64,000 bases of DNA from Kiritimatiellia bacterium (GTDB lineage: Bacteria; Verrucomicrobiota; Kiritimatiellia; RFP12; UBA1067). Positions 1 to 64,000 of this stretch are shown in pieces. The stretch spans positions 5,929-69,928 of the forward strand of contig JBAYXX010000005.1 in assembly GCA_041673345.1 (NCBI GenBank), in the 5' to 3' direction. The notes under the pieces were generated by a model. That model saw nothing but the letters and a program-made list of their open reading frames with translations. It was not told the origin of the DNA and did not search any database. Position 1 is the first letter of the stretch, and every line of letters starts with the position of its first letter. Both the position numbers and the translations under genes were made by a program.

Positions 1-174
1 AACAAAATGCAATCAATGTTGAACAGTCAAATCAACGTGGAGTTTCATGCTGGACAAAGAACTTGGTAAACGCCAATAAAAGGAGACAATACACATAGAC
101 ACGCGCTTTTTACTTTTGCGCCAAAGGCGCCACCTCTTTACGGTTATCCTGTTGGCAATATCGACGTTGGTTGT

Positions 175-285
175 TCTGTGAGCGACACAGAGGTTTAGTG
201 TAGTAGTCGCTCTGTGAGCGACACAGAGGTTTAGTGTAGTAGTCGCTCTGTGAGCGACACATGCCGCTCATAGAGCGGCTACTAC
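175..285. repeat. REP-A head-to-tail array (36-bp period, ~2.5 units) closed by an inverted REP-A copy
   Basis: GTAGTAGTCGCTCTGTGAGCGACACAGAGGTTTAGT is repeated, then CATGCCGCTCATAGAGCGGCTACTAC follows in the opposite orientation. Confidence 0.85.
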
Positions 286-718
286 ACCCGATGCTGGTTG
301 ACGATGCTGTGCGACCCGCCTTCCGGTCGTTCGGCGTGGCAAGCGATGTTGGTGAACGATTGGAATCATGCGGGAACTCGTCCACCAGCATCTTAGCCGC
401 TATCGTAAACCGAAGGCGCGGCTGACCAGCCTGCGTAACCTGATCATTCGCGTACCACCCACAGTCGCCCGCATAGCGAACGACTTCCTTGTCTCGAACC
501 TTGTCTCGAACCTCGTCTTTTCGCCTATCCCTGCCCACTGCGGATCTAGGAAAACAATGCAGCCTGAAGGCTGGACAACAAACTCCGTTTCCCAAAACGC
601 GCAGCGGTTGTTACTAAAGCAGCGGGCTCTTAATCATCCAACCTTCAATAAGGACGAATCGCTCTCGCAGATTGCACAAACTCAATTTGGCACTGAGGCT
701 AGTTGCTTTAGGATGGTG

Positions 719-1774
719 CTATTTCAGCCAACGGTCCAGGTTTTCCGCCACAAACGCGTCGTCGTTCAGGTCGGGGTAGGCCCGATAGACACGCTCGATC
801 TCCTTTTTCTGACCGGAAGACAGGATCTCGTTCGGGTTCAGCGTCCAGATCCCATCGAGCAACCCTTGGCGGCGAAGGACCTCGTGGATACCGGTGATGC
901 AGCCTGCGAAGTTGTTAGCAGCGTCAAAGAACGCCGCGTTGCAGTCGGTCACCTGCACGCCCAGCTCCAACAGGCGGGAGGCTTCGGTGTCGTCGGCCCC
1001 GTGTATCCGTTCCAGCAGGTCAACCGCCTTTCGCGTCCATACAGCCCAGTGTCCGAGCAGGCCGCCGACGATCCGCTTCGTGACTGGCTGCTGCCCATCC
1101 GACAGGGTGTAGCTGGTCAGCAGGTCGGCCACAATATTGTCGTCGTTGCCAGTGTAAAGAGCGATCTCCCCGGCCCGGCCAGCTTCGATCACGCCCCTTA
1201 CCACATCTAGGGTTTGATAGCGGTTGAACGGTGCCATTTTAATGGCCACCACGTTGTCGATGCGGGCAAAAACGCGCCAGAAGTCCACGTCCAGTTTGCG
1301 TCCACCCACAGCTGGCTGGAGATAGAAGCCGATCACCGGCAGGACGGATGCCACGGCCCGGCAATGTTCCAACATCCCACTGTTGGATGCCCCCTTCCAT
1401 GCGGCAAGGCTCAGCAAGACCGCATCGTAGCCTAAGTCTGCGGCCAGCTCTGCCTCCCGCACAGCCTGGGAGGTCGCGCCGATCACGCCCGCGATCATGA
1501 CAACTGGCCTGTTGGTCCGGGCGACGAAACTGACCTGTTCCTCTTTTGCCAGCTCCAGCACCGGTCGGAGCAATGCGACTTCAGGCAGACGGATTTCAAA
1601 CTGCGTTGTGTGTACGCCTACCGCAAGCCCGCCCGCGCCAGCCTCAAGATAATAGCGGATTAAGGCGCGTTCGCGCCGCTCGTCAAAGCTCCTGTTACGG
1701 GTCAAGGCCAGCGGTAGCGCAGGAATCACGCAGCCGCGGGAGAGAACGAGGTTTTTTTCATGTGTCAGTTGCAT
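719..1774 (-). CDS. DapA/NanA (dihydrodipicolinate synthase) family class-I aldolase-like protein, divergent
   Basis: ORF 719..1909 trimmed to the ATG at 1774, which has AAAGGA 6 nt upstream. Family-like segments are AGAGGLAVGVHTTQFE (position of the GTTGE motif) and NVVAIKMAP (Schiff-base Lys region). Last gene of a co-directional catabolic cluster. Substrate not assignable. Confidence 0.55.
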   Translation of the reverse strand: MQLTHEKNLVLSRGCVIPALPLALTRNRSFDERRERALIRYYLEAGAGGLAVGVHTTQFEIRLPEVALLRPVLELAKEEQVSFVARTNRPVVMIAGVIGATSQAVREAELAADLGYDAVLLSLAAWKGASNSGMLEHCRAVASVLPVIGFYLQPAVGGRKLDVDFWRVFARIDNVVAIKMAPFNRYQTLDVVRGVIEAGRAGEIALYTGNDDNIVADLLTSYTLSDGQQPVTKRIVGGLLGHWAVWTRKAVDLLERIHGADDTEASRLLELGVQVTDCNAAFFDAANNFAGCITGIHEVLRRQGLLDGIWTLNPNEILSSGQKKEIERVYRAYPDLNDDAFVAENLDRWLK

Positions 1775-1992
1775 GGGGTATCCTTTAATATTCATGTTGC
1801 CTATAACTTCGACCTCTGGTCGATAAAATGTCACTAGCCAAGTAGTCGCAATAGCCCACGTTGTTTGATTAGGATTATGCTTAAGATTGTGATACGGCTT
1901 GCAATTCACCTGCTAAGCAACTCGGTTGGCGCGCTCCTTACAGCTCCGGCTTGCTTATCACTCGGCTCCAATCCCGAGTTACAAGCAAGCAG

Positions 1993-3030
1993 TCAGTATT
2001 TTCCATCTCGAACTTCGAAATGAGTTTGCTTGTTCAGCAGCCGGTTCCCGTGGCTGATCCAGTTTGCGATCCATGGCATCATCCGTTCCGGGGTTACCCG
2101 CGGCTTTCCGAACAGGGCGAGCGCTTGCCCCGCATTACTGAGCAGGGCTGTCGGTGCCTCGCTTCCCTCAAAAACAGGCTCTTTTCCCATTAGTTGGCCA
2201 AACTCTAACGCCGCCTGCCTGATCGACAAGGTCTCGGGGCCAGTGAGGTTCAGGATCTTAGCCGGGCTGACGCAAAGCGGCAGCGACCGCAGCACCGCCG
2301 CATTCATGTCGCCCTGCCAGATCACGTTGAAAGAGCCCATTGACAGGTTGATCGGCTGCCCATCGCGCACCTTGCAGGCGATATCGACCAGGACACCGTA
2401 GCGCATCTCAACGGCATAGTTCAGGCGAATCAGCGCGACCGGCGTCCCGTGCTGGAGGCTGCCGTACTCGAACATCCGCTCGCGTCCCAGGCAGGACTGG
2501 GCATATTCACCGATAGCGACGGGTGGATCCTGTTCCGCCGAGCCGCCGGAAGTTGTGTTCACCAACGGGTAAACACAGCCAGTCGAGAATGCGACGATTC
2601 GGGATGCCTGGTAGTGCTCCGCCACCAGCGCTGGCACATAGGTGTTCATCGCCCAGGTCAGAGAGAGGTTCGCCTCGGCACCGAACTTCATCCCGGCTAG
2701 GAAGATTACATTGGGGATTTTGGGCAGGCTCCTGACAAACGTGGGCTCCAGCAGGTCGCCCCGCAGAGTCTCAATGCCATGTTTTTCCAAGCGCTCGCGT
2801 TCCTGCGGGTCGCTGAAGCGCGACACGCCGATTATTTTTTTGGGGACCCCTGCTGCCTCGCACGCCCGCCGGGCCATACGGGCTAGAGAAGGTCCGATCT
2901 TGCCAGCGATCCCCAGAAAAATGAGATCGCCCTCAAGGGCTTTGAACATGTCGATGACCTCGTCAGTCGGCCGCGACAGGAGTTCCTCCAATTGTGCTTC
3001 ATTCTCGATCAGGTCGGGATAGGTAGTCAT
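1993..3030 (-). CDS. NAD-dependent epimerase/dehydratase family protein
   Basis: 345 aa with an N-terminal Rossmann glycine motif (IFLGIAGKIGPSLA). Length and layout fit an extended SDR. Start overlaps the stop of the upstream M20 gene by 4 nt. Confidence 0.6.
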   Translation of the reverse strand: MTTYPDLIENEAQLEELLSRPTDEVIDMFKALEGDLIFLGIAGKIGPSLARMARRACEAAGVPKKIIGVSRFSDPQERERLEKHGIETLRGDLLEPTFVRSLPKIPNVIFLAGMKFGAEANLSLTWAMNTYVPALVAEHYQASRIVAFSTGCVYPLVNTTSGGSAEQDPPVAIGEYAQSCLGRERMFEYGSLQHGTPVALIRLNYAVEMRYGVLVDIACKVRDGQPINLSMGSFNVIWQGDMNAAVLRSLPLCVSPAKILNLTGPETLSIRQAALEFGQLMGKEPVFEGSEAPTALLSNAGQALALFGKPRVTPERMMPWIANWISHGNRLLNKQTHFEVRDGKY

Positions 3031-4163
3031 ATTTGCAGCTCTCCGTTTTTGAGGATGATTGTCTCGTAAAGGGTCACTGCTTCGCGGAGCTTGTCCGTCA
3101 GGCAGTATTCATTTGTCCGGTGGGCCTGCCCCGGCTCTCCGGGCCCAAGAATGATCGTTGGCGCGCCGTTGTACAGCCGTTGCAGGTGGCTGCCGTCCGT
3201 CACATAGGACAGCGATCGCGGGCGGTCGCAGCCACCTGCCGCGGGCACACCGCAGATGGCATCAACCATTCGCGCAAAGGGGTCGTCTGCCCGTGTGTTG
3301 ACCGGTGTCAGGTCCACAAGGGTCTCGACAACGACCTCGTCTCCCAGCTCACGGCACAACCGCTCACGGATCTCCGTATGGTTGACCATAGCGGTGGTGC
3401 GGATATCAACAGAGAACTCCGCATGGTCGGGGACGGAATTCATATTCTCGCCGCCGGACATGCGTCCCACATTGATGGTCGGCATGCCATGCAGTGCGTC
3501 GCGCTCCGCATCAAAACAAAAGCTAGCAATCCGGGTGATGGCCCTTGCCGCCTTATAGATGGCGTTATCCCCCAACTCGGGCATGGAGGAGTGCGCTGTC
3601 CTGCCGGATGCCGAAACCTTAAGGTACAACGCGCCCTTATGTCCCAGATACGGAACATTTGAAGTCGGCTCCCCGATGATGAGGGCGCGGGCCTGACCCA
3701 GGCGGTATTGCGTGTCGGCCAGGTGCTGGGCACCCAGACATCCAGGCTCCTCGGCTGCCGTGAAAATGAAACGGAGGCCGCCGCGCGGCACGGCCTTCGC
3801 GAACGCCCGCCGTGCGGCACACAACATGGCAGCGATACCGCCCTTCATGTCGCTGGCCCCCCGTCCGTACAGCCGGCCCTCTCGTATCCTGCCTGCAAAC
3901 GGCGGCTCTTTCCAAGGGCGAATACCCAACGGAACCGTATCCAGATGTCCGGAAAACACCAACGGGGGAGTGTCGTCCGCGAGGCCTTTCTCGGCGACCA
4001 GCGTCAGACGACCCGGTGCCAGTTGGTCGTACCGAACCGCGAAGCCGTCCGCAGAGAGCAGGCCGCCAAGGAACCACGCGGAAGCCTCCTCCCCGCCCTG
4101 CGGGCCGGAGGTGTCGAACGCGAGCAGCTCGCGTGTCAAAGCGATAACATCGTCATTTTGCAT
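3027..4163 (-). CDS. M20 family metallopeptidase / deacylase (ArgE/DapE/CPG2-like)
   Basis: 378 aa with M20 motifs GHLDTVP, GRGASDMKGG and the AAEEPG acidic pair. It also has the C-terminal GPGEPGQAHRTNEY segment typical of ArgE/DapE. Confidence 0.75.
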   Translation of the reverse strand: MQNDDVIALTRELLAFDTSGPQGGEEASAWFLGGLLSADGFAVRYDQLAPGRLTLVAEKGLADDTPPLVFSGHLDTVPLGIRPWKEPPFAGRIREGRLYGRGASDMKGGIAAMLCAARRAFAKAVPRGGLRFIFTAAEEPGCLGAQHLADTQYRLGQARALIIGEPTSNVPYLGHKGALYLKVSASGRTAHSSMPELGDNAIYKAARAITRIASFCFDAERDALHGMPTINVGRMSGGENMNSVPDHAEFSVDIRTTAMVNHTEIRERLCRELGDEVVVETLVDLTPVNTRADDPFARMVDAICGVPAAGGCDRPRSLSYVTDGSHLQRLYNGAPTIILGPGEPGQAHRTNEYCLTDKLREAVTLYETIILKNGELQI

Positions 4164-4177
4164 GGTTTTGTGACTCC

Positions 4178-5443
4178 TTATTGCTCCTTTACCGGAGTAT
4201 TCGGCAGGAAAGACACGATAACCGCGCCCGCGAGGGCCACGAACATCAGCACGCTAAACCCTAGGGCATAGCTTTTTGTCGTCTCATTATACAGGGCACC
4301 CACCAGCATGGGAAAGGCGGACTCCGCCACGCCATCCGCAACCAGAATGATGCCCATGGTACGTCCCAGCGCACGGACTCCGAAGAGGTCGCCGGCCATC
4401 AGAGGGATGATCATATAGTCGCCGCCCAAACCGATCCCGAAAATTGCCGCGAAGAGATAGATGCGCCCTGGGAATGCGGGCAGCAGCAGGAGAGGAATCG
4501 CGCCCGCGACACACAGACAGATCACGATCATCACGTGCTTGCGATTAAAGCTGTCGGCCAGCCAACCCATCAGCACGCGCCCCACAAGGCTCGAAAGCAG
4601 CACTAGCGACATGATATTCGCGGCACCTGACTGAGAGAAATCCAAGTCACGCAGGTAAAGTTTCAGGTGCTGCCCGATTCCGCCCACCGCTCCAATGGAA
4701 CACAGGCTGCCGACAGCCAACAGATAGAAAGCGGGATTCTTCAAGATGTCCCGTACCGGCACCATCGGCTGAGGCGCTTGTTGGTTGTCCGCAGCCCGCC
4801 GTCGCTCTTTGAGCAACAGGGGCAGCGGAACTGCGATAAGGATGATCAGAACCCCCAGCGTGCACAGCGCGCGGTGCCAGCCGAACCCCTGTTCCAACCG
4901 GGCCGCAATCAGTGGCGCCAGCGCGCCGCCGGCACCGATGCCCAGATAGGCGATTCCCATGGCCTTGCCCCGGTTCCGCTCGAAACGCTTCGAAATCAAC
5001 ACTTGGCAGGGAAGCGGACCGCCGCAGACATAACCGAGGGCGTTGAAGAGATAAAAGAGATAGAAGAGGCCCAGCGAATTGGCGAAGCTCAAACCGATCA
5101 ACGCCACGCCCATCATCAGCGCCCCGGAAGCCATCAGCCGTCGCGGGCCGTAACGGTCGATCATCCACCCGGCAATAAAGCCGAACGCGGGGCCGACCAG
5201 CAATTTGCCCAACGCGTTTCCGGAGGTGACGATTGTGCGCGACCAGCCGTATTCTCCGGTCATAAAATCATAGAAAAATGGCAGGCCATAATACGCGAAC
5301 CCGACGATCCCGAAAAGAGAAAAAAATGCCGCCGCCACAACAAGTGCCGAAGCCCCCCTCCAGCCGGAAGAGTTCTCCATTGCTGGATCCTCATCACTGG
5401 CCTTAACTTCTAACAGCTTTTTATAACTAACTCGGATTGTCAT
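4178..5443 (-). CDS. MFS transporter
   Basis: 421 aa and highly hydrophobic, with about 12 TM segments. MFS motif-A-like loop GWMIDRYGPRRLM. An alternative start at Met22 (5380) is preceded by GAGGA. Confidence 0.75.
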   Translation of the reverse strand: MTIRVSYKKLLEVKASDEDPAMENSSGWRGASALVVAAAFFSLFGIVGFAYYGLPFFYDFMTGEYGWSRTIVTSGNALGKLLVGPAFGFIAGWMIDRYGPRRLMASGALMMGVALIGLSFANSLGLFYLFYLFNALGYVCGGPLPCQVLISKRFERNRGKAMGIAYLGIGAGGALAPLIAARLEQGFGWHRALCTLGVLIILIAVPLPLLLKERRRAADNQQAPQPMVPVRDILKNPAFYLLAVGSLCSIGAVGGIGQHLKLYLRDLDFSQSGAANIMSLVLLSSLVGRVLMGWLADSFNRKHVMIVICLCVAGAIPLLLLPAFPGRIYLFAAIFGIGLGGDYMIIPLMAGDLFGVRALGRTMGIILVADGVAESAFPMLVGALYNETTKSYALGFSVLMFVALAGAVIVSFLPNTPVKEQ

Positions 5444-5547
5444 AGCGAACTTTCGTTTATTCCATGCATTAAATGCGAATACTCTGCAGCCAAATAGACT
5501 TCATGCAGTATGAAACTCCATAGCAAGCAGGATGCTTGATCTGCGTT

Positions 5548-7506
5548 CTACAACTCGCGAAGCGGTGCTTCCGCCCCTGGAACGCCTGCCTTCAGCAGAA
5601 CCTTAAATTCATCCAGATGCTTTTGATAAACATCGCGCGGATCACAGTTATGTTTCACGCATAACCCGGCGGCCATACCTAAAACCTCCCCTATCATACC
5701 CGTTGTACGCATTACACGCACAGTTCCAAGAGCTACATGCGTGACGCTGATATTGCGCCCCGCCATCATCAGGTTATCAACGTTGCGTGAGTACATGCAA
5801 CGATATGGGATAGGATAGGGATTTATTTTATGGGATTTTGCTACAGAACGAAATGGTTCACAACCGCTGGCTGACGGTAGCGGATAATGCAAATCAACAG
5901 GCCAGGTGGCCGTGACACACGCATCTGGATATATCACCGGCTCATCCAGATCCTGTTGCTTCAGAATAATGTCGCCCAGCAACCGGCGCGACTCGCGTTT
6001 GCCTCCAATGCAGGCCACCCATTCAAGTCTGCTCTTGGCAAACTTATCTTTAAACTTTGGATGATTCTTGAGCACACTCCAGTTACCGAATGTAACGCGC
6101 AGGGCATAGTCTCTGATTTGCTCGATATCTGCAACCTGATCCAGATAGGCCCCGGTCTCCCAGTTCCAGTCACCACGCATGGCAGCGATGCAGTTAGTTT
6201 CATTAAACGACACAGCCCACGGACACCCAGGAAAGGCAGAAGCTCCTGTATCTGCAACAGCGTACCACTGCACTGATGTGCCCATCACAAGCTGGTCAGA
6301 GTCCTCAGGGGCAAGCTTCTCACCTGTGGTACTCTTTGCCTCACGCCCCACACGAAAATCCGCTTTGGCAAGCGCGCCCAGATTGCCGTCGCCTGTGCAG
6401 TCCGCAAAAAGCCGACCTTTAAACAGCTGCCTTTCACCGCTCCTGATGTTCTGTCCAACAACCGCAACGATGCGCGCGCCATCCATCTCAACCCCATTGA
6501 CGTGGGTATTGAGAAATAACGAAATATTCTTTTCAGCCAGAACAACGTCAACCTTCCTTTGATCCTCGTAGTTGGTTAAGGGTCCGGCATTGTGCTGTTC
6601 TTTCTCAGGATGATCTTTAATCACCTGCATTATTTTTTTGCTACGCTCAGAGGCAGGGTCACGCTTGGCCTCCCAGAGGTTCCAATGGCCAATAGGGCCA
6701 ATCTCATCCAAAAGCTTGCCCAACGCTGGATATGGTTCCTGGAAGATCAACCCCGACAAACCAACCCGCACTTCGGAGCTGTTGTTGCCGCCCAACACTG
6801 GACGATTCTGAATCAGCGCAACACGGCATCCCTGGCGCGCGGCGCTGATCGCCAGACAGCAACCTGCCACGCCACCACCGACAACCACCAGATCATACTC
6901 TCCGGCCAACTGTGGCAACTCTGAAATTCCCTGCATCTTAATCCGAAAAGCGCGCAGTGCCTCACCGCTATTGGGTGGTGGTGTAGTCAAATCCGAACTG
7001 AAAAACACCGCATCGCAGCGTCCGTCAAAACCGGCCAGGTCATGCAGGGACAGAGAGCAATCGCCCGCCTTGATTGTAATGACTCCGCCGTCATGCCAAT
7101 GCCACTCCGCCCTCTCTGTTCCAAAGATTGTCTCCAGAGCGCCTCCATTAATCAGGAGCTGGAAACGTCCGGGGCATCCTTGGGCCTTCATTGCCGGCCG
7201 AGTATCGTCACTCTTCCATGGAGCAACCCAGTCGCGGGTACGCACCCACACCCGATAATCCCCACCTTTTGCGAACCGCACTATGGTTGTAGCATCCTTT
7301 ACAGGGTGGCCCAACCCATGAGCCAGCATGTAAGGCGAGCCCATCTGATCCATCGACTGCTGATCAACCAGCCATCCCCCTGATTCTCTGAAGCTCTCGG
7401 CCTCTACAAGCACAGCGGCGGCATTGGTATAAAGGCCTGCGAGCAATGCCAATGAACATAATAAAAGGTTCTGCTTATTCATCATTCTCCATTTCGTGGT
7501 CTTCAT
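5548..7506 (-). CDS. secreted FAD-dependent oxidoreductase with an N-terminal beta-sandwich (carbohydrate-binding-like) module
   Basis: 652 aa with a signal peptide (LLLCSLALLAGLYTNAAA). A module of about 190 aa precedes the dinucleotide fold DLVVVGGGVAGCCLAISAARQG. This architecture is common in polysaccharide-degrading PVC and Bacteroidota. Confidence 0.65.
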   Translation of the reverse strand: MKTTKWRMMNKQNLLLCSLALLAGLYTNAAAVLVEAESFRESGGWLVDQQSMDQMGSPYMLAHGLGHPVKDATTIVRFAKGGDYRVWVRTRDWVAPWKSDDTRPAMKAQGCPGRFQLLINGGALETIFGTERAEWHWHDGGVITIKAGDCSLSLHDLAGFDGRCDAVFFSSDLTTPPPNSGEALRAFRIKMQGISELPQLAGEYDLVVVGGGVAGCCLAISAARQGCRVALIQNRPVLGGNNSSEVRVGLSGLIFQEPYPALGKLLDEIGPIGHWNLWEAKRDPASERSKKIMQVIKDHPEKEQHNAGPLTNYEDQRKVDVVLAEKNISLFLNTHVNGVEMDGARIVAVVGQNIRSGERQLFKGRLFADCTGDGNLGALAKADFRVGREAKSTTGEKLAPEDSDQLVMGTSVQWYAVADTGASAFPGCPWAVSFNETNCIAAMRGDWNWETGAYLDQVADIEQIRDYALRVTFGNWSVLKNHPKFKDKFAKSRLEWVACIGGKRESRRLLGDIILKQQDLDEPVIYPDACVTATWPVDLHYPLPSASGCEPFRSVAKSHKINPYPIPYRCMYSRNVDNLMMAGRNISVTHVALGTVRVMRTTGMIGEVLGMAAGLCVKHNCDPRDVYQKHLDEFKVLLKAGVPGAEAPLREL

Positions 7507-7617
7507 TCCGTTGTCGTCTTTCGAAGGGATCGAAATAATCGAGAGCTTCGATTTCGTCGATTCCCTCGAGTCGCCCGACTCTTGCGATTTACCTTTATAA
7601 CTTCCGCACTTCTCTCT

Positions 7618-8067
7618 TCATTTCAGTAGCGACATCACGATTTGATTGACCAGCTTGCCGTCTGCCAGGCCTTTGACTTTAGGCATCAGCAGCTTCATGA
7701 CCTTGCCCAAATCCGCTTTGCTCACAGCTCCGCTCTCTGCAATACACGCTTTGACAACCGTTTCAATCGCAGCCTGATCCATCTGCGCTGGCTGATAGGC
7801 GCTGAGCCACACCAGTTCAGCCTGCTCCTTGGCAACCAGATCATCGCGTCCGGCGGCCTTGAACTGCTCAATTGAGTCAGCCCGCTGTTTGATGGCCTTC
7901 GCAACCACCGCGATAACGATCTCCTCGGTGATCTCTTTGCCTGCGTTGACGGTTTGATCCTTGACAGACGCGTGCAGCATGCGCAGCACAGTCAGTTTGT
8001 CGCGTTCGCCGGCTCTCATTGCGGTTTTGATGTCAGCCATTATCTGGTCAATTAACTCTGTTTTCAT
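7618..8067 (-). CDS. yqeY: GatB/YqeY domain-containing protein
   Basis: 149 aa. The N-terminus MKTELIDQIMADIKTAMRAGERDKLTVLRML and the overall length match the YqeY family. Confidence 0.8.
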   Translation of the reverse strand: MKTELIDQIMADIKTAMRAGERDKLTVLRMLHASVKDQTVNAGKEITEEIVIAVVAKAIKQRADSIEQFKAAGRDDLVAKEQAELVWLSAYQPAQMDQAAIETVVKACIAESGAVSKADLGKVMKLLMPKVKGLADGKLVNQIVMSLLK

Positions 8068-8124
8068 AATGCGCCTTTTGTTCTTTTCAAAAAGTTTTCT
8101 ATTGAATGTTTATCGGAGTTTAAT

Positions 8125-8174
8125 GTAGTAGTCGCTCTGTGAGCGACATATGCCGCTCACAGAGCGGCTACTAC
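8125..8174. repeat. REP-A inverted doublet (REPIN-like)
   Basis: GTAGTAGTCGCTCTGTGAGCGACA-TA-TGCCGCTCACAGAGCGGCTACTAC. Each arm keeps its own 7-bp stem, T..A in one arm and C..G in the other. Confidence 0.85.
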
Positions 8175-8262
8175 AGCTGACGCGCCAACGGTGTCGCGCA
8201 CACACTGCACAAACTCATTTGGTTGCGGCGACTAGCTGCTTTAGAACTAACTGCCGTCCCCT

Positions 8263-8994
8263 TCATGGTTCCCAGCGATACTCCTGCTGCGGTTTCCATT
8301 TAGGGCGGTCACCGAAAAGCACACTTCCGAGACGCACCCAGGTGGCACCCTCTTCAACGGCGATGCGGTAGTCATTGCTCATGCCCATGGAAAGGCGGGG
8401 CAATCCGATTGAAAATTTCTCTTCAAGGCGGTCGCGCAGCTCGCGCAACTCGGCAAAGACCGGTCGGGTCTCCTCGACCTCAGGGGTGTAGGGTGCCATG
8501 GTCATCAAACCTGTCAGTGTGAGCGAGCGCATCTCCAGCGCCCGCTCAATCACGCTATCCAGGGCATCTGGCTTGAAACCAAATTTAGAAGCCTCACCGG
8601 AGATATTCACCTCCAGCAGCACCTCGGGGCGCTGTCCATCCTCAGCGGCAATCCGCTCGACTCCCTCCAGCAGTTTAAGTGTGTCGATGGCATGAAAGAC
8701 GGGAAAGAGAGCGAGCGCGGCTCTGATCTTATTGCTCTGCAGGTGGCCAATCAGGTGAAAGTCCACACCGCCGCCACACTCCTGAATCTTCCAGGCAGCT
8801 TCCTGCACGCGGTTTTCACCGAAAATATTGATCCCCGCATCCAAAGCCTCTCGCACCAGCTCTGGGCCGTGAGTTTTAGTAACCCCGATAATCTCGACTG
8901 CATCCAGTGAACGTCTGGAAACGCGCGAGGCCTCTGCAATAGCGGCATTGACCTCGTCGAGAATATCTTTTAGATCGCGTTGCTTCTCGCTCAT
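8263..8994 (-). CDS. yggS: YggS family pyridoxal-phosphate homeostasis protein
   Basis: 243 aa with an alanine-racemase-N-like fold. Motifs GVTKTHG (PLP Lys), HLIGHLQSNK, SMGMSNDY and ATWVRLGSVLFG. Confidence 0.85.
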   Translation of the reverse strand: MSEKQRDLKDILDEVNAAIAEASRVSRRSLDAVEIIGVTKTHGPELVREALDAGINIFGENRVQEAAWKIQECGGGVDFHLIGHLQSNKIRAALALFPVFHAIDTLKLLEGVERIAAEDGQRPEVLLEVNISGEASKFGFKPDALDSVIERALEMRSLTLTGLMTMAPYTPEVEETRPVFAELRELRDRLEEKFSIGLPRLSMGMSNDYRIAVEEGATWVRLGSVLFGDRPKWKPQQEYRWEP

Positions 8995-9006
8995 AAAAAT
9001 TTTCTC

Positions 9007-9603
9007 CTAAAAATCAGTTCTGCCATTGATCGCGCGTTTCAATGTGATTGGATCGGAGTAGGCCACCCCGCTGTCAGCGGGCAATCCAAAGGCCAGCCGA
9101 GTCACCCGCACCCCTAGAGGTTTAAGCATCTCGTCGATATAGGCGGCGGTGGCTTCGCCCTCCATATCAGTGCTGAGCGCCAGAATGACCTCTTGCACCC
9201 TCCCGCCTGCCACCCGCGCGGAAAGCTCTTTAAGCCGGAGAGTGGCTGGAGCAGTTTGACGTGCTGGCGACAGCTTTCCAAGCAGCGCATGATACTTGCC
9301 ACGGAATACACCCGCACGCTCAATTGCCACTATGTCGGAGGGCTCTTCCACCACGCAGATCAGATCATCCCGCCGGGTTTCATCGCCACAGAGCTGACAG
9401 GGCTGAGCCCCGACCAGTGTCAGACCGCCGCAGGTTGAGCAGCACTCAATCGAATCTTTGACCTCCTGCAGCGCCTGTATCAAAGGGAGAGCGAGCTGCT
9501 CCGGCTTTCTCACCAGCGCGAGCGCGGCACGCTCAGCCGAACGCCGCCCCAGTCCGGGGAGTTTGGAAAGTGCGCGGATCAAATTATTGACTGGCTCGAC
9601 CAT
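9007..9603 (-). CDS. recR: recombination protein RecR
   Basis: 198 aa with an HhH N-terminus (LSKLPGLGRRSAERAAL) and a C4 zinc finger (CSTCGGL...CQLC). The Toprim segment is VVEEPSDIVAIE. Sits downstream of ybaB as in the conserved ybaB-recR pair. Confidence 0.9.
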   Translation of the reverse strand: MVEPVNNLIRALSKLPGLGRRSAERAALALVRKPEQLALPLIQALQEVKDSIECCSTCGGLTLVGAQPCQLCGDETRRDDLICVVEEPSDIVAIERAGVFRGKYHALLGKLSPARQTAPATLRLKELSARVAGGRVQEVILALSTDMEGEATAAYIDEMLKPLGVRVTRLAFGLPADSGVAYSDPITLKRAINGRTDF

Positions 9604-9610
9604 CAGGCAA

Positions 9611-9928
9611 TCACCCTCCCAATAAGCCTTCCATGCCAGAGCCCTGCATCAACTTAGCCATCGCGTCCTGCGTCTGTTTCTTAACCGCCTTGAGAGCGCC
9701 GTTGACCACATTGGTCAGCATGATCTCATAACGTTGCGGTTTTCCGGACAAAACATCGCGCATAGACTCTTCGCTCACTTTAATTGAAACAATCGTGAAA
9801 TCACCGCGGGCGACACACGTAATTCCGCCATTGCTGTACTCGCAGGTAATCTTCTCAATCTCGGATTGAATTCGCTTGGCCTCTTTACGCATCTGCATGG
9901 CCTGTTTCATTTGATCCATCATTCCCAT
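9611..9928 (-). CDS. ybaB: YbaB/EbfC family nucleoid-associated protein
   Basis: 105 aa with the typical N-terminal MMDQMKQAMQMRKEAKRIQSEIEK helix. Conserved pairing with recR. Confidence 0.85.
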   Translation of the reverse strand: MGMMDQMKQAMQMRKEAKRIQSEIEKITCEYSNGGITCVARGDFTIVSIKVSEESMRDVLSGKPQRYEIMLTNVVNGALKAVKKQTQDAMAKLMQGSGMEGLLGG

Positions 9929-9988
9929 AAAATTATCTCCTCAGAAATTAAACTTCCGCATCACGCGGAATTCTGGTTACAAAAAAAT

Positions 9989-10017
9989 TAAACAACATTA
10001 TTATATGAAATTCACTT
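9989..10017 (-). promoter_or_regulatory. candidate sigma70-type promoter of ybaB-recR
   Basis: On the minus strand, TTGAGA (10017-10012) is followed by a 17-nt spacer and TATAAT (9994-9989). This lies about 60 nt upstream of the ybaB ATG and downstream of a strong terminator. Confidence 0.35.
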
Positions 10018-10346
10018 TGTTTTCTCAAGCACAAACGCGTCATGAATCTTGCAAGCCATAACTAGCCTGCTCGCAGATGAAATTTTATCGGTATTGGAGT
10101 GAAGAAGTTCTAAAGTTCGAAAGTTCTAAAGCAGCTATCCGCCGCAACCAAATGAGTTTGTGTGATTTGTGAAAGGTCTTCGCTCTCATTGAGAAGTTTG
10201 TGATTAAGAGCCCGCTGCTTTAGTAACAAACACCGCGCGTTTGGGAAAACGAAGTTTGTAGTACAGGCTTTCTGTGTCCGGCGTAGCTGCGAAGCGCGAA
10301 GACGGAAGCCCGCTTAAAAGCGGTTTATTGAGAAGTTGCAATAAAG

Positions 10347-10382
10347 GTTATAAAAAAGTAACACAGGCGTCTCGCCTGTGTT
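10347..10382 (-). terminator. rho-independent terminator (minus strand)
   Basis: The minus strand reads AACACAGGCG-AGA-CGCCTGTGTT, a 10-bp GC-rich stem, followed by ACTTTTTTA. It lies about 600 nt downstream of the lysA stop. Confidence 0.55.
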
Positions 10383-10750
10383 TGGCACGTAATTCACAGC
10401 CGAGACAGCTGTGCTACTTTCTCGCCCTTCAAAAAAACTAGCTCCTGATTAGTGCCGCATTCTTGCACATTGACCCCTGAAAACAGTGAGTTGTCTAAAA
10501 ACCGTGAGTTGGTGGTTGTTCCAGACACCACCTTAAGTGCTTCCACTCAAGAACTTATGAAGATGGTTGTCTGAACCTCCTGTTTTTTGCGACAGGAGTT
10601 GAAAGAATAGCAACTAGGTCCGCGCGCTGGGCGCAGAGTGGAGAAGGGCATGAGTGCGTGAGTGCGGAATTTTTAATCGTAATCCGCTATCGCATGCCGC
10701 GCCGAACGACTGGAAGGCGGGTCGCACATCATCGTCGGCCAGCATCGAAT

Positions 10751-10870
10751 GTAGTAGCCGCTCTATGAGCGGCATGTGTCGCTCATAGAGCGACTACTAC
10801 ACCAACCTCTGTGTCGCTCATAGAGCGACTACTACACCAACCTCTGTGTCGCTCATAGAGCGACTACTAC
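10751..10870. repeat. REP-A array: one inverted copy plus three head-to-tail units (35-bp period)
   Basis: GTAGTAGCCGCTCTATGAGCGGCAT is followed by (GTGTCGCTCATAGAGCGACTACTACACCAACCTCT) x3. This is the reverse complement of the array at 39181-39407. Confidence 0.9.
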
Positions 10871-10982
10871 ACTAAACCCCGATAAACATTCGATAAACAA
10901 CTTTTTAGAAAGAACAATTAATTGTTTTTTCTAGTCGCCTAAGCGACTAAAGTTAAAAGCTAGCGCCAGCGGTGCTACCCCC

Positions 10983-12233
10983 TCACAGCGCAAAAAAATC
11001 CAGTGTCGCGAAGTAGTCCTCAATGGTCTCCGCTCTGCGTATCAACTCGACGCTGCGATCCTCGCGCAGCAGCAGCTCAGCTGAACGCAGCTTTCCGTTA
11101 TACTGAAAGCCCATGGCGTGGCCATGCGCGCCGGTGTCATGAATCACCACCAGATCACCTGGCGCGGCATCGGGCAGCTTGCGATTAACAGCGAATTTGT
11201 CGTTGTTCTCACACAGCGAACCGGTCACGTCGAAGACCCTCGCGCCGGGCTGCCCAGTACGGACGGGAATGGTGATGTGGTGATAGGCTCCGTAGAGCGC
11301 GGGGCGCATAAGATTGGCCATGCAGGCATCCAGACCGATGTAGCTCTTGTAGGTCTCCTTGACGTGCAGGACCTTTGAAACCAGATAACCATAGGGTCCG
11401 GTCACCATGCGCCCGCACTCCAGGTAGATTTTCAACTCCGGATGTCCTTTTTTGATCAAACGTGCCTGATAGGCCTTACGAATACCTTCACCGACAAACT
11501 CCAGATCAACCGGCAAATCCTCGGGTTTGTAGGGAATGCCGATCCCGCCACCGAGGTTGATAAATTCAAAGATGACACCAAGTTTAGTATTAATCTCCAT
11601 AGCAAGGTCGAATAGGATCTCAGCTGTCTCAATAAAATAGTTGGGATTGAGTTCATTTGAGGCCACCATAGTGTGCAGACCAAAGCGCTTGACCCCTAAT
11701 TGTTTGAGTTTCGCATAGCCCTCAAAGAGCTGGCTGAGTGTAAAGCCATACTTGGCCTCCTTTGGGTTGCCAATAATTGCATTACCATCCTTTAAAGACC
11801 CGGGGTTGTAGCGCAAACAAACCAATTCAGGGATGCCAGCGCACTTATCTAGGTAATCAATATGCGTGATATCATCGAGATTGATCACAGCACCCAGCTC
11901 TCTGGCTTTCACAAACTCAGATTCCGGGGTGTTATTGGAGGTGAACATGATTGATTCGCCGGTCACACCGATCTTTTCAGAGAGAATCAGCTCCGGCAGA
12001 GAGCTGCAATCCATGCCAAACCCCTCCTCCTTCACGATCTGCATCAAACGTGGGTTAGGGCAGGCTTTAACTGCAAAATACTCTTTAAATCCTGGATTCC
12101 ACGCAAAGGCTGCCAGCAGCCTGCGGGCATTTTCGCGTATGCCTCTCTCATCATAGATATGAAAAGGGGTTGGATATTTCTCAGCAATGGCTGTAATCTC
12201 TTCCAGCGTGAATGGTAAACTTTTCTTCGGCAT
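10983..12233 (-). CDS. lysA: diaminopimelate decarboxylase-like PLP decarboxylase (Orn/DAP/Arg decarboxylase family 2)
   Basis: ORF 10983..12515 trimmed to Met95 (MPKKSLPFTLEE, ATG at 12233), because the upstream part overlaps the preceding gene. 416 aa. Motifs YFAVKACPNP (PLP Lys), GFGMDCSSLPEL, FTSNNTP, NLGGGIGIPY and the C-terminal CENNDKF. Confidence 0.7.
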   Translation of the reverse strand: MPKKSLPFTLEEITAIAEKYPTPFHIYDERGIRENARRLLAAFAWNPGFKEYFAVKACPNPRLMQIVKEEGFGMDCSSLPELILSEKIGVTGESIMFTSNNTPESEFVKARELGAVINLDDITHIDYLDKCAGIPELVCLRYNPGSLKDGNAIIGNPKEAKYGFTLSQLFEGYAKLKQLGVKRFGLHTMVASNELNPNYFIETAEILFDLAMEINTKLGVIFEFINLGGGIGIPYKPEDLPVDLEFVGEGIRKAYQARLIKKGHPELKIYLECGRMVTGPYGYLVSKVLHVKETYKSYIGLDACMANLMRPALYGAYHHITIPVRTGQPGARVFDVTGSLCENNDKFAVNRKLPDAAPGDLVVIHDTGAHGHAMGFQYNGKLRSAELLLREDRSVELIRRAETIEDYFATLDFFAL

Positions 12234-12252
12234 CAATATCACTCCAATAAGG

Positions 12253-14406
12253 CTATAACGCTGCATGGTAGTGCCGCGAGATCTCTTCAGCGCCCAGCAC
12301 ACGACCGAACACGGCCACCTCGTCCATGCGGCCTTCGAACCCCAGCTCACCATCACCCTTGCCACCGATCCACAAATCCGGTGCGGCATCCGGCACAGCA
12401 GTCTCCGCGACCATCTCGGGTTTGCCGTCGAGATACACCTTGACCGTCTGTCCATTGCGCACAAACGCCATGTGATGCCAGCTCTCTCGATCCACCCAAT
12501 TACGCAACGGCACATCGCTCTTGCCGCTCAAAGCCTGCCCGAGATCATCCCCGACATGGAACACCAGCCTTCCCGGTGCCTGAGCTGTGCCGCCGATGGC
12601 CAGCCGGTCGCCGTCACCGCGCGCGAACAGGTATCCTGTCACTGCGCGCGCGTCGGAAGGCATACAGTTATAAAACCAAAGCTCGATGCTGTAAGAACTG
12701 CCCAGCCCGGCCACTGCGGCCGACAACGGTGTGCCGACAAAATGCGGCACGCGGTTACAAGCGCCAAGCCCGGGAAAATCCTGTGCCTGCGCGCCGGGCA
12801 TGTGGTAGGCCGTTGGCATGCCAAACTTCCCCAGCGGCCGCCCATCCACCGCATTCAGCGCATGCGGCCCGGCCAACTCGTCCAACCGCCAATAGACCAA
12901 GGGTTTAGAGCTCATAACCGCCGCAGCGTACCGTGTTACCGGAATTGGCACACGCTTGATAGCCATGCCTCCGACCAACCCGGTCAACAGTTTCCCGACC
13001 TCCGCCACAATCTTCGGCTCAGCCTCTGTCTCCAGATAGCTGGAACGCGCCAGCCAGGTTGTGTACCCGCCCATAACCATCTGTTCCGGCGGCGGCAGAT
13101 AGCCGTTATAGCCGTTAGCAAGCATCACCGTAAAGGTGTGTTCGAACGGGCTCGCATCCGCGATCCGCAGCCCTGTGATCGCAAAAACCTCGCAGGGAAT
13201 ACCCACGATCGCCAACTTTCCAATACGCAAAGCCTGCAGTTTAATCCGAACGGTATTCGGCATCTCCGCCAGCAAAAATTGTTCACGCGCGTAAGTGCCG
13301 GAGCGCGAATCCACCTTCTCGCGTCCAGCCTCGATCTCCGCCATAAACTTCTTCGCCCACTTGATCTTGGGCTCGCGCAGTTTCAGTTCCAACTCTGACT
13401 CGCGCACATCCAGCGGCAACCAGTCACTCCAGGCCGCCGCACGGTAGGCCTTGCAGGCCGCCTGAGCCACAACCTCGGCAATAGAGTGCTTGTCGAACTT
13501 GTCCTGCTTCTCCAAAGTGTAATTTTTAAGATAAGCATCGCCACTAACTCCGTTGGCTAAAATTCCCACAAAAGGCTGCCCCTCTCCGCCTGCTTTCAAC
13601 AGATCTGCAACGCGCTCCGCGAAAATGCCGAAATAATCGGCCGAAAGAGCACTGGAACCAACATAGTGGATTGAAAAGCTCCCGAGCAAGGCAATCGGCG
13701 AACCGTCAGGACGACGCACCGCCAGCACGCTGACCTCCGGGTTCATCGGACCCGAAGGCTCCTCCCAGTCCGGGTTGCGATGTCCGGGGTGCATGGTCGC
13801 CCTGGTAGTGAACTCTCCGAAGGGATCCTCCTTGATGCGGTCCGGCCTCGTGATCCAGCGGCGCGACTGCGCCACTTCCGGCAGGCTTTCAACTGCCCAG
13901 CCGACCTGTGCCGGCACCAGCGCATTGCTCGCCTTATGAATACCCTCCGCGATCTTGCCCGGCAGCCACGCACGGTAACGCGGCTCGTAGTCTGTACCCA
14001 AAACACTGACTGCCGCCGGAGCGGAGTGCGTGTGCGTGGCCGAGATGAAAATTCGCCCGGTTGGAATCCCCGTCAAGCGGCTGGCAATTTGCTTGGCTTC
14101 TTCCAGTAATTCACGGTCCAGCATGCAGCTGTCGACCACTGCCATAGCGATTTGGCCCAGGCTGTCATCAAGCACTAAGCAGCGCGCGTGTAGAGGGTCA
14201 AGCGCACTCTTGGCATAGTGTGGCTTAAAACTTCCGTTCACGGTGATTGGGAAATATTCCGGCGTGATGTCTTGTGCGTAGGCCCCAGCTCGGAAAATCT
14301 TTTTGCCACCCCCCTGCGCGTTGCTTTGCGCGTACGCGGCAAAAGGCCGCATGCTCATCCCCACCAGTGCTGTTCCAGTTGTCACCAACATCTCACGTCT
14401 TTTCAT
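12253..14406 (-). CDS. secreted neutral/alkaline ceramidase-like N-terminal domain protein with a C-terminal LamG (concanavalin-A-like) domain
   Basis: ORF trimmed to the ATG at 14406 (MKRREMLVTTG, Tat-like signal) with GGGGGAG upstream. N-terminal segments GAYAQDITPE...DPLHARCLVLDD...ISATHTHSAP are ceramidase-like. The C-terminus has LamG hallmarks (WHHMAFVRNGQTVKVYLDG...GRMDEVAVFGRVL). Confidence 0.55.
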   Translation of the reverse strand: MKRREMLVTTGTALVGMSMRPFAAYAQSNAQGGGKKIFRAGAYAQDITPEYFPITVNGSFKPHYAKSALDPLHARCLVLDDSLGQIAMAVVDSCMLDRELLEEAKQIASRLTGIPTGRIFISATHTHSAPAAVSVLGTDYEPRYRAWLPGKIAEGIHKASNALVPAQVGWAVESLPEVAQSRRWITRPDRIKEDPFGEFTTRATMHPGHRNPDWEEPSGPMNPEVSVLAVRRPDGSPIALLGSFSIHYVGSSALSADYFGIFAERVADLLKAGGEGQPFVGILANGVSGDAYLKNYTLEKQDKFDKHSIAEVVAQAACKAYRAAAWSDWLPLDVRESELELKLREPKIKWAKKFMAEIEAGREKVDSRSGTYAREQFLLAEMPNTVRIKLQALRIGKLAIVGIPCEVFAITGLRIADASPFEHTFTVMLANGYNGYLPPPEQMVMGGYTTWLARSSYLETEAEPKIVAEVGKLLTGLVGGMAIKRVPIPVTRYAAAVMSSKPLVYWRLDELAGPHALNAVDGRPLGKFGMPTAYHMPGAQAQDFPGLGACNRVPHFVGTPLSAAVAGLGSSYSIELWFYNCMPSDARAVTGYLFARGDGDRLAIGGTAQAPGRLVFHVGDDLGQALSGKSDVPLRNWVDRESWHHMAFVRNGQTVKVYLDGKPEMVAETAVPDAAPDLWIGGKGDGELGFEGRMDEVAVFGRVLGAEEISRHYHAAL

Positions 14407-14610
14407 ATCTCCCCCTATCTTTGATTTGAACATTTAGCCGCGTTGACTTGATCATCTTCCATGGCTCAACCGCGCGGCTGGCGAAACCATTTATCCTCCA
14501 TGCTTTAAAGTGCGAAAGAGAAAACTAAAAAAGAACAGTTAAGCAAAAATTGCGGCACTACGCAAGCTGTTAAAAGCTGTTAAAAGTTTCGCGGAATTGT
14601 AATTTTTGCG

Positions 14611-15612
14611 TCAAGGATTATCTCTCACAGAGCCAGCTGTTTTCCCTGTTGCCGCCAAATAGATGACAAACTCATCCTCGCCATCCAATCCGAGTAAAGC
14701 ATCCATGCGGGCCTGATTGTAGCCCATGACCGCGCATATTCCACCCTGGATGGATTCAACCGCCAGATAGAGATTTTGACAGAGATGCCCAGCATCAAGT
14801 GCCACGATCTTCTCGGCGATGGAGCCGTATTTCCACTCACTTCGGTAAGGAATCGCAGCCCAGACAAAGGTCACTGCCGCCTCCCCAATAAAATCCTGGC
14901 CATAGCAAGCAGCTGTTACCTGCGTCCCCAGTGTAGCGTCCTCTTTGATCACCAGTAACTGATGCTCAATCGGCAGATAGCGATACAATCCAGGCGCGAC
15001 ACCTGTGACTCGGTTAATAAACAGGTAGCTTTCAAAGGGATGTTTGGCCCCGCCCGACGGCACCGTCCGATATTGAGCCAAGAGCGTTCCATCCCCATCG
15101 CGCTCGAGTTTGGATATCCCCTGAGTCGCCCAGAGCAGATAGCTCAACTCCTCGAGTGAGAACGGCGCATCAGAGTAATCACGCCGACTGCGACGGTCAT
15201 GAATCGCCTCCCGCACACTCATGGCGCCGACCGTGAATTTGTCGGGCGCGATCAAATCCAGCCGCCGCGCATTCGCTGGATAAGGCTTCTGGATTGGAGG
15301 CGGGACAATGCCTCGGTGGTTATCGGTGTCGAGGCGCCAGTCCGCAAGTGTGCCGCGCAGAAAGGCGCGGCGCTGCGACAGAGAGAGCGCCTCCACCCCG
15401 CGTAGCGGCGCGGGTGAAGGCTTTGCAGACGCGGCCTTCCGCGCGACAGATGTGAAAAAAACGCACACACAGAACCAGCCCAACAACACTGTAAAAACCA
15501 AGGTTTTTAAAGGTCGGAGCAATGCAACGCCCCTATTGAGAATCCGGAAAAAAACTGATTGTGACTGACGCAAATTTACTCGCTTTCTTATACAGTAATT
15601 CATTTGACACAT
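14611..15612 (-). CDS. SagB/ThcOx-type nitroreductase family dehydrogenase with an N-terminal membrane anchor
   Basis: 333 aa. Contains REAIHDRRSRRDYSDAPFSLEELSYLLWATQG and PSGGAKHPFE, typical of the SagB-type nitroreductase fold. Has a TM helix, LVFTVLLGWFCVCVFF. Confidence 0.65.
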   Translation of the reverse strand: MCQMNYCIRKRVNLRQSQSVFFRILNRGVALLRPLKTLVFTVLLGWFCVCVFFTSVARKAASAKPSPAPLRGVEALSLSQRRAFLRGTLADWRLDTDNHRGIVPPPIQKPYPANARRLDLIAPDKFTVGAMSVREAIHDRRSRRDYSDAPFSLEELSYLLWATQGISKLERDGDGTLLAQYRTVPSGGAKHPFESYLFINRVTGVAPGLYRYLPIEHQLLVIKEDATLGTQVTAACYGQDFIGEAAVTFVWAAIPYRSEWKYGSIAEKIVALDAGHLCQNLYLAVESIQGGICAVMGYNQARMDALLGLDGEDEFVIYLAATGKTAGSVRDNP

Positions 15613-15623
15613 TGTAATACTAT

Positions 15624-15842
15624 CATTCTTTTTCGCGCCTTTGTGCTTCTTTCAACTTCTCTTCTGCTTTTTCAGCCCGCTTGACACTGAACTCTATCTC
15701 GCTGGCTTCAATCCGCAATTGTTATGTCATCCTCCAACAACTCCGACAAAAAGCCATTTTAAACCCCGAAGTTCGCCTTGCTGCGCAATAACCTCTTCAT
15801 TGCCCAGTCAAAACTAACAACTTGTCTGATTTTGCGATGCAT
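15624..15842 (-). pseudogene. decayed remnant of a PD-(D/E)XK nuclease-family (Rpn-like) putative transposase gene
   Basis: The minus strand reads MHRKIRQVVSFDWAMKRLLRSKANFGV*NGFLSELLEDDITIAD*. I recognise the SFDxAxKRLLRxKANFxVLEGFLSELL N-terminus of this family. It is interrupted by in-frame stops and lacks the nuclease core. Recognition is from memory and not searched. Confidence 0.4.
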
Positions 15843-16074
15843 ACGAGATCTCCCTTTAAACCGCTGATATTTTATCAGTTACCCGTAGCCGCGGCAACTG
15901 CCTATCTGTCGGCAAGTAGTCTTGAAAAATTTGCGAACAGCGCGTCATGGGCCTGAAGCAAAATGCTGAGCAGCCTACTAGTTATGTCCCACTTGCATAG
16001 CATCTTCGACCCCGATGCCGACACCGACACCGAGTTGCGGACCACCACATATTGACTGCAGAGCCGACCTCCAT

Positions 16075-16201
16075 GCGGCATGTGTCGCTCATAGAGCGAC
16101 TACTACAGATGCGCGGCACGGCGGAATGCAAGAGTTGTCGCTCGGTGTAGTAGCCGCTCTATGAGCGGCATTGCATGTTTTGTGACGCTCGTTGAGCGGC
16201 A
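16075..16201. repeat. cluster of three REP-A copies (one degenerate) overlapping the mgtC 3' end
   Basis: GCGGCATGTGTCGCTCATAGAGCGACTACTAC lies at 16075-16106 and GTAGTAGCCGCTCTATGAGCGGCA at 16147-16170. A degenerate TGTGACGCTCGTTGAGCGGCA lies at 16181-16201. Confidence 0.8.
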
Positions 16202-16852
16202 TTGGTTGCTAAACCACTTTGAGTGGTTGGAGTGGGTGCGTGAGGCGATCCGCACATGCAGTGTTAGCGTTTCAACCTCTTTTTCGAAGTCATTTTCGTA
16301 TTCGTAGTCAATCAGTGTCACGCCTTGCTTGGCAAGCAGCTTCTTGAACCTGGTAACGTTGTCCTGGCCAGAAGAGCGAACAGTCACGGTGACGGATTTA
16401 TACCGTTGCGTCTGCAGCACGCTGTTTAGCTTTGCAAGCACCAGCAGTATGATCAAAGCCAGGCCAGTTGCGACCCCCGCGACAATGTACAACCCAAAGC
16501 CACACGCCAGCCCAACAGCCGCTGTGCACCAAAGGCTGGCCGCTGTTGTAAGCCCGCGGATATTCACGCCATACCGAACAATGGCACCAGCACCTAAGAA
16601 GCCAATGCCGGACATTACAGCAACAGCCACTCGGGCCGGATCAACGGAGACCCCTGGCGTCTGCCCTGCTCCAGCAAACTCACGGGTAAAGCTCAGACTG
16701 ACTATCATCGCCAATGCCGAACCCAACGCAACCAGCATCTGCGTGCGAAACCCGGCGCTGCGGCCGTGGTGCTCTCGCTCTATTCCGATCAATGCACCTA
16801 AGATTGCCGCCACCAGTAAACGTATACTTGCTTCTAATTCCCATGCCATCAT
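16103..16852 (-). CDS. mgtC: MgtC/SapB family protein (C-terminal ~32 aa read through REP-derived DNA)
   Basis: 249 aa. N-terminal LVAAILGALIGIEREHHGRSAGFRTQMLVALGSAL is the MgtC signature. There are 4-5 TM segments plus a soluble C-domain. The stop TAG (16105-16103) lies in the GTAG head of a REP. Confidence 0.8.
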   Translation of the reverse strand: MMAWELEASIRLLVAAILGALIGIEREHHGRSAGFRTQMLVALGSALAMIVSLSFTREFAGAGQTPGVSVDPARVAVAVMSGIGFLGAGAIVRYGVNIRGLTTAASLWCTAAVGLACGFGLYIVAGVATGLALIILLVLAKLNSVLQTQRYKSVTVTVRSSGQDNVTRFKKLLAKQGVTLIDYEYENDFEKEVETLTLHVRIASRTHSNHSKWFSNQCRSTSVTKHAMPLIERLLHRATTLAFRRAAHL

Positions 16853-16936
16853 TAGGTTGATCCCCTTAATTTCCGTGCTTTAAAACATACCTCCAACTCC
16901 CTAACCCCTCCCGCTCCCTAAACCCTCTCGCTCCCT

Positions 16937-16959
16937 AAACCGCACCAACGGTGCGGTTT
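16937..16959 (-). terminator. weak hairpin overlapping the stop codon of the GspK-like gene
   Basis: The minus strand reads TAAACCGCACC-GTTG-GGTGCGGTTT. The stem is 10 bp but only three T follow it. Confidence 0.25.
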
Positions 16960-19900
16960 ACTGCGTGAGTTTGCGCCACTCGGCAATGGTCCAGTTGCCG
17001 GAGTAGGCATCGCGGATCACAGTGACTGCGGCGCGCTGTTCAGCGAGAACCGTGGGGTTCTCAGATGCCTCTGTGCCTGGTGCCAGGGTCTGGGCGGCCA
17101 GAATGATAACAAATACATTCTGGCGGAAGGAGACCTTGTCGATGATCCCGCGTAGCACATCCTCGATGTAGTTGTGCATGTGGGTGTGGTTTTTTACATT
17201 GCTGTCATCTTGAATATTGTACATTTTGTTAGTTGCGAGTGCTGGCAGCATATCGGCAAAGCAACGCCAGCCAGTGTTGTACTGATCCTTGGTGAGTGCT
17301 TCGGCCCAAAGTTCGGGCCAGCTGTTATTGCTGGAAAGTTTTCCGTATGTGCCGGAAGCAAATGACCAAGCGTTTGTCCATCCAACCATCACATCGCTGA
17401 AAAGGATATCCAGAGTTGGTTTCAAGGTAGTGTTAGCCTGCACAAGGCCGCGGACCGGCTTATTGGGTTTGATTGTGAAAAAGTCCAGCAGGGAAGCGCC
17501 AGAGATCGTTTCAAAGCTGATGGTATCGGCGGGTTCATACTCAGGTGCAAGTTTTTCTTCACTGTATTCAGCTACCGGATTTATAGTAGAACCGTTTCCA
17601 CTTATACCATTTAAACTTTCGTTTTTTTTCAATTTCCTGAACTCGGTATAAATATGCCCGAGGTCTCCGATGGTTTGCAAAGGGGTATTGAAATGAATGA
17701 ACGGCAGCTCTTTTACGCCGGTGAGAATGTGAATATCCGGGTTGGTGTTTTCTGCGTCCCAATTTGTGTGGAACTCAAGCCAGCGATCTTCGTATCCATT
17801 GTCACGCGGATCAGCAACGTACATATTTGCGGGAGCGAGCCAACCCTTGACTGTGTCATGCAAAGGGTTCTTGTCTTTTTCGTGCATCACCGCTTCGTTA
17901 ACAATGCGGTCGGTAAAGGGGCGCGCGTTTGCGTCTGGAGCGAGCTCTGTTATAATGTCCGCACCAATTATTGTGGTTACTGGTCGAATCCAGATGGTGT
18001 TGGTTACGCTGTCCTCTCGTATGTAGCCAAGCGCATAGCAGTTTGTGACGATTTCGCGCTCCTCCGATTCAGGCGGGTAGCCCGGGGGGATTTGTTCGGT
18101 TATCTCCATAAAGGATATTGTTTGCTTAGGATAAACAGTCCAAAAGTATCCATTAACGTTATCAGGATCTGTCATTGCTGTCGTTTTTAAATCGAAGAAG
18201 GGCGAGTCTGGATCCAGCCAGTGTTTATCTTTTTCGGTCATGTTCCCCAGAGAGGGTTCGATGATTTGGGGTATGAGAGTGTTCTGTATTCCCGGGGAAT
18301 TACTAATGTAGTTGAATAACTCATTCCATTTGTTGAGTTTTTTGATGTCTTCAGTGGTCAGAAGCATGAAGTCATGGATAGCGCTGATGCTGTTTGTTGG
18401 CAGCATCAGAAAAAGTTCGTTTAAAGCCAGCTTAAGTCTTTTCGGTATGTAAAGAGGGGTGACCTGCTCGACTGTGTATTGATTAAAGAGGTTTGTATAT
18501 GTCGTAAACTGTGGCGGCTCTATGTCCGGAGATAGGCGCACAGCCGTAATTAAGTTGGTTGAAATAACAGCTGTAACAAAGTTTGAGCTGATCATGTAAT
18601 TTTGACTAGGTGTGCTGCCATAAATTATCGCTCTGGCTATATTATTTGTGTAATCAAGCGCTACAAGATCTCCGTTCTCATCAATAATACCGCCGAGCAG
18701 CGAGTTTGTGATTGTTCCGGTTAGAGAGTCTTCCCAGTACATGACCATGTACTCCTGATCATCCGTATATTGGCTGTAAATAAATTCGTTTGTTACACCT
18801 GGGTAGGCAATGTTGAGCCAGTGGTTGGTTTGTGTGATGCCTGATGTTTCCAGGTAAAAGGTCTTGTATAGCGGGGAGTTTGTCATTACAACAGTAAACC
18901 ACTCCTCTCCCAGTTCTGTTGTTTCGCGCCAGAGAGGGCTATTTATCATTGCTGGAGTGAACCAGTTGTCGCCCCTGTTTGTGATTTTCTGCCAGAGTGG
19001 ATTTCCGTCAAGATATGCCCAGCCAACTTCGTTTGTGTACTCCCGCGCCCAGGTTTCAAATAGAACCTTCATTACGATATTTGTGCCAAAGAAGTTTTCC
19101 AGCTCTCTACTTGAAAGGGGACGATTGGTTGTGGTGATAACATCCGCTTCATTGGTATAGATGCCGACATAACAGGCTGGGTCAACAAGCCTTGGATCTG
19201 ATCTTGAGTCGTTATAGTAAGAGTCAGGGGCAACTTCGTCTCTAAAAGGCGAGTTGGGGGCAAATGGATACCAGAGCTCAACTGCGACGGCGTAGTGGTT
19301 GCTGAGGTTCGGGTCAACATTGTAATAGTTGTAGTTTTTTAATTTATCTTGTGGTCCAATGTAATCGGTATTCCCTGCGCCATCATCAATATTAAAGAGT
19401 GATATCTTGCTGATCAGGGGCACATCTTCCACGGCAAAGTTGGCGCGCGTCGGCATCTCATATTCGATTAAGTTTGAAACATCTGGAATTCTGTCGTAGT
19501 CGATGAAGTTAGCGATCGACCAGGCGAGACGGTGGCCTTTGTCAAAGACGAGGTTTTCGCTCCCCATATCTTTGTTGCGGCATATCTCTGAGATGCACCA
19601 GGCTGGCAGCAACCACTCAGCTATAAATTGACCGTTATTTTTCCAGAGATCGATCGATGCTGGGGTGTAGTTTCTCAGGACATTGGTGATGCTGTTGATG
19701 TTGAATTTATTGTACGTGTATGTGTTTGTGCTCAACAGCTGATAGAGTACAGATAGCTTTTCGGAGTCGGGGAGGCTCAGGTTATTAAGGTCAACCCGCA
19801 GTTGCGACCCAAAGGCATCGCGGCCTAAAACATCCTCGGTACCTGGCCCGCTCATGGGAGCATAGTGTCGGAAGGTGTTGGGGTTGGGGTCGTAGGAGGT

Positions 19901-20695
19901 GTGGAAGAGGGGGGAGTCTGCTAATTCCACGTTGTTAGAAATCAATAAGTTGTTGATCTTTGTTGCTTTGGCATCCTCTAATGTGTTGGCGATCTCCTGT
20001 TGAGAGAAGTAAATACGTTGTTGCTTCGTATCTGTTGGCATTTTGGGTGCGACGTTTGCATCGATAGTGCCAGAACAGTCGAATATTGCGTAGGCTATAC
20101 GGGTGGGTTTGTTCTGTAACCTCTGCCTCAGGTCATCGTTAGTATGTATGTTTCCCGACAAAATCCAGCTACTGAGTAAAGCGTCGCTGCCTGTGGGAAG
20201 ATCGTTTGTTAAGGCCGGGGGTATCAGCTTTAGAGCTGACTCTGTCAATAGATTGACGCGATGTGTAAAAGTGCTAGTGAAATCTGCAATTGCCGGCGAG
20301 ACAAAAATGTGTTTGTACTGATAAGGAATACTCGGGTCAAATCCTAATTTCTCCAGACGTTCAGGGATGATCCATTGATTCACTGGGGCAAGGCGTTGGT
20401 ATATGTGGGGTTCATTAGGTCCGAAAGCCATCTCCTTGTTAAGATCAATATAGTTTGTGTATGTTAGTGAGTTCTCTATTTGTTGCATTGCAAGGGCAAG
20501 TGCGGTGTTGAGTGTGCTTTTAGCAGCTAACTGATCATGGCTTGCTGTTGAACTTTTCTTCTGCAGTCTAGCGGATAGCAGGAAAGTCATTACTAAAACT
20601 GAGATCACGGAGAGGATCCCCAGGGTGATCAATAGCGCAGAGCCCGACCTATAATCAGATCTGGAGCTTGAACAGCTATGTAGTGGCACTTGCAT
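16958..20695 (-). CDS. giant GspK-like minor pseudopilin (1245 aa)
   Basis: N-terminus RSGSALLITLGILSVISVLVMTFLL is a GspK-type anchor with no Glu+5. It is the last gene after H/I/J-like pseudopilins. C-terminus NVFVIILAAQTLAPG...AAVTVIRD is GspK-like. The body is about 4x canonical length. It has an internal duplication GDNWFTPAMINSPLW / GEEWFTVVMTNSPLY. Confidence 0.6.
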   Translation of the reverse strand: MQVPLHSCSSSRSDYRSGSALLITLGILSVISVLVMTFLLSARLQKKSSTASHDQLAAKSTLNTALALAMQQIENSLTYTNYIDLNKEMAFGPNEPHIYQRLAPVNQWIIPERLEKLGFDPSIPYQYKHIFVSPAIADFTSTFTHRVNLLTESALKLIPPALTNDLPTGSDALLSSWILSGNIHTNDDLRQRLQNKPTRIAYAIFDCSGTIDANVAPKMPTDTKQQRIYFSQQEIANTLEDAKATKINNLLISNNVELADSPLFHTSYDPNPNTFRHYAPMSGPGTEDVLGRDAFGSQLRVDLNNLSLPDSEKLSVLYQLLSTNTYTYNKFNINSITNVLRNYTPASIDLWKNNGQFIAEWLLPAWCISEICRNKDMGSENLVFDKGHRLAWSIANFIDYDRIPDVSNLIEYEMPTRANFAVEDVPLISKISLFNIDDGAGNTDYIGPQDKLKNYNYYNVDPNLSNHYAVAVELWYPFAPNSPFRDEVAPDSYYNDSRSDPRLVDPACYVGIYTNEADVITTTNRPLSSRELENFFGTNIVMKVLFETWAREYTNEVGWAYLDGNPLWQKITNRGDNWFTPAMINSPLWRETTELGEEWFTVVMTNSPLYKTFYLETSGITQTNHWLNIAYPGVTNEFIYSQYTDDQEYMVMYWEDSLTGTITNSLLGGIIDENGDLVALDYTNNIARAIIYGSTPSQNYMISSNFVTAVISTNLITAVRLSPDIEPPQFTTYTNLFNQYTVEQVTPLYIPKRLKLALNELFLMLPTNSISAIHDFMLLTTEDIKKLNKWNELFNYISNSPGIQNTLIPQIIEPSLGNMTEKDKHWLDPDSPFFDLKTTAMTDPDNVNGYFWTVYPKQTISFMEITEQIPPGYPPESEEREIVTNCYALGYIREDSVTNTIWIRPVTTIIGADIITELAPDANARPFTDRIVNEAVMHEKDKNPLHDTVKGWLAPANMYVADPRDNGYEDRWLEFHTNWDAENTNPDIHILTGVKELPFIHFNTPLQTIGDLGHIYTEFRKLKKNESLNGISGNGSTINPVAEYSEEKLAPEYEPADTISFETISGASLLDFFTIKPNKPVRGLVQANTTLKPTLDILFSDVMVGWTNAWSFASGTYGKLSSNNSWPELWAEALTKDQYNTGWRCFADMLPALATNKMYNIQDDSNVKNHTHMHNYIEDVLRGIIDKVSFRQNVFVIILAAQTLAPGTEASENPTVLAEQRAAVTVIRDAYSGNWTIAEWRKLTQ

Positions 20696-20767
20696 TATGT
20701 TGGTCGGTTTAAACTGTTATGTGTTTTTGGTTAATTCTGTGGCTATTCACGCGCTGCATCCTCTTCT

Positions 20768-21622
20768 TTACTTTAGCCTTGTTCCTGATCCCGTCTTGAA
20801 TTGTATCATACGTGAGCTCTCAAATCCTAGATTTCGTGTTAATGCTCTGAGTTTAGCATCGCTACCGGCGACGGTCATTGCATTTACAAACTTGGGCCAA
20901 TCTTGGTCATTGTAGAGCTTTATCGCAAAATAGAGCTGATCCGGCAATACAGAAGCGTGAACTGTATGTTCTGTGCTGAGTATTCGATAAATATCGGGCA
21001 CCTCAACTGCGATATCAACAATCTCTACCCTAGCGGCCAGTAATGAAAACTCCCCTAGAGCTACCGACGGCTCAGGTTTGTTAAAAGGATCTATCACAAA
21101 ATTTATCATATTGTCGTGAAGTTCTAGCTCCCCCAGAACGTCCTCCCTCCTGGCTTCGAGCAAATCGCCAATATGTTGGGGATCATCAATATCGGCGTAA
21201 TCCAGAGGCAGTGTCCGTCGGAACAAAGCGCCTTGATAGTAGGTGTAAAAAACCGCGTCAAGCGCTGGGGCGGGATCATGGGGCGCATTGATTGAGCTGT
21301 GCTTGACAAAGGCCAGAAGGAGATTCAACTGGTTGGCATCTATGCTGCTGGCTGCAAAAAATGTAGGTGGTGCATTTGTTGACGTGCTGGTGTCAAAGGG
21401 CACTCCATTATCCGTAACAGCATAACTAAGGTCTTGCTCCAAGAGGTCAAGCACAATTCGTGCGACTATTTTTTCGTCTTGGTTTGTGTGCTTAGGGCTC
21501 CATATTTCGGTTGTCTTGTTAAGTGCCATGGTCAGCGCACCTAGAATAACTATGAAAAATGTCACTGCGCTAACTAGTTCAACCATGGTTAGGCCGGAGT
21601 TTGGCGAAAACGATCTTTTCAT
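20768..21622 (-). CDS. prepilin-type N-terminal cleavage/methylation domain protein (GspJ-position minor pseudopilin)
   Basis: 284 aa with class III signal NSG|LTMVELVSAVTFFIVILGAL and Glu at +5. Overlaps the upstream gene by 4 nt. Confidence 0.7.
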   Translation of the reverse strand: MKRSFSPNSGLTMVELVSAVTFFIVILGALTMALNKTTEIWSPKHTNQDEKIVARIVLDLLEQDLSYAVTDNGVPFDTSTSTNAPPTFFAASSIDANQLNLLLAFVKHSSINAPHDPAPALDAVFYTYYQGALFRRTLPLDYADIDDPQHIGDLLEARREDVLGELELHDNMINFVIDPFNKPEPSVALGEFSLLAARVEIVDIAVEVPDIYRILSTEHTVHASVLPDQLYFAIKLYNDQDWPKFVNAMTVAGSDAKLRALTRNLGFESSRMIQFKTGSGTRLK

Positions 21623-22197
21623 TGCAACCCCCCATGCTGAATCAGGGTTGTTGTATAAATCCGTTCGTCGCTTGAGTATGTGTCACCATCCGGTAGAATG
21701 TGTAACCTCACATGAAACATGTTTGGCTGACTGAAAACTGAAGACGTTCTGTCTGTTGCCATTTGGAGGGCGTAATATGGGTGCCAATTATTTAAATAGA
21801 TTGAGTCGTTCTTCATTGCGCGGACGTAATAAAAATTTTTGTCGCTGTCATTGTCATTGTCTTTGACTAAAACTATAAATATGTTGTTAGGCGTACTCAT
21901 CCCTGCAACCGGCGGGAATTCAAGGCTATTGTTTTCGATTGCTGCAAACCATTGATTAGTCCAGTTAGCTGGTTGTTTGCTAAAGCGTTGGTTGTATATT
22001 TCTAAAGTCTCAAAGAGAGCTGATGCTAGGTTGTCACAGCGGGCGGTGTTGTCGGCCTCCCGGACTGAATCCTGCCCGCCGCGCCCCAGCCCCATGATCC
22101 CGAGGAAGGCCACTCCGATAACCAATAGCACCAGCGCAATTTCAATTAAGGTGAAACCGTTGTTTGTCATATTTGCGTTATTGCGTGAGCGTCTCAT
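21619..22197 (-). CDS. prepilin-type N-terminal domain protein (GspI-position minor pseudopilin)
   Basis: 192 aa with signal NNG|FTLIEIALVLLVIGVAFLG. An alternative start is Met10 (22170). Confidence 0.7.
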   Translation of the reverse strand: MRRSRNNANMTNNGFTLIEIALVLLVIGVAFLGIMGLGRGGQDSVREADNTARCDNLASALFETLEIYNQRFSKQPANWTNQWFAAIENNSLEFPPVAGMSTPNNIFIVLVKDNDNDSDKNFYYVRAMKNDSIYLNNWHPYYALQMATDRTSSVFSQPNMFHVRLHILPDGDTYSSDERIYTTTLIQHGGLQ

Positions 22198-22217
22198 TTT
22201 AGGATCTCGGTTTTTTG

Positions 22218-22847
22218 CTACTCTCCAACGATAGTTTCAACAGAGCCAGTTGTTAAGTTTATCCATAGATAGCGTCTTATAGGTTTACTGTCAAACAAAC
22301 GTTTTGTGTACAGCCCAATATAGTGACTTTGAGGTGAACTATCTTTTTCGTATAAAAGTGAGCCATCCGGACGGAATGCAAGGTGCGCTGCCTCGTGGTC
22401 AGGGAAGTACGGCTCAGTTTGTCCTTGAAGAGATGCTAGCGCACCAACGTAGATATGTTTTGGGAGCAGTTGGCGAGGAGCGGCTAAGGCTATCCCAAGT
22501 TGATTTATAGCTGTACCTTGATCATAGATCGGTACGTTTTGGGTTAAATCACTAATGAACACCTCTGTTGTGCTGGTTACATTAGAACAGATATATATTT
22601 GAAACTGCGGAGTGCTCATTCCATTAATGGGTGCATTGTTATAATCAAATAAAACGTATTGGCACTTGCTCTGGGCTAAAGCATGCGCTTGGTTTAATCC
22701 AGCTTTCATAATCCGAGCGGCCCCTGTGCAGGCGTGCATAGATGCCCATGAGTTGTAGCTTCCCAGTGCAACCATAAGTATAACACCAGTCACCGCCAAC
22801 ACGGCAAGCAATTCAAAGAGGGTGAAGGCGGAGCATCTATTTTTCAT
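22218..22847 (-). CDS. GspH/FimT-like minor pseudopilin
   Basis: ORF 22218..22889 trimmed to MKNRCSA|FTLFELLAVLAVTG (ATG at 22847, 11-nt overlap with the upstream gene). The segment after the helix, GSYNSWASMHACTGAARIMKAGLNQAHALA, resembles a GspH domain. Confidence 0.6.
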   Translation of the reverse strand: MKNRCSAFTLFELLAVLAVTGVILMVALGSYNSWASMHACTGAARIMKAGLNQAHALAQSKCQYVLFDYNNAPINGMSTPQFQIYICSNVTSTTEVFISDLTQNVPIYDQGTAINQLGIALAAPRQLLPKHIYVGALASLQGQTEPYFPDHEAAHLAFRPDGSLLYEKDSSPQSHYIGLYTKRLFDSKPIRRYLWINLTTGSVETIVGE

Positions 22848-23601
22848 GGTATTGCACCCCTGCTGAATAGATGTATTTTCTGCTCTCATTCGCCTCTGGT
22901 CCGCGCGAGAATGCGAACGCTGTTGTGTTGCTGACGCTCATGTAGAAGCTGGGAGCACCATCAAATTTTATTTCATGAGTAAACGTCGAAGCTGGATTAA
23001 GTCCCATGAAAACGATAAATTGATTACCCCAAGGGTCTTTGTAGCCGACAGAGTCAGAATTAGTGCGATTGTCAAGTCCAAGGAATTCGATTTGTTTTGG
23101 GTTAAAAGGGTTGGGCTGGTAGAGCGGACCAATCTTGGTCTCTGGATCAATTGTGTTTAAAGCGCGATATAGATAGTTGCCTGTAATGTATTTTGGCTCC
23201 GTGTTGGTCACAGTTACACTGAAACTGTCATTGCCGTAGCGGGAGATTATCACGGGTGTTATTATCTCGCCAGACATTAGAATGAAGGTGCTGTCCAACT
23301 GAAGTTGTGGGTCATCTGTCGTGTAGCCGCTGGCTTTAATAAGCTGCCCGGGCCAGAAACCATATACTGTTTTATATTTGATGACCGCCTGTGTCAGCAG
23401 CGTTGCCTGTATACTCGCTTTACGGCGTTCAGCTGCTTTTCTGACTGATTTCACGGTTGGTAACGATATCGCCAGTAGAACCGACATAACTCCGATCACG
23501 ATCACAAGCTCAATAATAGTAAAGCCGTTCCACGGCTTTACCAACAACGATTTCAGCGCTGAGGTTTTAGAGTTATTTGTGCTATGTGTCGGCTTTTTCA
23601 T
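22837..23601 (-). CDS. prepilin-type N-terminal domain pseudopilin
   Basis: 254 aa with a long basic leader, then WNG|FTIIELVIVIGVMSVLLAISLP with Glu+5. Confidence 0.7.
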   Translation of the reverse strand: MKKPTHSTNNSKTSALKSLLVKPWNGFTIIELVIVIGVMSVLLAISLPTVKSVRKAAERRKASIQATLLTQAVIKYKTVYGFWPGQLIKASGYTTDDPQLQLDSTFILMSGEIITPVIISRYGNDSFSVTVTNTEPKYITGNYLYRALNTIDPETKIGPLYQPNPFNPKQIEFLGLDNRTNSDSVGYKDPWGNQFIVFMGLNPASTFTHEIKFDGAPSFYMSVSNTTAFAFSRGPEANESRKYIYSAGVQYHEK

Positions 23602-23649
23602 AAAGAAATTATAGGATTCTCACATTTAAAACTTTTTGGCTTGACTGCC

Positions 23650-24312
23650 CTATTTTGTAGCAAAGGGACTCCAGCTCCCGAGCATCACATCGGTTACGGC
23701 ATTTTTATTGCCTGAACTATCGGTTGTTCTTGGCCCAGGGATGTATGTCCAAACTGCAACGGATTTGAAGACTATCTCCGATGCAGTATCGTTAGGAACA
23801 GCAGGGTCATCTCCAGGAACTTCAATCTGGTTGTCGCCATTGGAGTCGAACATCACTCTATATGCTCGGGTTGTGTCATCTGAATTTGAACTTAGTGACT
23901 TAAATGGATTTACCGGATGGCCTGAGTCACGGTTATATCTTGCGAATTCCATAAAGGGTATGCCTGCTGGATTAACTTCATTCATTAATGCTTCGTAATC
24001 TTTACTTACACCTTGAAGAACTTGAGCAAAGGCTTTGTCAATTATGAATCCTTGATCTTCACCACTCTTTATTATATTCAGGGCGTTGGTAGGCCAAAAA
24101 TGATAGTGCGCCTCATATTGTTTAAATGCGGTTTCGATGTTTTTGAGCTCTGTGTAGGCTATCGCCCGGCGACTGAATTTCTGGGCACGTTCCAGTGCAC
24201 CATAGAGTAGACCCAGTAGAACACTGATAATGGAGATAACAATCAGCATCTCGATCAGGGTGAACCCTGCGCAAATTTTTGATTTTTGATTTTTGATTTT
24301 TGATTTTTTCAT
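23650..24312 (-). CDS. prepilin-type pseudopilin (GspG-like N-terminus) with a heptamer-repeat-encoded leader
   Basis: 220 aa. Reads MKKSKIKNQKSKICAG|FTLIEMLIVISIISVLLGLLYGALERAQ. The leader is encoded by (AAAAATC)x4 on the coding strand. Confidence 0.75.
   Translation of the reverse strand: MKKSKIKNQKSKICAGFTLIEMLIVISIISVLLGLLYGALERAQKFSRRAIAYTELKNIETAFKQYEAHYHFWPTNALNIIKSGEDQGFIIDKAFAQVLQGVSKDYEALMNEVNPAGIPFMEFARYNRDSGHPVNPFKSLSSNSDDTTRAYRVMFDSNGDNQIEVPGDDPAVPNDTASEIVFKSVAVWTYIPGPRTTDSSGNKNAVTDVMLGSWSPFATK
24274..24308. repeat. heptanucleotide repeat inside the pseudopilin leader-peptide coding region
   Basis: The plus strand reads AATTTTT (GATTTTT)x4. On the coding strand this is (AAAAATC)x4 plus AAAAATT, starting 4 nt after the ATG at 24312. 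Confidence 0.9.
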
Positions 24313-24442
24313 TTTTAGTTTTGTTGTGGCGAGCCTCAGTGCGGCTCGCTGTTTGGTCTTCGCTGAGTGTGTAACCCCTTATTGGGCGCAAAGAAAAATT
24401 GATTGCTCTTTCCTAAAAGTTGTCTGTCGAGCTATATCTAAT

Positions 24443-24489
24443 GTAGGTCCGGTTTCCAACCGGACAGTCCGATTGGAAATCGGACCTAC
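24443..24489. repeat. REP-D inverted doublet (REPIN-like) between two pseudopilin genes
   Basis: GTAGGTCCGGTTTCCAACCGGAC-A-GTCCGATTGGAAATCGGACCTAC. The arms differ at two positions that are complementary within each arm. Confidence 0.85.
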
Positions 24490-24506
24490 GTTTATCGCTA
24501 CACATC

Positions 24507-25028
24507 CTACCTCTCAAAAAATATGTCATCCGATGTACTGGATGCGCCGCTGGTGGAGGGCGGCAACTCAGTATCTGCATCCGGGCCACAGGAGAAGAGC
24601 TCATATGCTTGCTTGTTCACATCCCTTCTGTAAACATAGGGTGTGCCCCAGGGGTCGTAGATGCTTGCGGGCATGGTGCAGCAGCTGCTGAAATGGTAAT
24701 TCGTTGATTCAGTGCCAATGTAGAAACGCGCCTGGCACTTATAATAAACATTTGAAAGATTCGCCAAGTAGTCAGTGCTCAACAGGTACTCTTTGGTTTT
24801 TCCTCCGTCAATTATATCCCCAGGATACTCGCCAAAGGTATTGTGCCAGTTGTCCATGGCCTGATGCCAGGCCGCGAGATCGGACTGCGCCCTGCGGATG
24901 TCGGAGATCGCGGAGATATGCTGGGCCAATCCGAGAACCATCGCCATCAGAACAGCGGCAATCGCGGTCACAAAGCCGAGCTCAATCAGCGTAACACCCC
25001 GACGGCTATATGGTGGTTTTCGTTTCAT
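24507..25028 (-). CDS. gspG: type II secretion major pseudopilin GspG-like
   Basis: 173 aa with signal RRG|VTLIELGFVTAIAAVLMAMV. C-terminal motif DPWGTPYVYRRD...YELFSCGPD matches the GspG DPWGxxY...SxGxDG signature. Confidence 0.7.
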   Translation of the reverse strand: MKRKPPYSRRGVTLIELGFVTAIAAVLMAMVLGLAQHISAISDIRRAQSDLAAWHQAMDNWHNTFGEYPGDIIDGGKTKEYLLSTDYLANLSNVYYKCQARFYIGTESTNYHFSSCCTMPASIYDPWGTPYVYRRDVNKQAYELFSCGPDADTELPPSTSGASSTSDDIFFER

Positions 25029-25030
25029 TT

Positions 25031-25057
25031 CATCTGCAAGCAGGATGCTTGCACTAC
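25031..25057. repeat. REP-C copy directly upstream of the gspG-like start codon
   Basis: The plus strand reads CATCTGCAAGCAGGATGCTTGCACTAC. The minus strand reads GTAGTGCAAGCATCCTGCTTGCAGATG. The stem is 7 bp with a 3-nt loop, and it ends 2 nt before the ATG at 25028. Confidence 0.8.
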
Positions 25058-25103
25058 TCCATTATCACTTTCACTTGCATTTAAAGCCATCTTGCATAAG
25101 TTT

Positions 25104-25184
25104 GTCCTCCGCTATGCGGTGGACAACTAATCCACCGTGTAACGGCGGATTTACTGGTATGTCCTCCGCTATGCGGTGGACAAC
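25104..25184. repeat. REP-B copies (two direct, one inverted between them)
   Basis: GTCCTCCGCTATGCGGTGGACAAC occurs at 25104 and 25161. TCCACCGTGTAACGGCGGA lies at 25131. The stem is 8 bp with a 3-nt loop. Confidence 0.75.
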
Positions 25185-25320
25185 AATTTCGCCCCATTCG
25201 GCCCATCTGTCCCATTCGGCCCATCTGTCCGCAGTACCCTAACCACCTTCAGCCTAAACTCCTAAACTCCTCGCTACTCCTATTCCGCCGAGCGGAATCA
25301 CATAATTCGGCGACGCCGAA

Positions 25321-27057
25321 TTATTCTTCCATGCGCCCCGCAACCCGCACCACCTCGTCAACCGATGTGCGTCCCTCGACTACCCGCAACCAGCCATCAC
25401 GCCGCAGCGTGACCATACCCTCCTTAATGGCCAGATCCTTGATGATGTTAGAGGGGGCGCGCTCAATCACCAGCCCGCGGATGCCATCGGTCATAATCAT
25501 GACCTCATTGATGGCGCTGCGACCGCGGTAGCCTGTGAATCCGCAGGTGGGACAGCCATGCCCCTTGATGAAGATTGCGTTTTCAATTGTATCCGGATAA
25601 TAGCCTTTGATCTCGTCGTAAATAGTAGCAGGCGGGGTTGCAGCATCACAGCAGTTTTTACAGACTCGGCGCACCAGACGCTGGGCCACAATGCCCTCCA
25701 CGCACGAGGCCGTCAGATAGGGCTCAACGCCCATGTCGGTCAGACGGGCAATCGCGCTGGGAGCATCGTTGGTATGCAGCGTGCTGAGCACCAGATGGCC
25801 GGTGAGTGATGAACGTACCGCAATGTCCGCGGTCTCTGAGTCGCGAATCTCACCGATCAGGATCACATCCGGGTCGTGGCGCAGAATTGAGCGCAGGATG
25901 GAGGCAAAGGTCAAACCGATTTTGCTGTGTACCTGCACCTGGCTGATGCCGCCCATCTGATACTCAACCGGATCCTCAACTGTGATGATTTTGGTGCCAG
26001 CCTGATTCAGCCTGGCCAGCAGCGCATAGAGCGTGGTGGTTTTGCCTGAGCCTGTCGGGCCGGTCATCAGTACCACTCCGTGCGGCAGGTCGGTCAGCTT
26101 GGCGATCTTGGGTAATTGGTAGGGGGAGAGTCCCAGCAGATCCAGATCGACCTTGGTGGTGCCGCGGTTCAGAATACGCAGACAGCAGGTCTCGCCCCAA
26201 CCGGTTGGCAGCACTGAAACACGCAGGTCATAATCGTTGTTGCCGCAGTGCACGTTGATGCGTCCGTCATGGGGTTTGCGGTGCTCCGCAATGTCCATGT
26301 TGGCCATGATCTTGACTGCGGAGCTGACCGCATTGCGCAGTCTATCAACACCGGTGGGCAGAGGGATATGCTGCAGAATGCCGTCAATACGGTAACGCAG
26401 CCGCAGGGTGTCCTCATAGGGCTCAATATGAACGTCAGTGGCATCCATGCGGATGGCTTCGGCAATGATCAGGTTGATAAAGCGCACAACCCCGGTTTCC
26501 TGGGTCTTGACGGCGATGTCGGATTTTTCATCGCGCTCTTCGCGCATCTCCATGGCCTCGGCTTCGGCAATCAATTGATCAATGCTCTCCGCGCCTAGCC
26601 CATAGAAATGAGTCAGGGACATGCCGATATCGCGCTCAGGGCAGAGGATGAACTCAACACCAACATTGAGAATCATGCGCAGACCGTCAACTGTGGAGAG
26701 CGTGGGCACACGGCTGGCAGCCAAGAGCAGAACCCCCTCTTTATATGAGATTGGCACAATGCGGTGGCGCAGCGCGACCTTGGGGGTCACCATTTTAATG
26801 GCTTCGTCCTCGACCTTATAGTCGCCGATTGGGTGGTAGGGGATGTTACTGACATTTGAGAAGGTTTTCAGGAGCTCCTCTTCGTTGACAATGGCCTCCT
26901 CGCGCAGGAGGGTGTCGATGCCTTTGAGTGTCAACGAGGCGCGTCCTTGCAGGTCAGAGAGCTTATCAAATGTCAGCAGCCCTTTGTCAATCAATAGCTG
27001 CGAGGCTTCGGTGATCAGTTCATCGGTGTAATAGCGAATCTGTTTGTTGTTATCCAT
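25321..27057 (-). CDS. gspE: GspE/PilB-family secretion ATPase
   Basis: ORF 25321..27132 trimmed to MDNNKQIRYY (ATG at 27057), because the upstream RPRPRPR is translated hexamer repeat. Has a T2SSE_N domain, Walker [11 protein letters not shown], Asp box, Walker B VILIGEIRD and His box LSTLHTND. The tetracysteine motif is CKNC...CPTC. Confidence 0.9.
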   Translation of the reverse strand: MDNNKQIRYYTDELITEASQLLIDKGLLTFDKLSDLQGRASLTLKGIDTLLREEAIVNEEELLKTFSNVSNIPYHPIGDYKVEDEAIKMVTPKVALRHRIVPISYKEGVLLLAASRVPTLSTVDGLRMILNVGVEFILCPERDIGMSLTHFYGLGAESIDQLIAEAEAMEMREERDEKSDIAVKTQETGVVRFINLIIAEAIRMDATDVHIEPYEDTLRLRYRIDGILQHIPLPTGVDRLRNAVSSAVKIMANMDIAEHRKPHDGRINVHCGNNDYDLRVSVLPTGWGETCCLRILNRGTTKVDLDLLGLSPYQLPKIAKLTDLPHGVVLMTGPTGSGKTTTLYALLARLNQAGTKIITVEDPVEYQMGGISQVQVHSKIGLTFASILRSILRHDPDVILIGEIRDSETADIAVRSSLTGHLVLSTLHTNDAPSAIARLTDMGVEPYLTASCVEGIVAQRLVRRVCKNCCDAATPPATIYDEIKGYYPDTIENAIFIKGHGCPTCGFTGYRGRSAINEVMIMTDGIRGLVIERAPSNIIKDLAIKEGMVTLRRDGWLRVVEGRTSVDEVVRVAGRMEE

Positions 27058-27090
27058 AGTTTGGTTTATAGCTTGTAGTTTGTCTATATC

Positions 27091-27126
27091 TCGGGGTCGG
27101 GGTCGCGGTCGGAATCGGTATCGAAT
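27091..27126. repeat. hexamer tandem repeat (TCGNNN x6) upstream of gspE
   Basis: TCGGGG TCGGGG TCGCGG TCGGAA TCGGTA TCGAAT. Related arrays lie at 16006-16033 and 44301-44374. Confidence 0.8.
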
Positions 27127-27171
27127 AGTCAAGGAACGCGATTTACACCTCCGATGCAGCTGGCCTTTAAG

Positions 27172-27984
27172 TTACTTCTTATTGGGACCCTTTTGTTTGG
27201 CGGCAGCCTCTGCCGCGCGCTTAGCTTTGGCGGCATCTCTTTGGGCGGGAGTCATTTTAGCCTTGTTAGCGCCCGGCTGGTTGGCGCCCTTTTTTTTCAG
27301 GTCAGCTGGCGGAGGTGCTGCCGCCTCTTCCGGCGCGAGGGTGACCTTCTCTCCAAGCTTCAGCTGGCGGGTTGAGCCGTCGCCCAGGCGTAGCGTGGCG
27401 CTCTGCAGGCTAGCGTTCACAATGTTTACACCATGCACGTCGTTGCCCTTATCATAGAAAACCGTGGTTTTGTTGGCTGAGTCATAAAACATAGCAGCCG
27501 CAGTGCCGTCTGGACGCTTGATGAAACCCATGTAGGTCAGCACAGGGGTGATCATTGGCCTGCCGTCGGGGCCAAGGTTCTGGCCAGGGACATTCGCCTT
27601 TTTACGTAGGTGGGCAAAGGGATCCGTTTTCTTGGCATCTGGACTGGAGGTCATGCCTGCTGCCTCTTCTTGAGCCTTTTTAAGAGCCGCGATAAAGGCG
27701 GCGCGCTCAGCGGCATTGGTAAAAATCGCCTCAATAGTTGGGCGGAAAGGGTCCACCGGTATGATCAGAGAGGTGGATGCCAGCTGATTGGAGACAAAAT
27801 CAAGCAGTGTGATCTCCCAGGCTGGGCTTAATTCGGGAGTTTTTTTCTCGCCGACCTGAATCGGAGTGGGTGGTGTGCTGATTTTAAATCCGCAATAGAG
27901 CGTGATCGCAATGCAGATCACCACCATCCAGAGGCAGAAAGCCTTGGCGTTCAGGTGCATGATGCCTTTCCATAGAGTATTCAT
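27172..27984 (-). CDS. PilP/GspC-like periplasmic assembly protein with a Lys/Ala-rich C-terminal tail
   Basis: 270 aa with an N-terminal TM (AFCLWMVVICIAITLYCGF). A beta-rich segment, LTYMGFIKRPDGTAAAMFYDSANKTTVFYDKGNDVHGVNIV...LRLGDGSTRQLKLGEKV, resembles the PilP/GspC HR domain. The tail is KKKGANQPGANKAKMTPAQRDAAKAKRAAEAAAKQKGPNKK. Assignment rests on position and pattern only. Confidence 0.4.
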   Translation of the reverse strand: MNTLWKGIMHLNAKAFCLWMVVICIAITLYCGFKISTPPTPIQVGEKKTPELSPAWEITLLDFVSNQLASTSLIIPVDPFRPTIEAIFTNAAERAAFIAALKKAQEEAAGMTSSPDAKKTDPFAHLRKKANVPGQNLGPDGRPMITPVLTYMGFIKRPDGTAAAMFYDSANKTTVFYDKGNDVHGVNIVNASLQSATLRLGDGSTRQLKLGEKVTLAPEEAAAPPPADLKKKGANQPGANKAKMTPAQRDAAKAKRAAEAAAKQKGPNKK

Positions 27985-27992
27985 AGTTTTTA

Positions 27993-28024
27993 GGGGTTAG
28001 GGGTTAGGGGATAGGGGATAGGGG
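27993..28024 (+). repeat. heptamer microsatellite forming a canonical G-quadruplex motif
   Basis: GGGGTTAGGGGTTAGGGGATAGGGGATAGGGG gives five G4 runs separated by 3-nt loops. It fills the 47-nt spacer between the PilO-like stop (28032) and the PilP-like start (27984). Confidence 0.9.
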
Positions 28025-28031
28025 TTGGAGG

Positions 28032-28790
28032 TTAATCAAAAAGCAGTGCTGAGAGGATGGCTTTCATGCGCAGTTTGGCATCAAAGGTTGGGCCTGACTC
28101 AACACGGAGATTACGAAAAGCAAAGACCTGTCCCTCCTCGAACACCGATTGAAAACCGGTGTAGAGCCGTTCAAAATCAATATCGCACTCAATACGCACC
28201 GGGTATTCAGTGAAAACATACCGCCCATTTTTGTCCCTATGTTCAATCGGCGCGAGTGGATAGATTTCAACCAACCGAGTGATTTGACGGTCCAAGGTTA
28301 GGTCAGCGAGTTTTTCCACTGCTTTGAGCTGCAGCATACGCACGCGAACAGCTGCGCCGCTCTGCAGATCTTCATCCAATCCCAGCTCTTTGGGAACCAG
28401 CGGGATGTTAAGCTCCGCTGATTTCTCTTTGAGGCGCTGTCGAATTTCATAGAGTTGAACCTTGTAGTCAATACGGTTCACCCCAATATCCAGCAGAACC
28501 GACTGATCCTCAAACGAGCTTAGGCGGGCGTTGATGCGAGCCCACTCGTTGGAGAGTTGCTGCAGATTCTGCAGCTCATGCTCCACAACGGCCTGCATAC
28601 TCTCAATTGAGTGGCTCGCGAATTTGCTGCTTGTGAGTTGTTCGCGCACACGTTTATTATCGGCCTCCATGTTGCGCTGCGGGATGAAAACGAATCTGAT
28701 GGTGCAGAAAAGCCCGATCGCGATGAACAGCATAATAAAGATCACCTGCGCACGTTCAGTTTTAAGAATACTCCAATCTGGTTTGATCAT
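28032..28790 (-). CDS. PilO/GspM-like inner-membrane assembly protein
   Basis: 252 aa with a single N-terminal TM (VIFIMLFIAIGLFCTIRFVFI), a coiled-coil region and a C-terminal alpha/beta domain. It overlaps the upstream PilM/N-like gene by 4 nt. Confidence 0.45.
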   Translation of the reverse strand: MIKPDWSILKTERAQVIFIMLFIAIGLFCTIRFVFIPQRNMEADNKRVREQLTSSKFASHSIESMQAVVEHELQNLQQLSNEWARINARLSSFEDQSVLLDIGVNRIDYKVQLYEIRQRLKEKSAELNIPLVPKELGLDEDLQSGAAVRVRMLQLKAVEKLADLTLDRQITRLVEIYPLAPIEHRDKNGRYVFTEYPVRIECDIDFERLYTGFQSVFEEGQVFAFRNLRVESGPTFDAKLRMKAILSALLFD

Positions 28791-30529
28791 GGGCGGTTTA
28801 CCTCGATTTCAATTACAAAACGCCGGAAATCCGGTATCTGCGCTGCTTCCAGCTCTGGAATGCCGACCGGTGCTAAAACCTGGTCATCGCTGCGCAGGTC
28901 AACCCGGGCGATTTCAGGGGAGCTTTTAAGGCGGCTGATCATGTCGCGTACTGTTTTAAGGCTTGGGTTGGGGGTGTATCCCTCAACAATAAAAATTCGA
29001 TCCATTTGTTCTACGATATCTTTTTTTGCCAGTGGCATCTCTTTTTTGCCGGTTGGGGCTGGGGCGGCGGCTACTGGGCGCGTTGCCCTGAAAAGTGAGA
29101 AGGGGTTGCGTGCCGCAGCCGCTACTGGCAGATCTTTGTCAGGCTTATCCTGCTCTTCAGGGTTGTAAATCTTCTCATCACAGAACAGGGTGACCCAGTC
29201 ATCCGGATCAATCGAGGCGCATACTAACGAAAAGATGTCGCGTGCGATCGGCCCGTTCATCAAAAGCCGCCCCAAGGGCAGGGAGTTGGTCAGCACCTGC
29301 GACTCCATCAGCTTGAGTTGCGTGATATGCTGGTCAATCTGCTCCCGGGTACGCAGACGCGACCGTTCAGCAGCGAGCAGGGCACCGTCACGCTGCAATA
29401 AAAAGACCCCTGTGGCGCTGTAAACTCCCATGCCTATGAAAATGAAGATTGCGGCAGCACCCCACCAAGGTTTCTTGGCGCGGAACACGACCTCGTCTTT
29501 CAAGTCCTCCGGCAGAAGTGAAAGCTTTACAATCGCGGCATCTAGCGAGCAGAGTGCCAGACCATAGGCAACATCAAACTGCCCCACATATTTCTGGTAA
29601 GAGGGGGGGATGTTGGGTAGCTCTTTTGCCTCCATAATCTGCATCGGGAGCTTTGTGAGCAGATGCTCCTTAAATCCCTTCAGCCGCGTACCCCCGCCTG
29701 AGATCACCAGCTGGTGAATCTGAAACTGTCGTTCAGAGTACTGACTTCGGAAAACACCCAGGCAGGCGTTGAACTGCGAGAGCCAGCGGTCAGCAGCAGC
29801 GCGTAAGGGAATGCAGCAGGCATCGTCATCCCGTAGTCCGCAGTCCGACTGCTTGCGCACTTCGGCCTGTGTTGCAGGCAGCCCTGTCTCGTGCGAGATC
29901 GCGTCAGTAAAGAGCTTGCCGCCAACACCGATAGTGCGCGCAAAGAGTAACCCGGTTTTATTGCCAATTGCCACATCGCTCTGATGGTGTCCGATATTGA
30001 CGTAACACCACGGCTCCTCATGCTCCCCGGCAAAGGACTCCAGGGCGTTGAAGAGCGCGACCGGGGCGGAGATCAGCTCTGCTGCCCGTAGGTTCATCTG
30101 GGTGGTTTCGTGCAACGCTTTTTCAATTGCGGCAGGGCGCGCCATTGACATTATATAGCGCCGCATACCAGGTTCAAATTCAAGCTCGAAGTCAGCTACG
30201 TCATAGGCCATGAGGTCGCCGGCCATCTCATTGAACTGAGCGATATCCATATCAGCAACTTGTCGTGCAGTGCGTGGGTCGTTGTGGGGGATTTTACCAC
30301 CCTGAAACACAGTTTGGGTTCCGTCCAGAGCGACATTGCAGAAGGCTTTGGCAAGGCTGTGTTTCCCGACCCACTGACGAATCATGTCGGTCGGATTTTC
30401 CTCCTCTGTGGGCAATGCGAATGACTCAACCCGCGCGACATACGGCTTGTTGGCGCGCATCTGCAGCCAGAGCGCACGTAGCGTGTGCGCGCCAGTGTCA
30501 ATCGCTATAATTTGTTTCTGTTTGGCCAT
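28787..30529 (-). CDS. PilM-PilN fusion / GspL-like assembly protein
   Basis: 580 aa. The N-terminal actin-like ATPase fold starts IIAIDTGAHTLRAL and includes VISGGGTRLKG. A TM (WWGAAAIFIFIGMGVYSATGVFLL) and a periplasmic PilN-like C-terminal domain follow. Confidence 0.65.
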   Translation of the reverse strand: MAKQKQIIAIDTGAHTLRALWLQMRANKPYVARVESFALPTEEENPTDMIRQWVGKHSLAKAFCNVALDGTQTVFQGGKIPHNDPRTARQVADMDIAQFNEMAGDLMAYDVADFELEFEPGMRRYIMSMARPAAIEKALHETTQMNLRAAELISAPVALFNALESFAGEHEEPWCYVNIGHHQSDVAIGNKTGLLFARTIGVGGKLFTDAISHETGLPATQAEVRKQSDCGLRDDDACCIPLRAAADRWLSQFNACLGVFRSQYSERQFQIHQLVISGGGTRLKGFKEHLLTKLPMQIMEAKELPNIPPSYQKYVGQFDVAYGLALCSLDAAIVKLSLLPEDLKDEVVFRAKKPWWGAAAIFIFIGMGVYSATGVFLLQRDGALLAAERSRLRTREQIDQHITQLKLMESQVLTNSLPLGRLLMNGPIARDIFSLVCASIDPDDWVTLFCDEKIYNPEEQDKPDKDLPVAAAARNPFSLFRATRPVAAAPAPTGKKEMPLAKKDIVEQMDRIFIVEGYTPNPSLKTVRDMISRLKSSPEIARVDLRSDDQVLAPVGIPELEAAQIPDFRRFVIEIEVNRP

Positions 30530-30561
30530 AAAAAATCGGTTTCGCTAGTCAGTGGTTCAAG

Positions 30562-30603
30562 AGTCAGGAGTCAGGAGTCAGAAGTCAGAATTCAGGAGTC
30601 ACT
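30562..30603. repeat. heptamer tandem repeat (AGTCAGG-like x6) at the secretin / pilM-like junction
   Basis: AGTCAGG AGTCAGG AGTCAGA AGTCAGA ATTCAGG AGTCACT. It overlaps the secretin stop codon at 30599-30601. Confidence 0.85.
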
Positions 30604-32809
30604 CCGCCACAGGTGCGGCGGGCACGGCGGCGGGGGGTACAGCTGGCGCGGCGACCTCGACTGGTGCTTCAGCAGGCACGGCTGCGGGGACTTCGGCTGG
30701 CGCGGCGACGGGCGCGTCAGCGAGAATGGGCTCAATCGCTGGCGCCGCCTGCGCCGGTGTTTCCGCTTGTGCCGGTGTTTCCGCCTGCGCCAGAGACTCT
30801 TCCTTGACCACCAAATCTTCGAGTGGCATTGGCAGAGCACCCTTGAGCACATCAGGTGTGGCGGCATCAGGGGAGACGGCCAGACCGTAGCGGTCGCGCT
30901 CGTTCAGCGGGATCAGCTCTTCGCCCATATCACTGATCAGTGTGGCGGTGACAAAAATCAGCATGTTGTTGGCGGTTTCGTTGTCTTTATCCACCTTGAA
31001 AAGTTGTCCAATAAAGGGTAGTTTGTTCAACCAAGGTGTGCCGGAGGAGGCTTCGGTTTTCAGGGTGTCAACCAATCCGCCCAGTACCACGGTTTCACCG
31101 CTGCGCACGACCGCCTCGGTTTCAATATACTGGCGGCCGATGGTGGGAATTTCGATGGCAGGCTCATCGCCGATATCCTTGCCGCTGTCCAGACTGCTGA
31201 GCCGGTAGCGTTTCCACTCCTCGATGCTGCTGATCTCTGGACGTAACACAAGGTTGATGGTGGAAAGGTCGGCGCCGACACTCGGGGTGACGGTCAGAGA
31301 GTAACCCACCTCCACCACGGTGGGCCGGTTGTAGTTGTAAGTGACATTATCGCGTGATTCGCCGCTGTTGTAACCGCCGCCGCTGGTCATAATATTGGTG
31401 TCAACCTCCTCAAAGTAGGAGACGTCACGCCCAAAACGAAATGTCGCTTCGCGGTTATTCAAGGTTGTCACCCGCGGCACAACCACTGTGCGGCTGTTGC
31501 CGGTCTCCTCTAACGCGTGCAGAGTGGCCTGTAAGCCGGTTTCACCGAGCAGGGTTTGGTACATTCCACCAAAGCCCGCTTCGCCCGCTTTGGCGACATA
31601 GGCGTTTTTGGTGAACTGATTGGGGCTCATATTCTTGATAGAGTCACCGATTTTAAGGATCTCCTCCGGATTGGTTGATAGTGCCTGCATACGCTTGAGC
31701 TGAGCGACAGTATCCCCGCCGCCAGCAGCTCCCCCGAAATCATAGGGGCGCTGCAGCAGCCATTCAATCCCAAGCTCACGCAGGTCATTGACTTTAGTTG
31801 TGATAAACCGAGCTTCAATCAAAATTTGCAGCGGGCGTATGTCCAATGCCGCGATCAGCTCTTCCACCTGGGCCAGGTTTTCGCGGGTGTTTTTGACGAT
31901 CAGGGAGTGGGCTTTGTCATTGAAAACAAAGTCAGCACCCTCAGGCTGCATCACAAAGCGTTCGATCAGCTCCAGCAGGCCGATCGAGCCCTCCTTGGCC
32001 TCGCTGGCTTTGTCGTTGTTGCTTTGGCTGCTGCCCTGCCCGCGCTGTTCCGGCCCTTTGAAGGGAGATTTTCCCGCTGATGTTTTACCCAGTTCGGAGC
32101 CGATCAAACCTTTACGTAGCTTGTAGACCCGGGTCATCAAGGGCACTCCGGTTGTCACCTCCTCTTTGGGGGTAACCCAGATCAGGGAGGTGCCAACCGA
32201 GAACTCAACGTTCAGATTGCGCCCCACATAGTCCAGGATTTCAATCAGGGGGGTATCTTCTGCATGGATCGTCAGCGCCTTTTCGGAGATTTCGCTGTCG
32301 GCAATAATGTTGATGTTTTGTGATTGGCCGATCTGCGCGATGATGGCGTTGATGTCGGCGTTTACAAGGTGCATGCTTACCGGACTGGTTAGTGCTGTCT
32401 GCATCTTAGTGCGCTCGGAGCGCAGGGGGGTGTTCTCTCCGACAACGTTTTTCTGCAGGCGGTAACTCTCGATCGGAAGGCCAAATCTTTTGGCGTCAGC
32501 CGTGTCGAGTTCGGCTGCTGATTCGGCGCGCATCAGCACCTCTTTGCGCCGATCTTCGGCCAGTTGCGCCGCGATGCGCTGCTTGAGCGCAGCCAACCCC
32601 ACGGCGTCTGGACGCTTGCGCGAGATGTCGATCGTGGCGGTGATTGCCTCCTGCATGCGCCCCTGCTCGTAGAGTGTGTCAGCTGCGAGCACCGCCGCAT
32701 CCGGGCGCGGCGGCGCCTCGGGCTTTGGTTCAGGTGCTTTGGTGGTGGTGCAACCTGCCAGCCAGACAAAGGAGCATAGGGTGAGGATATGCTTGGAAGT
32801 AATGTTCAT
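30599..32809 (-). CDS. gspD: secretin (GspD/PilQ family) lipoprotein with a Pro/Ala-rich C-terminal extension
   Basis: 736 aa with lipobox LAGC. Secretin core motifs are VRSGETVVLGGLV...GTPWLNKLPFIGQLFK...NMLIFVTATLI. The tail contains ETPAQAETPAQA (an 18-nt in-frame duplication) followed by a PA-rich stretch. Confidence 0.85.
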   Translation of the reverse strand: MNITSKHILTLCSFVWLAGCTTTKAPEPKPEAPPRPDAAVLAADTLYEQGRMQEAITATIDISRKRPDAVGLAALKQRIAAQLAEDRRKEVLMRAESAAELDTADAKRFGLPIESYRLQKNVVGENTPLRSERTKMQTALTSPVSMHLVNADINAIIAQIGQSQNINIIADSEISEKALTIHAEDTPLIEILDYVGRNLNVEFSVGTSLIWVTPKEEVTTGVPLMTRVYKLRKGLIGSELGKTSAGKSPFKGPEQRGQGSSQSNNDKASEAKEGSIGLLELIERFVMQPEGADFVFNDKAHSLIVKNTRENLAQVEELIAALDIRPLQILIEARFITTKVNDLRELGIEWLLQRPYDFGGAAGGGDTVAQLKRMQALSTNPEEILKIGDSIKNMSPNQFTKNAYVAKAGEAGFGGMYQTLLGETGLQATLHALEETGNSRTVVVPRVTTLNNREATFRFGRDVSYFEEVDTNIMTSGGGYNSGESRDNVTYNYNRPTVVEVGYSLTVTPSVGADLSTINLVLRPEISSIEEWKRYRLSSLDSGKDIGDEPAIEIPTIGRQYIETEAVVRSGETVVLGGLVDTLKTEASSGTPWLNKLPFIGQLFKVDKDNETANNMLIFVTATLISDMGEELIPLNERDRYGLAVSPDAATPDVLKGALPMPLEDLVVKEESLAQAETPAQAETPAQAAPAIEPILADAPVAAPAEVPAAVPAEAPVEVAAPAVPPAAVPAAPVAE

Positions 32810-32875
32810 GTGAGTTTCCTGTTAGTTTATTTTTACAACCACTCAGTGGTTACAAAGAGGAGGTTAAAAGTGTTG

Positions 32876-33739
32876 TCAATTGCGTTTGTCGCCCGGGTGG
32901 ATGGTTCCCTCCCACCAGAGCGGGCCTACAAAAACATTGCCGGCATAGGCGACGTTAAGGGTGATGAAATTTCTGGTGGGTTTTGCGCCTTTGGCGGCAT
33001 ATCCCATAATTTTCATATCTTTAAAATGATGGTAGCAGCGGACAATGGGAATACGGGAGGCACTGTAGGGCATTTTCTCGCCTTTGATCACGTGGGCGGT
33101 GTCACCATAACGCATTTGGGCATGCTTATATTGTGACATAGTTTTTATGTTCGAGGTAACATCTTTCGGGAATTGTGAATTGCTTACCCAGTCCGAAGGC
33201 GCAGTAGCTGCTGAGAATTCATATAAATAGCTACAGGCCGCAATAGCTCTGGAGTTTTCTGGTCTACTGGTGTTTTTTTCGTTGTCCCAGAAGGAAGAGT
33301 CGTTGTCAATTTCGTTCTTACCAACACCATCACTACTTGTCAATGCATCTGGGCGGGGCCTGTCAAAGCCTTTGTTGATATCAGCTGTGCAGACATACAT
33401 TGCACGGTCATCCACATACTCAGGGTAGAGAGTTGAAAGCCAGTCCGGGGTTTCGTTGTCGTGCTCGGCGCGGTAGATGGTCAGAGCGACACCGAACTGC
33501 CGCAGGTTGGATTTGCAGTTGGTTTGGCGGGCACTCTTATAGCTGGACTGCACTGACACCACCAGTGCCGACATCAGAATACTGAGGATCACAATCACCA
33601 CCAAAAGCTCGACCAAGGTGAAGCCCTTGGTTGCGCTAAAGCGTGTTTGGCATGAACTTTGCAGATAATAACAATGCCTGGCACCAGCTGTGAGACGGTG
33701 CGGATTTTTTCGGTTTTTGGTTTGGTCACCCATAGACAT
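32876..33739 (-). CDS. prepilin-type N-terminal cleavage/methylation domain protein (PVC-style pilin-like, long leader)
   Basis: 287 aa with signal TKG|FTLVELLVVIVILSILMSALV and Glu+5, after a leader of about 37 aa. It is separated from the secretin gene by 66 nt. Confidence 0.7.
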   Translation of the reverse strand: MSMGDQTKNRKNPHRLTAGARHCYYLQSSCQTRFSATKGFTLVELLVVIVILSILMSALVVSVQSSYKSARQTNCKSNLRQFGVALTIYRAEHDNETPDWLSTLYPEYVDDRAMYVCTADINKGFDRPRPDALTSSDGVGKNEIDNDSSFWDNEKNTSRPENSRAIAACSYLYEFSAATAPSDWVSNSQFPKDVTSNIKTMSQYKHAQMRYGDTAHVIKGEKMPYSASRIPIVRCYHHFKDMKIMGYAAKGAKPTRNFITLNVAYAGNVFVGPLWWEGTIHPGDKRN

Positions 33740-33965
33740 AATAAATAGCAGAAATCGTGCCTTCCTGTAAACAGCGAAGTTTTATTAGTTTAGGTTGAAA
33801 AAAACAGCATGTGGGCTTTTTGTGTGCGTACAAAAGTCCACAGTTCGTCTATTGGTTTAATTGTTCGGGTGTGTTATGGTAGATGCAATTGGTTCGCACA
33901 CTGAGCGCAGAGGTCGTCTGCACCTCCAATAGTGGAATGTGGGATGTGGAAAGCGGGATGTAATT

Positions 33966-34109
33966 TCCGTCCACCGCATAGCGGCGGACATACTGACAGC
34001 GACACAGTATATCCGCCGCTATGCGGTGGATGAATGCGACACAGTATATCCGCCGCTATGCGGTGGATGAATGCGACACAGTATATCCGCCGCTATGCGG
34101 TGGATGAAT
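33966..34109. repeat. REP-B array: one inverted copy plus three perfect 37-bp head-to-tail units
   Basis: TCCGTCCACCGCATAGCGGCGGACA is followed by (GCGACACAGTATATCCGCCGCTATGCGGTGGATGAAT) x3 at 33999, 34036 and 34073. Confidence 0.9.
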
Positions 34110-34178
34110 GCGACACAAGCTGCATGAAGACCTGATAGACAATTTTTTGGAAAGAACAATTAATTGTGCGATAGCAAC

Positions 34179-34201
34179 GTAGGTCCGATTTCTAATCGGA
34201 C
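34179..34201. repeat. solitary REP-D copy
   Basis: GTAGGTCCGATTTCTAATCGGAC. Confidence 0.75.
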
Positions 34202-34220
34202 AGCTACTGAGTTCGGCTGC

Positions 34221-34464
34221 GCCGTCGGTTGACGATAGCGGCGACGATGCTGGTGGACGATTTTTTAGATCGCGGATTTTGAATCGTAATCCGCTATCGT
34301 CGTACAGCATCGTCGGTCGAAGCCGCTCTACGAGCGGCATTGCGCTCGGTTGACGATAGCGGCGACGATGCTGGTGAACGATTTTTTAAATCGCGGAGTT
34401 TTGAATCGTAATCCGCTATCGTCGCACTGCATCGTCGGCCGATGCCGTTCTCAGAACGGCATTG
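34221..34464. repeat. two tandem copies of a ~121-bp structured module
   Basis: GGTTGACGATAGCGGCGACGATGCTGGTGRACGATTTTTTARATCGCGGAKTTTGAATCGTAATCCGCTATCGTCG...CATCGTCGG...GCCGYTCTNNGARCGGCATTG occurs twice, offset by 121 bp. GACGATAGCGG and CCGCTATCGTC can close a long stem. Confidence 0.85.
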
Positions 34465-34510
34465 TGTAACAGTCTCGTGAAAAGCGCGTTTTATGGTATA
34501 TGGAGATTTT

Positions 34511-36685
34511 ATGAGTAGGTGTCAAAATAATTATAAAGTTGGGCTGACAGGTGGCATATGCGCTCTGGCACTGCTTTTGCTTTGCCACTCCTTTGCCAGC
34601 GCGGCGCAACCAAGCTGGGTGGTGGCACCCGCTCCCTGCCGGATAAGCTTTACACGGCATATAGACGACTATATCCTCACCAAAGTACCGGTGAACATCA
34701 CGAATCAGTTTGTGGCCGCCATTGAGGCCTATTCGGCGACCAACCGACTACCAGGCGAGGTGATCTTCAATGATGGGCGCGACCTTAGTGTTCTTATCGA
34801 TGTCAGGGGAGTTGAGAGTCGCAGCAGAGTTGATCTATACCTAGTTCCCGGTGAAGCAGCGGCGCAACCTGCCGCCACGACGTTGCGAGAGGCCACCCCG
34901 CTGCACGGCAGGGCCGCTCGGACGGCAGGCATGGATTTCCCGCACACCCGGCAGGAGGTTGACTCGCTTGCCACCCGTTTCGACCGTGCTGTGGCGCTTT
35001 TTGAGATCAGCGGTTTTGACCAGATTGGAAGCACCTATACGAATTGGTATAACGGCGACTGGCAACGTAAAAGCTATCTGGTTGATTTAAACACCTGGAT
35101 TTTGGTACCAGCGGATGGTGTGTTTGTTTTTGGCTTGGCTGGCGTTGCGCCAGCCTGGCTCGATGTTGACCAAGAGGAGGTCTTAACTCATCCTGTACAT
35201 CAGCCATCAGATCAATGGACAATTGGGAAAGCCTTTGAGATGAAAGCCGGGTTGCATCAGGTGCAGGTGCGCACCCTCTGCCGCCAGAAAATTGACACTG
35301 GTGTGGCTTGGAAACGTGAGAGCGAGGAGGGAGTCGCCTCAAACGTGGTGATGATCACCGGGGTTGAGTTACGGGAGGGACGCGTGGAGTGGGCTGACCG
35401 AAAGGTACACCCTTTTTTCACTGTCAAATCGGGAGAGGCATATCGTTTCATCGGTGTTGACAGCAAGTTTGTGCCTTTTAAGTTCACCAGCCGTTCGGCC
35501 TGCAGCTCCGGTGGTTGCGAGTTGATCTGGAATGTGGCGGATCAGCACGCTGGAACCAACAAGTGGATTGAACAGACCGTGGCCTCGGCCCACCTGCCGG
35601 CAAAGATCTCGCTGACCGCGATTGCAGCCAAGGGCGGTGAGAGCGCACATTACGAACGCGCAGTCAATTATACCGGGCCGATTTGGAGCGAATATGAGAT
35701 CAGCTCCCGGATCACCGGCGTGTCAGCCGCATGTTATGGTGATGATAAAATTCACCCGATTATCCGTATCAAAACCTCGGCCAAAGAGGGCTTGCAGTAT
35801 ATTTTGAACTCCGAGATCGAACTTGTTTCAGGGCGGAAGATCGGTCGCTCCGATGAGATGCGCACCAACCAGGGCTGGGGCCGCCAGTATTTGGCAGAGG
35901 TCGCCGCCGGCAGTGTGAAGAGCATATCCTGGTCTCTGATTCACCATGGCTGTGAGTTGGCAGCTGGACGACTTCAATTTCAACAGGCTCCCTTCACCGT
36001 TGTTCCGGATAGCATTTCAGGCGAACTTTTTAAACAAGGGGAAGATTTCGTGGCTCTGGTTGTCTCTAAACGTTCGTTCGAAAAAGAGATTCATCGGACA
36101 AGCGAGAGTAATAACGACAAGAAAATCTTTTTCCTAGATGGGTTTATCGTTGATAGAGCGATAAAACATGCGCCTGTTGCTCCTGTTGAGCAGCAGGGAG
36201 AGGCGTGGCAGTGGTTGAGTTTATCCGCGCTTGAGTGGAGCCAGGAGCGAACAGGCACCTCCGCCCTGCAGAGTTTTACGCAGGTGCGGGCCGCGCTGGA
36301 ATCTGATGTTGTTCTTTACGCTCCCTCGTTACGCTCTATCGCGTTGGAGGGTGGCGTGGATGGCTTTGAACGGCGGCTGGCGGCGATGTGCGCTCTTCTG
36401 ACATACGCGGGTGGGAGCTCCCCGCGTGTGATTCTAGTTGTTCCGCCGCGGTCAGTGGGAAACGCGGAGCTGGAAATGAGGGACAGTGCCGCATTTGAGT
36501 CGCGGCAGGTGGCTGAGATTATTGTGCGGGTCGCGGATGCTTATGGGGTTGAAACAGTTGATCTTTTCACTGCTTTTGAGATTGCAGGCAACGTTGCGCC
36601 CGACAGCTCACTACTGGTGGTCAACGGTGAATTGACAAAAAACGGCACCGAGTTTGCCTGCGAGATTATCAGGCGCAAGCTCTGA
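34511..36685 (+). CDS. secreted hypothetical protein (possible PA14-like middle region and degenerate SGNH-like C-terminus)
   Basis: ORF 34493..36685 trimmed to the ATG at 34511, with GGAG 5 nt upstream. Signal peptide ICALALLLLCHSFASAA. No catalytic motif that I can verify. Domain hints are weak. Confidence 0.5.
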   Translation: MSRCQNNYKVGLTGGICALALLLLCHSFASAAQPSWVVAPAPCRISFTRHIDDYILTKVPVNITNQFVAAIEAYSATNRLPGEVIFNDGRDLSVLIDVRGVESRSRVDLYLVPGEAAAQPAATTLREATPLHGRAARTAGMDFPHTRQEVDSLATRFDRAVALFEISGFDQIGSTYTNWYNGDWQRKSYLVDLNTWILVPADGVFVFGLAGVAPAWLDVDQEEVLTHPVHQPSDQWTIGKAFEMKAGLHQVQVRTLCRQKIDTGVAWKRESEEGVASNVVMITGVELREGRVEWADRKVHPFFTVKSGEAYRFIGVDSKFVPFKFTSRSACSSGGCELIWNVADQHAGTNKWIEQTVASAHLPAKISLTAIAAKGGESAHYERAVNYTGPIWSEYEISSRITGVSAACYGDDKIHPIIRIKTSAKEGLQYILNSEIELVSGRKIGRSDEMRTNQGWGRQYLAEVAAGSVKSISWSLIHHGCELAAGRLQFQQAPFTVVPDSISGELFKQGEDFVALVVSKRSFEKEIHRTSESNNDKKIFFLDGFIVDRAIKHAPVAPVEQQGEAWQWLSLSALEWSQERTGTSALQSFTQVRAALESDVVLYAPSLRSIALEGGVDGFERRLAAMCALLTYAGGSSPRVILVVPPRSVGNAELEMRDSAAFESRQVAEIIVRVADAYGVETVDLFTAFEIAGNVAPDSSLLVVNGELTKNGTEFACEIIRRKL

Positions 36686-36770
36686 GCTCGTGCTGCCGTT
36701 CGTGCTGCACTAGGCCTTTGTGGTTGCAAATCAGCTACGCACCATTCGCGCGAATTCGCGTTATTCGTAG

Positions 36771-37706
36771 TTAAAAATCGTCCGGCACTTCAATACGAAT
36801 GGTGCGCCCTTTCATGTTTTTAAGCTCATTTTCGGTGTGTTCCAGATCGCTGCCGTGCAAGGTGCCTTTGTCCGAGAAGAAAGGCACTTCAAAGCTCATT
36901 CCGCAGGAGGGGCAATCGCAGGCTGAGCCCGCCATGTCGGTCGGCGCTTCAATTTCCTGGTTGCAGTTTTTGCAGAAGAAAGAGATCATGCGTTTGGGTT
37001 CTGTTCTGCGCTCCTCTTTAATGCCAAGTGCCGCCAGATCAATGCGTATGGTTTGATTTTTGCCCAGATTGCTCTGCGCTGGCTGTGAATAGGTGGCGAG
37101 ATTTGTTTTCACCTCTGGTTGCTCAGTTTGTGGCAGAGAGGCTGTCGGTGCCGTGGTTGGGGCAAACATGAATTTTTTGGGCGGCGTATCGGTTTTCTCG
37201 GGCAAGGCCTCACCGTGCATTGTTCCCGGCTCGGATTTGTAGGGAATCCTGATAGACATATTGCAGGCCGGACACTCTGACTCAACACCGGCGGCAGCCT
37301 TGGGAGCCTCGATCTCCTGGCCGCAATTTTTGCATTTAAAGGAGATAGCTTGTGAAAAATCATCGTAAATCTTTGGTGTCTCAGGTTCGCTTGGCAAATA
37401 TGTAAGTAGTCCTTCAGGTGCGGGTGTTACCGCATCTTTTGCTTTTCTGATAGGTCGGCTTCGCAGCGCGTCATGCTCAGCGATGAGAATTTTTTCTCCT
37501 GTTTGAGGATTTCGCACCTGGCGTTCTTTGCGTTTAATCACGTCAATGCGGCATAAACCCGGCACTGTGAAACCTTTATTTGCGGCTTCCCGGTAGGCGA
37601 TAAACTGGAGGGCATCCAGTACAAACCGCACTTTTTTTTGTGTCAAACCCACTGTGAAGGCAATTTCTCGAACCAGATCTAGTTTAGTATAGCTTTTATT
37701 CTGCAT
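36771..37706 (-). CDS. HU/IHF-family DNA-binding domain fused to two tandem CxxC...CxxC zinc-ribbon modules
   Basis: 311 aa. Residues 1-95 look like an HU fold, with arm RKERQVRNPQTGEKILIAEH. The two repeats are FKCKNCGQEIEAP..ECPACNMSIRIPY..GTMHGE and FFCKNCNQEIEAP..DCPSCGMSFEVPF..GTLHGS. Confidence 0.6.
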   Translation of the reverse strand: MQNKSYTKLDLVREIAFTVGLTQKKVRFVLDALQFIAYREAANKGFTVPGLCRIDVIKRKERQVRNPQTGEKILIAEHDALRSRPIRKAKDAVTPAPEGLLTYLPSEPETPKIYDDFSQAISFKCKNCGQEIEAPKAAAGVESECPACNMSIRIPYKSEPGTMHGEALPEKTDTPPKKFMFAPTTAPTASLPQTEQPEVKTNLATYSQPAQSNLGKNQTIRIDLAALGIKEERRTEPKRMISFFCKNCNQEIEAPTDMAGSACDCPSCGMSFEVPFFSDKGTLHGSDLEHTENELKNMKGRTIRIEVPDDF

Positions 37707-37843
37707 TTACAGCACTCCCGAGTTAATTGATTATAGCATGTATAAAGCACTATCCATGCCAGAGAGAGATAATAAAATTATTAAAGATGGCATAAATACT
37801 GCTTAATCAATGTAAAAGTTAAGTTTTTTTAGAAAAGGTGATT

Positions 37844-39088
37844 ATGGCAGGAAAATTTTGGTTTGGAAAACGGAGTTTGAATAACAGCTCGGAATCTGAC
37901 ATGGAAGGATTTGATGTGCATGTCGGTTCGGCGGTTATGGACAATGCTGTTTTCCCCGTGCGTTTTACTGATGCGGATAAAAGTAAATCGTTGTCACAAA
38001 ACTTTAGTTTAGAACAAGATTCAAAAAAGGAGCGGCCTGTGAATATTTCTGAAACTCAAGGTGGTATTAAATTTGCAACGAGATCGATTCCCGGTGTTAT
38101 AGATGGCGGAAATTCTAGCGGACGACCGGTCCTGACCCCTGTGCGCAGATCAGTCGCAGGTGCCCCGGTCAAATTAAAAAGTGTCTCCAAGCCGATTGAA
38201 AATGTGGCGCCCGCCGCTCCAATGGAGTTTCGAAAAACCGCGACCTCTGGATTGAAGGTCATTGGTAGACCGAATACATCAGGGGCTGAAAAAACTCAAA
38301 CTCAATTCGGTCTGCATGCGCGTCCGGCAGATGTACAGCCAAAGAGCACTGTTTTGAATGAGAAGAGTAGCGCGCGCGAAGAGTATGTTAAGCCCAAGGG
38401 GGATCAGCGTGTTCTCTACTACCAGTTGATGAATGGCTTGTATGACGCGATCCTGGTGCTTGATGATGAAGGGCATGTGGTTGACTGCAATGACAGAGTT
38501 CAGAAGGTTTTAGGATTTACGCGCGAAGATGCCTGGGATCTGCCGATTGAACAGGTGATCAAAGGCATGAACAGCCAGATGTACGCTCATCTGAAAAGAA
38601 ATCTCGCCGAAAACCACCATATCTTAATCACGGCTCGCTGTTATAGACGCGACGGGGATTCATTCAAAGGTGAAATCGGCGTGAGCACACTTTCGCTGAC
38701 CCGGGAGAACAATGTTGTGTTCGCCATCAGGAATGTTGACCAGCGCAAGAGTGCTATGGCTGAGCTGCGCAAGTCCGCCGCGGCCTTTGAAGTGGCTTTG
38801 GTTCCCGCTTTTGCCTGTAATCTGGAGGGGTACTTCACGGTTGTAAATCAAGCACTCATGGATGCTCTCGGGATTGCCGATGAAACAGAGGCGAAGAAGG
38901 TGCGCTTTGTTGATGTCCTGCCCGACACAGCGCGCGCGTTTGTCAGGTGTCTGGCCGGCGAGAAGCGCAGAGAGACGCTGTTGGCGCCGACAGCAGAGGG
39001 GCACCCAGTAAAAATTGAGATCGCATTGGCACCCATTATGAATGGGCGCGAGGTGATTGGAGTAGCCGGGTCTATCCTGCAGCTTTAA
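37844..39088 (+). CDS. PAS domain-containing protein (two PAS-like modules, no output domain)
   Basis: ORF 37838..39088. The ATG at 37844 has AAAGG upstream. The C-terminal half begins LMNGLYDAILVLDDEGHVVDCNDRVQKVLGFTREDAWDLPIEQVI, which is PAS. A second module begins AAFEVALVPAFACNLEGYFTVVNQAL. Confidence 0.6.
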   Translation: MAGKFWFGKRSLNNSSESDMEGFDVHVGSAVMDNAVFPVRFTDADKSKSLSQNFSLEQDSKKERPVNISETQGGIKFATRSIPGVIDGGNSSGRPVLTPVRRSVAGAPVKLKSVSKPIENVAPAAPMEFRKTATSGLKVIGRPNTSGAEKTQTQFGLHARPADVQPKSTVLNEKSSAREEYVKPKGDQRVLYYQLMNGLYDAILVLDDEGHVVDCNDRVQKVLGFTREDAWDLPIEQVIKGMNSQMYAHLKRNLAENHHILITARCYRRDGDSFKGEIGVSTLSLTRENNVVFAIRNVDQRKSAMAELRKSAAAFEVALVPAFACNLEGYFTVVNQALMDALGIADETEAKKVRFVDVLPDTARAFVRCLAGEKRRETLLAPTAEGHPVKIEIALAPIMNGREVIGVAGSILQL

Positions 39089-39180
39089 CCTTTGTGCCCT
39101 ATGTAGTCGCTTAAGCGACTAGAAAAAACAATTAATTGTTCTTTGCAAAAAGTTGTCTATCGAACGTTTATCGGGGTTTA

Positions 39181-39407
39181 GTGTAGTAGTCGCTCTACGA
39201 GCGACACAGAGGTTGGTGTAGTAGTCGCTCTATGAGCGACACAGAGGTTGGTGTAGTAGTCGCTCTACGAGCGACACAGAGGTTGGTGTAGTAGTCGCTC
39301 TACGAGCGACACAGAGGTTGGTGTAGTAGTCGCTCTACGAGCGACACAGAGGTTGGTGTAGTAGTCGCTCTACGAGCGACACATGCCGCTCATAGAGCGG
39401 CTACTAC
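39181..39407. repeat. REP-A array: about six head-to-tail 35-bp units closed by an inverted copy
   Basis: (GTGTAGTAGTCGCTCTAYGAGCGACACAGAGGTTG) x5 plus a sixth unit running into CATGCCGCTCATAGAGCGGCTACTAC. There are no unique spacers between units. Confidence 0.9.
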
Positions 39408-39540
39408 ATTCAATGCTGTGCGACCCGCCTTCCAGCCGTTCGTCGTGGCAAGCGATAGCGGATTACGATTCAAAACTCCGCGATCTAAAAAATCGTCCAC
39501 CAGCATCGCCGCCGTTATCGTAAACCGAAGGCGAACTCCA

Positions 39541-39588
39541 GTAGGTCCGGTTTCCAACCGGACATGTCCGATTGGAAATCGGACCTGC
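39541..39588. repeat. REP-D inverted doublet
   Basis: GTAGGTCCGGTTTCCAACCGGAC-AT-GTCCGATTGGAAATCGGACCTGC. Confidence 0.85.
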
Positions 39589-39756
39589 GTTGCTCCCGCG
39601 CTAAAGGCGCGCCTCTTCACTCGCACACTTACGCACTCGCGCCCTTCTTCCCTCCGCGCCCTGCGCGGATCTAGGCCTTCCGCAATTAACGGAGGACTTT
39701 AGATTGGTATACGCGCCAAGTCCTTTGACTGTAATTTAGCTGAAAGTCATAATGGA

Positions 39757-39783
39757 GTAGTGCAAGCATCCTGCTCGCAAATG
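39757..39783. repeat. REP-C copy (plus orientation)
   Basis: GTAGTGCAAGCATCCTGCTCGCAAATG with the shared 5' flank GAAAGTCATAATGGA. Confidence 0.75.
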
Positions 39784-39874
39784 AATTTCCAGTGAAATAT
39801 TTTTGTTCAAGGTTGACAATCATAGGATTGAAAAGAGATAATACCCATTTATTTTCACCTCACTGCGGAGTTCA

Positions 39875-41200
39875 ATGATGGTAGTAGCGTCGGTCAATGA
39901 TTTTTTATGCGTCCATGCGCTGGATGTCGCCGCGATTAACCGTGATAAAATACTGGCCACTTTTGCTGAGGAGATGGCAACTGGCTTGAGCGGTGAGCCG
40001 TCCTCGCTGGCTATGATACCCTCTTTTATTTCGATTGACCGCGAGGTGAATACTGATCAGCCGGTGGTGGTGCTGGATGCAGGTGGCACGAATTTGAGAG
40101 CCGCGGTGGTTTCGATAGATGGCAGTGGAGACGCGCATATAGGCGAGTATAGTAAACGCGCCATGCCCGGAACTGAGGGGGAGTTAAGTCGAGATGAGTT
40201 TTTTGGGGTGCTGGCTGATTTCACGCTGCCATGGCTTGGCCAATCGGAGACAATCGGTTTTTGTTTTTCTTATTCGGCTGAGGTGACCCCCGAAGGTGAT
40301 GCGCGTCTGTTGTACTGGAGCAAGCAGATTGAGGCCCCGGAGGTGGTGAACACCATGATCGGCAGCGGCCTGAGGGAGAGCCTTGCCAAACGTGGCTATC
40401 AGCGCCGCGTGGTGATCCTCAATGATACTGTGGCAACTCTGCTGGCCGGCAAGAGCATGGGGATGAGTCGCGGTTACTCAGCCTATGTCGGATTTATTCT
40501 GGGAACCGGCACCAATACAGCCTATGTCGAAAATCATCGCAATATTACCAAACGACCAGAGCTCAACCCCGCTGGTTCTATGGCGATCAATGTGGAGTCA
40601 GGCGGATTCAACAAGATCAGCCAAAGCGAGTTCGACCAGCTGCTGGATCAGCGGACGATTGACCCGGGACGTTACACATTTGAAAAAATGATCGCGGGTG
40701 CCTATCTCGGTAGTCTCGGCACAATAGTGATGTTTGAAGCGCTGGAAGCCGGCCTCTTCTCAAAGAGCGCCGCAGCGGCAATTGCGGCGCGTGAAGGCGG
40801 TGCAGGCCGCGAATGGCGCCCTTTCTCCAACAAGGAGCTGGATGATTTCTGCGGCAATGCGCCAGAGGCTGATAATCCATTCCTGGATGCGGCGTTCAGC
40901 ATTGTTGACCGCGAGGTGGTCAAAGCGCTCTGTACACCAATCTATGAGCGCGCGGCAACGCTGGCTGCAATCAATATTGCCTCAGCGGTGATTAAAACCG
41001 GTGCGGGTCATGACCCTGCGCATCCGGTCTGTGTCAATGTGGACGGGTCAACCTATTACAAGACACGCACCGCTGATTTCAAGGGACGAGTTCAGGCGGA
41101 ACTTAAAGCTTTACTTGAAAAGCGCGCGCTGGCTTACGAGCTTGTCTTTGTCGCTGATTCGCCGGTGATCGGCGCGGCTGTGGCAGGCCTGATGCTATGA
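39875..41200 (+). CDS. hexokinase family protein (eukaryote-type hexokinase fold)
   Basis: 441 aa. Motifs VVLDAGGTNLRAAVV, LNDTVATLLAG, GFILGTGTNTAYVE, INVESGGFN, FEKMIAGAYLG and NVDGSTYYK match hexokinase_1/2 signatures. Confidence 0.8.
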   Translation: MMVVASVNDFLCVHALDVAAINRDKILATFAEEMATGLSGEPSSLAMIPSFISIDREVNTDQPVVVLDAGGTNLRAAVVSIDGSGDAHIGEYSKRAMPGTEGELSRDEFFGVLADFTLPWLGQSETIGFCFSYSAEVTPEGDARLLYWSKQIEAPEVVNTMIGSGLRESLAKRGYQRRVVILNDTVATLLAGKSMGMSRGYSAYVGFILGTGTNTAYVENHRNITKRPELNPAGSMAINVESGGFNKISQSEFDQLLDQRTIDPGRYTFEKMIAGAYLGSLGTIVMFEALEAGLFSKSAAAAIAAREGGAGREWRPFSNKELDDFCGNAPEADNPFLDAAFSIVDREVVKALCTPIYERAATLAAINIASAVIKTGAGHDPAHPVCVNVDGSTYYKTRTADFKGRVQAELKALLEKRALAYELVFVADSPVIGAAVAGLML

Positions 41201-42579
41201 AAATAAGCCCAACCATTTATCTGTTGATCGCGGCTTTGCTGGTGCTTGCTCCGTGCGGCTCGGATGCGCAGAGTGTGGCGGACTTGGATATGCTGTTCAC
41301 CAATGAGACACTCTGGGGGAAAAACGCCGCCGAGTTTAGCCGCGAGCTTCCAGAGATTGGGTTTCAATCTGTGGACAGCGGAAAAGTTATCAAATCGCAA
41401 GATGAAAAACTCAAATTTTACGGCTTTAAGGTCTGGGAGGCACTCTTTTATTTTGATTCTGAGCGGATCTCCCGTGTGGTGCTTTCTCTTTATAATAAGG
41501 GCGATGCAGGCGATTTGAATCAGGATGCGTTTAAGCAGGAGGTCGAAGGGCTCTGCGCAAAGTTAAATGAGCTGACCGGATCGCGCGGTGTGACCGGCAA
41601 GGTTTCTAATGACCGCGCCAACTACTATATCAATCGGCGCAGTTGGGTGCATGGGGGGATCGGGGTGCAGGCGGAGTGGGCTTTTGTCGCGGCCCATCGC
41701 TCAAATCGCCTGGCCGTGCCGTTTCGCGCTGAGTTTATTAAAGTTCTCTTGGCACCAGTCTCAACCAGTGCGCTCTCAGGGCGGCCCGCAGCCCGCCCGG
41801 ATTGGGCCAGCCATGTCAGCGGTAGAATCTTATTGCCGAATGTGCGTAAAAATAACGAGGGTGATCTCTGGGTTGAGGGGGTTCCCATGGTCGATCAAGG
41901 CCAAAAGGGATATTGCGCGGCAGCTTCGGCCGAGCGGGTGCTGCGGTACTACGGATGGCAGGGGGATCAGCATGAGATTGCCCAACTGGCCGACACCGCC
42001 GCCATTGGTGGTACATCGCTGGACGGCATGATCGGGGCGGTGGCCACGGTGGGCAAGCGCTATCAACTGAATGACAAGTCGCTGATCAAAGCGGATAGCA
42101 GCGGCAATTTTGAAAAAAGCGGTTTTCACGAGATCATCAAATTTTACAACCGCGAGGCTAAATCTCAAAAAGTCACAGAGCTTGATTTCATGGATTTCTG
42201 CGATGTCAATCCGGACAACTCAAGAGCTGTCAATATCATGGCAATTTTCGGGGCGATGGATCTGGAGATCTTGAAATCCTCCCGGCTTAAACAACGTCAG
42301 GCATATGCGAGATTCCAGGAGGGGATCATTAACTACGTTAAACAAGGGGTGCCGCTTTTCTGGGCCTGTATTGTTGGTAAATACCCCGAAACCCCTGACC
42401 TGGGCGCCAATGGCGCCTTTGGCCATATACGGCTGATCATTGGAATCAATCAAAAGACACAAGAGGTGATTTATTCGGATTCGTGGGGGTCGAGGCACGC
42501 GCTTAAGCGGATGCCGCTGGACGATGCCTGGGCCATGACATTTGGATTGACTGTTTTAAAACCGCGGGATGTCAGGTGA
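41197..42579 (+). CDS. secreted protein with a C-terminal papain-fold C39-like cysteine peptidase domain
   Basis: 460 aa with a signal peptide (LLIAALLVLAPCGSDA). Candidate catalytic residues are Q..C in QKGYCAAASAERVLRYYG, His in FGHIRLIIGI and Asp in YSDSWG. Its ATG overlaps the hexokinase stop (ATGA). Confidence 0.5.
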   Translation: MKISPTIYLLIAALLVLAPCGSDAQSVADLDMLFTNETLWGKNAAEFSRELPEIGFQSVDSGKVIKSQDEKLKFYGFKVWEALFYFDSERISRVVLSLYNKGDAGDLNQDAFKQEVEGLCAKLNELTGSRGVTGKVSNDRANYYINRRSWVHGGIGVQAEWAFVAAHRSNRLAVPFRAEFIKVLLAPVSTSALSGRPAARPDWASHVSGRILLPNVRKNNEGDLWVEGVPMVDQGQKGYCAAASAERVLRYYGWQGDQHEIAQLADTAAIGGTSLDGMIGAVATVGKRYQLNDKSLIKADSSGNFEKSGFHEIIKFYNREAKSQKVTELDFMDFCDVNPDNSRAVNIMAIFGAMDLEILKSSRLKQRQAYARFQEGIINYVKQGVPLFWACIVGKYPETPDLGANGAFGHIRLIIGINQKTQEVIYSDSWGSRHALKRMPLDDAWAMTFGLTVLKPRDVR

Positions 42580-42668
42580 CAGCCGTGATCAGGTGACTGG
42601 CTCGCGGTTTGGAAACCGCCCTTTGCTGAGCACTGAATATACAATGAGAGAGTTTAGGAGTGTTGGAA

Positions 42669-44108
42669 ATGAGTGATCAAAAGGTTTCGATGGCAGACTT
42701 TGAGAGTTTGTTGAATGAGCAGTTGTTAAACTATCGCAATGGGTTTGATCCGGGCGAACGTGTCAAAGGTGTTGTCACGAACATCACCCCTGAATATGTG
42801 ATTCTGGATGTGCGCGCTAAACGGGAGGGACTTGTGCCGGTCGAGGATCTGACCAGCCCTGAGGAGGGAGAGGTGCGAGTCGCGATTGGCGATATTGTTG
42901 ATGTTATCTTCTCCGGCATGTCGGGCGGCGCCTTTCTCTTTACCAGTAAAATTAGCTCCCGATCCGCGGTTGACCGGAGTTTGCAAGACGCTTACAACCG
43001 TGGAATGCCGGTTGAAGGCAGGGTTGAGAAAGAGATCAACGGCGGCTATGAGGTTAGTGTGAATGGTCAGCGGGCCTTCTGCCCGTTCTCGCAGATCAAT
43101 CTCTTTCGGCAGGAGGAAGCAGTTTATATTGGTAAAACCTTTATGTTCATGATCTCCGAATATGATCACGACGAGCGCGGTGTCAATGTGATTGTCAGCC
43201 GCCGTCAGTTGATGGAGCAGGAGCGTGAGGCCCAGCGCTTGGAGTTGGTTGAGGATTTGTTTGTGGGGATGATTGCCCCCGGAACCGTGACGCGTATCAT
43301 GGAGTTCGGGGTATTTGTCGATCTCGGCGGAGCTGAGGGATTAATCCCCTTGCGCGAGGTTGCCTGGGCTAGGGATGCCAAGGTCGAGGAGATTGTCAAG
43401 CCCGGCGATAAGGTTGAGGTGGAGATCAAAGCTCTGGACTGGGATGCCAACAGAATCTCGCTCAGTTTGCGCGGTGCTCAGGGCGATCCCTGGGATGATG
43501 TGGTGGCCAAATATCCGGTCGGCTCGGTCTGCATTGGTAAAATCACTAAAGTGGAGCGATTTGGCGCTTTCGCTGAGATTGGTGACGGCGTGGAAGGTCT
43601 GATTCCTATCAGCAAACTTGGCAATGGGCGGCGCCTGATGTCGGCCCGCGAGGTTGTCAATGAGGGTGATGAAATCGAACTTCAGGTGGAGGAGATCGAC
43701 ACCGATCGCCGCCGGATCTCTTTGAAACCGATGGATCGTCGCTTTGAGACGCTCGACACCAGCGCACTCTCTGTTGGGAGTAAGGTCGAGGGTTTTGTTG
43801 AATCCATCCAGCCCTTCGGCATCTTTGTGCGCCTATCTGAAACTCAGACAGGTCTGCTGCATATCAGCGAAACTGAAATACCGAAGGGCGGCAACCCAGC
43901 CGCCAAACTCGAGCTGAAATTTCCGCCAGCCGAGAAAATTACGGTTGTGGTCAAGTCCATCGAGGGGGAACGTATCTCATTGACCGTGCCGTCCCTTTGG
44001 GAGAGTCGGAGCAATGAAGATGGTGAGGTGAGCCTCTCCGCCTGGAATAAATCCAACTCCAGCGCGGCCTCATTAGGGTCGCTGGGCAGTTTGTTTGACG
44101 GGCTTTAG
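42669..44108 (+). CDS. rpsA: S1 RNA-binding domain protein (ribosomal protein S1-like, ~5 S1 repeats)
   Basis: ORF 42660..44108. The ATG at 42669 lies 8 nt after AGGAG. It has repeated S1 OB-fold signatures (VKGVVTNI, VEGRVEKE, APGTVTRIMEFGVFVDLGG, CIGKITKVERFGAFAEIG, VEGFVESIQPFGIFVRL). Confidence 0.7.
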   Translation: MSDQKVSMADFESLLNEQLLNYRNGFDPGERVKGVVTNITPEYVILDVRAKREGLVPVEDLTSPEEGEVRVAIGDIVDVIFSGMSGGAFLFTSKISSRSAVDRSLQDAYNRGMPVEGRVEKEINGGYEVSVNGQRAFCPFSQINLFRQEEAVYIGKTFMFMISEYDHDERGVNVIVSRRQLMEQEREAQRLELVEDLFVGMIAPGTVTRIMEFGVFVDLGGAEGLIPLREVAWARDAKVEEIVKPGDKVEVEIKALDWDANRISLSLRGAQGDPWDDVVAKYPVGSVCIGKITKVERFGAFAEIGDGVEGLIPISKLGNGRRLMSAREVVNEGDEIELQVEEIDTDRRRISLKPMDRRFETLDTSALSVGSKVEGFVESIQPFGIFVRLSETQTGLLHISETEIPKGGNPAAKLELKFPPAEKITVVVKSIEGERISLTVPSLWESRSNEDGEVSLSAWNKSNSSAASLGSLGSLFDGL

Positions 44109-44228
44109 CAGACGAAAAGTTGAAAATTCGGCGTGGATAGTCATTCAGGCTGCCATCATCCTATATATACCGCGCCTCCAATTGCACAAAGTTGGAACTG
44201 GGTCCAAGTAACGGTGTCGGACGATAGT

Positions 44229-44252
44229 GTAGTAGCCGCTCTATGAGCGGCA
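44229..44252. repeat. solitary REP-A copy
   Basis: GTAGTAGCCGCTCTATGAGCGGCA, downstream of the S1 gene. Confidence 0.8.
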
Positions 44253-44620
44253 TATGCTGGATGAAGGTCGGTTTCGCAGTCGATAGCTGGTGCCATGCAA
44301 CTCGGAGTCGGAGTCGGCATCGGGGTCGTTTTTTATGCGTTTTTCAATACCGATTCCGATAGCGACCCCGACCCTTGGTAATAGGCCAGCTTTGTCGCTG
44401 ACGTTCGGCTTCACCTTTCTCCAGTTTTTTGAAGGATTTTTGTTGAGGGGTATTGTTGCATGGGACATTTTTTTGTCCAATGTGTTGTCGCATTTCATAT
44501 TACAATTCAGCGAAAATTAATACGCTAGATTACGCCCTTGTTTTATGAGGTATTTTTTGTTAAAATATAAGTTTTATAGCCCAAAATTTAAATTTACTTA
44601 AAAATTTACTTAAGTAGTAT

Positions 44621-45916
44621 ATGTTTTTCAAAAAAAATAAACCTGTCATACGCGAACGAAATAATCATTGCATATCCCGTACTAATATCGACCCTGATGC
44701 GGTTAAAGTGCTGTATCGGCTCTCAAACTGCAATTATGTCTCCTATATGGTGGGTGGGAGTGTGCGTGATCTGTTGCTAGGACGCCGCCCCAAGGATTTC
44801 GATATCAGCACTGACGCTCAGCCCGCGCAAATTCGCAAGCTGTTCCGTAACTGCTTTTTAATTGGCCGGCGATTCCGGCTGGCACACATTGTTTTTGGGC
44901 GCAAGGTAATTGAAACCAGTACCTTCCGCGCCCAGCCCGTGTCAACAGAGGGCGATGACGCTCTTTATCAGAGTGAGGATAACACCTTTGGAACTCCGGA
45001 GCAGGATGCCAAAAGGCGCGATTTTACGGTAAACGGTCTTTTTTATGATATAAAAACCTTCGCAGTGATCGATTATGTGAATGGCCTCAAAGACCTCGAG
45101 CAAAAAGTGATCCGCAGCATTGGCGATCCCAATGTACGCTTTCGTGAAGACCCTGTGCGTATGATGAGGGCTGTGAGGTTTGCGGCTAAACTGAATTTTA
45201 CAATCGAAAAGGGCTGCTGCAAGGCACTAAAAAAGCACCATGCTGACATTCTCAACGCCTCCGTGCCGCGCGTCTGTGAGGAAGTTTATCGCCTGTTTTC
45301 TGTGAATGCAGCTGAGAAGGCTTTCAAATTAATGTGGGAGTTCAAGTTGCTTGAAGATCTCCTGCCGGAAATCAATGAATATATCAACCGCAGCGGCAAA
45401 GAGACCTCACCGCTATGGCGCTATCTTACCGCGCTTGACCGCATGCCCGAGAACGGCAGTTTTTCAAATGGGGTGCGCACTGCGGTTCTATTTTATCCCC
45501 TGTTCCTTGAACAGTGCAGCCGTGAGAGTGAAGCCACGCCCCATGGGCGGATTAACCGCGCGCATGTTGCCCGCAAGGTCCTGAACCACCTAGTGAACTC
45601 ACTGCACATTCCCAAGGCGATCTTTTATGCAGCGGTGTCGGCCATGGATCTGGTTCCCCGTTTTGATCCAATGCCTACTAGAGCCAGAGTAAATCGTTTT
45701 GTGAGAAACAGCAATTTTGAGGATGCGTTTATCTTTAAGCAAATTGTGGCCGCAGCCGAAGGCGACCCTTTTGCAACCCTAACGCAATGGGAAGAGCTTT
45801 GCAACGAGGTTGAGCCGGACGAAATCGTTGTTCAAAGCCGCGAAAAGGGAGGTAGACCTCCCCAGCGGAAGCGCCGCCATCCAAGGCGAAGCCGACAAAA
45901 GCAGAAGCAGGCTTAG
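44621..45916 (+). CDS. pcnB: poly(A) polymerase I / tRNA nucleotidyltransferase family (PcnB-like) with a basic tail
   Basis: 431 aa. Contains MVGGSVRDLLLGRRPKDFDIST...LIGRRFRLAHIVF...DAKRRDFTVNGLFYD, typical of PcnB. The C-terminus is RKRRHPRRSRQKQKQA. Confidence 0.8.
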   Translation: MFFKKNKPVIRERNNHCISRTNIDPDAVKVLYRLSNCNYVSYMVGGSVRDLLLGRRPKDFDISTDAQPAQIRKLFRNCFLIGRRFRLAHIVFGRKVIETSTFRAQPVSTEGDDALYQSEDNTFGTPEQDAKRRDFTVNGLFYDIKTFAVIDYVNGLKDLEQKVIRSIGDPNVRFREDPVRMMRAVRFAAKLNFTIEKGCCKALKKHHADILNASVPRVCEEVYRLFSVNAAEKAFKLMWEFKLLEDLLPEINEYINRSGKETSPLWRYLTALDRMPENGSFSNGVRTAVLFYPLFLEQCSRESEATPHGRINRAHVARKVLNHLVNSLHIPKAIFYAAVSAMDLVPRFDPMPTRARVNRFVRNSNFEDAFIFKQIVAAAEGDPFATLTQWEELCNEVEPDEIVVQSREKGGRPPQRKRRHPRRSRQKQKQA

Positions 45917-45934
45917 TTGCTGCGGAAAACTACC

Positions 45935-47596
45935 TTAGCGTGCGGATTTGCGGTTGCGCAGTTTAAACAATTGGGTTTTGACCAAGGTGTAAAGCTCATG
46001 AATCTCACTGATTTTAAGGGCATAGGTTGCCGCGAGGTAAATAGCCACAAAGACCGCGCTGGCGATGCCGAGCTTGAGCAGATCACCCATACGATTAGCG
46101 AGTTCAATGTGGGTTGTCACACTGGGGTGAATGAGCCAGGCTGTTAAGCGGGAGAGGGTCAACCAAGCCCCCAGCCCAGCCACGACCGAGGCTGCTGTGA
46201 TACGAATCAGGAAAGTCCAGGTCTCTTTAAAAGGAAAGACTGGGGCGCTTTGCTTGAGAAAGAGGGTGAGCGCAAAGCTCTTCAGTATCCTAGAGAGGGT
46301 GAAACCGCCAGCGATAAAACAGAGCAGCAGCACTCCGTTCGCGCCAGCGTAAACAAAGCCCGCCCAGCTGAACAGAATACTTGTCAGCGAGAAGAACATG
46401 CCTAACAGAGTCACAGTCCACATGCGGCGGTTGGCAAAAAAGGCCTGCATGGTCAGTGCCTCAATGGCCCCGGCAGGCAGCACGAAGGTGTAAAACGAGA
46501 GCGCCAGCGCGGTGCGGTGCACTGCGGTCTCATCAAAAAACCCGCCTTTAAAGACAAAGGCTGTAAACGGCACGGAAATAACGGCAATCAGGAGAGCGAA
46601 GGGAATAAAAGTTGCCAGCAATATACGTCCGAAATGGGTCACTAGCCGGCCAAGCTCAGCCTGGTTTTTTTTGTCAACCAATTCGCAGAAAAAGGGGAAA
46701 ACCGCGATCGACAGAGTATAGGGCACCAACCAGTGCAGTGTGCTCTGAAGTTTCCGTCCCATGGTGTTGGCCTGCATCAAACCGCTCTCTTCCAAGGAGC
46801 TGAGAAAATAGACGTTGTTACTAACATCTCTGACTTTAGCGACAAGAATCCCGGCCAGCAGCGGGAGCATCAACCAGAGGAGTCTTTTAATAAAGGGATG
46901 GTGAAAGTTGAACTCCACCTTAAAATACCCCAGCTTATCGCGTAGTCCATAAAGATGGGTCGCCAATTTACAGACCGAGCCAGCCACAATACCCCACGCA
47001 AGCATCTGCGCGTTATCTTTAGAGAGAAAGCACCCGACCACTAAAAAACCAACTGCGCAGAATTTCCAGACAGCATCGCCGAAGGCGGCCAGAAAAAAAC
47101 GTTTGTAAGAGTTCAGCAGAACGTAGGTGGTGGAACCCAGAGAAAGCCCAATGATCGCGGGTGAGAGCATTTTAAGACTATGTGCTGCCAAATCAAAGCG
47201 CTCTGGAGACTTTGCGCTGCTCCATTTGGTGCAGATTGTAACCGCCCACTGCGGAGCGAAAAAGAAAAACAGGGCCACGACAATCAGCAGCACGAACTGC
47301 GTACTCAGCACAGTGTTGGCAAAACTCCAAGCGCGCCTGATCCTCCCCCTGTCGATCAGACGCATAAACAGAGGCAGAAAAGCGGGCGCAAGCGCCTCCT
47401 CACTGACAAGAAAAAGCATAAAAACACCATTTTCAAAGGCAAAGGTGTAAACAACGTCGAAGGTCTCTGGAGGCAGCAGTCGGCCCATGACCTGAGCCTG
47501 GATGAAACCGGCCAATTTAAAGAGAATGTGGGCGATCAGAACTAAAGCACTCGCCTTAAAAATTCTTTTTTCCATCTTTGTCCGAGTTGTCGCCAT
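45935..47596 (-). CDS. murJ: lipid II flippase MurJ (MviN family)
   Basis: 553 aa with about 14 TM segments. The N-terminus KASALVLIAHILFKLAGFIQAQVMGRLL and MOP-superfamily-like topology fit MurJ. Confidence 0.75.
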   Translation of the reverse strand: MATTRTKMEKRIFKASALVLIAHILFKLAGFIQAQVMGRLLPPETFDVVYTFAFENGVFMLFLVSEEALAPAFLPLFMRLIDRGRIRRAWSFANTVLSTQFVLLIVVALFFFFAPQWAVTICTKWSSAKSPERFDLAAHSLKMLSPAIIGLSLGSTTYVLLNSYKRFFLAAFGDAVWKFCAVGFLVVGCFLSKDNAQMLAWGIVAGSVCKLATHLYGLRDKLGYFKVEFNFHHPFIKRLLWLMLPLLAGILVAKVRDVSNNVYFLSSLEESGLMQANTMGRKLQSTLHWLVPYTLSIAVFPFFCELVDKKNQAELGRLVTHFGRILLATFIPFALLIAVISVPFTAFVFKGGFFDETAVHRTALALSFYTFVLPAGAIEALTMQAFFANRRMWTVTLLGMFFSLTSILFSWAGFVYAGANGVLLLCFIAGGFTLSRILKSFALTLFLKQSAPVFPFKETWTFLIRITAASVVAGLGAWLTLSRLTAWLIHPSVTTHIELANRMGDLLKLGIASAVFVAIYLAATYALKISEIHELYTLVKTQLFKLRNRKSAR

Positions 47597-47739
47597 ATTG
47601 CCCCTTTGTGAGGGTTAAGGGTTGCAGTCGAGTCATTCGAGGTAGTCAAATTAATCGAGGTAGTCGAGGTAGTCGAGAAAATCGAATTCATCGACTTAAT
47701 CGACTTAATCGAAGCACTTTAGAGCTTTAGTGCTTCTTC

Positions 47740-49677
47740 TCAATCCACCATCTGCATATCGCATAATTCGCGGTAATCCCCATTCTGCGTGTAAAGTTCA
47801 TTATGGGTTCCGATCTCCTTGATGGCCCCTTTTTCCAGCACAATAATCTTGTCGGCACTCTTAATCGTGCTCAGTCGATGCGCGATAGCAAATGTGGTGC
47901 GGTTGGTCATCAGCGTATTGATGGCATCCTGAACCAAACGTTCAGTGACTGTGTCGAGCGCGCTAGTGGCCTCATCGAGGATCAGAATTCGGGGGTTCTT
48001 GAGGATTGCTCTGGCAATGGCAATACGCTGACGTTCGCCACCGCTGAGTAGAAAGCCCTTCTCGCCGGTCACACGCTGATATCCATCAGCATGCTCTAGA
48101 ATGAATTTGTGAGCGTTAGCCATCCGGGCGGCAGCCTCGATTTGCTCCTGCGTGGCATTCGGTGTGCCATAGGCGATATTGCAGGCAATGGTGTCGTTAA
48201 AAAGAACGGTTTCCTGAGTGACAACCCCGATCAGGCGCCGTATATCCGCAATATCTATATCCCTAACATCGACTTCGTCCATCAGCACCGCGCCGGAGGT
48301 AACATCATAGAAGCGTGCCAGTAGGTTGGCGATCGTTGTTTTACCGGAACCAGTGCCGCCGACCACTGCCACCAGCGAACCACAGGGGATGTCAAAGGTG
48401 ATATTTTTAATGGTTGGCTCTTCAGAGTTATGATAGTGGAAAACCACATTTTCGAAGCTGACGCGCATGGTGAAATCCTCTTTTTTAACGGGATTTTTTG
48501 CGATGGGCAGCGAGCAATCGGTGTCTAGCAATGAAAAAATACGGGCCAGCGCAGCGCGTCCGCGTTCAATCTGCGGCTGCAGCTGACTGATTTGCTTTAC
48601 TGGTCGGTAGATAATAGCCAGCGGCACCAGCAACGGTGTGATCTCGGCTAGGCCAATTTTTTTGATCTCAAAACAATAAAAAACAAAGGCGCACCCGAGA
48701 AAGATGCCAATGCACTCAACTGCGGGCGGCACCAGAAGTTCAACGCGCAGCGCTTTGAGCACACTCTTGAGATAGTAGCTGTTGACCGCTCGATATTTCT
48801 CGACCTCCACCGCTTCGGTGAAATAAGCTTTGACCACACGGATACAGGTCAAATTCTCATGTATCCGAGAGATGACCATAGATATCCTCTCCATTGCTTT
48901 TTTAGCCCATTTGCGCACCTTGGCACCAAAAAACGCCATTGGCAGAAGAAAGAGTGGAAAACCCAACACAACCACTGCCAACACCTCAAGGATATTGTTC
49001 TTGATCGCAAAGTGAACCATGAAGCCAACGGCGAAGAGGATTTCAAAGGGCGCGCGACACACATGGGCCAGAGTGTTAGATATAACGCCATCAACCTGCT
49101 GAGGATCATGAGTGCAGCGGCTCATAATCTGGCCGACATCGGTGCGACCGAAAAACTCCAGCGATTGTTTTTGCAGATGATTAAAGAGATCTACTCGAAA
49201 ATCCTGCACAACCCGTGCCCCTGCCCAACGCAGGCAGTAATTATTCAGGTACATGACAATTATTTTAAAGAGCACCACCACCGGAATAATAACCAGCGCA
49301 ATTAACTTCAACAAGTTAGTGATATTACCTTGCTCATCGCGCAGCTCGACACCGAAACGAGCGGCCAGCGACTCTGCCTGCCTGAACCACGACGGCATAT
49401 TTTGCTCTGCTTGAACTATCTCGCCGGTCGCATCCATAGTAGTATCCAGCGGCTCGCGCGCAGCTGCTTTCCCCTGGCTGGGCAATGGCGGCGCACTCTC
49501 AGTCATCACCTCATTAAGAGCGGGCTGAATCATCTGAAAGACAGGCACCCAGGCACCTGCCGTGAGTGTGCCGGCCAGCAATCCAATGATCAGCCGTACC
49601 CGGTATTTCACCGCATAGTGATATAACCGACCGTAGGCCTCTTTGGCCGAGTAATCCCTGTCAAAAAATTCAGCCAT
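47740..49677 (-). CDS. ABC transporter permease/ATP-binding fusion (MsbA-like exporter)
   Basis: 645 aa with a 6-TM domain followed by an NBD. NBD motifs are Walker A GGTGSGKTT, signature LSGGERQRIAIARA and Walker B ILILDEATSALD. Confidence 0.85.
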   Translation of the reverse strand: MAEFFDRDYSAKEAYGRLYHYAVKYRVRLIIGLLAGTLTAGAWVPVFQMIQPALNEVMTESAPPLPSQGKAAAREPLDTTMDATGEIVQAEQNMPSWFRQAESLAARFGVELRDEQGNITNLLKLIALVIIPVVVLFKIIVMYLNNYCLRWAGARVVQDFRVDLFNHLQKQSLEFFGRTDVGQIMSRCTHDPQQVDGVISNTLAHVCRAPFEILFAVGFMVHFAIKNNILEVLAVVVLGFPLFLLPMAFFGAKVRKWAKKAMERISMVISRIHENLTCIRVVKAYFTEAVEVEKYRAVNSYYLKSVLKALRVELLVPPAVECIGIFLGCAFVFYCFEIKKIGLAEITPLLVPLAIIYRPVKQISQLQPQIERGRAALARIFSLLDTDCSLPIAKNPVKKEDFTMRVSFENVVFHYHNSEEPTIKNITFDIPCGSLVAVVGGTGSGKTTIANLLARFYDVTSGAVLMDEVDVRDIDIADIRRLIGVVTQETVLFNDTIACNIAYGTPNATQEQIEAAARMANAHKFILEHADGYQRVTGEKGFLLSGGERQRIAIARAILKNPRILILDEATSALDTVTERLVQDAINTLMTNRTTFAIAHRLSTIKSADKIIVLEKGAIKEIGTHNELYTQNGDYRELCDMQMVD

Positions 49678-49682
49678 AGCAA

Positions 49683-50615
49683 TTACCCTCGCCCCCCCAG
49701 CCAGCGTTCAGCCTCTAGAGCGGCGATACACCCAGTTCCAGCGGCAGTCACCGCCTGTTTGTAATGGCGATCCTGGACATCACCAGCGGCAAAGACCCCC
49801 TCCCGTGAGGTTCTGGTGTTGTTGGTTTTGACATAACCCTCACTATCCAGATCAAGATAATCAGCGAAGGGCGCAGTGTTGGGAGTATGGCCGATGGCAA
49901 TAAAAACCCCCTGCACCGGAAGCTCTGTGATCGCATTACTTTTGACATTTCTAACCTTCAAAGCAGTGACCTCCCCCTTTTCCACATCCAGAAACTCTTC
50001 GGGTACTGAGTTCCATAGAATATCGATGTTAGCAGCGTCGAGTACCCGCTGCGCCATAATCTTGGAGGCGCGGAATTCATCGCGCCGATGAATCACAGTG
50101 ACTTTACATCCGATCCGCGAGAGATAGAGCGCTTCCTCCATGGCGGTGTCGCCACCGCCGACAACGGCAACATCCCGACCCTTATAAAAGGAGCCATCAC
50201 AGGTGGCGCAGCCGGAGACTCCCTTGCCGATCAAAGCCTGCTCGGAGTCTAGCCCCAGATAGCGCGCACTGGCGCCAGTGGCTATAATCAAAGCCTCGGT
50301 CTCCATCTCACCCTCAATCATCAGCGTCAGCTTCTTGACATCCCCTGAGAGATCACAGGCGGTGAGTTCATCCGTCAAAACACGCACACCGAGCCTTTCG
50401 GCCTGTTTTCGCATGGTTTCCACCAGCTCATTTCCATCCACAGGCTCCTCGAATCCGGGGAAGTTCTCAACATCCGTGGTCTGGGTCAACTGCCCGCCGG
50501 GTGTCATCCCGGTGATCACAACAGGCGCCAGGTTCGCACGCGCGGCATAGATCGCCGCTGTCATGCCAGCTGGTCCGCTGCCAATAATCACAACTTTTTC
50601 CATTGTTTTCTCCAT
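49683..50615 (-). CDS. trxB: thioredoxin-disulfide reductase
   Basis: 310 aa. Has VVIIGSGPAGMTAAIYAAR, the redox CATC motif, VVGGGDTAMEEALYL and GVFAAGDV. Confidence 0.9.
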   Translation of the reverse strand: MEKTMEKVVIIGSGPAGMTAAIYAARANLAPVVITGMTPGGQLTQTTDVENFPGFEEPVDGNELVETMRKQAERLGVRVLTDELTACDLSGDVKKLTLMIEGEMETEALIIATGASARYLGLDSEQALIGKGVSGCATCDGSFYKGRDVAVVGGGDTAMEEALYLSRIGCKVTVIHRRDEFRASKIMAQRVLDAANIDILWNSVPEEFLDVEKGEVTALKVRNVKSNAITELPVQGVFIAIGHTPNTAPFADYLDLDSEGYVKTNNTRTSREGVFAAGDVQDRHYKQAVTAAGTGCIAALEAERWLGGRG

Positions 50616-52334
50616 TTATGTGTAACGCAGCACCTCGTCCACGGTTGTGTAACCATCGAGAACATTGCGGATCGCATCCTCGCGCAAAGTCCGCATTCCC
50701 AGCTCACGCGCTTTTTCCCTGATATACAGCGTAGGGCGCCGCTCATTGATCAGCATCCGGATAGGGTCAGTGACACGCAGATATTCAAAAACACCTTTCC
50801 GCCCTTTGTAGCCAGTGCTGTTGCATTTTGTGCAACCGCGTCCATAGAAAAACTGGCGATCTCCAATATCATCCTGGGTTAAATCAAGTTTCTGAATGGT
50901 TTCAAGGTCAGGCGTGTAACCCACTTTGCAGTTGAGACAGATGGTACGCGTTAATCGCTGACCGAGCACCCCTTCCAGCGTGGATGAGATCAAGTAGGGC
51001 GCGATGTTCATATCGCACAAGCGGGTCACAGCGCCCGCAGCGTCGTTGGTGTGAAGTGTGCTGAAAACAAAGTGGCCGGTCAATGAAGCCTGAACTGCGA
51101 TTTCAGCGGTTTCCTTGTCGCGAATCTCACCAATCATCATGATATCAGGATCCTGCCGCAAAAAAGCGCGCAGCACTCTGGCAAAGGTGTTGCCAGCGGA
51201 CGGATTGATCTGCACCTGGATAATACCGTCGATATCGTATTCAACCGGCTCCTCGGCTGTCAGCAGCTTGGATTCGATCTTGTTAATTTTGCGCAGACAT
51301 GAGTAAAGCGTAGTAGTCTTGCCGGAGCCGGTCGGTCCGGTTACAATCAGGATGCCATTCGGTTTTTCGATATCCATAGTGACTGCTTCATAAATATCCT
51401 CCGGCAGCCCGACATTCTCAATATCCAGCGAGACGACCGAGCGATCAAGAACACGCAGCACGACACTCTCACCATGCGCAGTCGGCAGGCAGGAGACACG
51501 CAGATCCACATGATGGCCGGCCACTGTCAAAGAGATACGCCCATCCTGCGGAACACGGCGCTCGGCAATATTAAGCCCTGACATAACTTTAATACGTGAG
51601 ATAATCGCCAGCGCCAGACGTATGGGGGGCGGCGACATCTCGTAGAGCGCCCCATCCACCCGGTAACGGATACGGAATGATGTTTCAAAGGGCTCGAAAT
51701 GAATGTCAGAAGCTCTGTCTGTCACCGCCTGATAGAGCACCAGATTCACAAATCGAATCACCGGGGCGGCTGCGGCGGCATTTTCCAAGCTGACGGCGTC
51801 AGAGCCGTCCACCATGAGCGTGCTGTCAGAGGCCATATCCGACTCAATGCCATCGATCATATCAGCGATGGAGGCGCTGTCCTCACCGTAATTAGCACGG
51901 ATACGCTCCAGCAGATCCTGCTCTTTGGCGAAAGCGAACTGCACGTCGCGAGTGAGTACAAACATCAACTCATCCATCACATGCGGGTCAAGCAGACTAG
52001 ATGTTGCTAATGTGACAGTGCCTGCGGTGGCACTTACAGGCAGCACATTGTACATCCGCGCCACGTTGCCAGGCACACTTCCGATTACATCGGGATCAAG
52101 AGAGGCGATCTCCAGATCAATGACATCACACCCCTGATAGGAGGCCATCATACCCAACAGATCCTCTTCGGAAACATAGCCATTGTTGATCAAAATTTTG
52201 CGAATGGAGTTTCCTGTGCGCTGTTGTTCTTCACGTATCTCCTCGCTCTGCTGCATGTCGATCACGCCATTACTGATCGCCAGATCAATCAAAGGATCGT
52301 AAAGCGCTGTTTCTGTGAGTGCCTTGTTATCCAT
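50616..52334 (-). CDS. PilB/GspE-family assembly ATPase (second copy of the triplet)
   Basis: ORF 50616..52379 trimmed to MDNKALTE (ATG at 52334, GAGGG upstream, 4 nt after the pilT stop). Has a T2SSE_N domain, Walker [20 protein letters not shown] and FSTLHTND. The tetracysteine motif is CLNC...CTKC. Confidence 0.85.
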   Translation of the reverse strand: MDNKALTETALYDPLIDLAISNGVIDMQQSEEIREEQQRTGNSIRKILINNGYVSEEDLLGMMASYQGCDVIDLEIASLDPDVIGSVPGNVARMYNVLPVSATAGTVTLATSSLLDPHVMDELMFVLTRDVQFAFAKEQDLLERIRANYGEDSASIADMIDGIESDMASDSTLMVDGSDAVSLENAAAAAPVIRFVNLVLYQAVTDRASDIHFEPFETSFRIRYRVDGALYEMSPPPIRLALAIISRIKVMSGLNIAERRVPQDGRISLTVAGHHVDLRVSCLPTAHGESVVLRVLDRSVVSLDIENVGLPEDIYEAVTMDIEKPNGILIVTGPTGSGKTTTLYSCLRKINKIESKLLTAEEPVEYDIDGIIQVQINPSAGNTFARVLRAFLRQDPDIMMIGEIRDKETAEIAVQASLTGHFVFSTLHTNDAAGAVTRLCDMNIAPYLISSTLEGVLGQRLTRTICLNCKVGYTPDLETIQKLDLTQDDIGDRQFFYGRGCTKCNSTGYKGRKGVFEYLRVTDPIRMLINERRPTLYIREKARELGMRTLREDAIRNVLDGYTTVDEVLRYT

Positions 52335-52338
52335 AAAA

Positions 52339-53424
52339 TTACCCTCGTTGCTGCAACTCTTGTTTAAGCTTTTGAACAACTGTTTCAGGATCTTTTGCTT
52401 TCGTGATCAAGTCATCATATGAAATCATCCCAGCTAGATAGAGTTTCATCAAATGCGAGTCAAGCGTCACCATGCCGAACTTGTGACCTGTCTGAATATC
52501 CGAATCAATCTGGAAGGTCTTATTGTCGCGGATACGGGAGCGTATCGCCGGCGTGGAGATCATGATTTCAAACGAAGCCACCCGCCCTGGTTTATCAACC
52601 CGCTTGAGCAGGAGCTGTGAGATCACAGCGACCAGGCCAACAGAGAGCTGGGTTCTAACCTGCTCCTGCTGATCCATTGGAAACGCGTCCACAACACGGT
52701 CAACCGTGGCCGTGGCGCCGGTGGTGTGCAGCGTGGCGAAAACCAGATGGCCGGTTTCAGCGGCGGTGATTGCGGCCTGCATGGTTTCCAGATCGCGCAT
52801 TTCACCCACCAGAATTACATCCGGGTCCTGGCGCAGAGCACGCCGGATAGCCTCAGCGAAACTCGGAACGTCATGGCCAACCTCACGTTGGGTGACAATA
52901 CAATTTTTATGCGGGTGGTAGTATTCAATTGGGTCTTCAACCGTGATGATATGCAGAGCGCGCTGCTGGTTGATGACATCAAGCATACTGGCCAAGGTGG
53001 TGGATTTGCCGCAACCAGTCGGCCCGGTCACAAGAATCAATCCCCGAGGTTTAAAGAGCAACTCTTTCACCTGCTCGGGCAGGCCGATTTGTTTCAGCGT
53101 CAAAAGGTCACTGGGAATCAAACGCAACACAATGCCGAAACGTGAACGTTCCTTGAATACCGAAACACGAAAACGGGCGGCATCACCGAAAGGCAGTGCG
53201 AAATCGGTGCCGCCGCTCTGTTCGACCTCCAGCCGACCATCCTCTTTGAGGATCGAAAGTGCCAGGCGTTCGGTATCTTCCGCGGTTAACACCGGAATAT
53301 CCAAAGGTGTTAAAGCGCCGTGAATACGCAGCATTGGCGCCACGCCAACTCTGATATGCAAATCGGACGAACCTTCGTCAACCGTTGCCTGCAGCAACTC
53401 ATTCATAGTAAGTTCGTTATTCAT
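52339..53424 (-). CDS. pilT: type IV pilus twitching-motility (retraction) ATPase PilT
   Basis: 361 aa with no N-terminal T2SSE_N domain. Has Walker [31 protein letters not shown] and [10 protein letters not shown]. Length is typical of PilT. Confidence 0.85.
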
Positions 53425-55118
53425 TATTCAGCATCTCCCATTGTTGCTCTCAAAACTTCCTGGAGCGATGTCATGCCTGAAGCAACCTTCAACATGCCAT
53501 CCTCTCGCAAGGTTCTCATGCCCATCTCCCGGGCCCGCGCGCGCAAAACTGAGGCTGGCGCCTGATCAAAAATCAATCTCTGGATCGTGTCGTCCATCAA
53601 AAAAATCTCAAAAATACCTTTTCGCCCTTTATAACCGGATTGGCTGCAAGCGGAGCAGCCTTTGCCTTTAAACACCTTCCCTGTTGTTATGCGTTGTCCC
53701 ATGGCACCCAGCATTTTTATCTCACGCTCGGTGGGGGTGTAATCCGCGCGGCATTTATCGCAGATGGCGCGCACCAGCCGCTGCGCCATGGCCGCCCGTA
53801 TGGCGGATGCCACGAGGAAAGGCTTAACGCCGATATCCAGCAGACGGGTAACCGCACTGGGTGCGTCATTTGTATGCAGCGTGCTGAAAACTAAGTGACC
53901 GGTCAAGGCGGCCTCCATCGCGATATCGGCTGTCTCCGCATCACGAATTTCTCCGATCATAACAATATTAGGAGCTTGTCGCAGAATAGACCGCAGCGCA
54001 GCGGAGAAGTCCAGCCCCACATCCCGATTTACCTGTACCTGATTGATGCCTTCCATCTGATATTCAACAGGGTCTTCAACCGTGATGATCTTACGGTCTG
54101 GCAGGTTGATCTGCCCCAGACAGGCGTAGAGCGTGGTCGTCTTGCCGGAACCGGTCGGCCCTGTCACCAGCAGTACGCCATCGGGCAAGTTGATCAGGCG
54201 CTCAAATTTATTCTGGTCATCAGAGAGAAATCCCAACTGCGGCAGTCCCAAACTCAGATTTTCCTTGTCCAAAATACGCATCACAATACTCTCGCCATGG
54301 TTGGTCGGAACTGCGGAGACACGCAAATCCAGCTCACGTCCCTGCACCTTGACTTGAATACGCCCATCCTGAGGAACGCGTTTTTCAGAGATTTTCATAT
54401 TGGACATGATCTTGACCCGGCTCAGAATGGCGGCCTGCAGCCGTTTGGGCGGTGTATCCATTTCGCGCAGCACACCGTCAATCCGATAACGCACGCGGAA
54501 GGTGCGTTCGAGCGGCTCCAAATGAATATCAGAGGCCCGCATTTTACAGGCCTCCATGATGATTAAACTCACCAGACGGATCACCGGGGCGTCCGAGTCG
54601 CCCGCGTCCGGATCAGTTTCATCGAGCGCAAGCTTTTGCTCAATGTCTAAATCCTCACCTCCGAAGCCAAACTTGCTCTCAAAATCTTCTGGGTATAATT
54701 TTTCAAGTGCGCTCTTCACCTCACTGGCGGGAGCTATAACAGCCTCAATGTTCTTATTCAGCACATAGCGGAGGCTGTCAACCGTGTCGTAGCCCATCGG
54801 GTCGCCCAGCGCGACAGTGATTGTGTCTTCAGTGCAATACACCGGCACCACCCCGTACTTGCGGGCGACATCTCCGGGGATCGTATCCTTGACAGCGATA
54901 TCGATCGAATCCACATCCACATGAACATACTCCAAACCAAACTGATACGCGATCAGAGAGAGAACATCATCCTCATCCACAACCCCGCTTTGCATCAGAA
55001 TATCGAGTGTGGTTTCCCCTTCTTCCTTGAGAGAGCCTTTGACAGCATCGACCTGCTCAGACGTCACATACCCCTGTTCCAGCAATAAATCTAAGACATA
55101 GTCATCATTTGAAGTCAC
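53424..55118 (-). CDS. PilB/GspE-family assembly ATPase (first copy of the triplet)
   Basis: ORF 53424..55133 begins with TTG. The more likely start is the GTG at 55118, 7 nt after GAGGAG. Has a T2SSE_N domain, [19 protein letters not shown] and FSTLHTND. The tetracysteine motif is CDKC...CSAC. Its stop overlaps the pilT ATG by 1 nt. Confidence 0.85.
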
Positions 55119-55153
55119 AAATTCTCTCCTCAATCAAAAGTGCGTAAAATCGC

Positions 55154-56587
55154 TCAGCTTAATTCAGCAAATTTTTTAGCGATCATTTGGTTAACGACCT
55201 TGGGGTCAGCCTTGCCTTGGCTCAACTTCATCACCTGGCCAGTCAGAAAACCAGCTGCCGCCTTTTTGCCTGCTAAAAAGTCCGCAACTGATTTTTCATG
55301 AGCAGCAAAAACCTCATCAATATAGGATTGCAGCACTCCGCAATCGCTGACCTGCGCCAGCCCGCGCGACTCCACTAGAGCCATCGGCTCGCCGCCCTGC
55401 CGGAACAGCTCGGGTAAAAGCTCTTTAGCAGTGGGGCCGTTGATCACACCCCGCGTGACCAGGGTTATCAGCCCCGCCAGCGCTTCGGGGGTAAGCGCAC
55501 ATTGATCAATCGTCAGCCCGCTCTCCGAAATCAGACACATCACATCTGTCATGAACCAATTGGAGAGGATCTTGGCCTCACCGCAAATCGCCGCTGCGGC
55601 CTCAAAAAAATCCGCGTTCGGCTTTTCATCCGCGAGCACACCAGCATCATACTCTGGAATGTTGTACTCTTTGGCCATGCGTTCGCGCCTGACAGAGGGC
55701 AGCTCCGGTAGAGTGGAGCGCCAACCCTCCACCAACTGCTCGCTCAGCACCACTGACACCAGATCAGGCTCGGGGAAGTACCGATAGTCATGCGCGTTCT
55801 CTTTAGAGCGCATGGCTTGGGTCTCGCCCAGCTCCGCCTCCCAGCGCCGTGTCTCCTGCACGAGCTGGCCCCCATTGCGAACAACATAAAGCTGGCGCTC
55901 AATCTCGTAGTTCAGGGCAGCATAAATACCCTTGAATGTGTTCATATTCTTGATCTCAACCCGGGTGCCCAGCTCAGCTTGCCCTTCAGGGCGGACACTG
56001 ACATTGACATCCGAACGCATGTTGCCCTCCTCTAGGTTGCACTCGCTGACTCCAGCGTACACCAGAATTTGACGCAAGTTGTGGAGGTATGCCATCGCCT
56101 CATCAGGAGAGGTGAGATCAGGCTCTGAAACAATCTCCATCAGAGGCATCCCGCACCGGTTAAAATCAACTCCGCTATGACGCGCGTAATGGATGATCTT
56201 GCCGGCATCCTCCTCCTGATGGATATGGTGAATGCGAATCAGCCGCGCACCATCAGGGGTGCCAATTGTCACCCCGCCGCCAACACACAACGGCAGCTCC
56301 TGCTGCGTGATCTGGTAATTTTTCGACATGTCCGGATAAAAATAGTTCTTGCGATCAAAGGTGCTGGTGTGGTTGATCGCACACCCCAGCATCAACCCGG
56401 ATATCACACATTGCTTCACAGCCTCACGGTTCATAACTGGCAGCGCGCCAGGATAGCCCAGACAAACCGGACACACATTGGTGTTAGGCTCAGAGCCAAA
56501 CTCTGTTGAGCAGCCGCAGAACATCTTCGTACAAGTCTTGAGATGCACATGTGTCTCTAAACCAATTGTTATCAGATACTTACTCAT
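55154..56587 (-). CDS. gatB: Asp-tRNA(Asn)/Glu-tRNA(Gln) amidotransferase subunit B
   Basis: 477 aa. Contains IGLETHVHL...KMFCGC...NTNVCPVCLGYPGALP and a C-terminal YqeY-like domain. Confidence 0.92.
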   Translation of the reverse strand: MSKYLITIGLETHVHLKTCTKMFCGCSTEFGSEPNTNVCPVCLGYPGALPVMNREAVKQCVISGLMLGCAINHTSTFDRKNYFYPDMSKNYQITQQELPLCVGGGVTIGTPDGARLIRIHHIHQEEDAGKIIHYARHSGVDFNRCGMPLMEIVSEPDLTSPDEAMAYLHNLRQILVYAGVSECNLEEGNMRSDVNVSVRPEGQAELGTRVEIKNMNTFKGIYAALNYEIERQLYVVRNGGQLVQETRRWEAELGETQAMRSKENAHDYRYFPEPDLVSVVLSEQLVEGWRSTLPELPSVRRERMAKEYNIPEYDAGVLADEKPNADFFEAAAAICGEAKILSNWFMTDVMCLISESGLTIDQCALTPEALAGLITLVTRGVINGPTAKELLPELFRQGGEPMALVESRGLAQVSDCGVLQSYIDEVFAAHEKSVADFLAGKKAAAGFLTGQVMKLSQGKADPKVVNQMIAKKFAELS

Positions 56588-56654
56588 TTAAAACCTTGAT
56601 TATTTCCGTTCTCGCAATCCCTTGGCTCGCTCACACGCAAGCGCACCTGCCATC

Positions 56655-58097
56655 TCACCTGCCATCCCGCATTTTTTCATAAGCATGCGCCACACTCAAA
56701 ACACGATTCTCACTAAAAGCCTGCCCCAAAACTTGAAGGCCAATCGGCAAACTATCCGTGGTGCTGCCGCAAGGCAGCGAGATACCGCAGATCCCAGCCA
56801 GACTCGCCGGCACAGTGAAGGCATCACCCAAATAGCTCTTTAAAAGATCCTGCTTCGCCGCCCCTATTTTATAAGCAGCCGTGGGCGAAACCGGGGTCAT
56901 CAAAACATCACAGCTCTCAAAAGCCCGCGTGTAATCCTCCCGGATCAAGGTGCGGGCCTTCTGCGCTTTAATATAGTAAGCATCATAATAGCCGCTGCTC
57001 AACACATAGGTTCCCAATATAATCCGGCGCTTGACCTCAGCTCCAAAACCCTCTGCCCGGCTGGCGGCATACAGTTCATAAACCGAACCGGGCATGGCTG
57101 TCTGGTGGCCATAGCGCACGCCATCAAAACGGGCTAAATTGGCTGAGGCCTCCGCGTTCGCCAGAATATGATAAACCGCAATTGCATACTCGGTGTGCGG
57201 CAGCGAGAGATCAACTATCTCAGCACCAGCGGCTCGGCAGACCTCAACCGCACTCAACACCGCTGCAATGACCTCTGGATCTGAGCCCTCGATAAAATAC
57301 TCACGCGGCAGCCCAATCCGTACACCTTGCATATTGCCAGTCAACCCGGCCTCATAATCAGGAACCTTGAGATCCAAGGTCGTGCCGTCATGCGGATCAT
57401 AACCAGCCAACGCGCGTAGGAGAATCGCCGCGTCTTCAACGGTCTTGGTCAAAAGGCCTACCTGATCCAATGAAGAGGCATAGGCGGCCACACCATAGCG
57501 CGAAACCCGTCCATATGAAGGCTTCAAGCCCACACACCCGCAAAAAGAGGCTGGCTGCCGGATTGATCCGCCCGTGTCGGTTCCCAGCGCGGCAAGCGCC
57601 TCGCCGCCGGCCACTGCGGCGGCCGAGCCACCGCTGGAACCACCGGGTACATACTCGAGGTTATGCGGATTGCGTGTGATTTGAAAAGCTGAACTCTCAG
57701 TAGTCGAACCCATGGCAAACTCATCCATATTGGTACGACCCGCGAAAACAACGCCCGCCGAACGCAGCTTGGCTGCCACCGTGGCATCATAAGGCGAGCG
57801 ATAGCTCTCCATCATGCGCGAGGCGCAGCTGCAGCCCTCCCCGTTGACATTGATCACGTCCTTGATCGCAAGCGGCAGACCCAGTAAAGGCGCGTCATCG
57901 CCCGCTGACCGTCTCTGATCCGCCGCTGCGGCCTGTTTCAGAATATAGTCAGCGTCCACCTTGAGATAAGCCTGCAGCTGACCATCTTTCGCACCAATGG
58001 AGCTAAGCAGTGCCTGAGAAAGCTCAACCGAGGAAAACTCTCTTTTCTTGAGGCCCCGCAAGGCGCCTGCCACTGTGAGAATCGCAATATCTTCCAT
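56655..58097 (-). CDS. gatA: Asp-tRNA(Asn)/Glu-tRNA(Gln) amidotransferase subunit A
   Basis: ORF 56655..58127, with Met11 (58097, MEDIAILT) the likely start. The amidase signature is GGSSGGSAAAVA...GTDTGGSIRQPA. Confidence 0.9.
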   Translation of the reverse strand: MEDIAILTVAGALRGLKKREFSSVELSQALLSSIGAKDGQLQAYLKVDADYILKQAAAADQRRSAGDDAPLLGLPLAIKDVINVNGEGCSCASRMMESYRSPYDATVAAKLRSAGVVFAGRTNMDEFAMGSTTESSAFQITRNPHNLEYVPGGSSGGSAAAVAGGEALAALGTDTGGSIRQPASFCGCVGLKPSYGRVSRYGVAAYASSLDQVGLLTKTVEDAAILLRALAGYDPHDGTTLDLKVPDYEAGLTGNMQGVRIGLPREYFIEGSDPEVIAAVLSAVEVCRAAGAEIVDLSLPHTEYAIAVYHILANAEASANLARFDGVRYGHQTAMPGSVYELYAASRAEGFGAEVKRRIILGTYVLSSGYYDAYYIKAQKARTLIREDYTRAFESCDVLMTPVSPTAAYKIGAAKQDLLKSYLGDAFTVPASLAGICGISLPCGSTTDSLPIGLQVLGQAFSENRVLSVAHAYEKMRDGR

Positions 58098-58151
58098 AAA
58101 TCTCTCAATATCAAAATTACAAACCATCCGAGGCGGAAAAAACCCGCTGCA

Positions 58152-58442
58152 TCAAGTGTCCTCAACAATCTTCGGCAGTTTAAACTCGCTCTCTGTACGC
58201 GCCGGAGCATTGGCCAGCGCCTCAGCACGGCTGAGTGAGGGACGGACAACATCCTCCCGAAAAAAATTGGTGGAAACTTGACCATGCATGGTTGGCTGGA
58301 CACCCTCCAGATTCAGGGCGCTGATCTTATTGACATAGCCAACAACCGTCTCCAACTGAGCTTGAAAAAGCTTTTTTTCCTCGGCGGTCAACGCAATCCG
58401 AGCCAGCTCCGCAACATATGCCACATCTATATTTAGACTCAC
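58152..58442 (-). CDS. gatC: Asp-tRNA(Asn)/Glu-tRNA(Gln) amidotransferase subunit C
   Basis: 96 aa with a GTG start, AAGGAG 7 nt upstream. Contains VAELARIALTAEEKKLFQAQLETVVGYV. Position is immediately upstream of gatA. Confidence 0.85.
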   Translation of the reverse strand: MSLNIDVAYVAELARIALTAEEKKLFQAQLETVVGYVNKISALNLEGVQPTMHGQVSTNFFREDVVRPSLSRAEALANAPARTESEFKLPKIVEDT

Positions 58443-58690
58443 CTAAAATCTCCTTGCAGAATGTCAGTCGCTTAAACAACCAACCAGAAAAATAAAACAA
58501 TCATTATATACGCTATAATCACCCAGCACAATTCAAAACACACAAAAAACACCTTAACCAGCGAAATTTCCGTTAGCTAAGGCATAAAAAGCGCATATCA
58601 TCGCAAAAAATCGTCGACCAGCATCGCCGTCCGTTATCGTAAACCGGAGGCGAAGCCGACCTTCAGTAGTTTCCGATTACATCGAGACTT

Positions 58691-58713
58691 GTCCGATTAA
58701 AAATCGGACCTAA
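58691..58713. repeat. solitary, slightly degenerate REP-D copy (inverted)
   Basis: GTCCGATTAAAAATCGGACCTAA. Confidence 0.65.
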
Positions 58714-58802
58714 GTTGCTCCCGCGCCAAAAGCGCGACCTTTTCACTTTTCACTTTCATAAAGAACTACTCGCTAACGTAGCAACCAACATTGCTATAGT
58801 AG

Positions 58803-58851
58803 CCAAGAAAAGCCGGTATCCTGAAGTATTGAGATCCTCAGGATATCCGGC
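58803..58851 (-). terminator. rho-independent terminator after the Lys-rich small ORF
   Basis: The minus strand reads GCCGGATATCCTGA-(14-nt loop)-TCAGGATACCGGC followed by TTTTCTT. It starts 10 nt after the small ORF stop. Confidence 0.6.
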
Positions 58852-58860
58852 TGAGAGAGG

Positions 58861-58965
58861 TTATTTTTTCTTATCTCTTTTAACCTGCTTCTTCTCTTTA
58901 GGGGTCAATTTAGCTTTCTTCTGAGCTTCTTTTTTACCCTTATCCTTTTTTCCTGTGTCGCCCAT
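58861..58965 (-). CDS. 34-aa lysine-rich small protein (candidate)
   Basis: Not in the ORF track because it is under 60 aa. The minus strand reads AAAGGAGGAAGAT-ATG, then MGDTGKKDKGKKEAQKKAKLTPKEKKQVKRDKKK-TAA. It has a near-consensus SD at ideal spacing and its own terminator. Confidence 0.5.
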   Translation of the reverse strand: MGDTGKKDKGKKEAQKKAKLTPKEKKQVKRDKKK

Positions 58966-59158
58966 ATCTTCCTCCTTTAACATTAATGGATTATCGACTT
59001 AAAGGTATGATACCTGCCACAGATATCCAATACCACTATTAAAGTAACGCGAATATAAATTATTATGACAACTCTGTCAAGCTAGACCCCGTTTAAAATC
59101 CTCTAATTCCGCTCAAGAAATACGGCGTTGCCTCTATTCCGAATTCAGCCGCTCTGCC

Positions 59159-62100
59159 CTACGGCGCGATGACCTTGACAAGATTCAAACGCGCATCACA
59201 GGCTCCCTCGCTGCTAAAGCTCACCTGATTAGGGCCTCCCTGTAAAAGAGGCAACTCTTTCTCCAGACGCCCTTGGGAGAGAATTTTACGGCTGCTATCG
59301 ATGATCTGCCAGTTCTGCTGATCGCGGCAGCGCACTCTCTCCCCAAGTTTCAGGGTGATATCAAACTTCGCCACATGATTATTAATGGTGAGCGTCGGAT
59401 TAACCACTGGCCCATACAACTCAATCTCCACCTTCGCCTTTTGGCCAGCAGACATAGGCTCAATCCAACGACTCTCCTGGCTCCCGCCGTGCTGGATGAT
59501 CCGTGGCAGCGCAAAGGCACGCTGGAGGTATTTCCAACCAATCGCCGACTCCGGCTGCATACTGCCAAAAGCTTCACCACGCGAAATCAACGATAGCTCA
59601 GCGCGCGGAACTCCCTCTCCCTTTGAAACCGGCATAAGTGTAAGGCGATTGACACCCTTTTTATAAAGCGGTTGTTTTGACAGTGACACCGATGCCAGCG
59701 GATCACCGCTTGGATTAAAATGCGTGCAGCGACCATCCGCATCAACCTCCGCAAAATCGCCGGAGTTCAATGTGAAAGGAATGATCAGCGACTCAGCGTT
59801 GACCTGAATTTCAGGATTGACGATTTTACAGTCTTTCGCAGGCAGTGCCACAACCGGTGAGAGAACCACCGCTGTGCCACCACCAGCCGGAATGTTGTTG
59901 AGATAGATATTGACGGCCGAGAGATACTTCCGATTCAACGGATTGCGATAAAGCGCATGGATATTGTTGTATGGCCACCGGTAAAGCTGGTGCAGCCGCG
60001 TGTCACGCTCTCGAAGATGGAATTCGCAATAACGCCATCCCTCAAAGTTCAGAGTCACATAATGCTCGGAGAGTCCACCCAAATGCTCGCGTGGTGTCGC
60101 CAACTGCACATTCAGTAAGGCACCGCTGCCATCGCCTTTAACCCAGAGCCCCACCGCCCCGCAGGGGGAGATATCCAAATAGTCGGGCGCAAAACTAACG
60201 GAAGCCGAAGACCAGGCACCATACGCAGCTTCCCCCTGATTCTTAGCTTCCAGCTTGAAGGAACCGGCAAAGCGCTCCTCAGCCGTGGAACTCACAGCCA
60301 GCTTAACGGATGGAGCTGTTTTGATCTGGAGATTCGTACACGCGGTGCCACCCACAAGCAGTATGGCGGCAGGGTCGTTATAAGGCAGCGCTCTTTGCAA
60401 GGCCTCCATCCGCAGGGTGGCGGGTTGCTCTCCAAAGCTGTTAACCGACTCCCAGACACTTCCCTCAGCCGCACTCACCCGATGATAATCATATGCCACG
60501 GGCGTGAAGCGCCACAGGCCGCTCGGGTTTTGGCGCAACTCAAACTCTTGGCCTGGAACAGCAATCTGATCTAATGTCGGTCGGTCAAAATATTCCGCTA
60601 AACGCAGCTTTTCGTACCACCCCAGAATTGTCAGCTGCTTTTCAATCGCGTAGGACAAAGGCTGATGCGAGACATTGACCCCCTGAATGGAAGATGCGCT
60701 CTCCAGTGCCATATTTTTACAGGCAAAGTACTCCATTTCATCTTGAAAGTGGCCTCTGACATTCGCGTTTACCTGCCGAGGCGCCCACCAGCCAAGTTGA
60801 GGCGCCAGCAGGTCAGTTTTCCGATATGTCTTGGCAGAACTAACATGCAAATCATGAAACTCCTTCATGCCCCACATCGGATGATCCCAGGCACCCAGCC
60901 GCGAGTGAAACCACCAGTTATGCGCCCCGTGACAGCTCGCCTCAATCACAGCATCGTTGCGCATCTTTTTCATAATGGAGTGACGCATAAAGTCAATCCC
61001 GTAACGGGAGCGCATGCCCTCTGATCCGTCAAAATAAAAGTTGTCGATCTCGCAACTGTTAAAGATATGCGCCAACCGCCGCGCCAGGGCCTCTGCCAGG
61101 GCCGAGTCCGGTTTGGGATAAAATGCGTAATAGCGCTGTTGCAGATAATCAATCGAGTCACCGCCCTTGTAAGCAGCGGCGGTTGTGCCAAAAGCGCCCC
61201 TTTTACAATCAAAGAAACCATAAGGCTTGGTACGGCTGATCCGAGTATACTGAATAATCTCATCACCAATGCGCAAGGCGTTGCCATTGCCGCTGTAAGT
61301 GAAAACAACATCATGACCAGCGACCGGAATTTCATCGACATAAACAGATGTCGTATCAGCAGGCAGGTCCTTGCTCAGTGTATAGACATTCGCAGCCAGC
61401 AAGTCAGGGTGCGGCACAGGCGTGACCCATGGATCCCGTGGATTAATACAGGCGGTCAATGTATGCATCCCAGCCTTTAATCCAGCAGCATGAATGCGCT
61501 GCACCGCCCGCTTTAAATCGGCCTCGCCCTCTGGGAAAAGGGTGCGATTGATCGGATACTGGCCCAAACCCTGCCACCAGCCGTGCAAATGGATAACTTC
61601 ATGTCCACAGCGTCGGGCCAGTTCGATCCACTCATCTACAGATGCCAGCGAAAGATCTGCAAATAAGTAGGAGCCCTTATTAGCCCGCGAGTCCAGTGAC
61701 CAGGCACCCCCGTTTGTTGAATAAGGAACTCCGGCATGCTGCGTCATTTTTCGCAGAATGCTCGGCAACTCCGCCCGTGGGCCAACGGCCAATCCCCCCC
61801 GCCAACCAACAAGCCCTAACTCCCGTGTTGTCTGAAGCCGCAGATTATTAGCAAAGAGCGACATCTCAACTGGCAGGTCATAACCGCGCAAACAAATGCC
61901 CTCTTCCTCATCAGAGAGCATGTTCGCCATCCCGCCGTAGTAATTTTTAAGAGCGGATGCAACCTCAAAAAAGGTCAGGCGCTCCACATTTTTCAAGGTA
62001 CACTCCAGCAGGTCAATATCAAAAAAATCACCCTGATCTGATATCTTCAAATCAACCCAACCAGGATCACCACGAAAGAAAAAACGCAACCGATTGTGAT

Positions 62101-63013
62101 CCAGAGCCTCCACCTTGGAGCACTTGAGCTGACGACCGGTATCAGTTGCCGCACTCACCAAAGCGGTGGGATGAGATAACAAAGCACGGTTGGTTTGCTT
62201 TGATTGCATCTGCGACAGCCATCCTCGCTGGTTGACAGAAAACGAGATATAACGGTTCTCAAAATCAGCCACCACCGGCAACGGCTTGGAGTCATGTACA
62301 GTATAGACAGCGGAGGCGCGCTTCATATCAGTGGCAAGGCTTTGAACCTCCTGCTGGGAGAGTGCCCGATTGTAGATACGCAAGTCATCCATCAGCCCGT
62401 TATGGCAGGCCGGCGGGTACCAGCCACCCAGGCGCAAACCATCGCATTGAATAGGAAAATCCCATTTCCCATCAGCCACCTTTTTGCCATCCACATATGT
62501 CGAAATATGCGGGCGTTCAAAAGTCACACACAGATGTGTCCACTTGTTTGTCGGCAATTGATTCAGCAAAGACACACCCACCTCCCGCCATCCATCACCC
62601 TTTGTATCCGGCTTGCCAAAACGAACACTGCATGTGTTCTGATTGACAAACAACATCATTCCACCTGGAGACCATGTGCGGCTGGTGAGAATATTCGGGT
62701 AGCTACGCATGGCATCCCCCTGCCACATGACCCAAATCGACAGTGAAAGAGCATTAGCGTTGCGCATGGCCGGGATCGCTTCAATTTCGACAAACGCGTT
62801 GGCGCCTCCAAAGCTAAGGGCTGTTCCAAATTCGCCCTTGGCCCATTGAACATTTTTGAGTTCCGCCTGAACACCCCCTTTCGAACCACGGTCGCTGACT
62901 ACCTCGTGCTGCTCATCAAATGGCAGCCAAAGTAATTCAGGGACATCGCCGCAGGCCCGCCCGACAATCAACAAACAAATGACACTGGCAAAAAACCGAT
63001 ATTTCTTCTTCAT
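59159..63013 (-). CDS. secreted 1284-aa protein with an N-terminal LamG (concanavalin-A-like lectin) domain and a large uncharacterised body
   Basis: Signal peptide FFASVICLLIVGRACG. LamG hallmarks are ALSFGGANAFVEI...LSLSIWVMW...WTHLCVTFE...YVDGKKV...LMDDLRIYNRALSQQEVQSL. The remainder has no motif I can name. Confidence 0.6.
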   Translation of the reverse strand: MKKKYRFFASVICLLIVGRACGDVPELLWLPFDEQHEVVSDRGSKGGVQAELKNVQWAKGEFGTALSFGGANAFVEIEAIPAMRNANALSLSIWVMWQGDAMRSYPNILTSRTWSPGGMMLFVNQNTCSVRFGKPDTKGDGWREVGVSLLNQLPTNKWTHLCVTFERPHISTYVDGKKVADGKWDFPIQCDGLRLGGWYPPACHNGLMDDLRIYNRALSQQEVQSLATDMKRASAVYTVHDSKPLPVVADFENRYISFSVNQRGWLSQMQSKQTNRALLSHPTALVSAATDTGRQLKCSKVEALDHNRLRFFFRGDPGWVDLKISDQGDFFDIDLLECTLKNVERLTFFEVASALKNYYGGMANMLSDEEEGICLRGYDLPVEMSLFANNLRLQTTRELGLVGWRGGLAVGPRAELPSILRKMTQHAGVPYSTNGGAWSLDSRANKGSYLFADLSLASVDEWIELARRCGHEVIHLHGWWQGLGQYPINRTLFPEGEADLKRAVQRIHAAGLKAGMHTLTACINPRDPWVTPVPHPDLLAANVYTLSKDLPADTTSVYVDEIPVAGHDVVFTYSGNGNALRIGDEIIQYTRISRTKPYGFFDCKRGAFGTTAAAYKGGDSIDYLQQRYYAFYPKPDSALAEALARRLAHIFNSCEIDNFYFDGSEGMRSRYGIDFMRHSIMKKMRNDAVIEASCHGAHNWWFHSRLGAWDHPMWGMKEFHDLHVSSAKTYRKTDLLAPQLGWWAPRQVNANVRGHFQDEMEYFACKNMALESASSIQGVNVSHQPLSYAIEKQLTILGWYEKLRLAEYFDRPTLDQIAVPGQEFELRQNPSGLWRFTPVAYDYHRVSAAEGSVWESVNSFGEQPATLRMEALQRALPYNDPAAILLVGGTACTNLQIKTAPSVKLAVSSTAEERFAGSFKLEAKNQGEAAYGAWSSASVSFAPDYLDISPCGAVGLWVKGDGSGALLNVQLATPREHLGGLSEHYVTLNFEGWRYCEFHLRERDTRLHQLYRWPYNNIHALYRNPLNRKYLSAVNIYLNNIPAGGGTAVVLSPVVALPAKDCKIVNPEIQVNAESLIIPFTLNSGDFAEVDADGRCTHFNPSGDPLASVSLSKQPLYKKGVNRLTLMPVSKGEGVPRAELSLISRGEAFGSMQPESAIGWKYLQRAFALPRIIQHGGSQESRWIEPMSAGQKAKVEIELYGPVVNPTLTINNHVAKFDITLKLGERVRCRDQQNWQIIDSSRKILSQGRLEKELPLLQGGPNQVSFSSEGACDARLNLVKVIAP

Positions 63014-63165
63014 GTGGTCTCCCTTGAACGTTAATTTTATTTTCTCAAAACAATTCTCTCAGATCCTGTCGCGAAAAACAAGAAGTTCGGCAAGCGTTTT
63101 CATAAGTAATTGAGTACAAGCACTTAAAGTGGTATTTCAAACAGTTCCAACTTCACTAAAAACTT

Positions 63166-63193
63166 CATCTGCAAGCAAGGATGCTTGCACTAC
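63166..63193. repeat. REP-C copy overlapping the tsaE stop codon
   Basis: CATCTGCAAGCAAGGATGCTTGCACTAC. On the minus strand the GTAG head (63193-63190) contains the tsaE TAG stop. Confidence 0.8.
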
Positions 63194-63654
63194 TTCATTG
63201 TCACTTTCAACACCACTACATTTAAAGGCTTTTCAACAGTAATACGCCGCTCTTCCGGCTCTTCCCCCAGCTCAAAATAAAGGTGGATCGCTGTTGCGGG
63301 AATAAGCTCCTCTGCCCGCTCAGGCCACTCCACGGCCACCACCGCTCCATCCTCCAGATACTCCGCATAACCAATTGCCAGCAGGTCATCGGGCGAGTTC
63401 AAACGGTACAAATCTATATGCACCAGCTTAAAGGCTGGTGTTTGATACTCATTGGAAATAGCGAATGTTGGACTTGTCAGCGGCTGGGTCACCCCCAATG
63501 CGGCACCAACCCCCTGCATAAAGGTGGTCTTGCCTGAGCCCAACTCACCATGCAACGCCAGAACAACACCGGGTTCTAGCAACTCAGCTACCTCTGCGGC
63601 CAAAGCCCAACACTCTTCCACTGATTTCACAAGATAAAATTTTTTCATCAACAA
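63190..63654 (-). CDS. tsaE: tRNA t6A37 biosynthesis ATPase TsaE (YjeE)
   Basis: 154 aa. Has P-loop LHGELGSGKTTFMQG, SPTFAISNEY and HIDLYRL. The last ~12 codons and the TAG stop lie inside a REP-C module. Confidence 0.85.
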   Translation of the reverse strand: MLMKKFYLVKSVEECWALAAEVAELLEPGVVLALHGELGSGKTTFMQGVGAALGVTQPLTSPTFAISNEYQTPAFKLVHIDLYRLNSPDDLLAIGYAEYLEDGAVVAVEWPERAEELIPATAIHLYFELGEEPEERRITVEKPLNVVVLKVTMK

Positions 63655-63672
63655 AACCTTTTCGAATGGCCT

Positions 63673-64000
63673 CTACCTCAGCCACTCAATGCACTCGTCG
63701 ATAAAACGTTCGATATACACCTCGCTAAACGCCGAGGCATGCGGCATACGCACCAGACCCGGCAGGTTTTCATCGGCCAGCGGCGACTCCGCCGTCAAAG
63801 GCTCCTGCTGGAAAACATCCAGGCAGGCCCCCCTGATGGAACCAGCCCTCAGGGCCTTGGCCAGTGCCACTTCATCAATGCTGTTGCCACGTCCGAAGTT
63901 ATAGACCACCGCATGCGCTGGCATACACTCAAACTCTCGCTCCCCTAGAAAATGATCGGTGCCTGTGTCTGATGGCAACAGCATAATAACATGATCAGCA
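63673..64000 (-). CDS. D-isomer-specific 2-hydroxyacid dehydrogenase family protein (C-terminal part; continues beyond the window end)
   Basis: The frame stays open past the listed Met, reading ...ADHVIMLLPSDTGTDHF. Contains NFGRGNSIDEVALAKALRAGSIRGACLDVFQQEPL and PHASA, typical of the NAD-binding and catalytic C-terminal region. Confidence 0.7.
   Translation of the reverse strand, partial: ADHVIMLLPSDTGTDHFLGEREFECMPAHAVVYNFGRGNSIDEVALAKALRAGSIRGACLDVFQQEPLTAESPLADENLPGLVRMPHASAFSEVYIERFIDECIEWLR

Follow-up and report, generated by a model that had tools for sequence, protein, structure and literature searches.

Introduction

In the canonical pilB-pilT-pilC operon, found in the Myxococcus/Geobacter type and in cyanobacteria (pilB1-pilT1-pilC), the genes for the extension ATPase PilB, the retraction ATPase PilT, and the platform protein PilC are adjacent, in that order. 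Our literature search yielded a single experimental precedent for one machine with two extension motors: in Acinetobacter baylyi, the phylogenetically distinct extension-type ATPases PilB and TfpB belong to one PilT-retracted pilus system (PMC8213720; PMC11656802). On the retraction side, PilT and PilU are also two paralogous hexameric motors side by side on one pilus, and they provide a precedent for division of labor between motor paralogues (PMC6762196; PMC6821130).

The locus described here lies in a 64,000-nucleotide stretch of DNA (the window), part of the 72,438-bp contig C5 of a Kiritimatiellia MAG. This genome is 88.8% complete, with 4.9% contamination and 312 contigs, and its platform and ATPase counts may be incomplete. 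The locus contains the gene families of the canonical operon in the same order, but a second full-length extension-type ATPase gene stands between pilT and the ancestral position of pilC, and in the lineage of the window pilC has moved to a pilin operon. This second ATPase is conserved in Planctomycetota, Verrucomicrobiota, Lentisphaerota, Kiritimatiellia, Hydrogenedentota, and Omnitrophota. As in A. baylyi, two phylogenetically distinct extension-type ATPases would serve one PilT-retracted pilus system. However, the pair here, PilB1 and PilB2, appears to derive from a duplication inside this lineage, and its genes flank pilT in one operon. In contrast to PilT and PilU, the pair duplicates the extension side of the machine. 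We found no description of a conserved two-PilB design in the literature. In our assessment, pilB1-pilT-pilB2 probably encodes the cytoplasmic motors of a single type IVa pilus machine, with two PilBs acting on one PilC.

Results and Discussion

Organization of the Locus

The minus strand carries nine genes separated by short gaps, in the order gatC (58152-58442), gatA (56655-58127), gatB (55154-56587), pilB1 (53424-55118), pilT (52339-53424), pilB2 (50616-52334), trxB (49683-50615), an msbA-like ABC exporter gene (47740-49677), and murJ (45935-47596). The housekeeping genes upstream of the triplet match Pfam GatC, Amidase, and GatB_N plus GatB_Yqey, respectively. Downstream, TrxB scores 387 bits with the NCBIfam thioredoxin-disulfide reductase model (cutoff 343) and MurJ matches Pfam MurJ; the exporter is called msbA-like because its NCBIfam MsbA score of 447 bits falls below the cutoff of 602. 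GTG at 55118 is the likelier start of pilB1, because AGGAG lies 7 nt upstream and the resulting 564 aa match the length of the orthologues. The gap to gatB is 35 nt with this start and 20 nt with the alternative TTG at 55133. The pilB1-pilT junction is TAATG, in which the pilT ATG overlaps the pilB1 stop codon by 1 nt, and it is followed by gaps of 4 nt (pilT-pilB2), 0 nt (pilB2-trxB; or 12 nt with the second ATG, at 50603, as start), and 5 nt (trxB-msbA-like). The sequence and the Pfam assignments bear out the gene order and junctions given in an earlier note on this DNA, and the tight spacing that it described is compatible with translational coupling.

A terminator-like hairpin with a T-run, read from the sequence at 58803-58851 on the minus strand (ccggatatcctga...tcaggataccgg cttttctt), comes after a 34-aa Lys-rich ORF and likely delimits the gatC...murJ gene string on its upstream side. 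It is absent from the terminator list of the pattern scanner. The scanner's counts of promoter-like sites (15, versus 11.0 ± 3.4 in shuffled sequence) and terminator-like sites (17, versus 13.9 ± 3.5) do not differ from those obtained with shuffled sequence.

PilB1, PilB2, and PilT

PilB1 (564 aa) and PilB2 (572 aa), the upstream and downstream paralogues, are 44% identical. Both contain Pfam T2SSE (PF00437; 464 bits in PilB1 and 442 bits in PilB2) and MshEN (PF05157; 52 and 57 bits), and both have four cysteines (CDKC...CSAC and CLNC...CTKC), a CxxC...CxxC pattern also found in both clades. MshEN is the current name of the domain formerly called T2SSE_N. The protein encoded between them (T2SSE, 172 bits) scores 452.6 bits with the NCBIfam PilT/PilU model (TIGR01420), above the subfamily cutoff of 319.1. 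These matches agree with the earlier description of two paralogous full-length assembly ATPases, each with a T2SSE_N domain and a tetracysteine motif, around one retraction ATPase.

The PilB names rest on phylogeny and gene context, because neither protein passes an equivalog cutoff for PilB (TIGR02538; PilB1 633.2 and PilB2 575.2 bits versus 675.65) or for GspE (TIGR02533; 618.2 and 604.5 bits versus 630.25). Both genes adjoin pilT, their orthologues occur in pilB1-pilT-pilB2-pilC operons, and an orthologous PilC is encoded on contig C21. Among solved structures, the best relatives of both are Geobacter and Myxococcus PilB (509 bits for PilB1 and 464 bits for PilB2), and over their full length both are closer to PilB than to GspE structures. 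GspE of type II secretion has a similar domain layout and four-cysteine motif, and the GspE scores lie near the PilB scores. However, the genetic linkage of PilB1 and PilB2 is with pilT and, in the ancestral order, pilC rather than with gspC-M, and a GspE identity was rejected on the subthreshold scores, the lack of gsp gene context, and the full-length matches. Assignment of PilB2 as TfpB was also rejected, given its score of 425.0 bits (478.1 for PilB1) against the NCBIfam TfpB (NF053534) cutoff of 850.

Walker A, the Asp box, the GE..RD Walker B with its catalytic Glu, the His box, the arginines, and the four cysteines are at least 90% conserved in both clades. Both PilBs are predicted to be catalytically active, a prediction also supported by their sequence conservation within the genus and by the retention of an unlinked pilB1 in the relative G007 (see below). 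The intact catalytic residues make it highly improbable that one paralogue is a noncatalytic regulator (a pseudo-ATPase or a sensor) controlling its partner, for instance by binding c-di-GMP in its N-terminal MshEN domain. Such a role would fit two observations: the PilB1 clade has RQAPN in place of RQDPD just before the Walker B strand, with both acidic residues lost in 30 of 33 sequences, and the MshEN domains of both PilBs are related to c-di-GMP receptors. However, a search for the published c-di-GMP motif of MshEN domains, two tandem 24-residue copies of RLGxx(L/V/I)(L/V/I)xxG(L/V/I)(L/V/I)xxxxLxxxLxxQ (PMC5013675), yielded no strict and no relaxed copy in either PilB of the window. At least one relaxed copy is present in 2 of 33 PilB1 and 11 of 32 PilB2 sequences.

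Operon Order and Phylogeny

In a comparison of 80 loci from named genomes, the order pilB1-pilT-pilB2-pilC was found in Verrucomicrobiota, Planctomycetota, Hydrogenedentota, and Omnitrophota, and pilB1-pilB2-pilT-pilC in Lentisphaerota. Most of the pilB-carrying loci of Acidobacteriota, Actinomycetota, Cyanobacteriota, Gemmatimonadota, and other outside groups have pilB-pilT-pilC. The arrangement pilB1-pilT-pilB2(-pilC) recurs across phyla, and the triplet is not a local oddity. It is intact in 19 of 20 fetched relatives of the order, across which PilT orthologues are 63-97% identical (67-97% in a separate alignment); in the exception, G007, pilB1 is still present (74% identical) on another contig than pilT-pilB2. 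A census of 120 other Kiritimatiellia genomes, each at least 85% complete, found both PilBs in 105, neither in 10, and one in 5. The two genes share a contig in 102 genomes, and in 101 of these the gap between them is 1082-1248 bp, the size of pilT.

ATPase phylogenies were built as a quick tree of 96 rows and a careful LG+C20 tree of 47 rows. In the latter, PilB1 and PilB2 form a joint clade (support 99/97) with every single PilB outside it. Within it, the PilB2 clade has support of 85/96 (PilB2 core, 99/92), and the PilB1 core clade (99/95) contains the PilB1 of the window; the PilB1 rows of Hydrogenedentota and UBP18 are left out of this core, at a fork that the tree does not resolve. Because the phylum branching is repeated alike in the two clades, we infer one ancient duplication, before Planctomycetota split from Verrucomicrobiota/Lentisphaerota/Kiritimatiellia. 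PilB1 and PilB2, taken in the earlier note for paralogues on their letters, are ancient sister paralogues, and pilB1-pilT-pilB2-pilC is the common operon form in these phyla.

The Housekeeping Flanks

The gatCAB-triplet synteny is kept in the family designated f1 and in several other families; the gatCAB/trxB linkage, which the earlier note had called unusual, is not peculiar to this genome but common to many Kiritimatiellia families. The flank order is the same in all nine f1 loci that carry these flanks (L021-L029). Three further f1 genomes (G007, G013, and G015) have no housekeeping genes beside the triplet, or a contig edge. Within the genus, PilB1, PilB2, and PilT are 83-97%, 86-96%, and 84-97% identical, respectively, compared with 68-90% for GatA and 60-89% for the msbA-like product. 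Elsewhere in the class, the order gatCAB-pilB1-pilT-pilB2-pilC survives in one sampled family (locus L140). In six other families the triplet adjoins gatCAB and/or trxB-msbA and is not accompanied by pilC. Nine sampled families have pilC rather than trxB after pilB2, and gatCAB is missing from several. No gat, trxB, or msbA-like gene lies beside the motor genes in the loci of other phyla that were compared.

Judged by these gene orders, the motor genes inherited their linkage to gatCAB and trxB-msbA as a synteny that arose stepwise from gatCAB-pilB1-pilT-pilB2-pilC, and this linkage is therefore in itself no pointer to a functional tie among pili, tRNA amidation, and thioredoxin. The motor genes would stand after gatCAB because this order was inherited, probably with read-through transcription, and not because of a shared function. 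A regulated housekeeping operon that functionally ties the pilus motors to Glu-tRNA(Gln) amidotransferase, thioredoxin reductase, and lipid exporters would account for the nine closely spaced same-strand genes, their identical order in the nine f1 loci, and internal terminator-like sites that are not above chance in the scan against shuffles. We nevertheless consider it very unlikely, given that the flanks vary across the class, that relatives have anywhere from 0 to ~150 nt between gatB and pilB1 and between pilB2 and trxB, and that the linkage is absent from the compared loci outside the class. We know of no pathway shared between pilus motors and these housekeeping functions.

Location of PilC and Other Pilus Components

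The earlier note had reported the triplet to have no platform, pilin, or pilMNOPQ gene as a neighbor, and this absence extends to the whole of contig C5. A profile search found no T2SSF (platform) match on its 72,438 bp. The missing platform is nevertheless only a matter of location. The genome has about six T2SSF genes, on contigs C21 (two), C14, C27, C30, and C48/C277. One of them, at C21:43188-44492, encodes a full-length PilC and heads a pilin operon whose next genes encode a GspG-like pilin of 356 aa, several minor pilins, and a ~1000-aa protein. In the platform tree, this PilC and its orthologues in G007, G023, and G028 nest (support 100) among the operon-linked PilCs of Verrucomicrobiota and Lentisphaerota; the whole operon-linked clade has support of 97. 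On this phylogeny, the C21 protein is the orthologue of the PilC encoded after pilB2 in other phyla. The pilC-pilin operon is kept in three of four fetched relatives; G023, the remaining one, gave a match for the first pilin gene only. In this lineage, pilC has left the motor operon and now heads the C21 pilin operon; trxB and the msbA-like gene occupy the place that pilC has in other lineages, with gatCAB upstream. The remaining components of a pilus machine are dispersed over the genome: a PilM-like gene and a secretin gene are on C15, and the single prepilin peptidase gene is on C36.

A Proposed Pair of Extension Motors on One Platform

Both PilBs retain all catalytic motifs, and we therefore propose two extension motors on one PilC. 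PilB1 and PilB2 would both be active hexameric ATPases that alternate on the same PilC platform to polymerize pilin, with retraction driven by PilT. The extension task would be divided between them, possibly into initiation and processive extension or by response to different inputs, and the conserved 1-nt and 4-nt junctions would keep the three proteins in fixed relative amounts. A division of the extension task has likewise been proposed for A. baylyi PilB and TfpB (PMC8213720; PMC11656802).

The two proteins could instead build one mixed hexamer, for example of alternating subunits, as an obligate hetero-oligomer whose gene coupling serves equal synthesis. This arrangement would suit the joint presence or absence of PilB1 and PilB2 in 115 of the 120 census genomes, the conserved junctions around pilT, and the single pilC per two pilB genes in the common operon form. 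It would also suit the complementary clade-specific conserved patches, which include RQAPN of PilB1 and lie in the N2 and C-terminal domains; in PilB hexamers, these domains of neighboring subunits pack together. Hetero-oligomers have been raised as a possibility for PilB and TfpB in a review (PMC11656802). We consider a mixed hexamer unlikely, however, since all solved PilB, PilT, and PilU motors among the structure matches listed are single-protein hexamers, PilT and PilU are reported as homohexamers (PMC6821130), pilT sits between the two pilB genes, and pilB1 is separated from pilT-pilB2 in G007.

More tentatively, we suggest that in Planctomycetota, Verrucomicrobiota, Lentisphaerota, Kiritimatiellia, and allied candidate phyla the type IVa pilus has an extension motor that requires both paralogues on a single PilC, perhaps as a mixed hexamer, and that this design has been retained from before the phyla diverged. 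If so, this would be a second two-extension-motor pilus, far older and far more widespread than Acinetobacter PilB/TfpB, and one in which the motor genes of Kiritimatiellia are additionally split from the platform gene and placed inside a string of essential genes.

A Separate Filament Operon in the Window

Outside the motor module, the minus strand carries a gene for a GspE-like ATPase (25321-27132; T2SSE, 410 bits). It belongs to a 17-kb type IV filament operon (16958-33739) that also contains a secretin gene (30599-32809), a PilM-like gene (28787-30529), a GspG-like gene, and four N-methyl pseudopilin genes. In the trees, this ATPase groups with the C14 ATPase of the same genome and not with PilB1 or PilB2. 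The earlier count of four secretion ATPases in the window stands; their labeling as AAA+ proteins does not, and we take them to be PilT/VirB11-type secretion ATPases, which are not AAA+ proteins in the strict sense.

The two PilBs might serve different filaments, one a retractile pilus with PilT and the other a secretion-type or other type IV filament, such as that of the platform-less 17-kb operon or of another pilin set assembled through the same PilC. PilB2 does score higher with the GspE model than with the PilB model (604.5 versus 575 bits), the reverse of PilB1. In addition, the six PilB/GspE-type ATPases of the genome outnumber its four two-domain platforms, and the pilC operon has many pilin-like genes. 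Nevertheless, this explanation is quite unlikely. The 17-kb operon carries its own ATPase, both PilBs favor PilB over GspE structures along their full length, and the pilB1-pilT-pilB2-pilC operon suggests a single machine. Relative G028 (2.1 Mb, 98% complete) encodes no PilB/GspE-type ATPases besides PilB1, PilB2, and a single GspE-type enzyme of the C14 type, and thus has no orthologue of the 25321-27132 protein; of two-domain platforms it has just two, a PilC-type one and one matching the type paired with its GspE-type ATPase. It nonetheless retains both PilBs although only one of its platforms is PilC-type, as expected for two extension motors on one PilC.

The 17-kb filament operon is, like the motor operon, without a platform gene. 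The C21 PilC may serve this filament too, or instead.

The motor triplet and its gene string

Assignment with Pfam and NCBIfam models places nine genes head to tail on the minus strand, from window position 58442 to 45935. The string begins with gatC, gatA, and gatB, which lie upstream of pilB1 (53424-55118/55133; 564-569 aa). It continues with pilT (52339-53424; 361 aa; 452.6 bits versus a cut-off of 319.1), pilB2 (50616-52334; 572 aa), the thioredoxin reductase gene trxB (387 bits versus a cut-off of 343), an msbA-like ABC exporter gene that scores 447 bits, below its cut-off of 602, and finally murJ. These calls bear out the gene content and arrangement described in the earlier note, in which a PilT gene flanked by two PilB-type ATPase genes is embedded in a housekeeping string. 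The closest named PilT record, 81% identical, is from a Kiritimatiellae MAG; the MAG studied here comprises 4.63 Mb in 312 contigs and is 88.8% complete with 4.9% contamination, and most of the relatives used for comparison are likewise MAGs. PilB1 and PilB2 are 44% identical, and both contain an MshEN (formerly T2SSE_N) domain and four cysteines.

Most of the junctions are as first described: the stop codon of pilB1 and the start codon of pilT overlap as TAATG, and gaps of 4, 0, and 5 nt separate pilT from pilB2, pilB2 from trxB, and trxB from the msbA-like gene, respectively. The 20-nt gap originally given for gatB-pilB1 is obtained only with a TTG start at 55133. A GTG start at 55118, which lengthens the gap to 35 nt, is more likely, because AGGAG is found 7 nt before it and the orthologue length is 564 aa. 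Promoter and terminator patterns occur at the level of shuffled sequence, as counted with a sigma-70 consensus that may not be that of PVC promoters. The spacer before gatC is 716 nt long (58443-59158, minus strand). It contains the top promoter-like site of the region (59080-59052; 11/12 matches), a 34-aa Lys-rich open reading frame at 58965-58861 that has a strong AGGAGG, and a terminator-like hairpin at 58851-58803. Given the positions of these three elements, the gatC promoter should be situated within the final ~360 nt of the spacer.

Phylogeny and sequence features of PilB1 and PilB2

The relationship of the two paralogues was examined in two trees that agree, one quick (96 rows) and one built with more care under LG+C20 (47 rows). 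All PilB1 and PilB2 sequences form one clade (99/97), with every single PilB outside it. Support is 85/96 for the PilB2 clade, whose core has 99/92, and 99/95 for the core clade of PilB1. The same branching order, Lentisphaerota, Kiritimatiellae plus Verrucomicrobiota, Phycisphaerae, and Planctomycetia, appears in both; PilB1 sequences from Hydrogenedentota and UBP18 fall outside the PilB1 core, at a poorly resolved fork. Because each paralogue clade repeats the phylum branching, the pattern is as expected from a single duplication of pilB before these phyla diverged. Within the genus, identity is higher for the motor proteins (83-97%) than it is for GatA (68-90%) and for the msbA-like protein (60-89%).

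One of the paralogues could be a regulatory pseudo-ATPase. Walker A, the Asp box, the GE..RD Walker B, the His box, the arginines, and the four cysteines are each kept at ≥90% in both clades. This retention of all catalytic motifs does not support a pseudo-ATPase reading of either paralogue, and we regard it as very improbable. The paralogues do differ just before the Walker B strand, where 30 of 33 PilB1 sequences (53424-55118 in the window) have RQAPN. PilB2, single PilBs, and PilT have RQDPD at this segment, such that the PilB1 clade has lost both acidic residues. Regulation of the window proteins by c-di-GMP through MshEN was ruled out by a motif test that gave no match in either protein. 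One relaxed copy of the motif is present in about one-third of the PilB2 sequences, all from Planctomycetota-type loci. Both the RQAPN change and the MshEN motif pattern may bear on specialization.

Distribution of the two-ATPase operon

Among 20 fetched relatives of the same order, all have pilT and pilB2 and 19 have the intact triplet; in the remaining one (G007), a PilB1 with 74% identity is encoded on a different contig. A wider census covered 120 other Kiritimatiellia genomes that are at least 85% complete, with orthologues called at E ≤ 1e-170. Both PilBs were found in 105 genomes, neither in 10, and one in 5, meaning that the two are jointly present or jointly absent in 115 of 120 genomes, which are related to each other and do not count as independent events. 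Four of the five genomes with a single PilB are MAGs of 260-780 contigs. The two genes share a contig in 102 genomes, and in 101 of these they are separated by a pilT-sized gap of 1082-1248 bp. The ten genomes with neither PilB are 91-98% complete. Five of them (G043, G061, G088, G109, and G119; 2.2-2.9 Mb) are every member of family f25 that was sampled, and the other five are G042, G062, G063, G098, and G137. The whole motor module looks to have been lost in some Kiritimatiellia lineages.

A PilT alignment scan with one genome per species extended the survey to 80 loci with organism names. In the loci closest by PilT sequence, the order is pilB1-pilT-pilB2-pilC wherever contig reach permits. 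This order is found in Kiritimatiellae, Verrucomicrobiota including Opitutia, both Planctomycetota classes, Hydrogenedentota, Omnitrophota, and UBP18, and Lentisphaerota (L052 and L055) have pilB1-pilB2-pilT-pilC. The classical pilB-pilT-pilC predominates in more distant phyla, among them Acidobacteriota, Actinomycetota, Cyanobacteriota, Gemmatimonadota, Nitrospirota, Zixibacteria, and Saccharibacteria, and the two full-length loci from Myxococcota have pilB-pilT only. Four contigs labeled Agathobacter rectalis, Candidatus Acidoferrum, Klebsiella sp., and Chitinophaga sp. (L051, L053, L068, and L085) carry the PVC-type pilB1-pilT-pilB2(-pilC) order and sit within Kiritimatiellae, Verrucomicrobiota, or Planctomycetota clades in the trees. 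They are most likely mis-binned or mislabeled MAG contigs.

In an array study of Rhodopirellula baltica, pilT (RB12773), pilB (RB12774), and pilC (RB12781) were jointly induced under salt stress; their order, judged from locus tags alone, fits the operon. Published genome papers merely list "PilB, PilT, PilC". Within its limited coverage, our literature search found no description of pilB-pilT-pilB-pilC, or of a conserved pair of PilBs, in Planctomycetes, Verrucomicrobia, or Kiritimatiellae. A pilus motor with two extension ATPases conserved over several phyla appears undescribed.

Location of the platform gene

The earlier note had found these ATPases to be without a platform gene. This observation extends to the whole of contig C5, on which the window spans 5929-69928 and where a T2SSF model search gave zero matches and so ruled out a platform just beyond the window edge. 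It does not extend to the genome, in which T2SSF matches occur on C21 (two genes), C14, C27, C30, C48, and C277, and in which an orthologous pilC is found on C21. This gene (C21:43188-44492) encodes a full two-domain PilC of 434 aa and has no adjoining ATPase gene. It is followed on its 3′ side by a gene for a 356-aa GspG-like pilin and then by genes for more N-methyl proteins. Its orthologues in the relatives G007, G008, and G028 head a similar pilin operon that ends in a ~1000-aa protein; in G023, the first pilin gene after pilC was the only one matched.

A platform tree of 58 rows, built by a quick method, places the C21 PilC together with its Kiritimatiellales orthologues (100), nested within Verrucomicrobiota and Lentisphaerota PilC proteins whose genes directly follow pilB2. 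All 26 operon-linked PilC and the C21-type PilC form one clade (97), and the remaining platforms of the genome fall elsewhere. Because of this nesting, we identify the C21 gene, on phylogenetic grounds, as the pilC that formerly ended the triplet operon. Pilus ATPases in these genomes that appear orphaned are explained by a platform gene at the head of a pilin operon.

The fourth ATPase gene of the window (25321-27132) belongs to a separate, 17-kb type IV filament operon (16958-33739) with genes for a secretin, one PilM-like and one GspG-like protein, and four minor pseudopilins. The T2SSF search found no platform gene in this operon or elsewhere on its contig. In the careful ATPase tree, its GspE-like product pairs with that of C14:46718-48412 (100/97). 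The pair branches inside the PilB1 plus PilB2 clade rather than with single PilBs, at a poorly supported exact position, and both secretion-type ATPases may stem from the same lineage-specific radiation as PilB1 and PilB2.

Origin of the housekeeping neighborhood

The linkage of pilus motors to gat and trxB genes had been considered unusual; synteny in relatives shows it instead to be ordinary inherited gene order with variable flanks. We sampled 16 additional loci from 16 other Kiritimatiellia families. In nine of them, pilC lies directly 3′ of pilB2, eight with the full pilB1-pilT-pilB2-pilC order. The ninth (L151, G128:C10) reads pilB1-pilB2-pilC, with 23 bp between the pilB genes and no pilT there. 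Six families have no pilC at this position and have trxB after pilB2, as in the window, five of them with the msbA-like gene too and four with gatCAB upstream; the triplet stands alone in one family. One locus, L140 of family f32, has the order gatCAB-pilB1-pilT-pilB2-pilC, and gatCAB upstream is therefore compatible with a pilC that is still attached. We read this order as an intermediate. The full nine-gene order is common to the nine f1 loci L021-L029. In several other families and in the f1 genomes G007, G013, and G015, the flanks are absent or the locus stops at a contig edge. Within the triplet, the junctions span just a few nucleotides among relatives, while those outside it range between 0 and ~150 nt. 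We read the gatCAB/trxB linkage as inherited gene order and not as evidence of shared function.

Proposed motor

In the usual teaching, a single PilB hexamer drives type IV pilus extension. We found just one tested exception, Acinetobacter baylyi, the closest tested analogue of the present system, which has PilB and TfpB as extension motors (PMC8213720). Both are needed for normal piliation and are not interchangeable; a split between initiation and processive extension has been suggested for the pair, and whether they form hetero-oligomers has been posed as an open question (PMC8213720; PMC11656802, section 11). PilB2 is not TfpB, scoring 425 bits versus a cut-off of 850.

Beyond the identity, orthology, conservation, and gene order that sequence comparison establishes, we propose that PilB1 and PilB2, both predicted to be active extension motors, would dock on the same PilC. 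PilT would act as the antagonist of the two PilBs, and the conserved coupling would set the relative amounts of the motor proteins. A mixed PilB1-PilB2 hexamer is conceivable, but we consider it unlikely. We find it somewhat more doubtful still that the paralogues serve separate filaments. The small, 98% complete genome G028 encodes, besides a Tad system, only PilB1, PilB2, and one GspE-type ATPase. It has just two two-domain platforms, one of the PilC type and the other of the kind found paired with that GspE in the MAG studied here, and so cannot provide a private platform for each PilB.

A whole group of phyla has retained a pair of sister extension ATPases, encoded around pilT within a single operon. 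Why a pilus would have two extension motors becomes testable in genetically tractable planctomycetes and verrucomicrobia, and the operon offers a natural system in which to ask whether secretion ATPases form mixed hexamers.

Other pilus components in the genome

The T2SSE model finds six to seven PilB/GspE-type and three PilT-type ATPases in the genome, versus four two-domain platform genes in the assembly. There are one prepilin peptidase gene, on C36, and six secretin genes. At C15:29166-36000, downstream of mutL, a strong PilM match (562 aa; PilM_2, 139.5 bits) precedes, by ~5 kb, a secretin of 1027 aa whose N-terminal region is long and rich in Ala and Pro. With two further proteins of 329 and 352 aa that have no family assignment, this is likely a pilus alignment and secretin cluster. 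From the scattered pilC, pilin, peptidase, PilM, and secretin loci, a complete pilus machine can therefore be put together. Dispersed loci are common for type IVa pili, as in Pseudomonas aeruginosa.

The T2SSF matches on C48 and C277 both extend to the edge of their contigs and may come from a single gene cut in two. C48:30578-31122 is a T2SSF gene cut at the contig end, and the 2.8-kb contig C277 (1-2801) holds a T2SSF piece downstream of an ATPase; the pieces look like one GspE-GspF-secretin-PilT-like cluster split by assembly. In G008, the PilC orthologue (L135; G008:C17:714500-716100) is in four to five pieces in different frames, with a single in-frame TAA, and is either a pseudogene or the result of indel errors in a long-read assembly. 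The pilC-pilin operon (C21:43188-48968) seems to extend past the end of C21 and continue on C26 (about 40658-45438, reversed): in G007 and G008, the best matches of C21:44765-48895 directly precede the best matches of C26:44920 down to C26:40658, making a C21-C26 join probable. The gene at C26:40658 encodes a 1014-aa protein, a candidate large tip or adhesin protein.
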